Of a stretch of DNA of 64,000 nucleotides, positions 1 to 64,000 are shown one piece after another. This DNA comes from a virus. The notes beneath the pieces were generated by a model that saw nothing but the letters and a program-made list of their open reading frames with translations, searched no databases and had not been told where the DNA came from. The position numbers and the translations under genes were made by a program. Location of the stretch: IMG/VR virus record IMGVR_UViG_3300036770_003016. One strand, given 5' to 3'. Numbering within the stretch: position 1 is the stretch's first letter; every line of letters starts with the position of its first letter.

Positions 1-448
1 TATGTGAGTCAAATGATACTGCCAAAGCATTACTTAATAGTTTTGGAATCTCACCTTTAGTTTTAGTTGATGTCGTTCGATTGTCTAATATCTGAACAGA
101 TTCCATGATCGCATTGTATATTGCCTTATCTTGGCAAAATTTTTCTGTGTTATCGATCAGCCATCGTTCATCAGTATTTACATCACGATCATTTTCTATG
201 TCATTCAGAATTTCAACAGCATCTTTCAATTGACTTTCTGTTAAATTTCTAGATTCAGTCAGATTGATGATAATAGATTCTTTGCTTGGCAAAGAATTAT
301 ACTTGTTGATGAATTCTTGAATTTCTAAAAATAAAGTTTTTTCTGAGTTGTTTGTAAAGTAAGTTGGTTGTAAAAATGGAAGGACTTTTCGTGTGTATTC
401 TTCACTGAAAAGTAGGTTTTTCAAAATTATCGATTCTATTCTGTTCAT
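1..448 (-). CDS. gp41: Replicative DNA helicase gp41, N-terminal part (runs off the window edge)
   Basis: Manual translation from ATG at 448: MNRIESIILKNLLFSEEYTRKVLPFLQPTYF...TEKFCQDKAIYNAIMESVQIL...GEIPKLLSNALAVSFDSH, typical of T4-like gp41; synteny uvsX-gp40-gp41. Confidence 0.93.
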   Translation of the reverse strand, partial: MNRIESIILKNLLFSEEYTRKVLPFLQPTYFTNNSEKTLFLEIQEFINKYNSLPSKESIIINLTESRNLTESQLKDAVEILNDIENDRDVNTDERWLIDNTEKFCQDKAIYNAIMESVQILDNRTTSTKTKGEIPKLLSNALAVSFDSH

Positions 449-722
449 CTTCTATTTGTTTCATTAATAATGTAGTTAAGATATCACCCATCACTTTATG
501 GAAATCTTGATTGGTGTTGAGTTCATCTATATCCCAATTGCCAGGTTCAACTATTGTGTATTCAAAGTTCATTTTACCTTGGCCATCTTCTTCGGTAACA
601 CGAACTTTGTGATAATGATACAATACATCTCTGTAATCGTCAAGTAATAATTTTATACCATCGATAGTTTCATCAACCTTAACGAATTCGTAATGCACAT
701 TTTCATAATATGTATTATGCAT
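402..722 (-). CDS. gp40: Head vertex assembly chaperone gp40-like protein
   Basis: Likely start MHNTYY at 722, overlapping the uvsX stop; YHYHKVRVTEE...FEYTIV...FHKVMGDILTTL; position between uvsX and gp41. Confidence 0.65.
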   Translation of the reverse strand: MHNTYYENVHYEFVKVDETIDGIKLLLDDYRDVLYHYHKVRVTEEDGQGKMNFEYTIVEPGNWDIDELNTNQDFHKVMGDILTTLLMKQIEDEQNRIDNFEKPTFQ

Positions 723-1767
723 TTTCGGTTTCTGGTTCTTCGACTTGAAGAATACTTCCAAAAGAAATTGAATACCTTTGTTTAATAAATTCTTTAAACT
801 TTTCACTCTTTAAAATGTCCTTCCAAAACTCTTTTGTGTTTGTATCAGCTTCACGATACTTTTCACTTGCGACTTCGCCAGTGTCTTGATCTACCTTTGC
901 ATACCAACCAGGAGATGGTTTAGCAACAAACTTTCCTTCCATCGCAATTTCAAGAAGACCAGAATACTTGTTGATACCACCATCAAAAGATACGGTGATA
1001 GGAATCTTAGACTTCTCACGAACATATCTAGACTTCTCAATATTGATGATGAAGTTATAGCCGGATAGTTCTGTTCCAGTTTTTTCTTGTTGGCGACCAA
1101 GAATCCAAATCGTATCAGCAGAATAATAAGAACCTGTACCACCACCAACAATATCTTTTGGAAACATACCAATTTCTTTGTATGTGTGATTGACAACAAC
1201 CATTGGTATATCTTTGATTGTCAAATGTGGTGTAATCATACGAAACAGAGATTTGATTTGTTTAGCACGGGTCATGTCTGCAACTGATTTGCCTTCTAAA
1301 CTATCTTCGACTTCTTTTCGTGATGCAAGATTACCAATTGAATCAAGAATGAGAATAACTTTATCATCTTTGGCAAGGCCTTGCAATTGATTCATCACAT
1401 CGTGTTTCAATTCTTCAACATCAGTAATTGGGGTATGAAGAACACGACCCATATCAATATCAAATGTTTCAAAATATTTTTGTGGTGTTCCAAATTCAGA
1501 ATCATAGAACAACACAACAGCATCTTTATATTTTTTAAGATATGCTGATGCCATCAGAAGTGCAAATGCAGTCTTAAAATGTTTTGATGGACCAGCCAAC
1601 ATTGTAAGACCAGGTGTTAAACCACCTTCAAGATTACCAGAGAGTGCAACATTAATCATTGGCACATCTGTGGGAATCATATCTTTCTCGGTAAAGAATT
1701 TAGATTTATCAAGTATAGAAGAATCTTTGATTGTAGTATTCTTCTTCAATTTATCAAGTAATGACAT
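715..1767 (-). CDS. uvsX: RecA-like recombinase UvsX
   Basis: Walker A AGPSKHFKT, YDSEFG, DSIGNLAS, GGGTGSYYSAD motifs. Confidence 0.97.
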   Translation of the reverse strand: MSLLDKLKKNTTIKDSSILDKSKFFTEKDMIPTDVPMINVALSGNLEGGLTPGLTMLAGPSKHFKTAFALLMASAYLKKYKDAVVLFYDSEFGTPQKYFETFDIDMGRVLHTPITDVEELKHDVMNQLQGLAKDDKVILILDSIGNLASRKEVEDSLEGKSVADMTRAKQIKSLFRMITPHLTIKDIPMVVVNHTYKEIGMFPKDIVGGGTGSYYSADTIWILGRQQEKTGTELSGYNFIINIEKSRYVREKSKIPITVSFDGGINKYSGLLEIAMEGKFVAKPSPGWYAKVDQDTGEVASEKYREADTNTKEFWKDILKSEKFKEFIKQRYSISFGSILQVEEPETENA

Positions 1768-2558
1768 TAAAAAGTACCTCCATTCATATTGGCAATTTTA
1801 GATTTAGGGACGATCTCGTTATCTTCTAATGATACACTATTTGTAGTGCGTTTGTCAAGCCTTTTAGTCTTTCTTTTATTGGTTACATTCAATCTTTTAT
1901 ATGTTTGATTTGCGGCAATCAATAACAATACTGCCAAAGGATCAAAAACAAATATGATTACCAATATTACAACTCGTACTGCTTTGTCTATAAAGTCTGG
2001 GTCTTCTTTAGTATATAGCATTTCTGCAATGTACTTGATTGGCCCAACTTCTGCCATTAGTTTATTTTCTTCTGTAAGTAATGGCAATTTTTCTTGGCTA
2101 ATTCGTTTTAGTTCTGCCTGTGTTTCTTGTATGGCACGATCTGTTGCTCTAGTTATTCTTTCTGGATCATCACCTGCTTTTTTCAGAAGATAATCTAATC
2201 TTTCTTTGGCAATCTTTTCTTGTGAATTTAATATATCTAATTGTACAGTGTTTGCGCCAACAACAATATTAGATTCAATGTGAGCTCTAGATAGAAAACC
2301 AAATATTCCCATCGAAGTAATGAGCATCAGAAGAACAATTGCTGTTATAAAATAATAACGCATTGCTCGCACAGTAACATTCCAATTGTTATATAACCAG
2401 GATACTGTTACTAACTTTGCAACCTCTAGTACAGTGCCCATGATTACAACTGGCAGAAAAGAACCAGGAAAAATCTGTGCAAGACCAATTACAGAATAAA
2501 ATGCCGCAATAGCCGACAAAGCTATTGCGGTCAGAAAAGGTAATAGTGCTTGCATCAT
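1767..2558 (-). CDS. Conserved membrane protein (N-terminal TM helices, coiled coil, C-terminal TM)
   Basis: Hydrophobic helices; EVGPIKYIA and IFVFDPLAVLLLIAAN motifs, familiar from T4-like phage hypothetical proteins. Confidence 0.75.
   Translation of the reverse strand: MMQALLPFLTAIALSAIAAFYSVIGLAQIFPGSFLPVVIMGTVLEVAKLVTVSWLYNNWNVTVRAMRYYFITAIVLLMLITSMGIFGFLSRAHIESNIVVGANTVQLDILNSQEKIAKERLDYLLKKAGDDPERITRATDRAIQETQAELKRISQEKLPLLTEENKLMAEVGPIKYIAEMLYTKEDPDFIDKAVRVVILVIIFVFDPLAVLLLIAANQTYKRLNVTNKRKTKRLDKRTTNSVSLEDNEIVPKSKIANMNGGTF
1829..1858 (-). promoter_or_regulatory. sigma70-type promoter for uvsX, embedded in the 3' end of the upstream gene
   Basis: Minus strand TTGACA-N18-TATCAT, about 60 nt upstream of the uvsX ATG. 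Confidence 0.55.
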
Positions 2559-5089
2559 GAGAAGAAACTATCTAATGTATTTCGTTTCTCTACATCCCAG
2601 CCAATACAATTCAAAATGATCTTGATTGGTTCGATGAAAGATTTCTGAAACTGCATTTCATAATCAACATAAGTTTGCAATTCTAATTCCTTTGGCATCC
2701 TAAGTGGATAAGATATGACATTCTCTTTGACTGGATTAGGAGTCTTGAGATATGTGAATCTCAATTTTTCTCCCTCTTTAATCATAGGATATTTTTTATC
2801 TAGTCCAAACTTTTCTAAGTAGTGATTATATAGAATTGCACCTTTGACATGTATTGGAGTTCCTTTCTTGTACATGGTAACTGAATCTGAATACTCAGAG
2901 ATACCATTTACACTTCTAGGAAAAGAAATCTCTTCTACAGGTAATTTTCTAAACTCTTCGTGGAATTCTTCAATATAATCTTGTACTGTACTTTCATCAG
3001 AATTAATAATCAAGCGAATCACTTCTCGCATCTTCTCTTTCACAGCAGCAGGCGTAGAAGATTTGACAACTTCTAGACCCATGATCTTCATATCTGGTTC
3101 GTTGTACTGTACACCTTCGTTATTGTAAACATTCAACACATATCGTTTCTTGGCAGTCCATATTCCTTTGTCTGCAAGAGCCTCTCGTTTCATTTGCATT
3201 TTTTGTTGAAACGCATTGACATACTCAGCAAGTTCCTCGTAGCTCTTATCAATATACGGTTGAATTTTATCCTCACATACCTTATCCATGAAGGCGATGA
3301 TTTTCTTAGTATCGCTTGTTTCTGTGAACACAGAACCCACCAAAGATGAAAGATTGAGATAGATCGAGTCAGTATCCGATGCAATAACATAATCGTTATC
3401 CGTTTTGAGAATTTTGTTTAGATATTGATTTAGTTTCCCTTCGATCCAACGAATAGACAATTGACCAGCAAGTGTGATCGCAAGAGCCTGTCGCAGATCG
3501 TAGAATCTGAAATATTTAGACCCCATTGCACCATAAGCAGAGTTCAAAGAAACTTTTTTTGCAAGTTGAAGATTATTATATCTTGCAACTAGTTTTTCAA
3601 TTTCAATCTTCTTTTTAGGATCTTTCTCGTTCTCGTAATCTTGTTTTGCCTTCAGCATCAACTTCTTAAACTTCTTACGATCTTCATACATCTCTTCCAT
3701 CATCTTAGGTAAGAAACCTTGAATGTCAGTTCTGAAGAATTGGCCATTTGGTGTTAGACATGCATTTTTTAATCCACACTCTTTGATTCGTACTTCTTTG
3801 TTCAACAGTCTTTCTACACTTACACCTTGACCAAGAATATGCATCATAGGTGGTGTATAATCAGAAGTTTCGATCAAAGTCTCTGGTGAGATATTGTACT
3901 GAATCATCAGGTGAGGATACAGACTGTTCAAGTCAAACGATGCGACCCAGTTGTGTAAACCTACCTGTGGGTCTTTTACATATGCACCTTCATATGCTGC
4001 ATCTTTTTCCTTTCTTTCTTTTGGCGGAATAAGAATATTCTTTTCAAGAAGATAAGAATAGATCAGAGAGTCCCACATTCTTGTCTGAGCAAAAACATCT
4101 TCATAATTTGTTTTTGTATCATAGGCAAGAGTGAGAGCCAACTCAATCAATTTCAGTTTGTCTTCAAGTTCAAAAATAAGTTCAACGTCAACGATATTAT
4201 ACTCAATAAATTTTTGAAAGTTTCTTTTGTAGAGGGTATGCAGATTATCATATTCTGAATAGTCTACTTTCTCTTTGTTGAGTTCTGAATATGCAATGTG
4301 ATTCAGAGTATAGTTTTCTTGTGACTTGCCATTTGGAGCATACCATCTGTAAAGATGAATATAGTCTAATAGAGCAACACCAAGAATACCATAACTCTTT
4401 TTGAGTTTGCCTTTGACCATAACTTCTCTCTCAGAAACATAATTCCAAGGCGAGAGTTTTCTACATTCTTGTTCACCAAGAATACGATTGAAACGATTGA
4501 TGATGTATGGAATATCAAAGAATTCCGTATTCCAGCCAGACAAAACATCTGGGCAATATTCTTGCCACCACATCAGAAACTTTTTACATAGAGTGTATTC
4601 ATCAGGACACTCTACATATTTTTCATTTCCTTTTGTGGTGTATTTGCCACAACCAAAAACAATCGTCTCACCACTTAAGTATTTTAAGCAGATTGAAACG
4701 ATTGGTTCTGTTGCCTTGTATGGGTCAGGAAATCCATTCTCTGATCCAACTTCGATATCGATTACAGCAATAGAGATATTATTAATATCCCATTCGATAG
4801 ATCCTTTGTGATGATCAGCAATAAAAGCATACTCATACCTATCATTGCCATAAATTTTAAAGTTCTCAACTTCTTCATACCTTTTTACAAAATCTTTAGC
4901 CTCACGAATAGTTTCAAACTTTTTAGCCTCTAGTGGCTCATTGAAAAGAGTTTTAAACTCTGTTTGTTTTTTAGTTGGCAAATATAAAACTGGAGAGTAC
5001 TCTATTCTATCTTGAATTCGTTTACCATTTTTTATGCCACGATATAGAACATTGTTACCCTGAACTGCTATATTTGTATAATATTTCAT
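2555..5089 (-). CDS. gp43: DNA polymerase family B, gp43
   Basis: ExoI DIEV, SFDLNSLYPH, KKVSLNSAYG, ASDTDSIY, KKRY motifs; uninterrupted. Confidence 0.98.
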   Translation of the reverse strand: MKYYTNIAVQGNNVLYRGIKNGKRIQDRIEYSPVLYLPTKKQTEFKTLFNEPLEAKKFETIREAKDFVKRYEEVENFKIYGNDRYEYAFIADHHKGSIEWDINNISIAVIDIEVGSENGFPDPYKATEPIVSICLKYLSGETIVFGCGKYTTKGNEKYVECPDEYTLCKKFLMWWQEYCPDVLSGWNTEFFDIPYIINRFNRILGEQECRKLSPWNYVSEREVMVKGKLKKSYGILGVALLDYIHLYRWYAPNGKSQENYTLNHIAYSELNKEKVDYSEYDNLHTLYKRNFQKFIEYNIVDVELIFELEDKLKLIELALTLAYDTKTNYEDVFAQTRMWDSLIYSYLLEKNILIPPKERKEKDAAYEGAYVKDPQVGLHNWVASFDLNSLYPHLMIQYNISPETLIETSDYTPPMMHILGQGVSVERLLNKEVRIKECGLKNACLTPNGQFFRTDIQGFLPKMMEEMYEDRKKFKKLMLKAKQDYENEKDPKKKIEIEKLVARYNNLQLAKKVSLNSAYGAMGSKYFRFYDLRQALAITLAGQLSIRWIEGKLNQYLNKILKTDNDYVIASDTDSIYLNLSSLVGSVFTETSDTKKIIAFMDKVCEDKIQPYIDKSYEELAEYVNAFQQKMQMKREALADKGIWTAKKRYVLNVYNNEGVQYNEPDMKIMGLEVVKSSTPAAVKEKMREVIRLIINSDESTVQDYIEEFHEEFRKLPVEEISFPRSVNGISEYSDSVTMYKKGTPIHVKGAILYNHYLEKFGLDKKYPMIKEGEKLRFTYLKTPNPVKENVISYPLRMPKELELQTYVDYEMQFQKSFIEPIKIILNCIGWDVEKRNTLDSFFS

Positions 5090-5388
5090 TAGATTTTGGG
5101 AATTGCTGATGCTATTGTAATACCTGAACCAAAAATTTTACTGTACTCATTTTCAAGTTCAGTAACCGGATTGTTAATAGTAAGAATGTCAATTATATTG
5201 AAAGTAATTCCTGTTTTAAACTCTTGACTAAACTCTAGAAATGGAACAAATCCCATCATTGGACCATCTTTACTAGGTTGTACAATTACTTGTACAGGCT
5301 CTTTAATAGTAATAGTTTCTTTACTCTGATCAACAACATTACCAATCAATGTTTGATTGGTTTTAAATGTAATTAATTTATTGCTCAT
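5089..5388 (-). CDS. Conserved small hypothetical protein (possible Sm-like fold)
   Basis: 99-aa ORF coupled to gp43; ends in ELENEYSKIFGSGI. Confidence 0.7.
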   Translation of the reverse strand: MSNKLITFKTNQTLIGNVVDQSKETITIKEPVQVIVQPSKDGPMMGFVPFLEFSQEFKTGITFNIIDILTINNPVTELENEYSKIFGSGITIASAIPKI

Positions 5389-5609
5389 GTTGGAATCTCC
5401 GTTTCATAATCAAATACTTTAAGTGTTACCCAGCGTTTAGGGAACAACATTTCTTTTCCAACAAAATCTTTGATGTTGTAATTTGGATCAGGAACTAATC
5501 CAATCAACTCAATTTTGTTATCATAATCTCTGAGATAGAGATCATACTTGTCAGCAGCAATAGTTCTATTCCTAATGGCCAACTTCTTTGCAATTTCTTG
5601 TATACTCAT
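5385..5609 (-). CDS. Hypothetical protein
   Basis: 74-aa ORF with 4-nt overlaps on both sides. Confidence 0.65.
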   Translation of the reverse strand: MSIQEIAKKLAIRNRTIAADKYDLYLRDYDNKIELIGLVPDPNYNIKDFVGKEMLFPKRWVTLKVFDYETEIPT

Positions 5610-5983
5610 ACTTTTTCTCCATTAACAAACTTACTAAAATCAGGTGGTTGCCAACCTTCAGGTTTCAAAATTTTACCATCATCTCTACGCAAAACTTGTT
5701 TGGTATCTTTATCAATTTTCCTTAGATTGCTCAATGCACCTTCATCCCAAATTTTATCACAATCCCAGCCTTTTGACAACATATATCCTACAATTACCCA
5801 AATCATATCGAAACAAGCATCGATCTCTTCTACTTCATCATTATTTAAACGAGCATCAGTAAACTCATTGAATTCTTCAACAATAAGTTTATGATAAAGT
5901 TTTGCTTGTGTGGGATTGTTTACAATTGTAGATTGACCTGCAGCTTGCATGAAGACTTGTACATCAGAAAACACTTTAGTCAT
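5606..5983 (-). CDS. MazG-like / PRA-PH family NTP pyrophosphohydrolase
   Basis: Likely start MTKVFSDV at 5983 after GAGG; EEFNEF...EEIDACFD, SNLRKID and RRDDGKILKPEGW motifs. Confidence 0.85.
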   Translation of the reverse strand: MTKVFSDVQVFMQAAGQSTIVNNPTQAKLYHKLIVEEFNEFTDARLNNDEVEEIDACFDMIWVIVGYMLSKGWDCDKIWDEGALSNLRKIDKDTKQVLRRDDGKILKPEGWQPPDFSKFVNGEKV

Positions 5984-5994
5984 TATAACCTCAT

Positions 5995-6080
5995 AAAAAA
6001 AGTAACCCCGAATGGTGCGCTTTGCCATTCCGCTAGTGGAATGTATCACAGTCAAGAGGCGTTCGGGGTGTTGTTAAATC
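5995..6080. ncRNA. Candidate structured small RNA / cis element
   Basis: ACCCCGAA (6005-6012) pairs with TTCGGGGT (6062-6069) and encloses the hairpin CATTCC/GGAATG; on the minus strand it is flanked by TATAAATA upstream and a T7 run downstream. Confidence 0.5.
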
Positions 6081-6088
6081 TATTTATA
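6081..6088 (-). promoter_or_regulatory. T4-type late promoter
   Basis: Perfect TATAAATA overlapping the rubrerythrin stop codon. Confidence 0.6.
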
Positions 6089-6518
6089 CTTCGGCTTTAT
6101 ATTTCTCTAAAGTCTTAGTGAATTTACCTGCGTGACTGCGTTCTGCTTTTGCAAGAGTTTCAAACCAATCTGCAATCTCATCAAAACCTTCATCACGGGC
6201 AGTCTTTGCCATTCCTGGATACATGTCAGTGTATTCATGTGTCTCACCTTCAATTGCTGAATGTAATGCCTCTGCGACTGAATTTACTTGTTCACCAGTA
6301 CCTGGATCACCTGCGCCACCTTTGAGTAGATACTCCATGTGACCGTGTGCGTGACCAGTTTCACCTTCTGCCGTGTTACGAAATACTGAGGCAACTTCTG
6401 GCGCACCCTCAATATCTGCCATGTTTGCAAAATATAGATATCTGCGGTTGGCCATTGATTCACCTGCAAAAGCCTCTTTTAAGCACTCAGCAGTTTTAGT
6501 TCCTTTTAATGTTGGCAT
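6084..6518 (-). CDS. rbr: Rubrerythrin (short, di-iron ferritin-like, no rubredoxin domain)
   Basis: [52 protein letters not shown] motifs. Confidence 0.93.
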
Positions 6519-6534
6519 AATATTTTTTCTCCTA

Positions 6535-6651
6535 TCATTTGCCTTTTAATTGACGAATTACTTCTTCGATCTCGCCTCGGATACTTTCGTTTGAGGAGGG
6601 TATCCAAGGCAAAATATGTTGCAATAATCTAATTACATCTTGTGGGTTCAT
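6535..6651 (-). CDS. Small hypothetical protein, 38 aa (not in ORF track)
   Basis: MNPQDVIRLLQHILPWIPSSNESIRGEIEEVIRQLKGK*; ATGA overlap with the pstS stop; fills the gap. Confidence 0.55.
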   Translation of the reverse strand: MNPQDVIRLLQHILPWIPSSNESIRGEIEEVIRQLKGK

Positions 6652-7664
6652 TTGTTATTAATCTGACTCCAAACTTTTTCACGAATCTGTTTTGTTAGTA
6701 TATCAGGAAGTGGAACATAGTCAAGCTCTAATGCTAACTGTTTGCCATTCTTAAATGCCCAATCAAAGAACTTTAGAACTTCTTGTGACTGTGCTTTGTC
6801 TGCTGGATCTTTGTACATAATAATAAATGATGCAGTAGAAACTGGCCATGCATCTTTACCTTTCTGATCTACAATACTCAAACCCATACCTGGTACTGAG
6901 AACCAATCAGCACCTGCAGCTGCAGCAGCAAAAGTCTTGTCATCTGGATCTACAAACACACCATCTTTGTTTTGTAGTTTCAAATGAGGAATCTTATTCT
7001 TCTTAGCATATGCATACTCAACATATCCAATAGAACCTTTGATTCGTGACACATTTGCAGCGACACCTTCGTTACCTTTACCACCTACACTACTTGCTGC
7101 TGGCCATTTTACTGCTGCACCTCTTCCAACCTTCTCTGCCCACTCTTTACTCACAACAGTAAGATAGTCAGTCCAGTTAAAAGTTGTGCCAGAACCATCA
7201 GCACGGTGAACTACTGTAATTGCAAGGTCTGGTAGTTTCTTACCAGGATTTAATGCAGCAAGTTTTGGATCATTCCAATTTGTAATAGTTCCCATAAACA
7301 ATTCTGCAAGGATTGGTCCAGTAACTCTCAACTCACCAGGAGCAAATCCATCTAAGTTAATAACTGGAACAGTACCACCAATAACTGCTGGGAATTGCAC
7401 CTGGCCATTCTTATCTAAATCTTCTCCTTTTACTGGAGCGTCAGAAGCACCAAAAGTAACTGTCTTTGCATTGATCTGTCTAATACCACCAGAGCTACCA
7501 ATACTCTGATAGTTTAATCCAACACCAGTTTCTTTCTTATATGCCTCTGCCCACTTAGCATAGATTGGATATGGGAAAGTAGCACCAGCACCTGTAATAT
7601 CTGCGGCAAAAGCAGAAACAGATACTACAGATGCAACGAAAACACTTAACAATTTATTAATCAA
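6648..7664 (-). CDS. pstS: Phosphate-binding periplasmic protein PstS
   Basis: Signal peptide; GAGATFPYP, YQSIGSSGG, FGASDAP, HRADGSGTT, IGYVEYAYA; TTG start after AAGGAG. Confidence 0.96.
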   Translation of the reverse strand: MINKLLSVFVASVVSVSAFAADITGAGATFPYPIYAKWAEAYKKETGVGLNYQSIGSSGGIRQINAKTVTFGASDAPVKGEDLDKNGQVQFPAVIGGTVPVINLDGFAPGELRVTGPILAELFMGTITNWNDPKLAALNPGKKLPDLAITVVHRADGSGTTFNWTDYLTVVSKEWAEKVGRGAAVKWPAASSVGGKGNEGVAANVSRIKGSIGYVEYAYAKKNKIPHLKLQNKDGVFVDPDDKTFAAAAAGADWFSVPGMGLSIVDQKGKDAWPVSTASFIIMYKDPADKAQSQEVLKFFDWAFKNGKQLALELDYVPLPDILTKQIREKVWSQINNK

Positions 7665-7774
7665 TTTTTTCTCCTTTATTCAAATTCAGTGACAATTGTA
7701 ATAATTGTCATAATTATTTAACATGACGAACATCAAAAAACAGCGTTTTCAAATATTAAATTTTTGTTACAATA

Positions 7775-8251
7775 CTATGCGATGATGCCAGGCTTGTAAA
7801 CAGTTTTTCCATTCTCTTTCATCGCTGTCATTACCTGCTTTTTCAAATTAGACTTATCATAGCTAACATGAACCCAACCAGAATCAGGAACACCAGGAGT
7901 GTAAAATTCAAGAATGAGTTGAGTAAATTCCAAATTGTCTTTAATCCATTCTGCAAGATCCGCATTTGCTACTCCTGGTATTTCAATGTCTGCTGCCTGT
8001 CCTTTGCAATGGTCAGAAGTCTTTGAACCTCCAACTGCCGCATTTACTTCTGGATGTCTAAAACCAGAATTTACTTTGACGCCTTTTTTGTAATGTTCAC
8101 GAACTGGTTGTAAAACTTTTTCAGCAAGAAGTTTAAGATTGTCTACCTCTGTTTGACCTGGAATATTATCTAATCCATGTCTAAGAGCTGTCTCACTCTT
8201 TACCATCTCCGACAATGTGAAGTTTTCGCTGAGTTTTTGTTTTAGGTCCAT
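7775..8251 (-). CDS. Peptidase M15 family (Zn D-Ala-D-Ala peptidase; probable endolysin)
   Basis: LSENFTLSE, NSGFR, SDHCKGQAADI, GWVHVSY. Confidence 0.9.
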   Translation of the reverse strand: MDLKQKLSENFTLSEMVKSETALRHGLDNIPGQTEVDNLKLLAEKVLQPVREHYKKGVKVNSGFRHPEVNAAVGGSKTSDHCKGQAADIEIPGVANADLAEWIKDNLEFTQLILEFYTPGVPDSGWVHVSYDKSNLKKQVMTAMKENGKTVYKPGIIA

Positions 8252-8432
8252 TTTTATTATCCTTTGTTATATTAGTTATTTGAACACCATTATCTAACAT
8301 ATCAAAGTTTAATTCGTCACCTATATTCCAATCAAGCACATCAATCAATTCTTCTGGTATTTCAATGACTGCATCACCATTATCTAGTATTTCTAGAACT
8401 TTGGATTCATACTTTTTCAATTGCAACACCAC
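8193..8432 (-). CDS. Small AbrB/MazE-like protein (start uncertain)
   Basis: NGDAVIEIPEELIDVLDWNIGDELNF swapped-hairpin pattern. Confidence 0.6.
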   Translation of the reverse strand: MVLQLKKYESKVLEILDNGDAVIEIPEELIDVLDWNIGDELNFDMLDNGVQITNITKDNKNGPKTKTQRKLHIVGDGKE

Positions 8433-8850
8433 ATTTCTCCAAAAATTTTAAGCCATCTTCTGTTCTATAAGTATTTCTGTAGAAGATTTTTCTGATACCA
8501 GATTGAAAAAGAGACTTTGCACATTCTATACATGGTGCATGTGTGATAAACATGTCTGCACCATCAGAAGAATTTGTCGATCTGGCAACTTTACTGATTG
8601 CATTTATCTCAGCATGAATGACTTCTTTTTTAGTTTTTAGTATTGGGCCATCACCTTGTAAGTATGGTAATGTTGGTGTATCAACTTCTTCACAAACATT
8701 ATCCCAACCAGAAGGCATGCCATTGTAACCAATACCAATAATAGTATCATTCTTTACAATCACACACCCAACCTTAAGTCTTGTTGCTGAAGACAAATTG
8801 GCATAAGTCTCAGCGACCTTCATGTGTGCATCAATAAATTTACTCTTCAT
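8407..8850 (-). CDS. cd: dCMP deaminase
   Basis: KVGCVIV, GYNG, HAEINAI, APCIECAK Zn motifs. Confidence 0.95.
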   Translation of the reverse strand: MKSKFIDAHMKVAETYANLSSATRLKVGCVIVKNDTIIGIGYNGMPSGWDNVCEEVDTPTLPYLQGDGPILKTKKEVIHAEINAISKVARSTNSSDGADMFITHAPCIECAKSLFQSGIRKIFYRNTYRTEDGLKFLEKCGVAIEKV

Positions 8851-9025
8851 CTTCTACTTTAACTTTTCGTTTACCTTTTTTCTTCTCTTTTGGTGGTTCA
8901 ATAGACCCCAAAATTATACCACGAATGATTTCTTTTTTAAACATCGTAGCATAACTTGGCTCCATAAATGCCATCATACGCTTGGTTGCTTTAGGTAAAC
9001 GAAAGTTTTTGTCTTGTTTTAGCAT
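8840..9025 (-). CDS. Small basic hypothetical protein
   Basis: ATG at 9025 preceded by GGAG; NFRLPKATKRMMA. Confidence 0.65.
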   Translation of the reverse strand: MLKQDKNFRLPKATKRMMAFMEPSYATMFKKEIIRGIILGSIEPPKEKKKGKRKVKVEDEE

Positions 9026-9038
9026 AATATAAATCTCC

Positions 9039-9059
9039 AAAAAGGGGACCGAAGTCCCC
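9039..9059 (-). terminator. Rho-independent terminator after hsp20
   Basis: GGGGAC-UUCG-GUCCCC followed by UUUUU. Confidence 0.85.
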
Positions 9060-9064
9060 GTTGA

Positions 9065-9541
9065 TTAAGCAGCCTTCTGTGCCTCTTGTAGAAGCTGAGG
9101 TTTGAACTCTTTCAGTTCAGTACCAATTTCAATCTTGCGTGGCTTCTTATGTTCTGGAATGATGTTCTCAAGTCCAATACGCAGAATACCATCTTTGAAT
9201 TCAGCACCTTTGACCTCAATAGTGTCTGCAATGGTAAGTGTTTTTGTAAATGATCTAGTACCAATACCACGGTGTAGATACTGTGCATCAGGTGTTTTTT
9301 CTTCTTTTTCACCTTTGATTGTAAGCACACTATCTTTTACTGTGATATCGATTTCATCTTTACTAAACCCAGCAATAGCAAGTTCAACGACATAATGACT
9401 GTCATCTAACTTGAGAATATTGTGTGGTGGAAAAGATGTTGTGGGCTTTACATCAGACTCTAGAAGTCTCTCAACTTCATTAAAGAAACGATCAAAACCA
9501 AGAGTGTTGTTGTAAAGTGGACCAAATGAAATACGAGTCAT
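9065..9541 (-). CDS. hsp20: Small heat shock protein Hsp20/IbpA
   Basis: Start MTRISFG at 9541 after AAGGAG; FPPHNI, ELAIAGF, YLHRGIGTRSF, DGILRI, IPEHKKPRKIEI. Confidence 0.95.
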   Translation of the reverse strand: MTRISFGPLYNNTLGFDRFFNEVERLLESDVKPTTSFPPHNILKLDDSHYVVELAIAGFSKDEIDITVKDSVLTIKGEKEEKTPDAQYLHRGIGTRSFTKTLTIADTIEVKGAEFKDGILRIGLENIIPEHKKPRKIEIGTELKEFKPQLLQEAQKAA

Positions 9542-9606
9542 GTTTTTCTCCTTTTTAAGCAAGTTATATGAAGTGTGATCCATTAGGCATCACACCTTTA
9601 TTTATC
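9542..9606 (-). promoter_or_regulatory. hsp20 leader: late-like promoter, 5' hairpin and ROSE-like anti-SD element
   Basis: GATAAATA, then AGGUGUGAU/AUCACACUU stem, then CUUGCUU-AAA-AAGGAG. Confidence 0.55.
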
Positions 9607-9780
9607 CAAAATATCAAATGCAGCCTTATTGGCTAAATAAGTTCTTTCTGGATTCTTTTCATTGTATACACGAATGAAGTCCATACCCCCTTGAGTATAA
9701 ACATCTTCTAAATCTTTCGTGAATACAATATCGTTCGTATATTTATTTTTCAAACGGACAAATTTTTCTTGTAGTTCCAT
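9598..9780 (-). CDS. Small conserved hypothetical protein
   Basis: 60-aa ORF between regA and hsp20, abutting both. Confidence 0.65.
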   Translation of the reverse strand: MELQEKFVRLKNKYTNDIVFTKDLEDVYTQGGMDFIRVYNEKNPERTYLANKAAFDILDK

Positions 9781-9782
9781 AA

Positions 9783-10199
9783 TTAGTACTCAATTTTTTT
9801 CTTTCCAATTGTGTATTTACTCTGCAAATCCCATTCGTCTTTTTCTTTATAAGAGATAATTTTTATCTGATGTAGTGGAGCTAAATTTCCTTCAATTTTC
9901 TCTTTTTCATCTTTAAAAATTTTAAGTAATCCCCATTCTTCCAAAAGGGTTACTATGGCATTTCTTCGTTGTATGTCATTGTCAGTAATCGTAGACATCT
10001 TACCATCTAATTTAAATAGTTCTTTAAAATGTAGTATAACATAACGACCCTGCTTATGCAATATGTGACAAGACTGATATAGAACTTTCTCCTTTCTCGA
10101 TGAAACTCCAATTCTAGTTAAAGTTTCCCTGACTTTTAAAAAGGCATCTTCATTCTCTAGTTCAATCTCAACACCCACTCCTTTAAAAATATCTTCCAT
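9783..10199 (-). CDS. regA: Translational repressor RegA
   Basis: FLKVRETLTRIGV, LYQSCHILHKQGRY, HFKELF, RRNAIV. Confidence 0.97.
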   Translation of the reverse strand: MEDIFKGVGVEIELENEDAFLKVRETLTRIGVSSRKEKVLYQSCHILHKQGRYVILHFKELFKLDGKMSTITDNDIQRRNAIVTLLEEWGLLKIFKDEKEKIEGNLAPLHQIKIISYKEKDEWDLQSKYTIGKKKIEY

Positions 10200-10200
10200 A

Positions 10201-10587
10201 TCATTTCCTTAATCCACCCGTAAGGGTTTGTTCTTTTAGTTTTTGGATCTCTTCTTTGCTTAGTAGACTTAAAGCCTCTAGTGCTTTAGTATCTGAATAG
10301 CCATAGGCTGTTTTGATAAATGATATGTCATCGTTTTCTTCAGATTTTGCCCACTTCACATATGGTCTTTTTTTAGACCTGACTGTATTTATAAAAAAAT
10401 CATTTTGAAGTTTTTTATCTATGAAATGACGCCTGTTCATCTCATTTGCATACAATACAGTATCGAAATGATAAGATAAAGACCTGTTTACAATAAAAGG
10501 AGAATAGTTTTTCTCAGATTCTTCATCAACAATAAGATTCTTTTTGCCATAAAGTATCTCATTTACATAGTCAAATACTTTAGGCAT
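10201..10587 (-). CDS. gp62: Clamp loader small subunit gp62
   Basis: YSPFIVNRSLS, ANEMN, KWAK, YGYS...A; follows gp44. Confidence 0.93.
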   Translation of the reverse strand: MPKVFDYVNEILYGKKNLIVDEESEKNYSPFIVNRSLSYHFDTVLYANEMNRRHFIDKKLQNDFFINTVRSKKRPYVKWAKSEENDDISFIKTAYGYSDTKALEALSLLSKEEIQKLKEQTLTGGLRK

Positions 10588-10588
10588 A

Positions 10589-11533
10589 TTAATCTTTCAA
10601 CTCACAATTAACCATGATCTCAGTCAGACATGCAACAAGATTGATTTCACTATCAGCCACAAATGCTTGCTTATATTGATAGTCAGCAAGTATCAGAACT
10701 GCCTGTGGAATCGAAGCAGGTTTCATAACATCATACAGAGAATCATAAATCTGGCGAAAGACTGTATTTGAATCATAATCACCAGTGGCAACCCACTTGC
10801 GAATAGAACCAAAATCTTTCTCTTTAATGTACTTTACGATTTCAGTAATGTTTACATTGGCAATTTGTGCAAGTATACCTGTATCGATTTTACCAAACTG
10901 GGAGTAACGCTGCAACTCGTTTAGCACACGACGAAAATCGGGAAAGTACTTTTTGACTAATTCTGCAATTACAGGTTCATCATAGTCAATTTTTTCACTT
11001 TGCAAAATTGATTGAATTCTCTTAAAGAACGATGCAGCCATCTTAGCCTTCTCACCATTCTTTAAATTGAATTCTACAACTGCACAACGAGAATGTAATG
11101 GTTCTATGATACGATTCTTGTAATTACAGGTAAAGATAAAAGAACAGTTACCTGAGAACTCTTCGATTGCATTACGCAAAGCAGGTTGAGTAGAATTTGG
11201 ATTAAGATAATCTGCCTCGTCAATGATGATGACCTTGCGGCCACCAGAAAGACTCATTGACGATGCATAGTTTTTAATCTTCGTTCTAAATGTATCAATG
11301 CCACTCTCATCAGAACCATTGATTACTAGAAAGTCGCAACCGATTTCGTTGCACATTGCTTTCGCAACTGTCGTTTTTCCAATTCCTGGTCCGCCAGCCA
11401 GAAGAAGATTTGGTATGCTCTTCTGATTGACGTACTCTTGAAATGGTTTCTTCAACCTTTCTGGTAGAATACAGTCCTGAATTGTTTTTGGACGATACTT
11501 CTCTGTGAACAACAAGTGTTCTAGATTTGTCAT
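10589..11533 (-). CDS. gp44: Clamp loader ATPase gp44
   Basis: EKYRP, GPGIGKTT, IIDEAD, SRC, FPDFRR. Confidence 0.97.
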   Translation of the reverse strand: MTNLEHLLFTEKYRPKTIQDCILPERLKKPFQEYVNQKSIPNLLLAGGPGIGKTTVAKAMCNEIGCDFLVINGSDESGIDTFRTKIKNYASSMSLSGGRKVIIIDEADYLNPNSTQPALRNAIEEFSGNCSFIFTCNYKNRIIEPLHSRCAVVEFNLKNGEKAKMAASFFKRIQSILQSEKIDYDEPVIAELVKKYFPDFRRVLNELQRYSQFGKIDTGILAQIANVNITEIVKYIKEKDFGSIRKWVATGDYDSNTVFRQIYDSLYDVMKPASIPQAVLILADYQYKQAFVADSEINLVACLTEIMVNCELKD

Positions 11534-11566
11534 TATATAAATCCTTCATCAAATAAATCATTGAAA

Positions 11567-11743
11567 TTAAAACTCACTCAACCTCGTAACAGCCATCATG
11601 TAGTTCTCTGTCACTACAACATAAGAATTATTAGTGAAAAGAATTCTTGTTCCTAGTGGAGAATCTTCTACAAGATATACTTCATCTGGATTGATGGCTA
11701 TACTAACATTTTTTTCTTTATCAATAAAGTATTTGAATCTCAT
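11567..11743 (-). CDS. Small hypothetical protein, 58 aa (not in ORF track)
   Basis: MRFKYFIDKEKNVSIAINPDEVYLVEDSPLGTRILFTNNSYVVVTENYMMAVTRLSEF*; ATGA overlap with the gp45 stop. Confidence 0.65.
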   Translation of the reverse strand: MRFKYFIDKEKNVSIAINPDEVYLVEDSPLGTRILFTNNSYVVVTENYMMAVTRLSEF

Positions 11744-12429
11744 TTCTTAGCCTCAAATGTAGAACCAACTTCAGTAGTAATGTAATACTCAATCGAAAAC
11801 TTTGTGTTTTTGAAATGAGCAATGCCTTTAGATGAAATAGAAAGATCATATGCACCGGTCAAAAGTTTCTGAATGTTTTCCGTTTTGAAAATCATACGAT
11901 ACTTATTACCATTGCCTTCAGATTCTAATTCAAGTGACTGTGTGTGTGCAGAATCGTTTGCGAGATCGATGGTAAGTACTTTGACTGTACTACCATCAGA
12001 TTCTACAGCGATCTGAGGTGACCCCAAAACATTTGCAGAGTCCAAAATCCAACGAAAATCTTCAGCCGAAAGTTTGACTTGAATTTCAGGACTTGGCATC
12101 TGCAAATCTTTTTCTGGAGGGGTCACGATCATTGTAGGTTCACAAAACCGATACTTAATTTTACTACGGCCTTTTTGCCCAGATATAATTACATTCTTCT
12201 CATCAAACTCCAACTCAAGGTCGTTTTTGTGTAGAGAAAGAACAGACAAAAATTCATTGATATCATAGATACCAAAGTCTTTTGGTAGTTCGTCTGTAAT
12301 TGTAGCCTTAGCAAAAATGTTTTTAAGATTGGAAACAGTTTTCAAGGTCTTCCCTTTCTTCAAGAAAAGACCTTGATTGATGGTTCCAAAGTTTTTCAAA
12401 ACAGCCAATGTAGTATCAGATAATTTCAT
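11740..12429 (-). CDS. gp45: Sliding clamp gp45
   Basis: MKLSDTTLAVLKNFGTIN, FGIYDINEFL, ISSKGIAHF. Confidence 0.96.
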   Translation of the reverse strand: MKLSDTTLAVLKNFGTINQGLFLKKGKTLKTVSNLKNIFAKATITDELPKDFGIYDINEFLSVLSLHKNDLELEFDEKNVIISGQKGRSKIKYRFCEPTMIVTPPEKDLQMPSPEIQVKLSAEDFRWILDSANVLGSPQIAVESDGSTVKVLTIDLANDSAHTQSLELESEGNGNKYRMIFKTENIQKLLTGAYDLSISSKGIAHFKNTKFSIEYYITTEVGSTFEAKK

Positions 12430-12449
12430 AATATAATTTTTCCTTTAAA

Positions 12450-13616
12450 TTAAACTTCTTCCGAATCTTCTTCGTCTTCTTCAATAAACTTTGAATATAA
12501 ACTTTTGTTTGTTAAGTATTGTGTTGTGATGTTCTGATCGTTCTTACCAAACACAATTAATTTTCCATCATCAGGACAAAGCCCTTCCAAATTAGCAGGA
12601 ACTACACCATATAATTTGATTTTGAAATCAGAAGTGCTTTTTCCATCAAAGAAACCGGAACTGATGTAGCTCAATTTCTCATACCACATTTCTTTGAATC
12701 GTAGTACTCTGGTGATGAAAGTTGATTCCAATGAAGCGCCAGACAACAGACCAGTGTGAATAACAACACGAACTTCTTTTGTGGGGTTCATAAGTGATAC
12801 TTTTGCAGCATCAAAGATTGATTTCGAAACAGTACTGTAAGATACAGGAAAATAAATTACTGTGTTTGTATCGATGTATTTGTTCTGTTTCAACCAAGAA
12901 TCTACATTCCCAAATTTCCACTCTTTTGGTTCAAGACCAGTTCTTGCAGAATAAGCAGAGTGATCAAAAATGAGACTAGTCATTCGTTCGATTTTTGAAG
13001 GTGTGAAATCTGCACCAACAACTTTTACCCAACTCTCAACAACATCACGGTTGAATGAAAGAGAACCTTCAGCAACAAGCTTCTTTCCAACACTAATGAT
13101 ATCATCGAGTTTTACAGTACCAGAAGGACCGTTCTCTTTATTTGCGTTGAGTCCAAATGTTAATGTAGCAAATGAACGAACACTTGTATCTTTTGTTGTG
13201 TATTTGTACAAAGCGACGATGCGGTTTCGTACTTTCAGAGTTGGCAACTCAAGAATAGAATCTTTTGTGCGTCCATCTAAAAGTGTATATGAACCTTTGT
13301 CTTCTTCAACAACACAGATTGGTCGACCATGTAGTCTCCATCCATTTGTTGTGAGGTCATGCAAGTGATCTGCATAACGATCATTACCACCCCCATGTCG
13401 AACAAACTGACTGTTTGACTGAGCAGAAGAGCGGGAGATTGAATCAGTTTCCATCAAGATGAAATCTACGAATTCCAATCCTTCAGGAAGTAATTCCCCA
13501 AAGAGTTCTGGATAAGCTGGATAAGATTCTTTTTTGATTGACTGTTTTACGAATTCTAAGTGATCGTCAGTAAATCTGAAGTTTTTTGATAATGCTACAA
13601 TAGGTTTTACAGCCAT
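12450..13616 (-). CDS. Hypothetical protein with a possible ParB/Srx-like N-terminal domain
   Basis: GW...RPICVVEE...YTLLDGRTK resembles the ParB-N P...hhDGxxR motif; strong RBS AAGGAG. Confidence 0.55.
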   Translation of the reverse strand: MAVKPIVALSKNFRFTDDHLEFVKQSIKKESYPAYPELFGELLPEGLEFVDFILMETDSISRSSAQSNSQFVRHGGGNDRYADHLHDLTTNGWRLHGRPICVVEEDKGSYTLLDGRTKDSILELPTLKVRNRIVALYKYTTKDTSVRSFATLTFGLNANKENGPSGTVKLDDIISVGKKLVAEGSLSFNRDVVESWVKVVGADFTPSKIERMTSLIFDHSAYSARTGLEPKEWKFGNVDSWLKQNKYIDTNTVIYFPVSYSTVSKSIFDAAKVSLMNPTKEVRVVIHTGLLSGASLESTFITRVLRFKEMWYEKLSYISSGFFDGKSTSDFKIKLYGVVPANLEGLCPDDGKLIVFGKNDQNITTQYLTNKSLYSKFIEEDEEDSEEV

Positions 13617-13704
13617 GGTAATTCTCCTTTTTAAGGGTTAAAGTTTTAAATACCTGTTTTTCGACAGGGTCACAACAAAGTGTGATTTTACTCACACTAA
13701 CAGT

Positions 13705-13977
13705 CTAATTTCTTTTTAGACTGTCATGATTATATAGTAAAATTAATCCGTAATGCAACACTTTTAGCAAATCTTTTCGGTTATAACCACCTTTTTTGCC
13801 GTATCTTTGTGCATACTTCATAATATTTCCTATACAAAATCCGTCACCATGGCCAGCATCAAGAATAAATTCAGTTGCCTGAAACTTATTCATTGAGTAA
13901 TGCTCGCCATAAGTGCTATCTATATAGTCTTTGAATTCTTTCAAAAGACGATCTTCATCATATTTGTAATCAATCAT
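13705..13977 (-). CDS. DUF3310 / T7 gp1.7-like (putative nucleotide kinase) family protein
   Basis: HYS...GFCIGNIMKYAQRYGKKGG...DLLKVLHY. Confidence 0.75.
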   Translation of the reverse strand: MIDYKYDEDRLLKEFKDYIDSTYGEHYSMNKFQATEFILDAGHGDGFCIGNIMKYAQRYGKKGGYNRKDLLKVLHYGLILLYNHDSLKRN

Positions 13978-14789
13978 AGTTTACCTGTATAATTGGCAAC
14001 AGCAGGCATATTACCATTGAAAGCGTAAGTGCCAATATGTTGAGTTTTCATCCAAGGACACAAGAAAATCTGTCCACCAATTTTACGCCACATCTGACAG
14101 AACATATAGTCTTCACTTAGGTAACGATCTGAACCACCACCAGTAATAGATTCTTTGTAGTCAATTACAGTATCAAAGAAAGCATGAATATACCTTGAAC
14201 CGTCAAAGTTTTTCTGGCCAACATGATCTGGTTTATAATGAATCATTGGATAAGCTTCTTTCATCTTATCAAAAACTTCTCGTTTAATCATCATATAACC
14301 AGTACCAATTTCCATCACTTCAAGAGGTTCTGTTACAGAAAATGATTTAGTACCTTTCACTACATTGAATACATAGTCACCAACAAGTTTCTGAACTTCA
14401 TCAACTTCGATATCAGGATTCTTTTTGATGGCTTCAATAATGTTACGCCAATTAATTGCCTTCTTTGGATATGGGGCACCAATAACTTCTTTATCTAATG
14501 CTAGAAGAGCAAGAACATCTTGAGCTGAATAACCAATATCAGAATCAAGAAACAACATATGTGTACAATTTGATCTGAGAAATTCATCAACGAGATAATT
14601 TCTAGCCCTAGTGATCAAAGATTCATTAAATAGAAATGAAAATTTACATTCAATTCCATATTTGTTCATTACATTTTGCAAATCTAACGAAGACTTCATA
14701 TAAAGACCATGTGCCATTCCACCGTACATTGGTGTAGCAACAAATAGTTTATTCTGTCTTAGTTTTTCAATATCAACTTTAATTTCCAT
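13974..14789 (-). CDS. GT-A-fold glycosyltransferase-like protein
   Basis: ATPMYGG, ESLITRARN, FLDSDI (DxD), GTGYMMIKR, YLSEDYMFC. Confidence 0.75.
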   Translation of the reverse strand: MEIKVDIEKLRQNKLFVATPMYGGMAHGLYMKSSLDLQNVMNKYGIECKFSFLFNESLITRARNYLVDEFLRSNCTHMLFLDSDIGYSAQDVLALLALDKEVIGAPYPKKAINWRNIIEAIKKNPDIEVDEVQKLVGDYVFNVVKGTKSFSVTEPLEVMEIGTGYMMIKREVFDKMKEAYPMIHYKPDHVGQKNFDGSRYIHAFFDTVIDYKESITGGGSDRYLSEDYMFCQMWRKIGGQIFLCPWMKTQHIGTYAFNGNMPAVANYTGKL

Positions 14790-14805
14790 AATTCACCCAT
14801 AAACG

Positions 14806-14853
14806 AAAAAAGAGGAAGCATACACTTGTATATATGCTTCCTCTTTGTTTTTT
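14806..14853. terminator. Intrinsic terminator (bidirectional-looking)
   Basis: 14-bp inverted repeat AAAGAGGAAGCATA/TATGCTTCCTCTTT with A and T runs. Confidence 0.8.
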
Positions 14854-14862
14854 TACTACTTC

Positions 14863-15132
14863 TTAAGCAAAAGTACGAACTCCTGCCGAGCGCAGAGCAG
14901 AGATGCCTGCAGCAATCATTCGTTTAGTAGGTGTACCCAAACGATAGAAAGAAACTTTCTCGCCGTTCACAATGCGGCTGTTCAGGTAGATTGCATGACC
15001 TTCATTGCGAAGATCATTAATGGTTGCGGAGGGATTTGCAACACCGAACATGCTCTGCATCTTTGCAGGGGTCAGGGTGTTGTAACCAGTGGACTTGGAC
15101 AGATAGTTAAGAACTTTAGATTTAACAGACAT
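14863..15132 (-). CDS. Small winged-HTH nucleic-acid-binding protein
   Basis: FGVANPSATINDLRNEGHAIYLN...YRLG HTH/wing pattern. Confidence 0.75.
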   Translation of the reverse strand: MSVKSKVLNYLSKSTGYNTLTPAKMQSMFGVANPSATINDLRNEGHAIYLNSRIVNGEKVSFYRLGTPTKRMIAAGISALRSAGVRTFA

Positions 15133-15156
15133 TCAAAATACTCCATAAAGTAAAAT

Positions 15157-15206
15157 AGTCGCAGGTTAGAAACATGTCTGAAAGGCGACTGTTCTCTCAG
15201 ACATGT
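15157..15206 (-). promoter_or_regulatory. H-type pseudoknot in the 5' leader of the HTH gene
   Basis: 13-bp stem; loop AGUCGC is complementary to GCGACU 9 nt downstream. Confidence 0.6.
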
Positions 15207-15210
15207 GTAC

Positions 15211-15239
15211 ATCATACTACAGGGTCATACATTTGTCAA
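15211..15239 (-). promoter_or_regulatory. sigma70-type (early) promoter
   Basis: TTGACA-N17-TATGAT. Confidence 0.75.
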
Positions 15240-15255
15240 TACTTTTTAAGGCAAA

Positions 15256-16440
15256 TTAGAAAGGAATATCTTCTTTGCCAATCTCTTCAGGCACAGGTTG
15301 TGTTTGTGTCATCAGAGTTTCAGTGTTGGCACCGGCATCTACTTTAGTGTAGAGATCAAGGAAAGAAATCTTTGTATCATCATCGAAACGATTCAAACAA
15401 AGCGTAATTGCCTTAATGCGATCTCCGAACACAGAGTAGGTCTTGGCAATATGCACAAGACGGCGAGTGGAAATCACTTCGTCAACACCGCCTTCAACAA
15501 AGGTTTTGCGAATGACTTCTGCCCAAGTAACAAGTTTCTGAGCAAATTCATCATCAGCACGACCAAGAGATTCAAGTTCTTTCTTAAGAATCTTTTGTTC
15601 AGTTTTGTTGGAAGGCCATTCTTGTTCGTAAGTATTGAGAAAACGCTCAAGAAATGCTTCGTTCAGAACATTGGTGAACATGTAACGACCATCTTCTGAA
15701 CCTTTACCTTTTGTGTTCGCAGTGGCAACAACTGTAAAACCAGGTGCAGGTTGAATCAGTTCATTCTTCTTTTTAAGCAAGAATGGTTTGCCTTCAAGAA
15801 CACGCTGCAAACTGGAAAGGTTTTGTGAACCGTAGTCAATCTCATCAATACAGAGTACTGCACCTTGACGAGCAGCAACAGTCACAGGACCATCACGCCA
15901 TTCCATTTGACCATTGATCAAAACGAAATTACCGAACAGATCACTTTCATCAGTTTCAGGTGTCATAGAGACGCAAACGAATTTGCGTTTTAGTTTGGCA
16001 CAAGCCTGTTCAACAGACATTGTTTTACCATTACCTGATTGACCAGTAATGAAGATCGGATAGAATCGATTCGAACCGATGATCGAAACGAGATCGTCAA
16101 AATGACCGAACGGTACATAATTTTTGTATACATTCGGTACAAGGTTTTCGACCTCAAGATCAGTCACAACCGAACTGATACGATTTTTAGAAGTTTGCAT
16201 AGGAATAACCTGAGCTTGCATTTCAATAGTTACGGGAGCAGCTGTTGCAGGTTTTGCAACAGCAGTGGGTACTTTATATAGTCCACGCTTCAGACGATTT
16301 TGTTCGTCACTGGTAAACCATTGAATACTTCCAATTCCTACTTTTTTGGCAACATCTTTGACTTCAGTACGAGTCAAAGAAGTTTTACCGGTTGCAACAA
16401 GGGCGTCAATGAAAAGTTGGCGATTAATAGTGCGAGGCAT
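15256..16440 (-). CDS. cobS: MoxR/CobS-like AAA+ ATPase
   Basis: GQSGNGKT, LCIDEID, ATANTKGKGSEDGRY, NEAFLERF, ISTRRLVH. Confidence 0.9.
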   Translation of the reverse strand: MPRTINRQLFIDALVATGKTSLTRTEVKDVAKKVGIGSIQWFTSDEQNRLKRGLYKVPTAVAKPATAAPVTIEMQAQVIPMQTSKNRISSVVTDLEVENLVPNVYKNYVPFGHFDDLVSIIGSNRFYPIFITGQSGNGKTMSVEQACAKLKRKFVCVSMTPETDESDLFGNFVLINGQMEWRDGPVTVAARQGAVLCIDEIDYGSQNLSSLQRVLEGKPFLLKKKNELIQPAPGFTVVATANTKGKGSEDGRYMFTNVLNEAFLERFLNTYEQEWPSNKTEQKILKKELESLGRADDEFAQKLVTWAEVIRKTFVEGGVDEVISTRRLVHIAKTYSVFGDRIKAITLCLNRFDDDTKISFLDLYTKVDAGANTETLMTQTQPVPEEIGKEDIPF

Positions 16441-16471
16441 AATATAGAACTCCTATCAAAGTATATAAAAC

Positions 16472-16525
16472 ATTATAACGAAAAAAGGGGGAATTGTCAA
16501 CCCCCTCTGTTGTATAAAAACAACA
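16472..16525 (-). promoter_or_regulatory. sigma70 promoter with upstream 18-bp inverted-repeat operator
   Basis: TGTTGTTTTTATACAACA-N7-TTGACA-N17-TATAAT. Confidence 0.85.
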
Positions 16526-16527
16526 CT

Positions 16528-18765
16528 CTAGACCGCAATCCCATCAATGAATTTAGAGACTAGGACACGGCTTACTTGGCGTTTTTGATTGTGTTTCAGA
16601 AACGCATTGGCAAGTTTTGATGCAGTAACTTTGCCTTCTACAGTAAAATCTTCATCTTCAATCTTAAGGTCTTTGCCACCAGAAATCAGAAAGAACTTAT
16701 TGTAACCAGGTTTGTACGAGATCAAAAGTTTTTCTTTCTTGAATTCTTTCACAAGAAGATTCACTTTCTCTTTAGATGATTCCCAATCTTTGTAAATGGA
16801 ACGATTGTTCAGATCAATACCTTTTTCATCAACATAGTGATCACGAATCATAGCTGGAATAGTAGAACGACTACCAGAAGAAACAAAGAAACCGAAAATC
16901 TTTGAACCAGTTTTATCTGAATACCAGTTCATGATCTGTGGTTGAATATCTTCTGATTGTTTAATCTGATATTCTTTCTTAGTAGTCTTGTCAACAATAA
17001 AGACATTGGTGTATGAGTAACTAATACCGTTTACTTGCCAAGACTTTTCGATGGTAGGGTTGTAGTAGTAACTGCAAAAATCAGAATCACCATCGTGAAT
17101 CAAAACGGTGTTTACAATGTCAAGATTGTTCACTTTGCGAAACTCGTTAGTGAGGTCAGAAAGAGCAATCATAGCCTGATTCATTGGTGTATTACTCAAT
17201 GATTCAGACATTGCAGCAGTAAACAAACGATCAGGGCCATACGAATTCATCAATTGAACCATGTTACGAAGTACTTTAGTGTACTCTGAATTGGACATTT
17301 TAGAATTCATATACTCACGCAAAAATACGGTACCCATTTGAAGTTCTTTCGGGTTCATACTAAAGCAAGTAATACGCTCTTTAGCATTAGGCGAAAACTC
17401 ATTCGGAAAGTCACAAGTATTACGAACGAGAACTTGATCACCGAAACCGTAAACGACAAAGGGAATATTCACTTTGCGGCAAAATGATGTAAGCACAAGA
17501 ATCTGTTCAATAGAACCAGCCATGTTCTCAGTCATAGAACCAGAACGATCAAGAAGAAGCACAAGACCGTGCGATTTACCTTTGGGTACACGCATTACTT
17601 TACGGAAGATATTGTCATCTACCTGATATTTGTAAATGCGAGATACATCAATATCACCAGTGTTCGCAACTTTTGCCTTTGCAAAACGAGATGCAGCCTT
17701 CTTCATCTCAAATTCTTTGACAAGAAGCGAAACATATTTCTCATTGCGTTTCTTGAACTCTTGAATCAAAGACTCAAGTTTGCACTTTTGTGCATCAGAG
17801 AATCGTGCATTACGATCTTGTTCGATCTGCTCATGAACTCGTTTTGCAGGTGTGACAATCTGTTTCATAACAGGTTTTGGTAATGTCAGATACAGATAGT
17901 CTTTTGATTTGGCATCAAGAAGATCACCCTCACGATTACGAAAGTTATCGTCAGTTTCACAAGTAGGTTCATCAAAAGAATCACAAGGCGATGAATCTTT
18001 GAAACGATTGATTTGATTGCCTTCTTCATCAATATCATCATCACCATCGTCATCAGTATCGCCTTCAGCTTTACCTTGACCTTCAACATCTTCTGATTCG
18101 TCATAATCATCACCGAAAGATTCGCCGTCATCTGATTCTTCACCTTCAGAGAATTCAGCATCATCCATAGGTGAATCATAATTGAAATTGAATTGTTCTT
18201 CTTGTTCTTTCTTGGAATAATCCCAGACTTCACCAGTGATTTTGATTACATCATCCCAGGTTTCACAAGCACGAACACGGTCAACCAAATCTTTTTCTTC
18301 TGCACCAAAAGTAACAGGCAGAGTATAGTCAGATTTAGTATAGAGATTCAAACGGTTAATGAAAGACAGATCATTGATATCTTTGTTTCCAATACCAAAG
18401 AAGTCTTGATCTATTAGAGTTTTGTATGCACGGACAAAAGAAGGACGCAAACCAGGATACTTGCGTTTGATTTTCTTCTCAATACGGGCATCTTCAATAA
18501 CATTCAAAAATGCTTTGAAATTCTTACCATTGTCACAAACGGCATCATGCCAACCTTGTGCAGGTGTATAAAGAGCGTGACCGACTTCATGACCCATCAA
18601 AAGGTCATAAAGATCGCCACTCATATCTTTCCAAATGGGACAGTATAGAACACGGTTCTTAGGATCAAATGCAGCCGTATTCATTTTACGGTGTTCAATA
18701 CGAATATTCTCGGTCGCAAGCAATTTAGCTAGCTGAGATTTAGTTTGGGAAGTAAAAGTAGTCAT
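16528..18765 (-). CDS. CobT-like protein: N-terminal HExxH metallopeptidase-like domain, acidic linker, vWA domain
   Basis: GHEVGHALYT, NVIEDARIE, MIDAS LLLDRSGSM...TP...HDGD; adjacent to the MoxR ATPase. Confidence 0.85.
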   Translation of the reverse strand: MTTFTSQTKSQLAKLLATENIRIEHRKMNTAAFDPKNRVLYCPIWKDMSGDLYDLLMGHEVGHALYTPAQGWHDAVCDNGKNFKAFLNVIEDARIEKKIKRKYPGLRPSFVRAYKTLIDQDFFGIGNKDINDLSFINRLNLYTKSDYTLPVTFGAEEKDLVDRVRACETWDDVIKITGEVWDYSKKEQEEQFNFNYDSPMDDAEFSEGEESDDGESFGDDYDESEDVEGQGKAEGDTDDDGDDDIDEEGNQINRFKDSSPCDSFDEPTCETDDNFRNREGDLLDAKSKDYLYLTLPKPVMKQIVTPAKRVHEQIEQDRNARFSDAQKCKLESLIQEFKKRNEKYVSLLVKEFEMKKAASRFAKAKVANTGDIDVSRIYKYQVDDNIFRKVMRVPKGKSHGLVLLLDRSGSMTENMAGSIEQILVLTSFCRKVNIPFVVYGFGDQVLVRNTCDFPNEFSPNAKERITCFSMNPKELQMGTVFLREYMNSKMSNSEYTKVLRNMVQLMNSYGPDRLFTAAMSESLSNTPMNQAMIALSDLTNEFRKVNNLDIVNTVLIHDGDSDFCSYYYNPTIEKSWQVNGISYSYTNVFIVDKTTKKEYQIKQSEDIQPQIMNWYSDKTGSKIFGFFVSSGSRSTIPAMIRDHYVDEKGIDLNNRSIYKDWESSKEKVNLLVKEFKKEKLLISYKPGYNKFFLISGGKDLKIEDEDFTVEGKVTASKLANAFLKHNQKRQVSRVLVSKFIDGIAV

Positions 18766-18790
18766 AACAGTTCCTATCGAATATACGACT

Positions 18791-18843
18791 ATTATATCAG
18801 AAATGGGGGAATTGTCAATACGAGATGTTGTATAAAAACAACA
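18791..18843 (-). promoter_or_regulatory. sigma70 promoter with the same 18-bp operator
   Basis: TGTTGTTTTTATACAACA-N7-TTGACA-N16-TATAAT, with TGn extended -10. Confidence 0.85.
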
Positions 18844-18879
18844 GTACTGCTACTATATATTGTAGTAAGTTAGTACTCA

Positions 18880-20457
18880 CTAACCCTTGTAAAATACGAA
18901 AATCGGTTCATATTTGAGCCAGAGACCGTTTACTTTACAGAAGTTTTTAGATTTTGGCAACCCCGTTTCGGCATCAACTCTGTTACCACCAGGCATTTGT
19001 GCCAAACTCATTTTAAGTTTGCCTTTGTATTGCATACCTAAAGATTGCAAAATATCGATAGAGTCTTGTTCAAGAGGCAACATTTCTCCACCAAATTCTG
19101 CATCGGCAATATTCCAAAGAAGATACCGATCTGATGCAAGCCATTCGACACAAGTTTCTAATGTCTTGCGAAGAAAACCTTCTCTCCACAATTCATACTG
19201 ATTGAATTTCTTGTATGACTGTTCGGCATCTTGTGAGTATGCTTCTTTTGCAAAATATGGTGGAGAAGTAAATATCAAATCAAGTTTACCTTTATACTTC
19301 TGAAAGTTTTTGTTCTTGTGTATTTCTTCTGAACCTAATTGGTAAATTTCATATGTGTGTGTCTTAGGAAACAAACCTACTGCACGATATGTTTTTGTAT
19401 TGAAGAAATCAGCAAACTCATGGTACTTAGTTCTACCATTCTCTGTATTGTGATCTGTATTTGGATCAGTACCAATGTAGTGAATGTTTCTTGCATCATC
19501 TACAGATAGAGCTCCAAGTAAACGACCACCCCAACCAGAAGATGGATCATAGATGTTTATTTGTTCTTGTGCCTTAATATGTTCAGTATATCTTTCATAC
19601 AGATATTTTGCAGTCAGTGGGGGAAAGTTTACTGCATATTGACAAAAAGAAACACGAAAGGCTTTAAATCCTACAGGAAATATTTTACTTCCCTTTTTGA
19701 ACAAACGAATACGAAATGTTTGAGCCTCTTTATGATCAACATTTGTTTTGCATTGATCAGGTACATTTAGTTTGAGAAGATCGTTCTTTGAAATCAAAAC
19801 ATACTTTTGATTCTTTAGTTCTTCACAATAACCAGTGTACTCATTATCACCAGATGTTCCTTCAAACCAGTAATCATGTGTATCGTACTTACGAGCTGTT
19901 GTTTCGAACCACTCAACAAAACTTTCAACAGATGTTACTTTGAATGGTACAGAACCTATGTTCGAAATTACTTGACCTTCTTTTACTGGTGTTGAATGAC
20001 TGTAGAAAGAATCTCTTTTGAAATGTCGTGATGCATATGTAACAAATGTTTCAAGCAATTCATCTTTGGCAAAGTAATCATAGATTGATTTGCCTTTCTC
20101 AACATCTTTCGTATAGTTGATCTTTGTTTTCATCATGGTTGGAAACCATTGATTAACAGCATTACCAGTAATACTAGTGTTACGAATTACATCTAACTCA
20201 TTTGTCAATTCATCTTTCATAAGAAACTTATGGACAGGATATGTTGACATCTCATTGAACTGATCAATGATCTCATTCTCATTACAGCCTACTCTTGGTG
20301 GTTGTCCTTGTTCATCCCAAAGACGAACTACTTCCTTTCGCATATCAATTACCCATTGACGAAAATCATCCATAGACATCCATAGAATCTCTTCAAATGA
20401 TTTGTTAAGGCTTGAATTTAGAAAGTCGGTATTTCGTTCGTAAAAATATTTTGTCAT
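18880..20457 (-). CDS. Amino-type DNA methyltransferase (N4-C or N6-A) with a long N-terminal extension
   Basis: Motif I YDPSSGWGGRLLG; motif IV FTSPPYF. Confidence 0.85.
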   Translation of the reverse strand: MTKYFYERNTDFLNSSLNKSFEEILWMSMDDFRQWVIDMRKEVVRLWDEQGQPPRVGCNENEIIDQFNEMSTYPVHKFLMKDELTNELDVIRNTSITGNAVNQWFPTMMKTKINYTKDVEKGKSIYDYFAKDELLETFVTYASRHFKRDSFYSHSTPVKEGQVISNIGSVPFKVTSVESFVEWFETTARKYDTHDYWFEGTSGDNEYTGYCEELKNQKYVLISKNDLLKLNVPDQCKTNVDHKEAQTFRIRLFKKGSKIFPVGFKAFRVSFCQYAVNFPPLTAKYLYERYTEHIKAQEQINIYDPSSGWGGRLLGALSVDDARNIHYIGTDPNTDHNTENGRTKYHEFADFFNTKTYRAVGLFPKTHTYEIYQLGSEEIHKNKNFQKYKGKLDLIFTSPPYFAKEAYSQDAEQSYKKFNQYELWREGFLRKTLETCVEWLASDRYLLWNIADAEFGGEMLPLEQDSIDILQSLGMQYKGKLKMSLAQMPGGNRVDAETGLPKSKNFCKVNGLWLKYEPIFVFYKG

Positions 20458-20514
20458 ATCTATATCACTTCTGGTTGTGTCATTTTTTTATACATAATTA
20501 TTTAGGAGGAACAA

Positions 20515-20628
20515 ATGAACTCACTCATTATAACACTATTGTTGAACACAACGCAAGCACCACCACCGGTAGTAATTAATCAACCAGTAGTTACCGAAGA
20601 AAAATCAGCATGTGCTGGAGATGAATAG
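20515..20628 (+). CDS. Counter-oriented 37-aa small protein (not in ORF track)
   Basis: AGGAGG-N5-ATG; MNSLIITLLLNTTQAPPPVVINQPVVTEEKSACAGDE*. Confidence 0.45.
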   Translation: MNSLIITLLLNTTQAPPPVVINQPVVTEEKSACAGDE

Positions 20629-21044
20629 AGGTAGACAACACCTGGTATCTTACCGTCAGACCAACTAATCATGCCGACTTCTTTCATACCGTTTTTACCA
20701 TAGAACAATCTTGCTCTAAGATTTTCGGCACGAACTGTAAGCCAAACATTCGTTTTCATTTCGGCAAAAAATTTTTGTAATACTTTAGACGCAACACCAT
20801 TGCCTTGTTCTAAGGTAACAATTTGACCAATGTGTGCATCACCTTTTTGAGCTTCAGTGTTGCCTATCTTTTGTTTTCTTTTATACACACCAAAGATGAT
20901 CACTACTCCATCTTCATAAACCACATTACCACTTTGAATCTTTCTTGCAATGTAATCAGAACGAATGTGTGGAAAATATGTTTTTTGATATGGTGCAAAA
21001 GTAAGTTTTACAGAATCTAAATTTTCAAGTGTTGCAATTTTCAT
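20580..21044 (-). CDS. GNAT-family acetyltransferase
   Basis: QIV...QGNGVASKVL acetyl-CoA motif; LTVRAENLRARLFYGKNGM. Confidence 0.85.
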   Translation of the reverse strand: MKIATLENLDSVKLTFAPYQKTYFPHIRSDYIARKIQSGNVVYEDGVVIIFGVYKRKQKIGNTEAQKGDAHIGQIVTLEQGNGVASKVLQKFFAEMKTNVWLTVRAENLRARLFYGKNGMKEVGMISWSDGKIPGVVYLYSSPAHADFSSVTTG

Positions 21045-21649
21045 TCTAGAATTAATTTCCTAATTGTTGGGTTTGAATAGCAGTCGACTACTAAATGTAG
21101 TCGATCTTGATCCCATGTGTTATGTACTTCATGAGCTTTGGTCACATCTGCATAGTAGTAATGGCCTTTCTCAAAAAAGAAGTCGATCTTTTCTTTTCCT
21201 TCATACAAAGAGAAGATAACTTTGGGATCAGTTTTGATTGGAATGTGTATACGAACAATTTGTCCATCATCAAATCCAATACTCTTATCTATCTTATCGG
21301 TATGTTTTTCTATCTTAGTACCTGCCTTCAAACGCATCACACGAACTCGTTCAAAGGTTGCAGGTATTTTATATAGTATTTCATTTAAGGCTTGCATCTC
21401 TGGTAATCTTCTCAGAGAAGTATCTTGTAGTTCTGATTCATCAATACCTGACTTTAATACACCAGGTTTTAAAATATTTTCTGGATCAGAACTATAACCT
21501 CTCAACGAGATAGCTTCCCAATTACCATCATTGTATTTTGTCTTAACTAAAGACAGAGACATGTTTTCAATATACTTTACAGCAATATCAAGTTTATCAT
21601 CACCTTCATACTTTGGTATATTTAATTTTTTAGCAACTGGCCTTTTCAT
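21041..21649 (-). CDS. Aspartyl/asparaginyl beta-hydroxylase-like 2OG-Fe(II) oxygenase
   Basis: RVRVMRL...IEKHTD, RIHIPI, HEVHN...DRLHLVVD. Confidence 0.85.
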   Translation of the reverse strand: MKRPVAKKLNIPKYEGDDKLDIAVKYIENMSLSLVKTKYNDGNWEAISLRGYSSDPENILKPGVLKSGIDESELQDTSLRRLPEMQALNEILYKIPATFERVRVMRLKAGTKIEKHTDKIDKSIGFDDGQIVRIHIPIKTDPKVIFSLYEGKEKIDFFFEKGHYYYADVTKAHEVHNTWDQDRLHLVVDCYSNPTIRKLILE

Positions 21650-22215
21650 TTGCGTCTCTGTGCCCTTTTAATTATCTTGGTTTGTTTCCTACGACCTTGA
21701 GAAAGAGAAACTTTACCTACTTTAGAAGTAAACTTAACACCGTTCATATGATCTAGTTCATGAAGGTAACATCTTGCAGTCAAACCGTCAAGCCATTTCC
21801 TTTGTACTTGTCCTTGTTCATCAATATATTCTGCATGTACAGACACAGGCCTCTCTACTTTCAAAAACAAACCTGGAAAAGAAAGACAACCTTCATTGTC
21901 CTTGGCAACTCCACCAGAAACTTCTAGTACTTTTGGATTGATACACGCCATCTGAAACTGATCTGTACCAATTACAAACACTCTTTCATATACACCACAT
22001 TGATTTGCAGAAAGACCAACACCACCATACAGTTTCATCGTCATCTTCAATCGTGCAATCAATTTATTCATTACAGGATTAGGTAACTGATCTGTATACT
22101 CAGGTATCTCATCATCTAACATTACATAGTTTTCACCATATAAAGGTAATGGTTCTATTGTCTCTTGTTTCTTAACTACTTCTTCAGAAGTATCAATTGT
22201 TAAAATTTCACTCAT
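21646..22215 (-). CDS. def: Peptide deformylase
   Basis: GVGLSANQ, EGCLSFP, HELDHMNG. Confidence 0.96.
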   Translation of the reverse strand: MSEILTIDTSEEVVKKQETIEPLPLYGENYVMLDDEIPEYTDQLPNPVMNKLIARLKMTMKLYGGVGLSANQCGVYERVFVIGTDQFQMACINPKVLEVSGGVAKDNEGCLSFPGLFLKVERPVSVHAEYIDEQGQVQRKWLDGLTARCYLHELDHMNGVKFTSKVGKVSLSQGRRKQTKIIKRAQRRK

Positions 22216-23924
22216 TTTATTATCTTTGAAAAATTCTTTACCTTCTCAAAACGAATTACATTACTAAACTTATCTTGTAGTATATCACCTTTATGCGATA
22301 TCACAAAGATATTTACACCTTCTAACATATGTAACAACTTCATCAACTCTTCTGTGCCGTTTGCATCAAGTGAAGAATCAAATGTCTCATCTAGTATCAG
22401 TAGATTTGTATTTGCAGAATTCTTCAGTTTAGCTACAGCACGCCAAGTCAACATCAATGCCATATCAATTCTTTGTTTCTCACCCTCAGAAAAGTTATGG
22501 TACGAAAAATCGTCACGATGTCTGGACTTAATTGATTCTTTAAACGATTCATCAAGGTTAAAGTTTACAAAGAAATCTAGTGACGATAAATACTTGTTTA
22601 CTAACTTATTGATTACTGGCAAGTACTGTTTTATGATTTTGGTTTTGATACCAGTATCTTTTAACAAATTAGAGGATACCTCATAATATGTATTTTCTTG
22701 CAATAATTCTTTTAAGTGCGATTGCTGTTTTATCAAACTCTCCCGTAGTTCTTGCAGCAGTTGTTCTTCTTGCGTGGACGATACTGACGTTGCTTTAAGA
22801 TCAGCAATCATTTTTCTCAAACGATCAATCAATTTATTTGTCTCAGTGATTGTTGTATTTGTCTTTGCAATCTCTACTTGTTTCTCAGTTATCTCTTTCT
22901 GAATATCAGCAATCTCGTTTAACTTAGTCTGTTCTTCATTCAGTTTCTTTTCGAGTTCTGAGAGACCATGTTTGCAACTAGTGACTTTAGCGGAGAGATC
23001 ATTAAGTTCTTCCTCTTTAAATTCACTGGCAATGGTTTGCCTACATGTTGGGCAATTATCATGTGTCTGAAAGAAACTGATATCTTTCTGAAATTTGGAT
23101 AAGTTGCTTTCAATCTGCGATTCAAGTTTTGTAATTTTCTTGACTTTAGCCTCTGTGTCAATTTTACTTGCAGTAACCAATTGCAATCCTCTTGTCTGTT
23201 GGGTAAGTGTTGCAACAGTTTCGAGTAAGGAGGATACGGTATTGCTATGACATTCAATCTCACTTTCATATTCTTTCACCTTGTCTTCATTGTTTTGTTT
23301 CAATTGATCTAGATGTTTCTTCTGTAGATCATACTTCTGTTTGTTCAATTCAAGTTCATGCTTTAAATCAACAATCAAAGTTTTATTGGCAGACAGTCTT
23401 TCTTTCACCAAAGAATTCATTGTAGAAAAGATTTGAATGTCTAACAAGTCTTCAATGATTGCACGGCGATCTGATGCAGACAATTGCATGAAAGGTGTGA
23501 ATGAAGCTGAACCAAGAATTACGATCTGTGTAAATGATTTGTAGTTTAGTTTCAGTACAAATCGTTCAAGGTATTCTTGATAGTCTCTAGATGCCGCATC
23601 TTGATTCAGTAGTTCATTGTTGCAGTAGATTTCAAAAACATTTGGTTTAATACCACGAACAATTTTATATGACTTGTTATTGGTATTAAACTCTAACTCT
23701 ACAACACAATCTTTACCATTGATTGAATTAATCAGATTAGGTTTGTTGATATTGCGAAAGGCTTTACCGAACAATGCAAAACACAATGCATCAAGTAAGG
23801 TTGACTTACCTGATCCATTTGAACCCACTATCAATGTATTGGCGTTAGTGTTAAGATTAACTTCTGTAAAGTGATTGCCTGTTGATAGTAAGTTTTTCCA
23901 TTTAATTGTTCGGAATATAATCAT
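22212..23924 (-). CDS. gp46: Recombination endonuclease ATPase subunit gp46 (Rad50/SbcC-like)
   Basis: GSNGSGKST, CPTC zinc hook, FSEGEKQRID, LILDE, ISH. Confidence 0.97.
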   Translation of the reverse strand: MIIFRTIKWKNLLSTGNHFTEVNLNTNANTLIVGSNGSGKSTLLDALCFALFGKAFRNINKPNLINSINGKDCVVELEFNTNNKSYKIVRGIKPNVFEIYCNNELLNQDAASRDYQEYLERFVLKLNYKSFTQIVILGSASFTPFMQLSASDRRAIIEDLLDIQIFSTMNSLVKERLSANKTLIVDLKHELELNKQKYDLQKKHLDQLKQNNEDKVKEYESEIECHSNTVSSLLETVATLTQQTRGLQLVTASKIDTEAKVKKITKLESQIESNLSKFQKDISFFQTHDNCPTCRQTIASEFKEEELNDLSAKVTSCKHGLSELEKKLNEEQTKLNEIADIQKEITEKQVEIAKTNTTITETNKLIDRLRKMIADLKATSVSSTQEEQLLQELRESLIKQQSHLKELLQENTYYEVSSNLLKDTGIKTKIIKQYLPVINKLVNKYLSSLDFFVNFNLDESFKESIKSRHRDDFSYHNFSEGEKQRIDMALMLTWRAVAKLKNSANTNLLILDETFDSSLDANGTEELMKLLHMLEGVNIFVISHKGDILQDKFSNVIRFEKVKNFSKIIK

Positions 23925-24565
23925 ATTTTATTTTTACAATTATCAAAATGATATCTTTTCATCGAGTTAGAACCACCAGTTTTTTTACAATGTGGACATT
24001 CAATAGTTTCATATTTTAATCCTTTATTATAGGGTATTTGACCTTTGTGGGCATTACTCATATTTGTTCTTGATTTATCAGAATGAATTCGTCCTCTATT
24101 GTATGTGTGTCCTAAATGTGCCAATCTATTTTTTTCTTTAGATTCTTCAGAATGTTTTTTGCCAGCAATCCAAGGTTTTTGACCTTTTTTTCCTTTTGAA
24201 ATATTTTCTTTCCATTCATCAGTAAAATTTCTTTTTTGTCCTATTAATTTATTTCTTCTCTTTTCTATTGTTTCTGGTTTTTGTTTTTTGCCAGTTAGTT
24301 TTTTAACAATTTTTTCTATTGCTTCAGGTTTTTTCTTTTTTCCCAAATGCGTTTTTCTTTGAATTTCTCTGATTATATCTTCTTTTCCTATTCTTCCACT
24401 CAAAGCTTTCCAAGCAATTTCATCTTGCCAACATCCATGATTTTCCCAAAGCAATTTATGTGCTTCAGCGTGTTCTTCTATTGTCAATTCAACAATATTT
24501 GATGGGTCATCGGTTCCACCCATATGTTTAGGTATAATATGATGTTTATGAGTTTTGATCGACAT
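23921..24565 (-). mobile_element. Free-standing HNH homing endonuclease with NUMOD3-type repeats and a C-terminal CxxC
   Basis: HKHHIIPKHMGGTDDPSNIVELTIEEHAEAHKLL; GKKHSEESKEK repeats; CPHC; inserted between gp47 and gp46. Confidence 0.9.
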
Positions 24566-25616
24566 TTAAAGCCTCTAAGTATATTTCTTTTATAATAGAC
24601 TTCATTTTTTTTGGATCAATATCTTCCGTCAAATTGTCTATTACCTTATTTATAATAGTTAGAGTATCTTCTGCCTGATCTATTAGTTCTTGATCGTCTT
24701 CTAGAATCAGATCATTAAAGTCTTCAACAATAGACAAATCAGCCACACCAGTTTTGTAAATCAAATCTACTACATGATCAAAGAGAAATGGGTTTTGTTT
24801 ATTCACTACAACAACTTTCACATAGGTATCTTTGAGTGACGAGAAATCATAATTCTTCCAAGATTCAAAGTCTGTTTTAGTGTCATCATATACTACTTTA
24901 TTAAACATAGTATTAGTATTCTTCACAAACTGCATCTCTCTAGTAGCAGTATCAAATATATGAAACCCTTTTGGATCATTGTGATCTGCCCATGTCATTT
25001 CGTATGGCGTACCAACATAGGTAATATTACCGTCTGTAGATTTGTGATGAAAATGCCCAGACAGAACTATATCATACTTGGAAAGAACCTTTTTGTCAAG
25101 CCCATGATCACAAACATTGCCTTTATCCATTTCAAAGCCTGCAATCTCAAAGTGACCAAAACATATCTCAGACTTTGTTTTTTTCATTTTCTGAAAGATT
25201 TGTTTCTCATTCTCGTCACACATCCAAGGTACGATATCAATCGGCACACCATCAAATTCTACGGTATCAAAAACGTCATAGTATTTGATACACTGGTATT
25301 CATTTAACAATAGACCAGTTGAGTTTACCTCAAGTGTATTTTTAAATGCAACATCGTGATTGCCAAGTAGTGTATGTAGTTTGATGCCAAGATTTTCACA
25401 ACGATCAAAAAAGTATCTACGGCAGAGATGTAGTGTATTGAAGTTGATGAATTTTCTGCGATCAAACAAATCACCCATCTGAAATATAACTTCAATATCA
25501 TTTGCCTTTAGATAAGGAAAGAATATCTCATCATAAAATTTTTTGAAGTAATTGTGAAAGTCTAACGAATCACCTCTAGCCCCAAAGTGTGTGTCACCGA
25601 GTATACAAAGTTTCAT
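24546..25616 (-). CDS. gp47: Recombination endonuclease nuclease subunit gp47 (Mre11/SbcD-like)
   Basis: GDTHFG, GDLFD, GNHD, SGHFH. Confidence 0.97.
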   Translation of the reverse strand: MKLCILGDTHFGARGDSLDFHNYFKKFYDEIFFPYLKANDIEVIFQMGDLFDRRKFINFNTLHLCRRYFFDRCENLGIKLHTLLGNHDVAFKNTLEVNSTGLLLNEYQCIKYYDVFDTVEFDGVPIDIVPWMCDENEKQIFQKMKKTKSEICFGHFEIAGFEMDKGNVCDHGLDKKVLSKYDIVLSGHFHHKSTDGNITYVGTPYEMTWADHNDPKGFHIFDTATREMQFVKNTNTMFNKVVYDDTKTDFESWKNYDFSSLKDTYVKVVVVNKQNPFLFDHVVDLIYKTGVADLSIVEDFNDLILEDDQELIDQAEDTLTIINKVIDNLTEDIDPKKMKSIIKEIYLEALNVDQNS

Positions 25617-25794
25617 GTTGTAATTGTGTCTTCAAATGTTCAATTTCTGTTTTTAATTGCAACTTCTTTTTCTTCATTGAGGTAACAAGTGCATCATTAC
25701 CATAATGTTTTTCTTCTTTAATTATTTCGGCATCTAGTTCACGATGTACTTTCTCTAAGTGTACCAGATGATGTTCAAGTTTTTCTTTATCCAT
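25594..25794 (-). CDS. DUF465/YdcH-like small coiled-coil protein
   Basis: HRELDAEI...MKKKKLQLKTEI. Confidence 0.7.
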   Translation of the reverse strand: MDKEKLEHHLVHLEKVHRELDAEIIKEEKHYGNDALVTSMKKKKLQLKTEIEHLKTQLQHETLYTR

Positions 25795-25807
25795 AATATT
25801 TTCCTAT

Positions 25808-26314
25808 TCATGCTTTTTGTTTCTTTTTGTTTTCTTTTGCTTCTTCAAAGTTATGAATGAATTCAGAGATGTTGTCATAAAGTTGAAACTGTTGCATATG
25901 GCCATCTGCGTCTTCAAACATTTCCATTTCATCAAATATGCCAAATTGTTCTGTTGCCTTATACTTGACATATAGTTGCTTTTTTTCTCTAACTATTCTT
26001 CTTAGAAAAGCATAATATATGATTTGAGTAAAATATGCAAATGGATTGTTACTCTTTGCCGGGTTAAAGTTACGAAAGTACATAAGGCAATTTTCTATAC
26101 CATCTGAAATCATTTCATCTCTAAAAGAATAGGATACAAAATTTGGTTTACGAGAAAGGTGATCAGCTATCTTTAGAAAACATTCACCAATATAATTTGG
26201 TATAGGTGGGTCTGGTCTATTCTCTTTTTCAGCTACAGTACATGCCTCTTTGTAATCTATAAGGGCTTTTAGGAAGTCTGGGTTGTTAATGTAATGATTT
26301 GTTTTTCTACTCAT
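25808..26314 (-). CDS. gp55: Late-transcription sigma factor gp55
   Basis: HYINNPDFL, YIGECFLKIA, MISDGIENC, NPFAYFTQIIYYAFLRRI. Confidence 0.97.
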   Translation of the reverse strand: MSRKTNHYINNPDFLKALIDYKEACTVAEKENRPDPPIPNYIGECFLKIADHLSRKPNFVSYSFRDEMISDGIENCLMYFRNFNPAKSNNPFAYFTQIIYYAFLRRIVREKKQLYVKYKATEQFGIFDEMEMFEDADGHMQQFQLYDNISEFIHNFEEAKENKKKQKA

Positions 26315-26341
26315 GATATAGGCAATCTTGGTTAAATGTTG

Positions 26342-26370
26342 TTGACATGGAGCTTGACAGGTGTTATAGT
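26342..26370 (+). promoter_or_regulatory. Plus-strand (antisense) sigma70-type promoter
   Basis: TTGACA-N17-TATAGT, with TGn extended -10. Confidence 0.55.
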
Positions 26371-26390
26371 CTGGGTGTCCCGTTTGAAAA

Positions 26391-26822
26391 TTAATGTAGC
26401 TTATTATTCTTTTGCTCTTTCATTATCTCTTGCATCTCTTCTAAAGTTAGTTGTTGTTCTTCCTCATCGTAGTACTCATCTTCATCTTCTTCATCAGACA
26501 TCATTAAAGATTCACCAATCTGTTCATCCCCAAGTAGTTCTTCTGTTTGAAAAGCTGCATTGATATAATAAGAAACAAGTTCATCTCTTGGTTCTACAAT
26601 AGTAAGAATGTCAGATGCATCAATAATTGCTGAATTCTCTTTAATGAGTTCAACAGGTAACCAAGGCATCATCATCATAACAGTTTTACCAGTAGGTAAT
26701 CTTTTAAAGACAACATGCATTGGCTTATCTAGTAGAACCATATCATTATCTTTATCATCAGAATAATTTGCAATGATATCTTCACCAGATTGTAGTCGAA
26801 CTATTTTTATGTTATTTTCCAT
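26391..26822 (-). CDS. Conserved T4-like protein (Sm-like fold, acidic tail)
   Basis: IKIVRLQSGEDIIA...PW; typical position between uvsW and gp55. Confidence 0.75.
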   Translation of the reverse strand: MENNIKIVRLQSGEDIIANYSDDKDNDMVLLDKPMHVVFKRLPTGKTVMMMMPWLPVELIKENSAIIDASDILTIVEPRDELVSYYINAAFQTEELLGDEQIGESLMMSDEEDEDEYYDEEEQQLTLEEMQEIMKEQKNNKLH

Positions 26823-28281
26823 CTTTTAACTCTATGTTGTAAAATTTATAATTGAACTTCTCTTCATCATAGATTATACACCTAGCAATGAAATGTTTCA
26901 AGGTGTAATTGGCATATTTGCCTATACGAAAATCATCTGTGATATCAAATAAAGTTGCTTCTTCTTTGTTATCACCTTTACGAAGCCCACGACCTATGGA
27001 CTGAAGATTACGGATACGAGACTTGGAAGGAGAAGCAAAAACAATGTTGTGAAGATTACGAATGTTAATACCTGTGCTGAATGTTCCATAAGATGCCACA
27101 ATGATTGCATTGTTTTCTTTTTCTGTGATTTCTCTGACTGATTCTCTGACTTCGACATCTGTGCCTCCAAACACAAAAAATACATGTCTTTTACTTGCGG
27201 CTTCTTTAATCAATGAGTGTAATTGTCTGCCATGTTTATCTACAAGATTAAACAACACAAGTGTATTGCCTTCTAAAGAAAGAGTTAAATTCTTAATGAA
27301 TTCATTTCTTTTAGTGTTACTTACTATGTAGTTAATCTCTGTTTGATAGTCCCATTTCGTTGCTTGTTTGCAAATTTCTTCTGGGTACTTAAGTATTAAA
27401 CACTTGATCTTAAAATCTGCCAAATGTTTTTGTTCAATCAATTCTGAAGTTGTTGTTGATTGATATACAGGCCCAAACAATCCTTCTAGTACGAGTCTAT
27501 GTGTTTGTGTTCCATCAAGTGTACCTGTTGTGCCAATTCTATATTTGGCATTAGTGCAACCTGTTAGAATAGTGGTAAGTGATTTTGCTTTGAACTGGTG
27601 TGCTTCGTCACCAAGAACAAAATCAAACTGTTCAAAATATTCAGGATCATTTTTGTAGATAGATTGCCATGTAGATATAGTAAGAAACTTATCTATCGTG
27701 CGATCTTTACCTGAATACAATCTATGGCAATATTCATCTGAATCAAAACCGTATGATGAAAAATCTTTAAACATCTGTTCAACAAGAGAAGTTGTTGGTA
27801 CAATCAACAGGCCTTTCTTGTAGTCAGCCTCTAATAGGTATCTTACAATTAGATATATGATAAGTGATTTACCTGATGCCGTAGGAGATACGAGCAACAT
27901 TCTTTTGTTTCTTACAGAATGTACAAAAGATTTTAATTGATAGTCACGAACTTCATGTGGTATATTTAATGTATCGATAAATGCTTTTGCTTCAACTAAC
28001 GAATAATTCTCAGTAGTTGACACATCAGAATCTATTTCTAATGTGTATTCTCTTTCTTTACAAAATTTTTCAACATACGGTACTAATCCAAAATACAAAG
28101 TCTGTTCTCGTAATGAAAACAGACGAATGTATCCATCCCACATTTTATTTTTGTATGCAGGTACAAATTGAAATCCTGGTACTCTAAAAGAAAAGTATTG
28201 ATGTAACTCTTGAGCAAAATGTTTCTCACATTCTATGCGTATGTAAGACTCATTTATTTTATGTAGAACTAAATCTGCCAA
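26812..28281 (-). CDS. uvsW: SF2 DNA helicase UvsW
   Basis: SPTASGKS, GDEAH, TGT, STGINI, QSIGRGLR. Confidence 0.97.
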   Translation of the reverse strand: MADLVLHKINESYIRIECEKHFAQELHQYFSFRVPGFQFVPAYKNKMWDGYIRLFSLREQTLYFGLVPYVEKFCKEREYTLEIDSDVSTTENYSLVEAKAFIDTLNIPHEVRDYQLKSFVHSVRNKRMLLVSPTASGKSLIIYLIVRYLLEADYKKGLLIVPTTSLVEQMFKDFSSYGFDSDEYCHRLYSGKDRTIDKFLTISTWQSIYKNDPEYFEQFDFVLGDEAHQFKAKSLTTILTGCTNAKYRIGTTGTLDGTQTHRLVLEGLFGPVYQSTTTSELIEQKHLADFKIKCLILKYPEEICKQATKWDYQTEINYIVSNTKRNEFIKNLTLSLEGNTLVLFNLVDKHGRQLHSLIKEAASKRHVFFVFGGTDVEVRESVREITEKENNAIIVASYGTFSTGINIRNLHNIVFASPSKSRIRNLQSIGRGLRKGDNKEEATLFDITDDFRIGKYANYTLKHFIARCIIYDEEKFNYKFYNIELKDGK

Positions 28282-28716
28282 TTAAACACCTTGTATAAAT
28301 TTTTCATACTCTATGAATCCTCTCAATTGATATGTTCTACTATTTAGCTCTTTTATAATGCTGATGCAAACCTCAACGATTTCTTCATACATAATTTTTT
28401 GAGCCTTGTACTTGTTCATATCTTCATCACTATCTAAGTATGTAGTGATATCGGATTTAAGTACAAAAGGAAATGGTTCCCAACCATACTGTTTCAGTTG
28501 AGCATCATCTAATTTGCCAGTATAGTATTCCCACTTTAACTTCTTCATCTTGTTATACTTAAACTCAGAGTCACGAATTGCTAGACGATAATGAGAAAGT
28601 ATGTTAAGATATTTACTGTGAAGTTTTGGAATGTCTAGAAGTGCTTTACCTGGTTCAGTACGATCAATCTCACTATCTTTACCCCACATCTCTAAAAGTT
28701 CATTTAATTTAACCAT
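28282..28716 (-). CDS. uvsY: Recombination mediator UvsY
   Basis: IPKLHSKYL, EYYTGK, RTYQLR; synteny. Confidence 0.93.
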   Translation of the reverse strand: MVKLNELLEMWGKDSEIDRTEPGKALLDIPKLHSKYLNILSHYRLAIRDSEFKYNKMKKLKWEYYTGKLDDAQLKQYGWEPFPFVLKSDITTYLDSDEDMNKYKAQKIMYEEIVEVCISIIKELNSRTYQLRGFIEYEKFIQGV

Positions 28717-28717
28717 A

Positions 28718-28763
28718 GTTATCCTCCTATCTATAGGATAACATAAACAATATTAGTTGTCAA
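28718..28763 (-). promoter_or_regulatory. sigma70-like promoter overlapping an RBS-sequestering hairpin for uvsY
   Basis: TTGACA-N17-TATCCT; GTTATCCT/AGGATAAC inverted repeat includes the SD. Confidence 0.55.
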
Positions 28764-29314
28764 GCAGTATTTGCAGTTTCTACTTTTTCTACATCAAACA
28801 ATGTAAAACGGAATGTTGCATCTGCCGTTATGATAGAATCTGGACTTTCGGTAGTTGAAACAACAAATGATGATACCGAAATGGGGAATACATCATAGAA
28901 TTTGAAACGAATACTTGGCTGATTAGAAGAAGTCAATAAGGTAAGTGTTGCGTCAGAATATTGAGGCAATCTTGTGTTGATTGATCTGGCATATGAATTT
29001 AATTGAGGCAATGCTTTATATTCATCATAGTTAAATGGGAATGTCATTGCACGAATCCAATCGTGTATTTCTTTCCAAGCTGTTAGTTCTTCGTCAACAT
29101 AGAATGTAATATTCAATACATCGTATACTGGTTTTTCTCCAGGTAAATATATTTCAACAAATGGATTTGTTTGAGGCACTTCAGATGTTGCTATACCTGG
29201 TACATTTATTGTTTGGCAAAAGAATTGTAAATTTGGCGCTCTTGCGAACGACAAAAGAAATTTGTTTGATTGATATAGATTTGGATTTTTTGGATTTCTA
29301 ACTATTGCTGTCAT
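28760..29314 (-). CDS. gp3: Tail completion / sheath stabiliser gp3
   Basis: FFCQTINVPGI, FYVDEEL..W.EIHDW, SDATL, FPIS. Confidence 0.88.
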   Translation of the reverse strand: MTAIVRNPKNPNLYQSNKFLLSFARAPNLQFFCQTINVPGIATSEVPQTNPFVEIYLPGEKPVYDVLNITFYVDEELTAWKEIHDWIRAMTFPFNYDEYKALPQLNSYARSINTRLPQYSDATLTLLTSSNQPSIRFKFYDVFPISVSSFVVSTTESPDSIITADATFRFTLFDVEKVETANTA

Positions 29315-29517
29315 GTAGTTTTCTTTATATGAAGTGCTATGTCTATGATTTGTTCTTGCTCTATCATAGTTATAATCTTACTTGTTAAGCTTATTTCTTG
29401 TTGAATGAACAACATTTTCAACTGAAGTTCTTTCAATTGTTGATTATAGAATTCTAGCTCTTGTTGTTTTCTTGCCCGCATGTCGAGCAAATCTGTTATC
29501 ATTAGTATCTCGCTCAT
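29311..29517 (-). CDS. Small coiled-coil hypothetical protein
   Basis: 68-aa ORF just after a TATAAATA late promoter (29523-29530). Confidence 0.7.
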   Translation of the reverse strand: MSEILMITDLLDMRARKQQELEFYNQQLKELQLKMLFIQQEISLTSKIITMIEQEQIIDIALHIKKTT

Positions 29518-29532
29518 ACCATTATTTATAAT

Positions 29533-29563
29533 AAAAAAAGGGAACTATTTCTAGTTCCCTTTT
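29533..29563 (-). terminator. Terminator after gp23
   Basis: AAAAGGGAACTA/TAGTTCCCTTTT inverted repeat with a T run. Confidence 0.85.
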
Positions 29564-29601
29564 AAAGTCTCTTATTGTTATAAGAATAATTTGAGACTGA
29601 A

Positions 29602-30957
29602 TTACATTAAGTTTGCAATCTTGAAGCCACGGTAGTATACGTTGCTCATAGCACCAAGAGCGCCAAGACCTTGTGTAGTACCTTCTGCAAATGGGTTGGC
29701 AACTAGACCGTAACGAGTCTTGAAACCAATCTTTGGTTGGAAAGTACCTGTATCAACTGCACGAACCATTTGCAATGGTACGTATGGGCAGTAGAACATA
29801 CCAGCGTCATAGGCATTAGAACCTTTGTAACCAACAACTGCGAACTCAGATGTTGCACCAACTGGGAAATATGGGTCGATATAAACTTTGATACGACCAA
29901 ACAATGTACCAGCGTATGTGTTACCTGTATCGTCAACTGTTAGATTAACTTGACCTTGTAGAGCAGACTGATAATCAAGAATACCAGCCATTGCAAATGC
30001 GGAAGCAACATCAGAAGAACAAATCATGATGTTACCTTTCCCTCTACGAGTAAGTTTTGCAATTGTGTTTGCTTCTCTTTCGATTTGGAAAGCAAGACCT
30101 TTAACTTTTTCAACCATCCAGCGACCATTTGAATCTGTGTCAAGGTTGAAAGTACCGGCAGTTGTTGTACCTACTTGAGCACCAACTTTGGCAATCTTGT
30201 AGATTGTACGAATAACTTCACGGTTGATCTCTGCAAGAATTTCAGAAGAAAGAATATTTGCGAGTTCTGTTTCAGCGTCAAGACCATGAACTGCCTTAAG
30301 GTCTTGTGCGAGTTCCATAGAGTACTCAGCCTTAAGAGCACGGGTCTTAGCAGTAACAGTGACTTTCTCAATTGAGAAGGCCATTTCATTAAAGTCTGCG
30401 GAACCACCAGCAACATCTCCAAGAGATTCAGCTGTAGCAGTTGCCATACCAGCACCAGCAGCAACAGATGCAGATGTAAATGTGTTACCAGAACCTAATG
30501 CAGTATTAGCAGCAAGTGCGAGATCAGTCTGTGATGTACCTGCACCAGAGAATACTGTATTTGCTTCATTGTAGAAGGCTTCAGTATTAGTATTTGCCTG
30601 ACCGTCGTAACGAGTTCTCATTGCAAAAATAAGTCCTGTTGGACCTGTCATTGGCTGAACGCCGCAAACATCATAAGCAATAAGATTTGGTAAAGAACGG
30701 CGAACTAAAGAAATAAGAATTGGGTCGAAACCTGCAACTGGGCCGTATGCATCAGCAGAACCACCAAAACCGCCTGTGCCTACTTGTGATGTTGGACCTG
30801 CTTCTGTAAGAATATTAGAAGCTTTCTTCATTTCTACAGCTTGGTTCTCAAGAATAACAGCTGTAACTGCCTTACGATAAGGATCAGAAATTTTTGGAAG
30901 GTCTGGGTGCTCTAATACACCTTCCCATTTCTTTTGAAGTTGTTCTGAAAGATACAT
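29602..30957 (-). CDS. gp23: Major capsid protein gp23
   Basis: GVQPMTGPTGLIFAMR, KTRALKAEYSMELAQDLKAVHGLDAE, FQPKIGFKTRYG. Confidence 0.99.
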   Translation of the reverse strand: MYLSEQLQKKWEGVLEHPDLPKISDPYRKAVTAVILENQAVEMKKASNILTEAGPTSQVGTGGFGGSADAYGPVAGFDPILISLVRRSLPNLIAYDVCGVQPMTGPTGLIFAMRTRYDGQANTNTEAFYNEANTVFSGAGTSQTDLALAANTALGSGNTFTSASVAAGAGMATATAESLGDVAGGSADFNEMAFSIEKVTVTAKTRALKAEYSMELAQDLKAVHGLDAETELANILSSEILAEINREVIRTIYKIAKVGAQVGTTTAGTFNLDTDSNGRWMVEKVKGLAFQIEREANTIAKLTRRGKGNIMICSSDVASAFAMAGILDYQSALQGQVNLTVDDTGNTYAGTLFGRIKVYIDPYFPVGATSEFAVVGYKGSNAYDAGMFYCPYVPLQMVRAVDTGTFQPKIGFKTRYGLVANPFAEGTTQGLGALGAMSNVYYRGFKIANLM

Positions 30958-30971
30958 AAAATACTCCTTAA

Positions 30972-32009
30972 TTAAATTTTAGTTTTAGAAATTGCTTTTG
31001 ATACTGCGGCAACAAAAGGATCATTGATATTTTTGTTTGCATCTTCAGTATCTTCTACTTGTTCATGAAGTTGTTCTGCATCTGCCTTTTTAACGCCAGA
31101 TGGGAAATAGTTTTCACGGATTGTTTCAAGTTTTTCTTTGTACTCTTCCTCTGTGGAAAACTCTACACTCTCTGCGAGTGATTTGATTTTTTCAACTTGA
31201 GTTGCCGTTAAACCATCACATACTTCATAAGTAATTTGGGATTTGACAGACTCGACAAGAGCCTTTTTATACTCAACTGCACGCTCAATCTCTTCATTAA
31301 GTTTACCTTCAAGTTCTTCAACTTTACCAGCAAGTTCATCAACGAGATCGACTTTTTCAGCAGGAACATCAATATAATGTTCTGCAAATAGATTACGAAG
31401 ACCAGCAATAAATTCCTCAGAGAGTTCTGCACGAAGACCTGATTCAATTGCCAATTCGTTTTCTTTTAACCACTGCTCAACAACATAGTTGAGATAGTCA
31501 TCAACCTTTTCGGTTAATTCTGTTTTGATTGTTTCTACTGCTTCTTCAAGCATAGAAGCATAATCAGCTTCTAATTGTTCTTGAATCTGAAGAACTCTGT
31601 CATTAACACGAGCTTCAAAAATTGTAGAAACTTTTGATCTGAAATCTTCAGAGATTGTAGAATCATCACCAAAGATTGCATCTACATCTTCTTTAATAGA
31701 GTTTTGAAACTCTTCTTCAGAATCAATTAATTCTTGATCTTCATCAGTCTCTTCTTCTTCTTTTCTCAAGTTAGTAGAAGGCATTGCTGAAGATGCATCA
31801 GAAGGTTTTGTTGTTGGTGCAGTTGCACTCTTAGCTGCCTTTGTTGTATGAATCTTGTTAGAATCATCATCAGGTTTGCTATTTTGTGGAGTTGGACCGC
31901 CAAGGTCTACAACACCACCTTCTAATTTTTGTGGAGGCATTGCTGTAGCTTTACTCTTGCTTCCTGCAAGAATTTCTGCTGCTGCTTCCATTAGTTGATT
32001 TGTTGCCAT
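30972..32009 (-). CDS. gp22: Prohead core scaffold gp22
   Basis: KVDDYLNYVVEQW..ENELAIESGL; acidic coiled coil. Confidence 0.95.
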   Translation of the reverse strand: MATNQLMEAAAEILAGSKSKATAMPPQKLEGGVVDLGGPTPQNSKPDDDSNKIHTTKAAKSATAPTTKPSDASSAMPSTNLRKEEEETDEDQELIDSEEEFQNSIKEDVDAIFGDDSTISEDFRSKVSTIFEARVNDRVLQIQEQLEADYASMLEEAVETIKTELTEKVDDYLNYVVEQWLKENELAIESGLRAELSEEFIAGLRNLFAEHYIDVPAEKVDLVDELAGKVEELEGKLNEEIERAVEYKKALVESVKSQITYEVCDGLTATQVEKIKSLAESVEFSTEEEYKEKLETIRENYFPSGVKKADAEQLHEQVEDTEDANKNINDPFVAAVSKAISKTKI

Positions 32010-32031
32010 TAGGATTCTCCTTATGATTTCT

Positions 32032-32039
32032 TATTTATA
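32032..32039 (-). promoter_or_regulatory. T4 late promoter upstream of gp22
   Basis: TATAAATA. Confidence 0.8.
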
Positions 32040-32042
32040 AAA

Positions 32043-32693
32043 TTAAAGTTTTCTGAGGTAATTTTCAAACAGTTTTAGAGCAACTTCTTCGATTTGTTTC
32101 TTAGAAGCTCTCTGAATAGTTTTCTTTGCACGGTCATGGTCTGCCTCTACAAATTTACCGTCAATTAACATCCATTCTTTATTTTCCATGATGCCGTTAA
32201 CGAAAGCACCAGGTGCAGATGGATCAGCCACAATATCAGCAGCAGTTGCAAGTCTAAGGTCATCTTGTACCAAATTATAACCTTCTTTAGTTTGAACAAG
32301 AGAACCTAGTGCTCTGGATGAAACACCTACACTTATGTCGTTCTCAATAAAGTTTCTGACAATTTGACCATATGGTGTTTCAAGAATAAGTGCTTTACCA
32401 AAAAATGTATTACCATTTTCAGTAAGTGATAGAATTTTGTGTGAGACTCTTTCTAAATTGAGTGAAGGCGTATCTGGGTGACCAAGTTCACCTAATGCAC
32501 GACCTTCTTTAATATACTCTTCGGTATATCTAGCAACCTCATTACGCAATGTATCCATTTTGTACATACGATTGTTCTTGTTGACTCTATCACCAACAAG
32601 AAAAGTTCCTTCAATGTAAAGTTTTTTCTTACCGTCTTCTGTTTCTTCGGTAAGATATTTTACATTCTCTACTGTTTCTCTAATTAGTTTCAT
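32043..32693 (-). CDS. gp21: Prohead protease gp21
   Basis: ALGELGHP, GVSSRALGS, DIVADPSAPGAFV. Confidence 0.96.
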   Translation of the reverse strand: MKLIRETVENVKYLTEETEDGKKKLYIEGTFLVGDRVNKNNRMYKMDTLRNEVARYTEEYIKEGRALGELGHPDTPSLNLERVSHKILSLTENGNTFFGKALILETPYGQIVRNFIENDISVGVSSRALGSLVQTKEGYNLVQDDLRLATAADIVADPSAPGAFVNGIMENKEWMLIDGKFVEADHDRAKKTIQRASKKQIEEVALKLFENYLRKL

Positions 32694-32694
32694 T

Positions 32695-33060
32695 TTACAT
32701 TCCTGTTAGTGATGGGCTGTATGTTGCTGTTTTTGCCAATTGTATAATTAATGTTCCACCTGAACCAGAATTGGTAATATGAACATTTGATGTAGCACTA
32801 TTAGCAAAAGAAATATCATATTCATAAAGAACAAAATGTGTCGTGTTCAATAATTCTAAGATCAATTCTCCACTAGTGTTATCGCCTCTGTATACTCTCC
32901 AAACACCATCTGTTGTTGCAGAGACTTGTGCGATAGCAGCTTCAGTTACAGTTTCAGCTGGACTTGCTGCCAATTGTGAAAGTGTAATAGTAGTTGCAGT
33001 ATTACCTGTAACTCTAATTGTAGATTTAGCTCTAAGAGCATTTAAAATTTCGTATGCCAT
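32695..33060 (-). CDS. Hypothetical head-region protein
   Basis: 121-aa ORF, tightly packed in the head operon. Confidence 0.7.
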   Translation of the reverse strand: MAYEILNALRAKSTIRVTGNTATTITLSQLAASPAETVTEAAIAQVSATTDGVWRVYRGDNTSGELILELLNTTHFVLYEYDISFANSATSNVHITNSGSGGTLIIQLAKTATYSPSLTGM

Positions 33061-33061
33061 T

Positions 33062-33517
33062 TTACCTTAATCCTATCGAGGCTCTTCTACGCATTGACAT
33101 CTTTCTCTTCATTAATGTCCTGCGTATTTTTGCTCTCCGTGTTGTTTTCCATGATCGTTTTAACAGTCTTGCTTTTCTTAATCTTTCAATAGTAGGTATT
33201 CTTTTAATTGTATTACCTTTACCTGCTATTCTAAAACCTTTAATACTTGATCTTCTAGCATTTTTTTGTACAACAATTCTACCTTTAGCATTTCTACGAA
33301 TTCTTCTACGAATTCTTTGCACTCTACCCATCTTAACAATGTTTGGATTTCTTTTTGGTGCAGCTTCATCTATAATTTCAACTTCTTCAAATATATCAGC
33401 TGCAATATATTTTTTTGCTTCTGCTAATCTTTTTCTCAATATTTCATTTAGATGATTTCTAATATCATCTTTTGCTTCTTGTAATTTATTATTTAAAATA
33501 AAATCTATAAATTTCAT
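33062..33517 (-). CDS. Very basic prohead core protein (gp68-like position)
   Basis: R/K-rich C-terminus ending KRKMSMRRRASIGL. Confidence 0.65.
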   Translation of the reverse strand: MKFIDFILNNKLQEAKDDIRNHLNEILRKRLAEAKKYIAADIFEEVEIIDEAAPKRNPNIVKMGRVQRIRRRIRRNAKGRIVVQKNARRSSIKGFRIAGKGNTIKRIPTIERLRKARLLKRSWKTTRRAKIRRTLMKRKMSMRRRASIGLR

Positions 33518-34362
33518 TTTTTAACTTTACTAAATGCAAAGTCTGCTGCTTTTGCCAAATGTGCAGGTGATTTATGAACCATATCTGCAAACTTCTTTTT
33601 GTTATCATCGTTCAATGCTTTATGAACTTGTGTAATTGCCGATGCAGTATAGTGATCAACTGATTGTGTTTGACCATTACCAAATTTAACACTTTGTTTT
33701 TGTTTAGCTGCAACTATTTTATGTAGTTGATCCATTACTGCTTCTTCTAACTCAACATTTTCTACACTTTCAGCCTGAACTGGTGCATCAAGATTTTTAT
33801 CTGTAGAATAAGGAACACTAAAATACTTATTAATTTTATCACTGTAGTATAATGCTATTCTTGTATCATTTGGAAATAATCTAATTGCTTTTCTTTTGAG
33901 AACTAAAACAAAAGGTGGTTCTATTTGAGATAGTGACTCATCTAGTTCTACTTTATGTAAAACTTCTACTTCTTCTTTTTGTTGTTCGTCTTCTTCTCTA
34001 CCATACTGTTCATCACCAATTTTAATTCTATGTGCTTTATATTTTTTACCTGACTTAGTTGTTTTATAATCAGAAGTATCTAGAATACTTTCTTCTAATT
34101 CTTCACGAACAGCACGGCGAGTTTGTTGAAATATTTGTTTGTTATTAGAAATTAAATCAACCATTTTATTAAAAAGATTTTGAAGAATCATTCTATCTGC
34201 ATTGTTGAATACAGGTCTATCTTCTTTCATTTTGTCAAGAATCTTATGAATTCTTTGTAACTGTGCTTTGTTTGCAAGCCCAGCACGAACAAGCATATCA
34301 AACTTTGCGTAGTCTGATTCTTCTTCTATAATTGGTTGTTTAAATTCTGTTAATGATTTCAT
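33514..34362 (-). CDS. Internal head/prohead core hypothetical protein
   Basis: Likely start MKSLTEFK at 34362; repeated LEE/LDE potential gp21 cleavage motifs. Confidence 0.65.
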   Translation of the reverse strand: MKSLTEFKQPIIEEESDYAKFDMLVRAGLANKAQLQRIHKILDKMKEDRPVFNNADRMILQNLFNKMVDLISNNKQIFQQTRRAVREELEESILDTSDYKTTKSGKKYKAHRIKIGDEQYGREEDEQQKEEVEVLHKVELDESLSQIEPPFVLVLKRKAIRLFPNDTRIALYYSDKINKYFSVPYSTDKNLDAPVQAESVENVELEEAVMDQLHKIVAAKQKQSVKFGNGQTQSVDHYTASAITQVHKALNDDNKKKFADMVHKSPAHLAKAADFAFSKVKK

Positions 34363-34375
34363 GTTATTAATTCTA

Positions 34376-34774
34376 TTAAGGCATACGATCAAGGTCTCTG
34401 TGTAAACGACCTTGCATCTTATCCATTGCTTTTCCAAAACCAGCTAAATGTTTTTGTTTCTTTGCACCTTGTGGCATTGTTCTAGTTTTGTCAACTACTT
34501 TTCCAGCATAAGACTTTAAAGTTTCATTTGAAAGTTCATCAATCTGTTCTACTTCTTCTTGAGTAACAGTCTCTTCATCTTCAATAGGAGTATCAGCAGT
34601 ATCTTGTACTTCTACTTTTTCTTGACCGTTGTTGAATAATGTTGATGCAATTTCTTTTTTAAATGCATCTAATGATTCAAATGCTTTTGTTGAAAGAGCA
34701 TTATTAATTGATTCTTTAGCTGCAACATTGTCTCCTGCTGCTAACTGTTCAATAAAATCTTTAATTTGAGACAT
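34376..34774 (-). CDS. Prohead core protein (gp67-like)
   Basis: Follows the portal; IDELS motif; preceded by TATAAATA at 34799-34806. Confidence 0.65.
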   Translation of the reverse strand: MSQIKDFIEQLAAGDNVAAKESINNALSTKAFESLDAFKKEIASTLFNNGQEKVEVQDTADTPIEDEETVTQEEVEQIDELSNETLKSYAGKVVDKTRTMPQGAKKQKHLAGFGKAMDKMQGRLHRDLDRMP

Positions 34775-34790
34775 GTTAAACTCCTTTAAA

Positions 34791-36440
34791 TTATTTTCTA
34801 TTTATATTAGTATACTTGTCAACTTGAGCATCTAATTCTGGTGTCATAGATTCTTGTTGTTGATCTTGTTCTGTTACATTATCTACTGGTGGTTGAGGTA
34901 TCATACCACCATTTTGTTGTTGTTGCATTTGTTCATATTGTTCAGCAGAGCCATCTTCTTGTATTTCTTTTTCCATCTCATCAACTTCTTCTTGTGTCAT
35001 ACGAAGAACATTCTTTTTAATCCATGTTTGTGAAAAATATTTACCAACAAATGGTTCTAACATGGTAAGTGTCTGTACTCTTTCACGAAGAAGTTCTGCT
35101 TCTCTTAACTCTGTAAAATTATTATCTTTCTTGAAGTCATAATAAATGTCTTCTTTAAATTGTTCCCATTCTTCTTTAGTACAAATGCCTTTTAAAACTA
35201 ATTGTGTTTTTAGAGCATTATCAAAAATCTGTGAGAACTTATTACGAAGTCTATTGATAAATTTGGCAAATTTTAATTCATCTCTAGTTACTTCTGTTGA
35301 TCTGCCAAGTGATGCAAAACCACCACCTTGTGTTTGATCCATTCTAGAATAAGGTACATTTAAAGACTGCAATAATTTTTTACGGAAGTAATCTACATCT
35401 TCTATTTGGCCAAGATTTTGACCTGCTGGAAGTGTAGTAATCTCTGTACCTTTACCACCTTCTCTTCGTGGCAACCAAAAATCTTCAAGCATTGACATGT
35501 GTTTACGATCATCACGCAACTCACCAGTATTGGCATCATATACCATCTTGTTACGATACTTGATCATAATATCACGAAGGTATTGTTCTGCTTTACCTTT
35601 TGGCAAATTACCTACATCAATATAGAACACACGGCGTTCTGGTGCTCTTGATAGTCTATAGATTACAACTGCATCCTCAATCATTCTTAATTGATTGAGT
35701 GGTTTGATGGCCTTGTGCAAATAAGAAATAACAAAAGTATTCTTTGCATCCATCAACCCAGAGTTCACATTGATAATTGAATCTGGTGCAATTCTTACAC
35801 CAGCATTTACTTGTGCGGTGTAAGTTTGTGTTGTTGTACCACGATCATTATAAACATAGTATTCTGCTATAGATTTAATTACCATAGCACCAGTTTTAGG
35901 ATCTTTTTCTTTTTGAATCTCACGAACTTTTCTGATCTTTCGTGGATCAATATATCTTAATTCTTGTATGCCTTCTTTTGGATTAGTATCATCAACTAGA
36001 ACATGATAGTATATTCTACCGTCAATGTACCATCTCTTGAAAAGATCATCTGCCAAATTATTGAAATTTAAAAGAGTTAAAATATTTTCAAACTCTTCTT
36101 CAATTTTCTTTTTAATTGTCTGTGGTTGTTTTAGTTTGTCCATGTTAATAGACACAACTTCACCTGATTCATCATGTGTTATAGATTCATTTACGATATC
36201 ATCAATGGCCTGTTCCAATTCTGGATGATTTGCCATCTCACGATAACGAGTGATCAATTCTAATTCATTACGAACTGCGCCTTCTAAATCTACATATGTG
36301 CCATAATAAGCGTTTTGAGTGATAGTAACTGCACCATCATCAAGTGCAGATGTTGGAAGTGCAAAAGTTTTTTGCTCAGGTGGTTGTTCCTGAACAACAT
36401 CTTTTTTGCCTATATTGAAACCAAAAAGCCGAATTGCCAT
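34791..36440 (-). CDS. gp20: Portal vertex protein gp20
   Basis: Start MAIRLFGF at 36440; RAPERRVFYIDVGNLPK, EDFWLPRREGGKGTEITTLP. Confidence 0.98.
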   Translation of the reverse strand: MAIRLFGFNIGKKDVVQEQPPEQKTFALPTSALDDGAVTITQNAYYGTYVDLEGAVRNELELITRYREMANHPELEQAIDDIVNESITHDESGEVVSINMDKLKQPQTIKKKIEEEFENILTLLNFNNLADDLFKRWYIDGRIYYHVLVDDTNPKEGIQELRYIDPRKIRKVREIQKEKDPKTGAMVIKSIAEYYVYNDRGTTTQTYTAQVNAGVRIAPDSIINVNSGLMDAKNTFVISYLHKAIKPLNQLRMIEDAVVIYRLSRAPERRVFYIDVGNLPKGKAEQYLRDIMIKYRNKMVYDANTGELRDDRKHMSMLEDFWLPRREGGKGTEITTLPAGQNLGQIEDVDYFRKKLLQSLNVPYSRMDQTQGGGFASLGRSTEVTRDELKFAKFINRLRNKFSQIFDNALKTQLVLKGICTKEEWEQFKEDIYYDFKKDNNFTELREAELLRERVQTLTMLEPFVGKYFSQTWIKKNVLRMTQEEVDEMEKEIQEDGSAEQYEQMQQQQNGGMIPQPPVDNVTEQDQQQESMTPELDAQVDKYTNINRK

Positions 36441-37084
36441 CAGATGTATCTCCATTCTTTATTATTTTGCAATCTACACCATATCATCATATATGTATAA
36501 CCTTCAATTTGGCGTGAGGCTTCACTAATACTACCAAAAATACCAAATGGAGTTTCTATTTTTTTAGAATTATTGTTTTTACTACCAGATTGATTTACAT
36601 GAGGTCTTTTACCACGCATTTTTTGTTTGTGTTCTTCTGTTTTAAGAACACCTGTTAATTTTTCTTTTGCGGCTTGTGCAGCTAAAGGTTGAGTCCAAAA
36701 TCTAATATCATCTAAATGTTTTTTAACTTTTTGTTTGACTTCTGGTTTTTTATGGATTTGTTCCATTAATTTACCATGTTTTTCTTTATCAATAACAGTA
36801 TGTCCACCTTGTCCTTCTTCGTCACATAAATTTGCCCATTCTTTAGATTGTGTAACATTAAATTTTAAAGAATATTTTTTGGCAATTTCACGAAATTCTT
36901 TTTCATTTTCAGTTACAAAAAGACAAGTGGTTTTAACATTATTACCATGTTGCTTTAAATGTCTTTTCCAATATATTCCAGAACCAGTATATTTTTCACA
37001 TTCAGAAAATGAAGATGCAACATGTTTACACAAGTATTTCATACCTGTATCTACATGTTCTTTGACTAGTAAATATAATGCCAT
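36440..37084 (-). mobile_element. Free-standing homing endonuclease (degenerate GIY-YIG/Seg-like, with NUMOD-type C-terminus)
   Basis: LYLLVKEHVDTGMKYLCK...YTGSGIYWKRHLKQHG...WANL; IETPFGIFGSISEASR; inserted between gp19 and gp20. Confidence 0.8.
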
Positions 37085-37104
37085 ACGGTGTCTTTCATCC
37101 TATA

Positions 37105-37138
37105 AAAAAATAATAGATGGGGTTACCCCCACCTATTA
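37105..37138 (-). terminator. Terminator after gp19
   Basis: TAATAGGTGGGG-GTAA-CCCCATCTATTA followed by a T run. Confidence 0.85.
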
Positions 37139-37681
37139 CACTACACCAGTCTCTACAGATTCCCACCACTGATAAGACAGAGTTACAGAGAACTCTTCAA
37201 TTGTATCATTTGCACCCCAATCAACATCAATTGGAGTGATATCTGATGGGAATAGACCTATAAATTTATACTTCTTCAGAACATTACCAGCTTTACCAAA
37301 CTGAGTAACATCTCCATCAACACTATAACCTAATGGTGTTAATGCAATTGGACTTCTTACATTAGTACTATGAGTATTTAGGGCGTTCATCCATCTTTCA
37401 AAAGCGTTACGAATGATGAAGTCTTCGTCGTTAATAATTGTAATTGTCCAATCTACAAATGATCTATTACCTACAAACTTTAATTCTCTACCAAAGTATT
37501 GAACTGGCACAACACCAAGAGTTGATCCTGGTAGTTGTGCTGTCTTACACATGAATGTTAGTTTTTGTTGTGCGTTTCCTGGTAGTGAGAATACAGGAAA
37601 CGGCATGGATACTTCAAATAGATTGGGACGAGCTCCGTCTCCAGTCATTTGTGATCTAAATTCGTTTACTGAAAATGCCAT
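37136..37681 (-). CDS. gp19: Tail tube protein gp19
   Basis: GARPNLFEV, GRELKFVGNRSF, WTITIINDEDF, IEEFSVT. Confidence 0.97.
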   Translation of the reverse strand: MAFSVNEFRSQMTGDGARPNLFEVSMPFPVFSLPGNAQQKLTFMCKTAQLPGSTLGVVPVQYFGRELKFVGNRSFVDWTITIINDEDFIIRNAFERWMNALNTHSTNVRSPIALTPLGYSVDGDVTQFGKAGNVLKKYKFIGLFPSDITPIDVDWGANDTIEEFSVTLSYQWWESVETGVV

Positions 37682-37707
37682 TTAATTATCTCCTGTTTTT
37701 CTATTTA

Positions 37708-39627
37708 TTAACCAAAACGACCAACTATTTCTTCAAATCTTACTCCAGTTCTTACTGCAATAAAGTTAAGTTGAATAAAGTTGATTGAACGAGCAGGTTT
37801 AATGTAAATGTCGCCAATAAATTCATTGCGATCAATTACTTCGGCTGTATTATTTGTTTCATCGCATACAACTCTGAAGTCACTAATACCACGGCGTCCT
37901 TGAACATCACGAAGATATGGTTCAACTAAGTTTACAAATTGTGCTCTTGTGAATTGATCATTAAATTCAAACAATGAAGAACGAGCAGCTCTTGCAATTG
38001 CTTTTTCAAGTACAATAAAGAGTCTACGAACATTGATACGATCAAATGCACTTGGTCTGGCAAGAAGAGTTTTGTCTCCAAATAACATTGTACCTTCGCC
38101 TGGGAAACTAACTACAGGATTAATACCTTTGACATATAAATCATCTCTTTCAGCTTTAGTTGGATTCCAAGAAAGTTTAATGATATTTTTAATTATGCCT
38201 CTATTTGAACCTGCAGGTGAATACCAAGGATCTCTTTCTAAGTCTGTTCTTGCACATAGACCTGCAATGTCAGCATTAAGTGGAACCCAACGATAAGTAT
38301 CATTGTACTTGTCGTACTGATATTTCCAACCAGAATCCATCACTGCAAATGAAGAAGATTTGTTTAATGTTGTATTACGGTATAATAATACATCAGTTGA
38401 TTCTGATCCGTAATTATCTACAACATCAGCTTTTAATGGTGATATAAATGCAACACAATCTTTGCGATCTTCTGCAATATCAATAATCTGAGATGCAACA
38501 GTATTTCCAGCAGGACCAGCAATAATTAGAGATATGTCTACAGAGTCAGGATTGGAAACTTGTGAGTATGAATTTGCTATATAATTTTCATTTACATCAC
38601 CATCTGCACCACCTCTAAGTGATACTGTAATTGCATCTTCTAATAAATTAAAATCTGTTGTGGCATTTTCGCCCCAATTCGTTGTAGGTAATGGGTGAGA
38701 TAACCACCAAACATATTTTGAACGATTATTTAAAACATCTTTGTAATAATTTGAAGTTCCATCTGGGTTTTTAGCATCAGCTGCTTTAGATACAAATGCA
38801 AATCTTTCTAGTACAGCATTTGCTGTTCCACTAAATGAACCTCCTGTATCAACTACTACAATATGTAATTCATCGTTAGCACCACTTAAATTTGAAACAT
38901 AATCTGATGTAGCTGGTTCATCTGTGAATAAAGATGCATATGCCCAACCAGTAAATGTGTTTGAATCTGCCATCTCTATAGTAATAGAATTCCCTAAAAC
39001 ACCTGGATATTTTGCAGCAAATTCACCATAACTATTTGCGCCAGTTGTATGATTTAATTGATAATCAATTTCATTTTCAATTTGAATATTATCAAATCTC
39101 AATTCAATTAAACCTGATTGACCATTCGCACCTAAAGCAGCAGTTAAAGTAGCAGGACTTATTGTGGGTATTTCAAAAAATGAACCGCCTTGTAAAACAG
39201 TAGCTGTATTAATAGTACCATTTGCATCAGTTGTAACTTGTATTACTGCATCAGATTCATTACCTAGCAATGTTATAGTGGTATTAACATTTGGTTCATA
39301 TAACACACCATTAACTTGAATAATTGCACTACCAATTGGATTTTTTGAAGTTGCATTATAAGAATCTGATGCGACTGAACGAACTACTTTGAGATTGTTT
39401 GAGTATGCTAGAAAATTTGCGGCTGAAAACCAGTATTCATAATTATCATTTGTAGGTTTACCAAATCTTTCGACTAAACGAATCTCGTCAGAAATAGTAA
39501 CTACTTCATTAGCTGGACCCCAAGCAAACTTCCCGGCAAATGCGCCAATAGAACTGGCAATTGAAGGCACAACTGTACTCAGATCAATTTCTGATACATT
39601 TACGCCAGCTGATAATTGAAATGCCAT
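37708..39627 (-). CDS. gp18: Tail sheath protein gp18
   Basis: SAGVNVSEIDLS, PWYSPAG..RG, FDRINVRRLF, IKPARSINFI. Confidence 0.98.
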   Translation of the reverse strand: MAFQLSAGVNVSEIDLSTVVPSIASSIGAFAGKFAWGPANEVVTISDEIRLVERFGKPTNDNYEYWFSAANFLAYSNNLKVVRSVASDSYNATSKNPIGSAIIQVNGVLYEPNVNTTITLLGNESDAVIQVTTDANGTINTATVLQGGSFFEIPTISPATLTAALGANGQSGLIELRFDNIQIENEIDYQLNHTTGANSYGEFAAKYPGVLGNSITIEMADSNTFTGWAYASLFTDEPATSDYVSNLSGANDELHIVVVDTGGSFSGTANAVLERFAFVSKAADAKNPDGTSNYYKDVLNNRSKYVWWLSHPLPTTNWGENATTDFNLLEDAITVSLRGGADGDVNENYIANSYSQVSNPDSVDISLIIAGPAGNTVASQIIDIAEDRKDCVAFISPLKADVVDNYGSESTDVLLYRNTTLNKSSSFAVMDSGWKYQYDKYNDTYRWVPLNADIAGLCARTDLERDPWYSPAGSNRGIIKNIIKLSWNPTKAERDDLYVKGINPVVSFPGEGTMLFGDKTLLARPSAFDRINVRRLFIVLEKAIARAARSSLFEFNDQFTRAQFVNLVEPYLRDVQGRRGISDFRVVCDETNNTAEVIDRNEFIGDIYIKPARSINFIQLNFIAVRTGVRFEEIVGRFG

Positions 39628-39681
39628 GGATTTCTCCTTATATTGTTTGGATCAATTTTCTTTATTGTGTATTTAGTGTTT

Positions 39682-41376
39682 TTACAATCTAGACGATAAA
39701 TACCCTGGAGGCAAAGCAGTTTTCTCTTCTGCCATGTTGTAATTGCCCCAAACATCTCCACCTTCTATCATCAACTCTTCTTGTTGTCCATCATTTAAAA
39801 ATCCTATAGGTAACATCTCTTCTTCGATCTGTTTAATTTTTTCTTCGTAGATTGCTTGTCTTAAATTAACATCCGTTATTTCTTTGAAGTATGGATTGGT
39901 AGTTAACCATCCAAAAAGAACTAGACACATAACTAAATCGTCATGATAACCTTCGTCGGCCTCATATGAATCTCTTTTTTCAATAAATGTTGACATCTCT
40001 GATATCACATCAGAGTCAAAAACTAATAACTTTTTCTCTTCAATTAAAGATTTAAAGTTAAAACAACCTATGCGTTTTATCTTTCTATCTGTATGAACTC
40101 CAAGTCTTGTCTTACCTGCACCACCAAAACCACCAGTTATTTGTTGCCCTCTTGAAGTTTTTGATACAAAGAATATATTTTCATACTCATATTCGGTATA
40201 TAAAATGTGTGCGACTTGTTCAGACATATTTACTTCAAGTAAAACATAAGCCTGATTGTACTGCGATGCAACTTTATAAATGACAGATGGATATACGAGT
40301 GGAGCTATACTATTGTTTCTATATTTGGCAACCAATTTATATGGTATTTCTGTAACATCTATGACAACAAATGCAGAATAATCACCACCTACGCCTTGTG
40401 CGGTATCAACGACAAGAACATATGATCTAGGTTTAACTAAAACTTTACCATGTTGATCTTTTTGTCCTACAACAGGATACTCATATACATCAAGACCCTC
40501 ATCTTGTAATATTGGAGTGTTATACGACATTTGTTCAATTGCATCTGCACGAATAAGAGTAAGTGCAGAACCAAGAAACTTACATAGAACTTCTTGATTA
40601 TATTTTACTTCTCCAAGAACACCTCGTTGTTCTGCTGCCCATTTATCATCACGACCTGGAATTTCCCAATATGGAATGAACAAAGGAACAAAACCGTTTC
40701 TACCATTCTCTGCATCATTCCAAAACTTCCAAAAGTGATTGTAACCAAGAGGTGTAGAAGTAATTAGAATTTTTGTTGTCTTACCAGCAGAAACTACAGG
40801 GTAAACAGAAGTAAAGAACTGGTCTGCAATATTGTTTGGAATGATTGCAGCCTCGTCAATATACAGAAGGTTGACTGACTTGGAACGAATACCTGCCGCA
40901 GTAGTTGCAGCAGTAAATACTTTAGAACCATTCTCTAGTTCTATGTCTCCTTTGTTCCATGTCTTAATACCTTGTTGCATCCATATAGGTAAATTCTCAT
41001 ACATCAACTGATAACGAGAAAGAATTTCTCTGGCTGTTTTGTCTTTGTTTGCTAGAATCGCAACATTCTTATCTGCTTGAAACAAAGTATACCATAAAAT
41101 ATATGCAGCAGATGTTGTAGTTTTTCCTGCCTGACGAGATTCCATAATGATAACTCTACGGTTATCATGAATGGTTTTTATTTTTTTCTTTTGACAATCG
41201 TAGAGTTTGAACTGTTGTATACCGTGATCAAGTGTAACGATGTAACAGTAGTTATCAATAAAGTAAATAGGATCTTCAGAACACTTTTGGTATTCTATAA
41301 TTTGTTCTTCACTAAATGATATTGGAATACCAACTTTTTTAAGGTTGGCATTTCCTAAGTAACTTGTATCAGACAT
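39682..41376 (-). CDS. gp17: Terminase large subunit gp17
   Basis: SRQAGKTT, YIDEAA, ITSTPLG, GYHDDLVM; no intein visible. Confidence 0.98.
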   Translation of the reverse strand: MSDTSYLGNANLKKVGIPISFSEEQIIEYQKCSEDPIYFIDNYCYIVTLDHGIQQFKLYDCQKKKIKTIHDNRRVIIMESRQAGKTTTSAAYILWYTLFQADKNVAILANKDKTAREILSRYQLMYENLPIWMQQGIKTWNKGDIELENGSKVFTAATTAAGIRSKSVNLLYIDEAAIIPNNIADQFFTSVYPVVSAGKTTKILITSTPLGYNHFWKFWNDAENGRNGFVPLFIPYWEIPGRDDKWAAEQRGVLGEVKYNQEVLCKFLGSALTLIRADAIEQMSYNTPILQDEGLDVYEYPVVGQKDQHGKVLVKPRSYVLVVDTAQGVGGDYSAFVVIDVTEIPYKLVAKYRNNSIAPLVYPSVIYKVASQYNQAYVLLEVNMSEQVAHILYTEYEYENIFFVSKTSRGQQITGGFGGAGKTRLGVHTDRKIKRIGCFNFKSLIEEKKLLVFDSDVISEMSTFIEKRDSYEADEGYHDDLVMCLVLFGWLTTNPYFKEITDVNLRQAIYEEKIKQIEEEMLPIGFLNDGQQEELMIEGGDVWGNYNMAEEKTALPPGYLSSRL

Positions 41377-41798
41377 TATTTCTTAAGTAGTTTCATTAAC
41401 TCTGCTGTAGAACCAACAAATAAAGCTTTCTCAACATTTACATCTCCAGCTTTGTTTTGTGATGTTACCATCAAATCTTTTTTGCGTTTCTGTATCTCTA
41501 ACAAGTCTTTATTTAGATCAGACATATTCTTAATCAAAGTTGCCATAACTTCATATGCACGAGGATGTTGACTATCACGAGCAACAACTGCCAATTCATC
41601 TACAGCCTTACTTCCTTTTTGAAGTAAATCTTTAATGTTTTGTCTTGCAATCTCTGTGTCTGACTCTATAGGATTAGAAAACTCAATTGGAACAGTTTCT
41701 TTTTGTGGTTCTTGAACTTCTAAAGGAATAGGTTCTACATCAAATATTTCAGATAATTTTTCATTTGTTTTATGCATAATTTTCTTATTTTCTATCAT
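41376..41798 (-). CDS. gp16: Terminase small subunit gp16 (start may be 41777)
   Basis: HPRAYEV, LFVGSTAELMKLL. Confidence 0.95.
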   Translation of the reverse strand: MIENKKIMHKTNEKLSEIFDVEPIPLEVQEPQKETVPIEFSNPIESDTEIARQNIKDLLQKGSKAVDELAVVARDSQHPRAYEVMATLIKNMSDLNKDLLEIQKRKKDLMVTSQNKAGDVNVEKALFVGSTAELMKLLKK

Positions 41799-43823
41799 TT
41801 AGAATCCTGTCATCTGACCCAATACAACATATTCGTTACCGCTAATACCGGTGCAAAGTATGCTAAATGTTACCACATCTATTCCAGTGTTAGTTGGTGT
41901 TGGAAGAGTATTGCCTTGCCATATGAGTGTTTTTGCACTACCTTCAATTTGAACAGCACTAGGATATCCAGGAGTTCCTGTTTGTTCTATAACTATGGTT
42001 AATACAGTAGCATAACCTTCGGCCAAGTTTAAATTAGTAAAGTTAGCAGTCCAGTTACCACTTACTGATGTGCAGTAAGATATGTATCCAGTGCTACAAT
42101 CAAAATCTGATGTAAATCCGCCACCATCTCCAGCTCTGATGGTTAAAACTTCGTGAACACCGTCTTCAATTTTAAGAACATTTGTTGTTATATTTCCAAC
42201 GGTTAATAAGTTACTGTCTGTTCGATAGGATAAATCTGTATCTGCTCTTACAACCACAGATCCAGTTGTAGCATCTACGAATGTTGGATACATCGTAGTG
42301 GTTAAACCATTTGTAGCCAATATGTCAACTGTTGCGGCATTCCCAGTAAATGCCGTGCTTTGATTTGTATTATCTGGAAATGTTAAAGTTAAATCTCTAT
42401 TAAATTGCCAAAACCCAGCTCCAGTAAAAGCAATCGCCAAAGTGTCATTGTAAGATTCAAGACCCGTTTCATTTATCCAAGTATTTGTTGTTTCTGAATC
42501 ACCTGGTTTCAAATCAATTTGTGGTAATGTTAAAGAACCACCTTGAAATATATAAGATACTGGAATACCACTTGTTTGTTCTATCACAAATGGTTCAGAA
42601 ACAGATAAATTGCCAGTTTCAGTTAATATAACAGAATATGAATTGTTTGATAACGTAGATGTTGATATTGTAAGAGTGTTTGCATAATCATAAGCATCTT
42701 GTGCTAATACATTTGCTGAATTTGCTATAGTAGAAATACTACTTATAATATTTGAATTATCGGTTAAATCTGCAACATCTTGTATATAATTTGCAACAAC
42801 CAAATACCAAATGTTTTCTTCTATTTTAATCAAGCGAGCAAAACTTCTGGCAGGTATAAACCATGATGCTCTTGCTTCTCCAGATCCAACAGCATAAATT
42901 TGAGCTTCAACTTCTTCAATGTGTTGAACTCTTTCAACTGTTATTCCAATACTTTCAGTTATAATTCCAACTTCTGAACCTATTGGAAAATCTAAGTCAC
43001 TGTCTCTTGGTACTGATATTGTCATATCATAACCACGAAGAATTCTCTTAGAATCAATTGATCTTATTGTATAGTTATCATTATCAAGCCAAACAACAGG
43101 CCAATCTAGTGGAACTGATGCAGTAATTTGAGTTGTTCCATCTTCAAAAATAACACCAACTTGATTAGAAGTATCAATCAATTCTCTAGTGTAAGCAAAA
43201 GAACCATTTGCACCCCCAACACCACCTAAATCCCATTGTGTAAATTTTACTTTATAATACTTATCATTTGTAATATCGTGCATAACCAATTCTGCACCAA
43301 CAATGTTACTTCCTACTTTTTTTCTTAATGCTTCTGTAAAAGTTCTATAGTGTCTAAATTTAACATTGTCAAGATTACTCCAACCAGTCCAATTCCATTC
43401 TGTATTTGCTGGACTTACATCTCTATTAAAACTTACTTCTACGGCAGAGTTATAAATTCCTTGTCCATTGTTTGCCCTTGCAAGAGAAAGACCAGTGTCT
43501 ATAACATCAGAAATATCCGTATTTGCTGCTCGTGTAAAAGTAATTATATTAGATGTAGGTTCATGTCTTTCAGTAAGTTCTATATGTGTGTATATTACTG
43601 TATTTGCAGCTGCTTGAGCTGTTGTATATGCTAAATTTGCTTTTTCTCGAGCTACAGGATCTACTTGCGTATCTGAAACAATACTATTGGCATAATTATA
43701 AGATGCTTGTGCAATATTATAAACTTCAGTAAAATTATCATTTACTTTAATAAATGCTGTACGCAGAGGATCACCTGTACCAGTATTTGGCCCTGTGCCT
43801 ATGTTAATTGTTTGTTTTGCCAT
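41799..43823 (-). CDS. Mosaic virion structural/fibre protein with a gp9/gp10-like N-terminus
   Basis: MAKQTINIGTGPNTGTGDPLRTAFIKVNDNFTEVY. Confidence 0.7.
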   Translation of the reverse strand: MAKQTINIGTGPNTGTGDPLRTAFIKVNDNFTEVYNIAQASYNYANSIVSDTQVDPVAREKANLAYTTAQAAANTVIYTHIELTERHEPTSNIITFTRAANTDISDVIDTGLSLARANNGQGIYNSAVEVSFNRDVSPANTEWNWTGWSNLDNVKFRHYRTFTEALRKKVGSNIVGAELVMHDITNDKYYKVKFTQWDLGGVGGANGSFAYTRELIDTSNQVGVIFEDGTTQITASVPLDWPVVWLDNDNYTIRSIDSKRILRGYDMTISVPRDSDLDFPIGSEVGIITESIGITVERVQHIEEVEAQIYAVGSGEARASWFIPARSFARLIKIEENIWYLVVANYIQDVADLTDNSNIISSISTIANSANVLAQDAYDYANTLTISTSTLSNNSYSVILTETGNLSVSEPFVIEQTSGIPVSYIFQGGSLTLPQIDLKPGDSETTNTWINETGLESYNDTLAIAFTGAGFWQFNRDLTLTFPDNTNQSTAFTGNAATVDILATNGLTTTMYPTFVDATTGSVVVRADTDLSYRTDSNLLTVGNITTNVLKIEDGVHEVLTIRAGDGGGFTSDFDCSTGYISYCTSVSGNWTANFTNLNLAEGYATVLTIVIEQTGTPGYPSAVQIEGSAKTLIWQGNTLPTPTNTGIDVVTFSILCTGISGNEYVVLGQMTGF

Positions 43824-44719
43824 TATTGTTTATCCGTAGTTATAATAATTGAATCTGTAGAAAAAATTGTAGAATCTGTTGTAAATAAAGAAATAATATT
43901 ATTTGAATATTGTTGAGCATTAAAATATTCAGTTATTGTTTCAGTAAAACCAAATCCATCATCTGGTTCAGCATCTAATGGATTAGATTGAACTTCAACT
44001 TTTGCAGTTTTAGTATTCAAAGTAGGATCAACATATACATTACCTATAACTCCACCAAATCCACCTGTACCATCTAGACCACCTACATCACTATATTGAC
44101 CAATTAAACCACCACCAACTTTAACTGGTGGCCATATGTAACCTTTTGCAGTAAATGATAAGTCCCAAATAATAAGTCTTGTTGTTGACATATCACCTTC
44201 ATAATCAACATTTGATGTTACAGAATTCAATATGATTGGCATATCATATTTTTGTTCAAATGCATTTATAAAATCAACTGTTACAGTAAAATCTGGTGTA
44301 AAAAATGGAAGTATCTGTTCAAGTATTTGAGTACCGTCTTCTGTGTGTCTAACAAATATAGACAAAGAAAATTCAAAATTATATGGTACTGGAACAAACT
44401 GTGTACTTAAACCACTCTCAGAATTATATGCAAAATTTTGTAAAAGACTTTGTTGTTTTCTAGATATGTCATATGACAAACTATCAAGATTGAAAGACAT
44501 TCTTGGTACTACTGTGTTTACAGATTTTGTTAAATTTGGATCAGAAAGAATTCGTGTTAAATATTTTTCTTTAGCACCATAAGATAATGGTACAGTCATT
44601 TTTAATTGTGGTTGATTGGCTTTATTAAAACGAATAATTTCTAAATCATTAAAAAGTGTGCCAAATGCTACAACAACTTTTCTTATAGTTCGATTATAAA
44701 AATGTGGGTTACCTAACAT
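43823..44719 (-). CDS. gp15: Tail sheath stabiliser/terminator gp15
   Basis: FYNRTIRKVVVAFGTLFN, PRMSF, QILEQILPFFTP. Confidence 0.95.
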   Translation of the reverse strand: MLGNPHFYNRTIRKVVVAFGTLFNDLEIIRFNKANQPQLKMTVPLSYGAKEKYLTRILSDPNLTKSVNTVVPRMSFNLDSLSYDISRKQQSLLQNFAYNSESGLSTQFVPVPYNFEFSLSIFVRHTEDGTQILEQILPFFTPDFTVTVDFINAFEQKYDMPIILNSVTSNVDYEGDMSTTRLIIWDLSFTAKGYIWPPVKVGGGLIGQYSDVGGLDGTGGFGGVIGNVYVDPTLNTKTAKVEVQSNPLDAEPDDGFGFTETITEYFNAQQYSNNIISLFTTDSTIFSTDSIIITTDKQ

Positions 44720-45621
44720 TAACCTTCTCCAAATGGATTTTTTTCAGACCAATCTAATATTTCATCACTCTCAGTTTGTATACGATTGTTGTCTATAATA
44801 TCTTCAAATGCATTATCTAAAGTGGCAAAGTCTGAAATTATATTTGAAGTGTAAATTGAACCAGAAGTATTGCCAATTAAACTACCTGATCCAAAAGTAC
44901 CGTTTACTCTATAAAGTTCAACAAATTTATTTGGGCCATTTGTTACAGAACTATAAACTAAAGCTTGTGCTGTTGCATTTGCTAAATCTGTTCCTTGGTA
45001 AACAATTTCATCATTTATATATTGGCCAGAACCGCTTGATAATGTAATTTTTGTTCTTGCATAACTATCTCTAATTTGACTATCAATTTCTTCTATGCCA
45101 GTTTCTACAATCTCATTAGAGAAAACAAATTGTTTTAATTTAAGAGCATATACATAAACATTACCACCACGACCTCTGCCTAAAGTATAGAACATAGCCT
45201 GATCATTTTCATGTTCTACAAATGTAATCTCAAAAAAATTCTCAACTAAAGGTATGTAAACTAAATCGCCTTCTCTTGGTCGTATTAGATTAGACCCGGC
45301 TGTAGCAAATTTAAATCTTCTTCTAGATACTAATAATTGAACTTCATCACGAATCTCTAAACCAAATTTAGAAATAAAATCACCTTCACCATCCATGCCA
45401 GAGACATTCTCTAGATACATTTCAATTGAATGAGCTCTAGTAAATTGTTTTAGTGGTTCATCTCCAAACAAATAGTCTGTTTCTGATTCATTAGATTTAG
45501 GTAAATAATATACATCCATACCATGTATCTGCATGGCCTCAATTACAAGGTCTTCTACAAGAAGTTGTTCTTGTGTTATATGATTTGCTGGAAAATTGTT
45601 AAAATAGAAATTTGTTGCCAC
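44719..45621 (-). CDS. gp14: Neck protein gp14
   Basis: EQLLVEDLVIE, SKFGLEIRDE, RPREGDLVY, WSEKNPFG. Confidence 0.95.
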   Translation of the reverse strand: MATNFYFNNFPANHITQEQLLVEDLVIEAMQIHGMDVYYLPKSNESETDYLFGDEPLKQFTRAHSIEMYLENVSGMDGEGDFISKFGLEIRDEVQLLVSRRRFKFATAGSNLIRPREGDLVYIPLVENFFEITFVEHENDQAMFYTLGRGRGGNVYVYALKLKQFVFSNEIVETGIEEIDSQIRDSYARTKITLSSGSGQYINDEIVYQGTDLANATAQALVYSSVTNGPNKFVELYRVNGTFGSGSLIGNTSGSIYTSNIISDFATLDNAFEDIIDNNRIQTESDEILDWSEKNPFGEG

Positions 45622-45624
45622 AAT

Positions 45625-46578
45625 TTATCCAATAAAGATTTCAGAAGGAAGAGATCCCATCTGATACATTTCTTCTTCTATCTTACTTAGTTCTTCTTGT
45701 GCTTCTTGCATGATACGAGGGCCATCTAATGTAACTCCACCAGGTAATTGTATACCTGCAAACTTACTTAAATTAGTTCCCCATTGATATTTAATTTTTG
45801 CAGTAGCGTATCGTTTTAAAAATCTGTCATTCCAAACATCTGTATTTCCAGCAACTGTCATAGATACATTTGAACCAGATTGTGTTGGTTCATATACCAA
45901 TTCTATTTCTGTTGGAGATTTTATTTTACGGACTTGAAGACTTTCATTGCCAAAACTCACAACATCGTTTTCAACAATTTCTTGATCAAAAATTGTGTTA
46001 GTTCCAATTACAATTTTAGATGTGTTATCTAATGTAACTGTACCTGTAAGGTTTATAACATCTGGTATTAACTTACGATAACATTCTACAATTACATATT
46101 CACCAACATCTAAATCTCTTGTCCAATCTATGTCAAGAAACAATTTGTTTTGTTTACGATTGAATCTAAATTGTGGAGTACCAGAGAAAAGAAGATTGAG
46201 TGTTGTGATATGTTGCATTGTTATTTCATAAGACACATAAGATACCGATGTAAAATCATACAGATCATGAAGTCTTAATTGGTAACGCAGATCAAACATA
46301 TTGATTGATGAATTTGAGTCATCAAATCTTAATACACCAGTTACAAAAGTTACGGGATCTGGGCAGTAAATCCAACGACGATCAATATCAGCTTGAGTGA
46401 TTTGATGTTTCATATACAATTTTTCTGTACCATCATAGTGATAGTCTTGAAAAAACTGTAATGCATCATCTATACGATCATCAATTTGATCATCATCAAC
46501 ATTTATATCGATTACTGGCCATCCTAATCTACGAAGACAATAATCTTTAAATTGTGCTCTAGTTGTTGGTGTAGACAT
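45625..46578 (-). CDS. gp13: Neck protein gp13
   Basis: YCLRRLGWPVIDINVDDDQ, QWGTNLSKF.G.QLPGGVTLDG; late promoter TATAAATA at 46602-46609. Confidence 0.95.
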   Translation of the reverse strand: MSTPTTRAQFKDYCLRRLGWPVIDINVDDDQIDDRIDDALQFFQDYHYDGTEKLYMKHQITQADIDRRWIYCPDPVTFVTGVLRFDDSNSSINMFDLRYQLRLHDLYDFTSVSYVSYEITMQHITTLNLLFSGTPQFRFNRKQNKLFLDIDWTRDLDVGEYVIVECYRKLIPDVINLTGTVTLDNTSKIVIGTNTIFDQEIVENDVVSFGNESLQVRKIKSPTEIELVYEPTQSGSNVSMTVAGNTDVWNDRFLKRYATAKIKYQWGTNLSKFAGIQLPGGVTLDGPRIMQEAQEELSKIEEEMYQMGSLPSEIFIG

Positions 46579-46620
46579 ATAAAACCCTTTGTTTTATAGT
46601 CTATTTATACGAACAATAAT

Positions 46621-47388
46621 TTAAAGCTTTCTAATAATATCTTCTTCTATACATTCTTTTCCATACTGTATTTCAATAATACATAAATTATCTTTACCTA
46701 CATTTTCTAACCTGTGCCATTTTTTAAGTTCAACGAAATAACTGTCATGTTTTTGAATATTTTTTACTAAAACTTCTTCGTCATTAATCAATGTCGTTAT
46801 TTTACCAAACCCTTCTTCAACAAACCAAAACTCATTTCTGTTTTCATGGTATTGCATTGAAATTGATTTGCCAGGTTCCAATATCAATCTTTTAATCTTT
46901 GTTGTTTTAGAATCATAATATGTCATAAATTTACCCCATACTCTATTTTCGGTAGGGTGTTTCCATTCAGACAATATCCAACTAGAACTATTCTTTTTAT
47001 TTTCGCCACCTACACCAAATTTAAATTCTACTTGAGGATCGTCTTTAAAATTATTCATTTCTGGTATGTTGGTTTTTGTTCTATCTCCACCATTTGCAAA
47101 TATGATTTTTTGTTTTGGGAACATACTTTTTACTACAGAGATAGAATCACAAGCAGATCCATCAGAGTCATTAAAACCTATCGCCAACATCACGCCCTTT
47201 ATATTTTTAACTATATTAATTCTCTCTTCAAATGGCATGAATGCTTGGCCTTTTTTCTTTATCAACCACTCATCACTATTAACACCCACAACAACTCTTC
47301 CATAATTTTGAGCATCATGTATATAAGAAATATGCCCAGAATGAATGGGGTCAAAACCTCCAGTTACTATAACGATATTGTCTTTCAT
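46621..47388 (-). CDS. Cytidylyltransferase-family nucleotidyltransferase fused to a cupin (mannose-6-P isomerase type)
   Basis: TGGFDPIHSGH, FANGGDR, NSSSWIL; RVWG...SMQYH..R.E.W...WHRLEN...EIQYG..C.EEDI. Confidence 0.88.
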   Translation of the reverse strand: MKDNIVIVTGGFDPIHSGHISYIHDAQNYGRVVVGVNSDEWLIKKKGQAFMPFEERINIVKNIKGVMLAIGFNDSDGSACDSISVVKSMFPKQKIIFANGGDRTKTNIPEMNNFKDDPQVEFKFGVGGENKKNSSSWILSEWKHPTENRVWGKFMTYYDSKTTKIKRLILEPGKSISMQYHENRNEFWFVEEGFGKITTLINDEEVLVKNIQKHDSYFVELKKWHRLENVGKDNLCIIEIQYGKECIEEDIIRKL

Positions 47389-48938
47389 AATTTTTTTGAA
47401 GATAAAAAACTACCTTTTTTATTTAACAGAGATTCAATTTTTGTTTTGCGTTTTTTCATTTCTTCAGATGAATTACTTGGATTACCAAACAAAAATGATT
47501 TCATTTTTTTATAAGTATCGTCAATTCTGAAAATTCTATCCCAATTTTCATATTGATTTTTACCAGTCCAACCAATATTGTGTATAAATTTAGATTTAAT
47601 TTCTGGGTGTTGAAAAGTACAGTTAGGATCAGACTGTATTCCTCCTTTACCATACTTGGAATTTAAATTTACATATTTTAAATCAGTTTCTTTTAATGAC
47701 TTAAAAACTACAAATCCATCATATGGTTCACCCATAGGAAGAAGTCTTTCAAATTTATAATTTTCTATAAAAGCTTCATTGAATATTTTAATGTCATTAT
47801 GTTTACCATTAAAAATTAAAATACCACTTTCAACATGATTTAAATCCCAATTTTCTTCTACTTGACAAGCTAAAAAATTATCTCCCAAAATATTTTTTGG
47901 AAAATTTGTATAATCGGCTTGTTTAAATACGCAATCTCCATCAAGCCAAATTAAATAATCGTCATTATGTTTTTGTAATACATCTTGAATAACAAAAGAT
48001 TTATAACTAAATCTCTCTATCATTGTTTTTACATAATCAGCATGTTTTGATTTTTTTCTCAATTCTTTTTTCCAACTGTCATGATGTGGTATTTCTGTAT
48101 TAAAATCTACATATGTGATATTAGGATGATTTATTTGTGGTACATTTCCTTCATAATAAATTTTAGCTTTAAAAGAAGTATAAAAATTTGAAACTTGTAT
48201 AAATGTTTCTATCCATTTTTTACCATACAATAAAAAACCATTTTCATTAAATGTTGTAAAAAATAATATATTGTTAGATTGGTTTCTTTTTTCTTGCATT
48301 ATTAAATTAGACATTCTCCAAGAATCATAATCATTTAAATGATTCATATTACTAGCTGCATGATGAATAAAAATATTTTTTTCTATTAGTAATTCATTAT
48401 TTAAAAATTGAACATCTTCATTGTCAATATAATTATTTCCTATAACAGAATAGTATTCACGCACTGCTCGATGTAAATTATGCATACCATATGATTGTGT
48501 ATCTTTATCTGTTATTGATTTTGCTTCTTCAATCATATAGTCTAATGCTAATTTTAAAACTGGATGATTTCTTTCAGCTCCAAAAAAGAAATTAGCTATG
48601 TTGTCTAATTCTTTCATGAATACTGCTTTTACTTTACCATTTACAAACTCATTTAAATTTTTCTTACAAGTAACATCCAAATCTGAATAGTAACCTCCAT
48701 AAATATAAATTACTGCTAAACGCCAAAAATCTGCTCGCATAATTGGTTGTGGCAATGATTCATACAACCTATGCACTTCTTCTCCAAAATTCTGTAATAT
48801 AAAAGCAGAACACATTTCATCACTACTAATTTTTCTTTTTAAATGTGGATTACTATACTTCCAAGAATTGTATTGATTCTTTAAAGACTTTGGAATATCT
48901 TCAGTTTTCCAAGTTTGCCATAATATATTAGGTATCAT
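47385..48938 (-). CDS. Two-domain glycosyltransferase (GT32/OCH1-like plus a second GT-A domain)
   Basis: IPNILWQTWK, ADFWR...YGGYYSDLD; second domain FSYK...IWLDGD...ESG. Confidence 0.85.
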   Translation of the reverse strand: MIPNILWQTWKTEDIPKSLKNQYNSWKYSNPHLKRKISSDEMCSAFILQNFGEEVHRLYESLPQPIMRADFWRLAVIYIYGGYYSDLDVTCKKNLNEFVNGKVKAVFMKELDNIANFFFGAERNHPVLKLALDYMIEEAKSITDKDTQSYGMHNLHRAVREYYSVIGNNYIDNEDVQFLNNELLIEKNIFIHHAASNMNHLNDYDSWRMSNLIMQEKRNQSNNILFFTTFNENGFLLYGKKWIETFIQVSNFYTSFKAKIYYEGNVPQINHPNITYVDFNTEIPHHDSWKKELRKKSKHADYVKTMIERFSYKSFVIQDVLQKHNDDYLIWLDGDCVFKQADYTNFPKNILGDNFLACQVEENWDLNHVESGILIFNGKHNDIKIFNEAFIENYKFERLLPMGEPYDGFVVFKSLKETDLKYVNLNSKYGKGGIQSDPNCTFQHPEIKSKFIHNIGWTGKNQYENWDRIFRIDDTYKKMKSFLFGNPSNSSEEMKKRKTKIESLLNKKGSFLSSKKL

Positions 48939-49654
48939 TTTTGAATATACTCTTTATTTAAATCTTTCAAAGTAAAAGTATTTAAATTATTTGTTACTGT
49001 TGACAACTTTAAATTTTCTTGAGTTTTTTCTGTAGAAATTCTTTGAGCAGTTTTTAATGGTCCTAAAATATTCATGACTTCAGCTGGAGCTGCATTTGGT
49101 GAGATCATATTTGCTCTATTTTGTAGAGTCAACAATAAAGATTCTTCTTGATGTGTATTTACATTTTGTGTGTCAAAAGAACCATCATCAAGTTCAGCTT
49201 TTATTTTAGACCAAAGATCAAGTTCACGAATTCTATCTTTAGCAACTAATTGCATGTTGGCTCTACCATAAAGTTTTTGTTCAATTTCAATTTGAATAAG
49301 TTCTTTCTCTAATTCATCTTCTTCTTTTTCTAAATTTCTTTGAAGTTTTTTAATCTCTATTTCGTTTTTACGATATTCAAAAGAAAGTTGCATTGTAGTT
49401 TCAAAAAAAGCATTTTGCTCACGGACACATTGCCAATATTTTGATGCATTAGTTGGAAATTTAGCATCATTTAAAACCGACACTCTCATTTCCGTTTCAG
49501 TTCTAAAAATTTGTTTTTTGGACCATGTATCTTTTAGTTCGTCTTTGAGTTTTACCAATTTAGAGAAATCGTCTTCATCAAGAATATTAATTAAAAATTC
49601 TTTTTGATTGGCAAAAGTTGGTATTATATTACGCAATTCATTGTTGTTTTCCAT
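48935..49654 (-). CDS. Coiled-coil hypothetical protein linked to the Kelch cassette
   Basis: FRTETEMRVSVLND.KFPT.ASKYWQCVREQ, followed by a long coiled coil. Confidence 0.75.
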   Translation of the reverse strand: MENNNELRNIIPTFANQKEFLINILDEDDFSKLVKLKDELKDTWSKKQIFRTETEMRVSVLNDAKFPTNASKYWQCVREQNAFFETTMQLSFEYRKNEIEIKKLQRNLEKEEDELEKELIQIEIEQKLYGRANMQLVAKDRIRELDLWSKIKAELDDGSFDTQNVNTHQEESLLLTLQNRANMISPNAAPAEVMNILGPLKTAQRISTEKTQENLKLSTVTNNLNTFTLKDLNKEYIQK

Positions 49655-49680
49655 ATTAAATCCTATAAAAATTATGTAAA

Positions 49681-50715
49681 TTATATTGTATTTATTGCAG
49701 GTACAATTTGATTGTATTCTTCTGTTGAAGATGATGGATAACCAAAACTATCCCCACCAAAAGTTAATGCTGCATTTTGAATGCCAGCACCAGCATGTTC
49801 TACTCTAGCTTGAATTAAATTACCACCAGCTGACCATGATGTACCATCGTATTCTTCTGTTAATGAAAGACGACCCCAATTATAACCACCAAAAGCTAAT
49901 CCTGCGTCTGCGGTACCAGCACCAACTAGAGAATCTCTACCTGTACTTAAATTACCACCAGCTGACCATGATGTACCATTGTATTCTTCTGTTGAGAGTG
50001 TAAGACCACTAGCCCAACCACCAAAAGCTAATGCTGCATCTTGAGTACCAGTACCAGCAAAAGAATACCTACCTGTAATTAAATTACCTCCAGCTGACCA
50101 TGATGTACCATTGTATTCTTCTGTTGAGGTTGATAACAGACCACTGGAGTTAAAACCACTAAAAGCTAATCCTGCATCTTGAGTACCAGCACCAGCATGT
50201 TCATATCTACCTGTAATTAAATTACCACCAGCTGACCATGATGTACCATTATATTCTTCTGTTGAGGATAGATAAGCATTATTTATATCAAAACCACCAA
50301 AAGCTAATCCTGCATCTTGAGTACCAGCACCAGAATGTTTATATCTACCTGTAATTAAACTACCACCAGCTGACCATGATGTACCATTGTATTCTTCTGT
50401 TGAGGATAAACGAGTAAAACCACTATTATAATTAGCAAAACCACCAAAAGCTAATGCTGCATATTGAGTACCAGCACCAGCATGTTCTAATCTAGCTTGA
50501 ATTAAATTACCACTAGTTGACCATGTTTGAGTTATAGCATAATTTAAAATTAAACCTACCGCCTTTATTTTACCTGTAGACATATTATAAAAAATATCGC
50601 CAATATCAGATACAGTTGGATTAGGCATATCGCCAATATAACTATTTACCAAACTAGAATTTTCTAAATTAGTATTTGAAATTTCTTTTGCCAATAATCG
50701 TGTTATAACGCCCAT
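49681..50715 (-). CDS. Kelch-type six-bladed beta-propeller protein A
   Basis: 6 x (R..HAGAGTQ.A.LAFGG-loop-STEEYNGTSW). Confidence 0.88.
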   Translation of the reverse strand: MGVITRLLAKEISNTNLENSSLVNSYIGDMPNPTVSDIGDIFYNMSTGKIKAVGLILNYAITQTWSTSGNLIQARLEHAGAGTQYAALAFGGFANYNSGFTRLSSTEEYNGTSWSAGGSLITGRYKHSGAGTQDAGLAFGGFDINNAYLSSTEEYNGTSWSAGGNLITGRYEHAGAGTQDAGLAFSGFNSSGLLSTSTEEYNGTSWSAGGNLITGRYSFAGTGTQDAALAFGGWASGLTLSTEEYNGTSWSAGGNLSTGRDSLVGAGTADAGLAFGGYNWGRLSLTEEYDGTSWSAGGNLIQARVEHAGAGIQNAALTFGGDSFGYPSSSTEEYNQIVPAINTI

Positions 50716-50718
50716 TTT

Positions 50719-51750
50719 TCACTCTGATAAAAAAATTTGTTCGAATAGATCAGTATTAGCAGTAATTGAGTATTCTTCTGTTGAATTAGATGATGAACCA
50801 CTAATATACCCACCAAAAGCTAATGCTGCATATTGAGTACCAGCACCAGCATGTTCATATCTAGCTTGAATTAAATTACCACCAGTTGACCATGATGTAC
50901 CATTATATTCTTCTGTTGAGGATAGATCACTAAAATAATACCCACCAAAAACTAATCCTGCATATTGAGTACCAGCACCAGCATGACTATATCTAGTTGT
51001 AATTAAATTACCTCCAGCTGACCATGATGTACCATTGTATTCTTCTGTTGAATTACCAACAACATTAGAAGGAATCCCACCAATAGCTAATCCTGCATCT
51101 TGAGTGCCAGCACCAGCATGACTATATCTAGCTTGAATTAAATTACCACCAGTTGACCATGATGTACCATTATATTCTTCTGTTGAGGATGTAACGGTAA
51201 AAGTAACACCAGATATCCCACCAATAGCTAATGCTGCATCTTGAGTACCAGCACCAGCATGATCATATCTAGCTGTAATTAAATTACCTCCAGTTGACCA
51301 TGAAAACCCATTATATTCTTCTGTTGAGGATGTAATGGTAAAATCAACAGTAGATGTCCCACCAAAAAGTAATGCTGTATCGTGAGTACCAGCACCAGCA
51401 TGATCATATCTAGCTGTAATTAGATTACCACGGGATATCCATATTGTGCCATTATATGTTTCTGATGAGTTTCTAGCAAAAAAATCAAGCCCACCAAAAG
51501 CTAATCCTAATCCTCCATCTTGATTACCAGCACCAGCAGCAGAAATTCTGGATCGAATTAAATTACCACCAGTTGACCATGTTCCAGGTAATCTTTTTCC
51601 AGATACATATCTTAGGTTATCACCAATATTATAGGTTAACACCTGACCAAATTTTCTGTCATTTAAATCATAAAAAAATACATTTCTAAGAATAAAAGAT
51701 GAACTTTCTCCACGAATTTTGCTTGCAAATTTTCTGGTAATTGTTCCCAT
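50719..51750 (-). CDS. Kelch-type beta-propeller protein B
   Basis: 6 Kelch-like blades. Confidence 0.88.
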   Translation of the reverse strand: MGTITRKFASKIRGESSSFILRNVFFYDLNDRKFGQVLTYNIGDNLRYVSGKRLPGTWSTGGNLIRSRISAAGAGNQDGGLGLAFGGLDFFARNSSETYNGTIWISRGNLITARYDHAGAGTHDTALLFGGTSTVDFTITSSTEEYNGFSWSTGGNLITARYDHAGAGTQDAALAIGGISGVTFTVTSSTEEYNGTSWSTGGNLIQARYSHAGAGTQDAGLAIGGIPSNVVGNSTEEYNGTSWSAGGNLITTRYSHAGAGTQYAGLVFGGYYFSDLSSTEEYNGTSWSTGGNLIQARYEHAGAGTQYAALAFGGYISGSSSNSTEEYSITANTDLFEQIFLSE

Positions 51751-51761
51751 ATTTTATTATT

Positions 51762-52070
51762 TCAAACAGGCAAATCGACAGATGTTGGTCTTTCACCTAA
51801 CATTTGTATTCTTCTATTTTTCATCTCATCTGTTTCGTTCTCTATAACTAAATTAAACTGTTCATCCCAATTGGTTTGCATAGACTCTAAACATATATTT
51901 TGAGCTTCTTCTAAAGTTTTTTCAACGCCATTAACTCTATTTTTCCATTCTAATGCAACATTATCAGCAACAGCGTAAATATTTCCAGCATGCCCACTAA
52001 AATGACCAAGTTCTCTGTCTTGATGAGTGATAAAACCTTTACCAGTATTTATTGCTTGAATATATTTCAT
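51762..52070 (-). CDS. Small hypothetical protein within the Kelch cassette
   Basis: NTGKGFITH...GHAGNIY. Confidence 0.7.
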   Translation of the reverse strand: MKYIQAINTGKGFITHQDRELGHFSGHAGNIYAVADNVALEWKNRVNGVEKTLEEAQNICLESMQTNWDEQFNLVIENETDEMKNRRIQMLGERPTSVDLPV

Positions 52071-52084
52071 ATATTTTCCTTTAT

Positions 52085-53098
52085 TTAATTATAAACCATA
52101 CTTCTAGTTGTTTCTGAATGTAAAGCAGCTGTTTTTGATCCATGAGATGCTCCAGTTCTATCATAATTGTTAGTTTCTCGAAATAATAATGTACTAGTAT
52201 TTGTCCATGATATGCCATCATATTCTTCTACAATATTTGACCCCCAAGTAACTTCAACATATGTAATACTTCCATAAATAATAGTTTGATCTATATTTAA
52301 AGAACACGCATTTGCTTCTACTCGAGCTCGATTGGTATTAGTGCTAGTTGACCATGATGTACCATTGTATTCTTCTGTTGAGTATGTAAGATAAGGTGCA
52401 TTACTAAAAGTACCACCAATAGCTAATGCTGCATCTTGACTACCAGCAGCAGAAGGTACATTTCTACCTGTAACTAAATTACCACCAGCTGACCATGATG
52501 TGCCATTATATTCTTCTGTTGTTGAGGTTACTCCAGCATTACCAAAAGTTAATGCTGCATCTTGAGTGCCAGTAGCATCATTCCTAAACCTATTTGTAAT
52601 TAAATTACCACCAGCTGACCATGATGTACCATTGTATTCTTCTGTTGAGTTTAATGTATTACTATTAACATCCCAACCACCAATAGCTAATGCTGCGTTT
52701 GGACCACCAGTTCCAGCGAAATATATTCTAGATGTAATTATGTTACCCTCAGCTGACCATGTTATACCATTATATTCTTCTGTTGTGTTTGTATAGTCCC
52801 AAACAATCCGACCACTAAAAGCTAGTGCTGCATTTTGAGTGCCAGAACCACGATGAGTATTCCTACTACTGATCATATTGGATATATAAGTCCAAATTTT
52901 AGTTTGTGGAACTATTGTACGAATATGATATCCATCGAAATAGAGTTCTATAAACTTTAATTTGTTTTCAGTTGTGTTATACCATATTAAAGCATTGTTG
53001 CTTGAATTTGGTTCATAATCAGTAGACCTTTTAACTAAAGGAATACCAACAGGACCATTACCATAAATACTGTTTGCAAATTTTCTAGCTTTAGACAT
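52085..53098 (-). CDS. Kelch-type beta-propeller protein C (more diverged)
   Basis: 5 clear blades plus 1 degenerate blade. Confidence 0.85.
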   Translation of the reverse strand: MSKARKFANSIYGNGPVGIPLVKRSTDYEPNSSNNALIWYNTTENKLKFIELYFDGYHIRTIVPQTKIWTYISNMISSRNTHRGSGTQNAALAFSGRIVWDYTNTTEEYNGITWSAEGNIITSRIYFAGTGGPNAALAIGGWDVNSNTLNSTEEYNGTSWSAGGNLITNRFRNDATGTQDAALTFGNAGVTSTTEEYNGTSWSAGGNLVTGRNVPSAAGSQDAALAIGGTFSNAPYLTYSTEEYNGTSWSTSTNTNRARVEANACSLNIDQTIIYGSITYVEVTWGSNIVEEYDGISWTNTSTLLFRETNNYDRTGASHGSKTAALHSETTRSMVYN

Positions 53099-53109
53099 TT
53101 TTTTATTTA

Positions 53110-55416
53110 CTATAAAATAGGAAGATATCTTACGACAATTTCAGCTTGAGCGCTTGGAGCTTCTACAAACACTAAACTAGTACCGCTTACAGTATAATCT
53201 TCAGTTGGTTCAAAACAAAGACCATTCACAAATACTAAAATATTATCAACATTTCTTCCAGATTCCCATAATGAAAAAGAAGTTGTAGTACCATTACCAG
53301 TAAATTTTTGTCTTGAATATGATAATGTAACTGATGTTGCAACAGAAATTGTACCAGATGCTAAATCTGTTAATGTCGTATTAGCTGTACCTGTAACATC
53401 TCCAGTAAGTGTAACTGTTATGACTGGATCAGGTTTATTGGTCATATTGGCCCAATCAAGGTCTACACTACCTCCAATTGGTCCCCATTCTGTACCATTA
53501 TGTCCTTCAAATCCTTTTGTTTGTGGATTATATCTGAACATTCCTTCTGAACCGTATGTGTCTAAAATAGAATAATCAAATGTTGTTGACTCACTTTGAT
53601 AAATTGTTATGATATAATTAGTTGCTGGTTGATTCGTCACAACAGTTAATGCTGCATCTGATGGAGTATTGTATAGTTCTGTAAGTTCTGGTGGAATTCT
53701 AAATTCTAAAGCATCAAAGAAACCTAGATAATTATCAATTTTTTCTACAAATTCTAATTGTATTGTTGTTGGAGAACTTCTATTCTGTAAAAAACTTGGA
53801 TATTGACTAGAATAATAGACAGTAGGGATAGTAATATCATACAGCTCACCAGGCACTAAATCGTCAAATGATTTGGTTGTTGTGAAAGTGCCAGTTGGTG
53901 CATATATCCACATTCTTGAAGTTCTATCTGTAACACCAATTTGAGGATACAGAGTGTCCATATTTAAAACTATATTAATACATTCATCATTTGTAGTTGC
54001 AGTTCCATTAGCTTCAACTACAGATGTATTAAGATTCATTTCAAATGGTTCAGTTGTTTCAGATGGAACTATTTGATTAAATTTTAAATATGTTGGATTA
54101 GTCGAAGAAACTGTTATTCCTCCGTCAACAATAATTTCTGGAGTGGCATATAACTGAGTGTTTATTGGTGTGATAACATTGTCTACAATAACAATATCGG
54201 TCAATACCAATGAAGTACCAAAAATGTTTTCACCAAAAATATCTTTAACAGATATGTCAGAGTTAATGTTTAATAAAGGAGTAACAACTTCTATTTCAGT
54301 AGGTACCAACTCTTTTATAGTTGTTAGACTTTTATTATATTCTTCTGTTGAGGATACATAACTAGTGTTATATCTATCACCACCAAAAGCTAATGCTGCA
54401 TCTTGAGTACCAGCACCAGCATGCCAGGCTCTACCTGCAATTAAATAACCACCATATGACCATGATGTACCATCGTATTCTTCTGTTGAGGAAAAATATG
54501 TATAATTAGCAATACCACCAAAAGCTAATCCTGCATTTTGAGTACCAGCACCAGCATGACTTGATCTAGCTGTACTTAAACTACCACCAGCTGACCATGA
54601 TGTACCATCGTATTCTTCTGTTGAAGATAGATAATTGTCAACACTATACCCACCAAAAGCTAATCCTGCATCTTGAGTACCAGCACCAGCATGATTTGAT
54701 CTAGCTGTAATTAAATTACCACCAGATGACCATGATGTACCATTGTATTCTTCTGTTGAGGATAGATAAGTGTTATTCCCACCAAAAGTTAATCCTGCAT
54801 CTTGAGTACCAGCACCAGCATTCCAGCCTCTAGCTGTAATTAAATTACCACCAGCTGACCATGATGTACCATCATATTCTTCTGTTGAGAATTGAAAACC
54901 ACCATCAGTTTGGCCACCAATAGCTAATCCTGCATCTTGAGTACCAGCACTAGCTAAATCATCTTTAGCTTGAATTAAATTACCACCAGCTGACCATGAT
55001 GTACCATTGTATTCTTCTGTTGAGGATAGATAATCACTAGATTGACCACCAAAAGCTAATGCTGCATCTTGAGTACCAGCACCAGCATGAAACATTCTAC
55101 CTGTAATTAAATCACCACCAACTGACCATGCTGCAATTAATACTTGTACATCAGTTTCTACATCTTGAATTTCTGTAGAAACTGATTGATCTGCCAAAAG
55201 ATTTATCTCTTCAAAGTAAATTCCATTTTTCAAATATATGTTGTACCAAGAGTTAGTTGATAGACCTATGTCATATACACCATCAATTGCTGGAACAACA
55301 TCTTCCATTATTTGAGAAAGGTCAGCTTGGCCACCTTCTGCCGAAACGCCAGAGTACCCAGAATAACCTGATACTCCAACATAAGTGCTGCCTAAAAAAT
55401 TACTTAATCTGATCAT
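53110..55416 (-). CDS. Tail-fibre-like protein D with an internal six-blade Kelch propeller
   Basis: SGYSGYSG N-terminus, 6 blades, GMFRYN...FEGHNGTEWG fibre motif, C-terminal FTGNGTTTSF...VFVNG...DYTVSG domain. Confidence 0.85.
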   Translation of the reverse strand: MIRLSNFLGSTYVGVSGYSGYSGVSAEGGQADLSQIMEDVVPAIDGVYDIGLSTNSWYNIYLKNGIYFEEINLLADQSVSTEIQDVETDVQVLIAAWSVGGDLITGRMFHAGAGTQDAALAFGGQSSDYLSSTEEYNGTSWSAGGNLIQAKDDLASAGTQDAGLAIGGQTDGGFQFSTEEYDGTSWSAGGNLITARGWNAGAGTQDAGLTFGGNNTYLSSTEEYNGTSWSSGGNLITARSNHAGAGTQDAGLAFGGYSVDNYLSSTEEYDGTSWSAGGSLSTARSSHAGAGTQNAGLAFGGIANYTYFSSTEEYDGTSWSYGGYLIAGRAWHAGAGTQDAALAFGGDRYNTSYVSSTEEYNKSLTTIKELVPTEIEVVTPLLNINSDISVKDIFGENIFGTSLVLTDIVIVDNVITPINTQLYATPEIIVDGGITVSSTNPTYLKFNQIVPSETTEPFEMNLNTSVVEANGTATTNDECINIVLNMDTLYPQIGVTDRTSRMWIYAPTGTFTTTKSFDDLVPGELYDITIPTVYYSSQYPSFLQNRSSPTTIQLEFVEKIDNYLGFFDALEFRIPPELTELYNTPSDAALTVVTNQPATNYIITIYQSESTTFDYSILDTYGSEGMFRYNPQTKGFEGHNGTEWGPIGGSVDLDWANMTNKPDPVITVTLTGDVTGTANTTLTDLASGTISVATSVTLSYSRQKFTGNGTTTSFSLWESGRNVDNILVFVNGLCFEPTEDYTVSGTSLVFVEAPSAQAEIVVRYLPIL

Positions 55417-55460
55417 TTATAAACCCTCGGTGCTTTTTATATTTTTTTTAATGTTTTTGA

Positions 55461-55904
55461 TTATAAAGTCGGCCATACTATGTTAGATGGATCATTTTGA
55501 TTTGTCACATCTCGTAAGTTTTGTATATAGACATCTATCTTATTTATCTCTTCTGGACTGTCATCTGTTGGTATTCCCAATCTAATTTGAGACTGATATC
55601 TAAATAATCTCCATTCAACTTCTTTTATCTTTTCGTCTCTTTTGAATCTTATCGTTTGCCATTCTCTTTCAACTATTTCTGCTATCTCTTCTTCTGAGAA
55701 ATCTACAATTTGCCAAGTTGTACCTGACCATACAAGTCTTTGTCTTTCATTATGAATTGGTGGGTCTTCAGCTAAAACATAACCAGCATTAGCAATTTCT
55801 TCTTCTGTGAAAGTGTTTTTTTCTGTACGAGTCAAACCATTAGACAATCTAATCCTGTCTGGTAAAGAACTTGGATAACCACCTTTATAACTATATAAAC
55901 TCAT
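55461..55904 (-). CDS. Tail fibre assembly chaperone-like protein
   Basis: W..IR.KRD..I....W...Y.Q.LRDVT.Q.DP.NIVWP C-terminal signature. Confidence 0.8.
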   Translation of the reverse strand: MSLYSYKGGYPSSLPDRIRLSNGLTRTEKNTFTEEEIANAGYVLAEDPPIHNERQRLVWSGTTWQIVDFSEEEIAEIVEREWQTIRFKRDEKIKEVEWRLFRYQSQIRLGIPTDDSPEEINKIDVYIQNLRDVTNQNDPSNIVWPTL

Positions 55905-55918
55905 TTTTTAAAACTCCT

Positions 55919-57661
55919 TTAATAACCAGTGCCTGACATATAACTACCAGCATATATCGTCCATGATGTTCCAGTTGAATTGCCAACAAATACATAACTT
56001 TGGTTTGCAGTCAAAGTAAATGATGCGTAAGCTGTATTTGTTGAGGCTATCATTCTTTGGCCAGTTGTTCGATTATGATTTCCAACTAAAATTTCTACAA
56101 CAGGAACATTTCCAGTTGAAGTTTTATTAAAAAATGTAGCTTCATATACAATTCCTGGCGAACCTACTGTACCACTAGTACTTGCATTTCCTTCGTATCT
56201 TATACGGGTATAATTTGTTCCAGAAGAAATAGTTGATACCCTTTGATATGAATTGTCAGCAGCTCCAATATGTATTTTATTAAAAGGTGGATTAGTTGCA
56301 CTTAAACTGCTGTATGCAGTTGAACCAGAACCAAAAGTTAAATATGTATTTGAACCAACAAAAACAGTTGTATAATTAGTAGAATTGATAGTGAATGTTG
56401 GTATAGTTACGGATATATTCGCATCATCAGAAGAAGAGTTTTGTAATCCTGTCCAACCTGATCCAGGATATGAAGCTCCACCAGCACCTAATGTTGGCGC
56501 TTTTGTTCCAGATACTCTTGTGTATGATGACCCAGCTGGAGTTTGTGATGTATCATTGATAGTTACTGAACTTGAAGTTGCTATTATGGTTCCACTAATG
56601 CTGTTAGCTCTTAAACGAAATTGAAAAGATTCTGCTGCACTTTCAGTAGTTAAATCTGAATTTAATGTAAATGTTACTGAGCCAGCACTACCGGATATAG
56701 CAACACTACCTCCACTAGTAGCATTAGCAGGTGAACTAAAATCAGCAGCAGTAACAGAACCAGAAGTAATCATTTCCCAATATAATGTTCCACTAGAAAA
56801 ATTACCACTAGTAATGCTTATATTAAATGTGACAGAACTACCTTCATTAACTGAACTTGTAGTTGGAGTAACAGTAGCTGTAATTGGAGTAGAACTATCC
56901 GTAATAGTTAAAGAAGCACTACCTAAATTGAAACCATTATAACTGACTTGAACATTTAAAGTTTCTGTACCTTCAGTAGTAACATCTGCAATTGTTGTAT
57001 AAGTAACATTTGTAGTTCCAGGACCTATATCAATCAAACTAGGTAAAGATGTAAAATCCGAAGCATTTGCTGTAGAACCAGTATATGAAAGGCTAGCAGC
57101 TGCATCGGTAAAAATAGAAGATAATGAACCTACATTTCCAATCGTAATCTGTAGAGTGCTTGATGAAGAATTTTCATTTATTGTAGAAGATGTTAAAGTT
57201 ACAGAACTAGTACAAGCAGGGATGTTGTAGGTTCCAGAAGTGTATACAACTGGACCACTAGTGCTACCTGTTCTAATTTCAATTTGAAATGTTTTAGTTG
57301 TTTTTGATGTATTTCCTATAAATTTTGTAGCTACGTAAAAAGAACCAGTTTGTGTAGCACTAAACACAGTAAAACTTCCAGAAGTAACACCACTTGCAAA
57401 ATCAGCTGAACTTGAATTTGAATGTAATATTGTATAATATAATGTTGTGTTTGTTAAAATACCTTCAGTTGTTAAAGTTATTACTTGTGATGTATATTCT
57501 AAAATTGTTCCGCTGTTAAGTGATAATGACAAATATTTAATTGTTTGTGGCCAAAGATTAGATTTTTTTGCATTGTAAGCATCAAACCTATCGTAAACAC
57601 CTGGTGCTTCTGCTAAAGAAGTTTCTCTTTTTACACCAATTAAACCAGTATTTCTTCTCAT
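55919..57661 (-). CDS. Ser/Thr-rich adhesin-like virion protein with Calx-beta-like repeats
   Basis: SVNEGSSVTF, ADF, D.TTEG.E.F, VTINDTS. Confidence 0.75.
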   Translation of the reverse strand: MRRNTGLIGVKRETSLAEAPGVYDRFDAYNAKKSNLWPQTIKYLSLSLNSGTILEYTSQVITLTTEGILTNTTLYYTILHSNSSSADFASGVTSGSFTVFSATQTGSFYVATKFIGNTSKTTKTFQIEIRTGSTSGPVVYTSGTYNIPACTSSVTLTSSTINENSSSSTLQITIGNVGSLSSIFTDAAASLSYTGSTANASDFTSLPSLIDIGPGTTNVTYTTIADVTTEGTETLNVQVSYNGFNLGSASLTITDSSTPITATVTPTTSSVNEGSSVTFNISITSGNFSSGTLYWEMITSGSVTAADFSSPANATSGGSVAISGSAGSVTFTLNSDLTTESAAESFQFRLRANSISGTIIATSSSVTINDTSQTPAGSSYTRVSGTKAPTLGAGGASYPGSGWTGLQNSSSDDANISVTIPTFTINSTNYTTVFVGSNTYLTFGSGSTAYSSLSATNPPFNKIHIGAADNSYQRVSTISSGTNYTRIRYEGNASTSGTVGSPGIVYEATFFNKTSTGNVPVVEILVGNHNRTTGQRMIASTNTAYASFTLTANQSYVFVGNSTGTSWTIYAGSYMSGTGY

Positions 57662-58839
57662 AGGAATGTCAATTCTGCTAATCTGTTATAACTAGTGCCA
57701 TTAAAACTTGTAAACTGTCCGCCAACATAAAATGTTTTGGTTGTTCCTGGTTTTAAAACTAATGTAGCAACAGCGTTATTAAAACCAGTTCCTATATTAA
57801 AGTTCGTATCTAAAGTACCATCAGAGTTCAATCTAAATAATCTTCCGTGAGTAATACCATTAAAAGCACCAAAATAACCATAAACTAATATTTTATTATC
57901 AGGTTGTATATGCACACCAGATACAGTTCCCCCGTCAGAACCTGTACCAATATTACTATTAAAAGTTGTATCTTCGACAAGAGTAGCACCTATTCTTCGG
58001 CTAAGACCTCTAGCATTTCCAGCAATAAAATTTCCAGTGAAATATATTTCAGTGCTTGATATTGTTAAAGAATTTACAATACTAGAATTGTATGTATAAG
58101 AAGTAACTGCACTACCATCATAATTTAATCTAACATTATAATTTCTAGTAATAGAATTAAATTGTGTGAAACTACCAACAACAATAAATTGACTGGAAGA
58201 TGTGCTTGTTATTTTAAAAACTGTACCATTAGCACCTCCACCAAAATTAAAAGTAGTTGTATCTCTTGTTCCATCACTATTTAATCCTGCTATTCTATTA
58301 GCACTCACTCCATTATAAAATTGAAAATCTCCACCAATCCATATTTTTCCAGTTGAATGTAAAAAAATAGTTTGAACTTGTCCTGTAGGTCCAATTCCAC
58401 CAGTATTAAAAGATGTGTCTAATGTGCCATCACTATTTAATCTTAAAAAACGAATCTGTTGGACGCCATTATAACCATTAAAATTTCCTCCAACTAATAT
58501 TTTACCATCAGGTTGCAAAACAATATCTGATACTACAGAATCAAAACCAGAACCGCCTGGATTAAAAGTAGTATCTACACTGCCATTAGGCAATAATCTA
58601 ACTATTCTATTTTGGGTGGTTCCTTTATAGGTATCAAAATTTCCTCCAACTAATAATTTACCATCAGGTTGTACAACTATTGTATTAACTATTGCTGTAC
58701 CACTTGTTAATGAAAAACCAGTACCAACATCTAATGTTGAAGATGAATTTAAAAATTTTAAATGTAAATCTCCAACACCAGTAAAACTATTTTTTTGGCC
58801 TGTTCCAATTAAACCACCATCTTTAGTATAAAACCCCAT
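57658..58839 (-). CDS. Delta-60 repeat beta-propeller protein
   Basis: Repeated QPDGKILVGGNF...RLNSDGTLDTSFN. Confidence 0.88.
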   Translation of the reverse strand: MGFYTKDGGLIGTGQKNSFTGVGDLHLKFLNSSSTLDVGTGFSLTSGTAIVNTIVVQPDGKLLVGGNFDTYKGTTQNRIVRLLPNGSVDTTFNPGGSGFDSVVSDIVLQPDGKILVGGNFNGYNGVQQIRFLRLNSDGTLDTSFNTGGIGPTGQVQTIFLHSTGKIWIGGDFQFYNGVSANRIAGLNSDGTRDTTTFNFGGGANGTVFKITSTSSSQFIVVGSFTQFNSITRNYNVRLNYDGSAVTSYTYNSSIVNSLTISSTEIYFTGNFIAGNARGLSRRIGATLVEDTTFNSNIGTGSDGGTVSGVHIQPDNKILVYGYFGAFNGITHGRLFRLNSDGTLDTNFNIGTGFNNAVATLVLKPGTTKTFYVGGQFTSFNGTSYNRLAELTFL

Positions 58840-58845
58840 TTATTT

Positions 58846-59208
58846 TTAACTCAATTCTTCATAAGAACAAACTGCTTCTAAATCACCAGTAGCACTAGCT
58901 GTAAGTCTAATACTATCATTTTCTTCTAGATAAATTGATGTATCTTTAGAAATTAAAACTAAAGTAGAATCTGCTGGAACAGAAATCGTAAATGCTAGTC
59001 TAAATGAAGTAGCACCATTTTTCAAAACATCAGCAGTAATATCTGCTGGAGCACTTCCATCAACATTAGATATTGTAAGAGAATTAATTTTAAATACTTT
59101 ATTTGATCCAGAAGAGTTTGTAACAATTGCTTGAGCTGATGTTGTAACAGCTAAACCAACTGTCTTTCCTGTAATAGTTGCAACATTAAATATGTTTGGC
59201 GCTGCCAT
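58846..59208 (-). CDS. Small virion structural/adaptor protein
   Basis: MAAPNI.NV.TI.GKT...SIYLEE.DSI...SYEE. Confidence 0.7.
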   Translation of the reverse strand: MAAPNIFNVATITGKTVGLAVTTSAQAIVTNSSGSNKVFKINSLTISNVDGSAPADITADVLKNGATSFRLAFTISVPADSTLVLISKDTSIYLEENDSIRLTASATGDLEAVCSYEELS

Positions 59209-59222
59209 TTTTTATTTTTTCC

Positions 59223-61895
59223 TTATCCGAAAACGAGTGCCATTGTTATGGCTTTACCAACACTGGCTGATGCTGCTGAACCAGAATAACCAGAAATACC
59301 TGAGAAACCAGATATTCCAGTACCAGAATAACCAGACCATCCTGATCTACCAGAATAACCAGAAATGCCAGAATGACCAGAGATTCCTGAGTAACCAGAT
59401 ACCCCTAATCCAGAATACCCAGAAATTCCAGCACCAGAATAACCAGAGTAACCTGATGTTCCAGCACCAGAATAACCAGACCATCCTGATCTACCAGAAA
59501 AACCAGATATACCAGAAAAACCAGACAACCCTTCTCCAGAATAACCAGAGTAACCAGATGATCCAAGACCTCCAGTTCCTTCTCCAGAATAACCGGATAC
59601 ACCAGAAGAACCAGCTGAACTAATTATTTTCCAAGTACTTCCATTATATATCAATATTAAAAATATACCAGTTACATCCAATAGTAAATTTTCAGCTTCA
59701 TTTTCAATAGTAGAACCATTTCTATCTATTGTTAAATTATTGTTTGCCCAACTATCCCCATCAACAAGTTCTATATTATCATTTAAATTTGGAGTTAAAG
59801 GCAAAGATATAGTAAACGGACCACTACTTGTATCAGCTATTATTCTTTGTTTATGTGATGCTGTATAATTACTAGTTATACGATCCCAAGAAGAACCAAT
59901 TCCTGAGTAACCTGAAACTCCTTGAGATCCAATACTAGTAACTACTTGCCATGTTGTTCCATCATAAACAAAAACGACAGAAATACCCAATACATCCAAT
60001 AGTAAATTTTCAGCTTCATTTTCAATAGTAGAACCATTTCTATCTATTGTTAAATTATTAATGGCCCAACTAGAACCATCCATGATCTCAACATAATTCC
60101 CAATAGAAGGTGATAAAGGTAAAGTTATAGTAAACGAACTATTACTTGTATCTGCAATAATTTTTTCACCAGAAGATGCTACATAGTTTTCAGTTTTACG
60201 AATCCATGTCGAAGAACCTCCTGGTAAACCAGAATACCCAGAATACCCAGATAAACCAAAACCAGAATAACCTGAAAGTCCTGGTTCACCAGAGTAACCT
60301 GATTCACCAGAGTAACCTGAGAAACCTAATTCGCCAGAATATCCTGAGAAGCCAGATTCACCAGAATATCCTGAAAGTCCTGAATCACCAGAAAATCCTG
60401 AAATACCAGAGTAACCTGAGAATCCAGATTCACCAGAGAATCCTGAAAGTCCTGAATCACCAGAATAACCAGAAATTCCTGAGAAGCCAGATTCACCAGA
60501 GAATCCTGAAGTTGAGTTACCACTAAATCCAGAAAGTCCAGAAATACCTTGAGGGCCTTGTGTTGTAAGACCAATAGTAACATAATCTATTTCTACATTA
60601 ATATTAGCAAAACCCTCAGAATAATGATATATTCTTGTGTTGACATATCCATTATTAATATATGGTACATCACTAATTACATCAAATATATGTGAAGCAA
60701 AAACTAAATTTGTTCCTGTAAATGTACCTATTATATCCCAAGAAGAAGAGTTATTATTATAGATTTCAAAATAAATTATATGATTCGTGTGTGTATATTT
60801 TAATGCTAATTCTACTCTATTAAAATTAGCAACACCTGTAAAATCAATCTCGATAGAATAACCTGGAGATCCACTGACTTCAGAAACAACATAGTAATTG
60901 TCATCACCAAAAGTTTGAATGTCTGTTACATCACCTGAAACATATGTTCCTGTAACTGTTGTTATAGAATTAGCATCATAGAAAATTGAATCTGGTGCAA
61001 CACCACTAAAACCACTATAACCTGAAATACCTGATCCTGAATAACCTGAGAAACCTGAATCACCAGAAAATCCAGAAATACCAGAATATCCAGAAATTCC
61101 TGAGAACCCAGATTCACCAGAGTAACCTGAGAAGCCAGATTCACCAGAGAATCCTGAAAGTCCTGAATCACCAGAGAATCCTGAAATACCTGAGAAACCT
61201 GATTCACCAGAGTAACCTGATTCACCAGAGTAACCTGAAAGTCCTGAATAACCTGAAATACCAGAATAACCTGAGAAGCCAGATTCTCCAGAGTAACCTG
61301 AGAAACCAGATTCTCCAGAGTAACCTGATTCACCAGAGTAACCTGAGAAGCCAGATTCACCAGAGAATCCTGAAAGTCCTGAATCACCAGAGAATCCTGA
61401 AAGTCCTGAATAACCTGAAAGTCCTGAATCACCAGAATAACCAGACCATCCTGATCTACCAGAATAACCAGAAATGCCAGAATGACCAGAGATTCCTGAG
61501 TAACCAGAATAACCAGATGCGCCTGGTGATCCTTTAATTTGTCCTATAAGTACCCAAGAAGTTCCATCCCAATAATATAAGTTTCCTTCACTCTCAACAT
61601 AATAAACATCACCTTGCGTATTATCATTTTCAGGTAAATTAGAAAAATCGGATACTGAACCTTTAATTTCAATCGATGAACCTGGAGCTCCACTGTACCC
61701 AGATAGACCTTGTACATCCGCAGTATTTACCCATGTTCTAGTTCCATCTGTGTTTGCTGTTAAAACATAAGAATTTCCTTGAGGTAATCCTAAGTCTGGT
61801 TCAGCTTCACCTAAACTTAAAAATTCATATCTACTTGAAGATACATTAGATGAAGGTATCTTTTTTACTTTTCCGCTGTGTATTCTATTATTCAT
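59223..61895 (-). CDS. Collagen-like (Ser-Gly-X)n fibre protein with duplicated gp34-like domains
   Basis: Long SGF/SGY/SGE/SGD/SGI/SGL runs; two copies of IIADTS...FTI.LP..P......D..SWA.NNLTIDRNGSTIE. Confidence 0.85.
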   Translation of the reverse strand: MNNRIHSGKVKKIPSSNVSSSRYEFLSLGEAEPDLGLPQGNSYVLTANTDGTRTWVNTADVQGLSGYSGAPGSSIEIKGSVSDFSNLPENDNTQGDVYYVESEGNLYYWDGTSWVLIGQIKGSPGASGYSGYSGISGHSGISGYSGRSGWSGYSGDSGLSGYSGLSGFSGDSGLSGFSGESGFSGYSGESGYSGESGFSGYSGESGFSGYSGISGYSGLSGYSGESGYSGESGFSGISGFSGDSGLSGFSGESGFSGYSGESGFSGISGYSGISGFSGDSGFSGYSGSGISGYSGFSGVAPDSIFYDANSITTVTGTYVSGDVTDIQTFGDDNYYVVSEVSGSPGYSIEIDFTGVANFNRVELALKYTHTNHIIYFEIYNNNSSSWDIIGTFTGTNLVFASHIFDVISDVPYINNGYVNTRIYHYSEGFANINVEIDYVTIGLTTQGPQGISGLSGFSGNSTSGFSGESGFSGISGYSGDSGLSGFSGESGFSGYSGISGFSGDSGLSGYSGESGFSGYSGELGFSGYSGESGYSGEPGLSGYSGFGLSGYSGYSGLPGGSSTWIRKTENYVASSGEKIIADTSNSSFTITLPLSPSIGNYVEIMDGSSWAINNLTIDRNGSTIENEAENLLLDVLGISVVFVYDGTTWQVVTSIGSQGVSGYSGIGSSWDRITSNYTASHKQRIIADTSSGPFTISLPLTPNLNDNIELVDGDSWANNNLTIDRNGSTIENEAENLLLDVTGIFLILIYNGSTWKIISSAGSSGVSGYSGEGTGGLGSSGYSGYSGEGLSGFSGISGFSGRSGWSGYSGAGTSGYSGYSGAGISGYSGLGVSGYSGISGHSGISGYSGRSGWSGYSGTGISGFSGISGYSGSAASASVGKAITMALVFG

Positions 61896-62220
61896 TTGCT
61901 GATTCTAATATACTTAAGACTATTTTTAATTCATTATTTGCAGATGCAGAAATTTTAACTGAACTGCCTGTTTCCAAAACTAATTTACCAACTGTTCCAG
62001 ATATAGCATCAGTTTTAGGAACATCAAACTGTTTTAACAATTCATAATCTGCAACTCCATCATTTAATACAAATGTGACATTTGATGTATTTTCTGATAC
62101 ATTACTTATTTGAGCCATCAAAACTATACCAGTATAACCAGATGGAGAAGTATAAATTGTTTCTAAATTTGTTGTTACATTTGCAGTAATTGTTTTAAAA
62201 CTATTTAAAGCTGTTGCCAT
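61888..62220 (-). CDS. Small virion structural/adaptor protein
   Basis: ALNSFKT...IYTSP.GYTGIVLMAQISN...GKLVLETG...LSILESAN. Confidence 0.7.
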   Translation of the reverse strand: MATALNSFKTITANVTTNLETIYTSPSGYTGIVLMAQISNVSENTSNVTFVLNDGVADYELLKQFDVPKTDAISGTVGKLVLETGSSVKISASANNELKIVLSILESANE

Positions 62221-62223
62221 ATT

Positions 62224-63627
62224 TTATCCTTCTAACGCCAATATATATGGCGTCATTACTGTGAATAAACTTCGATTGAATGTTCTACCTTCAATAGTAC
62301 CCTTTGCATTTATAAATGACAATTCACCACCTATTTGAAAATTACCATATTGATCTGTACTTGAATAAAACACTTTACCACCATTTAATTGAACTGCTTC
62401 ATTTGCAGGTATAGGTTCTCCACCTGCTATAGGTATTGCATTAGCTAATGTTGTTCCTGCACCAACATATTCAAAAGTATGCCCAGATGCACTAATAAAA
62501 CTTCTACGATAAAAATCTACCTGTGTGTCATTAGGAATTGATGTTGGCAATGTTTCTGCTACTGTAATGGTTGTTTGACCAGATACTAAGCCAGTTGTTG
62601 AAATAATTGTATAGAAAGTATTTCCTCCATCAAAAGTTGCAACATCATTCACAGCAGGTTTAGTTGAAAGACCATCAATAACTACATTTGCACGGTTAGT
62701 GTCTGGGTTTACACCGTTTGTTGAACCAGAAAATAATAGTGAACTTTTGCCATTTGCAACGAGACCTCTGTCTCCAAAAGAACTATTTGAGTTTGTAATT
62801 GAACATTGACCACCTGATTCGCAAAGAACAGATTCAGTACAGCAAATAGTAAACAAACTTACTAATTGTGCATAACCAGAATTTAAAATATGAACGCCTA
62901 TTCCACCTTGATTAAATTGTGTATATGCATCCAATACCATAGATTTTAAATTGCCAGTTACATGAGAACCATCAATTCTCATGCCTGTTCCAGTAGTGGT
63001 TATTGAAGAGCAATCTTGAACATAAGGACTTGTGGTTATATTTCCAGCAGAGCCATTAGGATTAAATGCTACTGCTGCTGCAGGAGAAACATGATCTCTG
63101 AATGTCATACCTGAAAGATAACATCCATTATTCACATAAAATAAATCTTGATTTGTTGTTTGTGGTCTTACTGTTACTGTTCTTAAATTATCACCAATAA
63201 TTGCAACACCCTCTGGAACTGTAACTGGATTTATCTCAGTATAATCTCCAGACTTTACGAAAACAGTAGTTCCAGTATTTGCAACTGCAAGTGCAGCTTT
63301 AATTGTTAGGAAAGGTTTATCTAAACTTTTGCCATCATTTGAATCATTTCCAGATTTTGATACATAGAGAACACTATCTACACCAATTAAAGAAGAAGGA
63401 ATTTGCCATTTAACACCTTCTGCTGTAGCAAATAAAGCTTCACCAACATTACCTTTTGATTTTGTAAAATCATAAAGAGCATTGGAAAGCTTTATATCAC
63501 CATTAACAGATATTAAACCATTTTCATTTATGGAAATTGTTGCTGTGTTAGATTCTGCATCATATACAAAATCTATATTTTGAGTTTGTAGTCCGTTTTT
63601 GACTACAAATTTTTTATCATTTGCCAT
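62224..63627 (-). CDS. Virion protein with a pectin-lyase-like beta-helix
   Basis: LYVSKSGNDSNDG...PFLTIKAAL...VKSGDYTE.NP...GDNLR; SPYVQDCS. Confidence 0.8.
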   Translation of the reverse strand: MANDKKFVVKNGLQTQNIDFVYDAESNTATISINENGLISVNGDIKLSNALYDFTKSKGNVGEALFATAEGVKWQIPSSLIGVDSVLYVSKSGNDSNDGKSLDKPFLTIKAALAVANTGTTVFVKSGDYTEINPVTVPEGVAIIGDNLRTVTVRPQTTNQDLFYVNNGCYLSGMTFRDHVSPAAAVAFNPNGSAGNITTSPYVQDCSSITTTGTGMRIDGSHVTGNLKSMVLDAYTQFNQGGIGVHILNSGYAQLVSLFTICCTESVLCESGGQCSITNSNSSFGDRGLVANGKSSLLFSGSTNGVNPDTNRANVVIDGLSTKPAVNDVATFDGGNTFYTIISTTGLVSGQTTITVAETLPTSIPNDTQVDFYRRSFISASGHTFEYVGAGTTLANAIPIAGGEPIPANEAVQLNGGKVFYSSTDQYGNFQIGGELSFINAKGTIEGRTFNRSLFTVMTPYILALEG

Positions 63628-63677
63628 TTATGTTCCTTGGTTCCCTATCCCCAATGGATGTTATTATTATATTTATA
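63628..63677 (-). promoter_or_regulatory. Late promoter plus purine-rich leader motif GGGGATAGGGAACC
   Basis: TATAAATA at 63670-63677; motif at 63642-63655. Confidence 0.55.
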
Positions 63678-64000
63678 TTAGCAATAGATTGCCAGATACT
63701 TTATATACGGTGTTATTTGAAGAAGTGCTTGTAGTCATTAATCGAACTGTGTTAGAATCTATGTCTACTTCCAAATCAAATAGATTGCCATTTGTTCTTA
63801 TGATGGCATATTCCGTAGCATAGGCAGTAACAGAATCATGTACAACTAGAAGTTCAGTAACTTGCCTTTTATTTGAATCTGATGCTTGAATAACAAATTT
63901 GCCAGAACCATATTTGTTTGTGGAAAAAGAATATAAAACTGTGGAAGTATTACTGGTTGTAGTTAATTCAGTACCAACTATATCAAAGGCAGAATTAACA
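63673..64000 (-). CDS. C-terminal part of a virion structural protein (begins beyond the window)
   Basis: Manual translation ...YGSGKFVIQASD...QVTELLVVHD...YATEYA...VRL...LLLI*. Confidence 0.8.
   Translation of the reverse strand, partial: VNSAFDIVGTELTTTSNTSTVLYSFSTNKYGSGKFVIQASDSNKRQVTELLVVHDSVTAYATEYAIIRTNGNLFDLEVDIDSNTVRLMTTSTSSNNTVYKVSGNLLLI

Follow-up and report, generated by a model that had tools for sequence, protein, structure and literature searches.

Four neighbouring genes built of Kelch-like repeats raise the question of whether a phage diversifies its host-binding loops actively, by swapping repeats, or carries a slowly evolving family of host-binding proteins. The genes lie in a window of 64,000 nucleotides, the whole stretch of DNA analysed here. 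Its source is an uncultured phage, represented by a metagenome contig 173,929 bp long. An earlier note on this DNA had proposed active diversification.

Gene content and fold of the cassette

The cassette harbours four open reading frames on the minus strand, A to D, whose coordinates were verified and each of which encodes a six-bladed Kelch propeller. Gene A (49681..50715, 344 aa) consists of a 64-aa head, with one helix and short strands, and a propeller with blades at 49702-50523, identified by a PHROG match, blade extraction, AlphaFold2 and Foldseek. Gene B (50719..51750, 343 aa; phrog_27227, E 1.5e-47) possesses a 57-aa head and a propeller whose blades were extracted at 50758-51579. Gene C (52085..53098, 337 aa) encodes a head followed by five recognisable blades and a degenerate sixth. 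Between C and B lies a 102-aa ORF (51762..52070, minus strand), for which Pfam and PHROG family searches gave no significant match. Directly downstream of A, a 239-aa ORF (48935..49654, minus strand) weakly matches phrog_1409, a family of unknown function.

Gene D (53110..55416, 768 aa; phrog_27227, E 1e-44) is composed of an N-terminal anchor, a propeller and a C-terminal region of about 400 aa. The anchor is conserved and includes a short Gly-X-Ser stretch. Blades D1-D6 (residues 97-364; 54325..55128, minus strand) were located by blade extraction and alignment and by nhmmer blade matches. The last part of the C-terminal region is a widely shared tail-fibre module. Residues 709-761 match phrog_10330 'virion structural protein', and the final 60 aa are 58% identical to a putative tail fibre of Pelagibacter phage Mosig and are also common to proteins with S74, Collar, Mtd_N, collagen or T7-tail domains.

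Blade extraction yielded 23 clear blades (A 6, B 6, C 5, D 6) plus the degenerate sixth in C, in agreement with the previous count of about 24 in four paralogues. Tandem Repeats Finder detected arrays in the cassette with periods of 135-141 nt. The family profile matches solved Kelch domains (E 1.7e-22 to 1e-9). The AlphaFold2 model of A reached a mean pLDDT of 89.8 overall and about 97-98 over the propeller, where each blade has four strands. Foldseek with this model returned Kelch domains as best matches (E 2e-17), and also phage 'virion structural' Kelch proteins. The best solved-structure matches were symmetric designer Kelch proteins (SAKe), because the cassette blades are near-consensus. 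Profile search, AlphaFold2 and Foldseek thus agree on the fold. The placement of the variable residues in the D-A and B-C loops, proposed beforehand, also held: in the secondary structure of the A model, the four-strand meander topology puts both slots on the same face of the propeller.

The four genes are co-oriented and tightly packed within a late structural operon, straight after a tail-fibre assembly chaperone (55461..55904, minus strand) directly upstream of D. The chaperone matches PF16778 Phage_tail_APC above the Pfam cut-off (E 1.4e-8) as well as several PHROG tail-fibre-assembly families, and its orthologue of 149 aa is kept in the nearest relative, G001. Collagen-like fibres and neck genes are also found among the neighbours. 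Such a position agrees with published descriptions of the host-recognition cluster in pelagimyophages and cyanomyophages (PMC7029224).

Scaffold DNA and variable loops

The framework DNA of the blades had been described as near-identical, and it is indeed alike even at synonymous codons. Framework codons for the same residue are identical at a level of 0.89-0.91, where codon usage predicts 0.44; the comparators were the neighbouring DUF5122 propeller (0.62) and homologues in other phages (0.56). Codon choice is position-specific, with TCA for Ser at column 2 in 21/21 blades, GCA for Ala at column 23 in 20/20, and GCT for Ala at column 28 in 17/17. The 15-mer GACCATGATGTACCA occurs exactly 15 times, as previously counted, always within the four genes, and never in 100 shuffles. 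Nevertheless, near-identity is an overstatement, given a framework dS of about 0.14 and a longest exact repeat of 67 nt. The conserved flanks around each loop measure 40-67 nt.

Framework identity is practically the same within genes (0.861) and between them (0.858; permutation p = 0.22), and blade index has no effect (0.866 for same-index blades across genes, 0.857 for different-index blades). Gene C is the most diverged and least homogenised copy, with a codon identity to the other genes of 0.79-0.86, compared with 0.88-0.93 among A, B and D. Identity among the N-terminal heads of A, B and C amounts to 29-40%, and same-residue codon identity to about 0.57; judged from these values, the heads are old paralogues with saturated synonymous sites. 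Since the heads are saturated and the blades are not, the propellers must have been renewed after the genes separated, which needs recombination between loci. Recombination between copies is likewise required by a framework identity that exists at the DNA level and is equal within and between genes. The pattern, from which we infer the mechanism, points to concerted evolution of the blade scaffolds via gene conversion; the homogenisation itself is directly visible in the DNA.

Tests for recombination gave a divided outcome: 30 of 66 site pairs failed the four-gamete test, but a PHI-type test was not significant. Mantel tests between framework segments had low power, and a star-like burst fits them equally well. 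In several other phages of the family, the blades are equally alike within and between genomes (about 0.75 in both), and within-genome blade homogeneity ranges from 0.46 to 1.0 across the family. Homogenisation is therefore not constant in this family, and in the cassette it could reflect one past episode.

Two variable slots per blade, the residues R+1 and R+2 after the conserved Arg and the loop after GG, were confirmed by an entropy of about 3 bits and by a nucleotide identity of 0.36-0.43, compared with 0.83-0.86 in the framework. Variation is not limited to these slots, as columns 3, 9 and 10 vary too. The B-C loops differ in length and are distinct in all 23 blades. They had been described as rich in Y, F, W, N, S, D and G. 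The composition test agrees for S, W and Y (enriched 2.6-2.8-fold) and for N, but not for D and G, which were not enriched; K is almost absent. Per-site analysis gave a dN/dS of 6.9 at D-A columns 9-10 and 4.8 at column 3, whereas values for the two main slots are uninterpretable because of saturation and indels. Selection for distinct binding surfaces most likely keeps the loops different.

Island replacement and the search for a diversification system

The core genes of G001 are 96-98% identical to those of the window. Positions 44001-46609 match G001 with 96% DNA identity and 55349-57714 with 81%, and there is no match in between. This 8.7-kb replaceable island (46610..55348), absent from G001, comprises a nucleotidyltransferase-cupin gene, a glycosyltransferase, the 239-aa gene, A, B, the 102-aa gene, C and most of D. 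At the same position, G001 carries other fibre genes, for a Gly-X-Ser protein of 179 aa and a protein of 1721 aa, and no Kelch match was found anywhere in G001. The left breakpoint falls at the end of the D anchor (first ~22 codons, 55349..55416, minus strand), which is common to both phages; the 179-aa ORF starts with the MIxLSNFL...SGYSGYSG motif, as does D. The other breakpoint lies beside a 317-aa Ad2-type head-tail adaptor (neck) gene (45625-46578). Between relatives, the cassette changes by whole-island replacement and not by loop shuffling. Homologue searches found no cassette-bearing relative. The Kelch family itself comprises over 2,800 uncharacterised proteins. Homologues that share 59-60% identity with A possess a Peptidase_S74 chaperone domain at the C-terminus, which scores above the Pfam cut-off.

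The earlier note envisaged swaps of blades or loops that would give a combinatorial, VLR-like repertoire without a reverse transcriptase. In the active system weighed here, such swaps among the four genes would be frequent and would sustain the repertoire in the phage population, in a VLR- or pilS-like manner. The conserved flanks, the equal likeness of blades between and within genes and the many four-gamete failures are all compatible with such swapping. Of the T4-type recombination genes named in the note, UvsX (715-1767) and a gp46-like gene (22212-23924) are present in the window. A precedent also exists in T-even adhesins, where recombination in or near conserved motifs leads to chimeric specificities (PMC3157838). 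However, none of the 23 B-C loops is reused or occurs in two contexts, and an nhmmer search of the 64-kb window for silent donor blades found none beyond the four intact genes. Among other family members, the blades of near-identical contigs do not differ at all (0 differences), and the closest relative, lacking any Kelch gene, differs by replacement of the whole cassette. A framework dS of about 0.14 implies that exchanges happen seldom relative to point mutations. Active diversification is thus very improbable. Examination of loop reuse, donor blades and loop lengths gave no sign of a programmed, VLR-like or DGR-like process. The observations fit a scaffold that evolves slowly in concert while its old loops are retained, and do not fit an active diversity generator.

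Proposed role, alternatives and related systems

We regard it as fairly likely that the cassette, which sits in the hypervariable host-recognition (tail-fibre) cluster of a T4-like aquatic myovirus, encodes putative receptor-binding or adhesin modules and has had its scaffold homogenised by ordinary recombination. In gene D, the propeller is combined with a conserved N-terminal virion anchor and a C-terminus of fibre type; A, B and C are minimal proteins of a ~60-aa head and a propeller, and all four would serve the tail-fibre apparatus. Binding would occur via the D-A/B-C loop face, where every blade differs and Tyr, Trp, Ser and Asn are abundant. The homogenised state of the scaffold DNA in the four genes would result from non-reciprocal homologous recombination (gene conversion), probably driven by the UvsX-type machinery of the phage itself, and the loops, kept different, would be older than the scaffold. 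The process is ordinary evolutionary recombination and not a programmed diversity generator.

Three other readings were weighed. A single amplification of one blade into a propeller, copied onto several heads and followed by positive selection on the loops with no homogenisation now, has a known model, since highly repetitive propellers, Kelch included, are common and explained in this way (PMC9218822). It is in line with the Mantel and PHI results and with a within-genome homogeneity that varies widely across the family and is absent in several of its phages; a framework dS that is not about 0 implies that the event was not very recent. Nonetheless, we consider it unlikely: the heads are synonymously saturated and the blades are not, copying of whole propellers predicts the opposite of the blade-index result, and the loops of 23/23 blades would have to be fully replaced, with indels, within a dS of about 0.14.

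Still less probable is a role as intracellular or secreted Kelch proteins (binders of host proteins, sugar-acting enzymes or lectins) that remodel the host surface. The island does carry A-D together with the glycosyltransferase and the nucleotidyltransferase-cupin gene, glycosyltransferases of such a cluster were proposed to alter the host surface (PMC7029224), and in other proteins Kelch domains act as adaptors for protein binding or as enzymes. However, the genes follow the tail-fibre chaperone in a packed late structural operon, D has its anchor in common with the relative's fibre protein and its C-terminus in common with annotated tail fibres, S74 tail-fibre chaperone domains occur as fusions in homologues, and the Pfam search found no BTB or catalytic domain. 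Repeat collapse or chimeric joining during assembly has to be considered for a window derived from a metagenome contig, the more so as the exact A and B sequences are missing from the protein collection, where C and D are present. Such an artefact is extremely unlikely: no exact repeat is as long as usual reads or the largest assembly k-mers, the four frames are open with six blades each, proper closure and a high-confidence fold, identical C and D occur on two contigs, and collapse removes copies and would not make 23 unique loops.

The favoured reading, tail-fibre modules on a homogenised scaffold, has one of its two closest parallels in the WD40 repeats of the Podospora anserina genes het-d, het-e and HNWD, fungal NLRs with high internal repeat conservation and concerted evolution within and between paralogous loci (Paoletti, Saupe and Clave 2007, PMC1805685). 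Propeller repeats over several loci there are also highly variable at a few interaction-surface positions per repeat; these are four point positions, whereas the cassette varies whole length-variable loops, and the fungal repeat number varies widely, whereas the cassette is fixed at six blades. The cassette further differs in being Kelch and not WD40, in belonging to a phage tail-fibre cluster and not to an intracellular STAND/NLR receptor, in lacking a RIP-like mutator, and in being known from a single genome and not from alleles. The other is found within the T4 superfamily, where the host-recognition adhesin gp38 (and gp37) of T-even phages has conserved glycine-rich motifs between hypervariable segments (Trojet et al. 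2011, PMC3157838). It resembles the cassette in joining a conserved core to hypervariable binding loops, and gp38/gp37 resemble it in pairing a conserved N-terminal attachment with a specificity part that varies, a layout also seen when D is set against G001. However, gp38 is unrelated in sequence and fold and is not a propeller. Its four variable segments lie in one gene and exchange takes place between phages, whereas the cassette scaffold is common to 23 blades of four genes in one genome, so its partners are internal.

Amplification from single blades has been described for highly repetitive beta-propellers, including those of the Kelch lineage, in taxa that include viruses (Pereira and Lupas 2022, PMC9218822). 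Unlike that model of recent amplification in one gene, identity in the cassette is equal across four genes with old paralogous heads. Propeller platform domains are also found in the receptor-binding proteins of S. aureus phage phi11 (PMC4901313) and Brochothrix phage NF5 (PMC12917162). In these baseplate or fibre proteins the propeller carries the receptor-binding sites, but they are five-bladed, non-Kelch and single-copy, in siphophage baseplates with Gram-positive hosts, and internal DNA homogenisation is not reported for them. DGR (Mtd type), VLR and pilE/pilS systems share a stable scaffold with variable ligand-binding residues, a functional analogy only. Unlike in these systems, neither a template repeat nor a silent cassette was found in the 64-kb window, the loops vary in length, every copy is an intact ORF of expressed type, and no rapid turnover was seen in near-identical contigs of family members. 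The cassette is thus probably a slowly evolving family of host-binding proteins.

The Kelch genes and their predicted propeller fold

Four Kelch-propeller genes, all on the minus strand and co-oriented, are present as ORFs within window 49681-55416. They correspond to gene A (49681-50715, 344 aa), gene B (50719-51750, 343 aa), gene C (52085-53098, 337 aa) and gene D (53110-55416, 768 aa), with a 102-aa ORF between C and B. Blades, each one Kelch repeat, were delimited by anchoring on the EEYNGTSW motif. We found twenty-three clear blades of 42-49 residues, six in A, six in B, five in C and six in D, plus a degenerate sixth blade in C. LAFGG, EEY, W and R are kept in 20-23 of the 23 blades, and the wider family has the same consensus. 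Tandem Repeats Finder detected array periods of 135-141 nt. The 15-mer that the earlier note had counted 15 times was recovered in 15 copies, every one inside A-D, and did not occur in 100 shuffles. The exact C and D proteins are on record on two contigs, the longest of 173,929 bp. The exact A and B proteins are missing from the protein collection, and the homology search with A did not return A; different gene calls or an assembly difference could account for this.

A Kelch repeat is about 44-56 aa long; a GG doublet comes after a hydrophobic strand, and Tyr, Trp and Arg are conserved. No single sequence reached the Pfam gathering cut-off (Kelch_1 15.4 against 20.1 bits, Kelch_4 15.0 against 21.6, PF24681 18.7 against 50), since the family is too divergent for the single-repeat models of Pfam. 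The search of PDB sequences with a profile of 52 family members revealed matches to the SAKe symmetric designs (E 1.7e-22), KLHL12 (1.3e-14) and Keap1 (~3e-9). The AlphaFold2 model of A has a mean pLDDT of 89.8, with ~97-98 in the propeller, and four strands in each repeat. Foldseek with this model retrieved Kelch domains at E 2e-17, with target-normalised TM-scores of 0.59-0.81, and, among viral models, Kelch proteins of jumbo phages annotated as virion structural. The Kelch assignment of the earlier note is borne out by the family-profile matches and, at the level of prediction, by the model and Foldseek. The model supports a predicted six-bladed propeller for A, composed of four-stranded antiparallel blades and closed by the N- and C-terminal strands.

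The strands of each repeat in the model of A follow the order WSAGGx, xGAGT, AGLAF and STEEY, which identifies the Arg-containing segment as the D-A loop and the segment after GG as the B-C loop. In a four-strand meander, D-A and B-C loops share one face. The tight QD and NGT turns are conserved and, according to the model topology, are placed on the face opposite the variable loops. Predicted strand order and topology together agree with the earlier proposal that the two variable slots lie on one face.

Scaffold likeness and probable exchange between copies

The likeness of framework DNA at synonymous sites was confirmed, as nearly all blades use one position-specific codon. For instance, Ala is encoded by GCA at column 23 of the blade alignment and by GCT at column 28. 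The same-codon rate at matching residues is 0.89-0.91 among the window blades, with 0.44 expected from window codon usage and 0.62 in the internal repeats of the neighbouring DUF5122 propeller, taken as control. Compared with the blades of 60 other phage loci the mean rate is 0.56, so that the window blades are closer to one another at synonymous sites than to homologues from other genomes. Framework dS is ~0.14. Assembly collapse was ranked low as a reading of this likeness: the source contig (173,929 bp) is from a metagenome, but the longest exact repeat in the cassette is only 67 nt, so collapse does not account for the pattern.

Among A, B and D, framework identity is 0.861 within genes and 0.858 between genes (permutation p = 0.22), and blade index had no effect (0.866 vs 0.857). 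The heads, the N-terminal parts of A, B and C ahead of the propeller, share 29-40% of residues, with a same-codon rate of ~0.57, which is the background level and saturated. In global alignments these heads are as distant from one another as from the heads of other phages, and the BLASTP search for head orthologues across loci gave almost nothing. Saturated heads together with alike blades indicate that the genes are old paralogues and the blade scaffolds young. All four gametes were present in 30 of 66 pairs of informative framework sites, within a 150-nt unit. Gene C is the most diverged and least homogenised copy, as expected if exchange depends on identity. From these sequence comparisons we infer that inter-copy gene conversion, and not simple duplication, would be the source of the scaffold likeness.

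Recombination between the copies, as the earlier note had proposed, is thus supported in part, by the framework identity that is the same within and between genes and by the saturated heads. With incompatibility already saturated, the PHI-type neighbour test did not reach significance. Mantel comparisons of framework segments yielded r ~0.2 with p > 0.1, and with these values short conversion tracts and a star-like burst are not separable. Across the family, the same-codon rate within loci ranges from 0.46 to 1.0, and in several other phages the blades are no more alike within than between genomes. This variable likeness within genomes indicates that homogenisation comes in episodes or belongs to particular lineages and is not constant across the family.

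Loop variation and its possible sources

All 23 B-C loops are distinct, as are 20 of the 23 D-A triplets, and no loop occurs in two places. Loop lengths range from 5 to 12 residues. The two main slots have dN of 0.9-1.3 and dS of 0.5-0.8, both saturated, with indels, and further variable positions were found at columns 9-10 (dN/dS 6.9) and column 3 (4.8). Ser, Trp and Tyr are enriched 2.6-2.8-fold in the variable loops and Lys is almost missing, a composition typical of binding surfaces.

Systems that write diversity from a stored copy do not fit the cassette. In a diversity-generating retroelement (DGR) a template repeat pairs with the variable repeat, and changes occur only at template adenines with length unchanged. 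In VLR, pilE/pilS and vlsE, an expression site receives copies from arrays of donor cassettes that are not themselves expressed. The search with nhmmer and tblastn over the 64-kb window could not detect blade-like sequence outside the four intact genes, which indicates that the window holds neither a silent cassette store nor a DGR template. The DGR reading was rejected on this ground and because the loops differ in length. The silent-cassette reading was likewise rejected, as 23 of 23 blades lie in intact ORFs, none occurs elsewhere in the window and no loop is duplicated. The VLR-like combinatorial repertoire suggested by the earlier note was therefore not upheld, with no reused loop and no donor blades elsewhere in the 64-kb window.

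An actively shuffling repertoire of blades or loops in the intact genes themselves is unlikely. Near-identical contig pairs of other family members had 0 blade differences; the test is weak, as these pairs are almost identical everywhere. Pairs with flanks 85-90% identical have no recognisable orthologous loops, with identity of ~0.75 both within and between genomes, and this pattern fits gene turnover. It is likewise doubtful that the 23 blades in four genes serve as an internal library in which exchange of blades or loops between scaffold flanks, by the UvsX-type recombination of the phage itself, is frequent enough to give new receptor-binding faces in natural populations. If true, such frequent exchange would mean evolution of host range free of retroelements, a new route to host-range change. 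It would also parallel, in a phage, the fungal NLR WD40 system and would resemble gp38 motif shuffling, but within one genome. Some IMG/VR contig pairs are identical except for a single short patch that has 50-150 differences per 500 nt. These patches (L020:3000-4500 vs L022, L002:1000-2000 vs L001, and L013:6000-7300 vs L011) lie outside the Kelch blades; other repeat or fibre genes may account for them, as may assembly variation.

The precedent nearest in mechanism is the fungal het-d/het-e/HNWD family, whose WD40 propeller repeats evolve in concert, both inside and across ten loci, with surface positions diversifying (PMC1805685). The window blades share with this type that they are as alike between loci as within. 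The closest phage precedent is gp38 of T-even phages, in which conserved glycine-rich motifs lie between hypervariable segments and chimeric adhesins arise by recombination in or near these motifs (PMC3157838). Kelch propellers with highly repetitive blades already form a recognised class (PMC9218822), and phage receptor-binding proteins with propeller platforms have been described (PMC4901313, PMC12917162). New in A-D compared with these precedents are the Kelch blades, the four genes in one phage genome, and whole loops in place of point positions. The cassette combines these precedents without adding a new principle and, on the present evidence, clearly exemplifies known processes at work in a new setting. 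Overall, the observation of the earlier note is confirmed and its interpretation is supported in part.

Tail-fibre context and the wider family

Gene D directly follows a Phage_tail_APC chaperone (PF16778), and the cassette is flanked by collagen-like fibre genes upstream and neck genes downstream. In some close homologues the C-terminus is a Peptidase_S74 domain, an intramolecular chaperone characteristic of trimeric fibres and spikes. A putative tail fibre of Pelagibacter phage Mosig matches the last ~60 residues of D at 58% identity. This C-terminal module (residues ~700-768, window 53113-53300) reaches up to 85% identity to many metagenomic fibre-like proteins, and the proteins that share it carry S74, Collar, Mtd_N, collagen, T7 tail and gp9/10 domains; it seems to be a fibre module that is exchanged widely. 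D shares its N-terminus with a fibre-like protein of the nearest relative, G001. On the basis of this placement, the common modules and the loop composition, A-D are probably parts of the fibre apparatus that act in receptor binding or as adhesins. A non-structural role of the propellers was ranked low, given their location among fibre modules and the modules common to tail fibres. The fibre cluster also harbours a second, unrelated propeller (DUF5122, E 1.6e-60, window 57658-58839), which matches its G001 counterpart in pieces at ~70% nucleotide identity, with neighbouring genes at 81-95%. This propeller looks like a fast-evolving recognition part too.

The genome of G001 is 98% identical to the window over the structural core and 96% up to 46609, on the neck side, and matches again at 81% from 55349, on the fibre side. 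Between these points G001 has no Kelch gene. At this position it encodes a 179-aa protein, then a 1721-aa protein of no recognised family (L081:10583-16307; G001:C1:25582-31306). The 179-aa protein consists almost wholly of Gly-X-Ser (GYS) triplets with a hydrophobic helix at the end, and its first ~22 residues are the same as in D. The gap in the match, 46610-55348, indicates an 8.7-kb island exchanged as a unit, with one breakpoint within the conserved N-terminal anchor of D. The island contains the four Kelch genes, two small genes, and a nucleotidyltransferase-cupin gene and a 517-aa glycosyltransferase-like gene (window 46621-48938), the last two absent from G001 at this locus. Its position matches that of the hypervariable host-recognition cluster with glycosyltransferases of pelagimyophages and cyanomyophages (PMC7029224).

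Megablast and tblastn against isolated phages revealed only a 28% match to the cassette, in a Paenibacillus phage. No close cassette-bearing relative was found, the best identity being 62% in the protein search and 62% among IMG/VR loci, and exact 33-mer framework probes had 0 matches in viral and metagenome contigs. Among isolated phages, the best identity is 64% for the major capsid protein and 50% for the terminase, and the collection searched contained no cultured close relative of the lineage. The window also possesses a phosphate-transporter subunit (PstS-like) gene and a CobS-like gene, at 6648-7664 and 15256-16440, which are typical of marine T4-like phages.

The Kelch family comprises more than 2,851 proteins at E < 1e-5, with 598 confirmed stretches in IMG/VR. 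Among 117 unique ORFs from the compared loci, the commonest architecture is a short head followed by six blades, of ~320-345 aa; among family ORFs of 300-350 aa, 74 of 117 have six blades. Many phages possess arrays of family genes, with up to 33 units in one locus. The neighbours of one homologue, P0057, are large, unannotated genes.

We consider it fairly probable that A-D belong to a family of Kelch adhesins of the tail-fibre cluster, with a scaffold evolving in concert and old, distinct loops on one face. To our knowledge, accounts of concerted evolution of propeller repeats have so far concerned mainly the immune-type receptors of fungi and bacteria; the DNA-level homogenisation over four genes extends it to a virus. 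The family (phrog_27227, with no assigned function) is very common in uncultured aquatic phages, often in multi-gene arrays, and almost absent from isolated phages. Its placement in the tail-fibre cluster, together with the S74 chaperone fusions and the abundance of Tyr, Trp and Ser on the variable face, makes it a concrete candidate for host recognition by many uncultured myoviruses.
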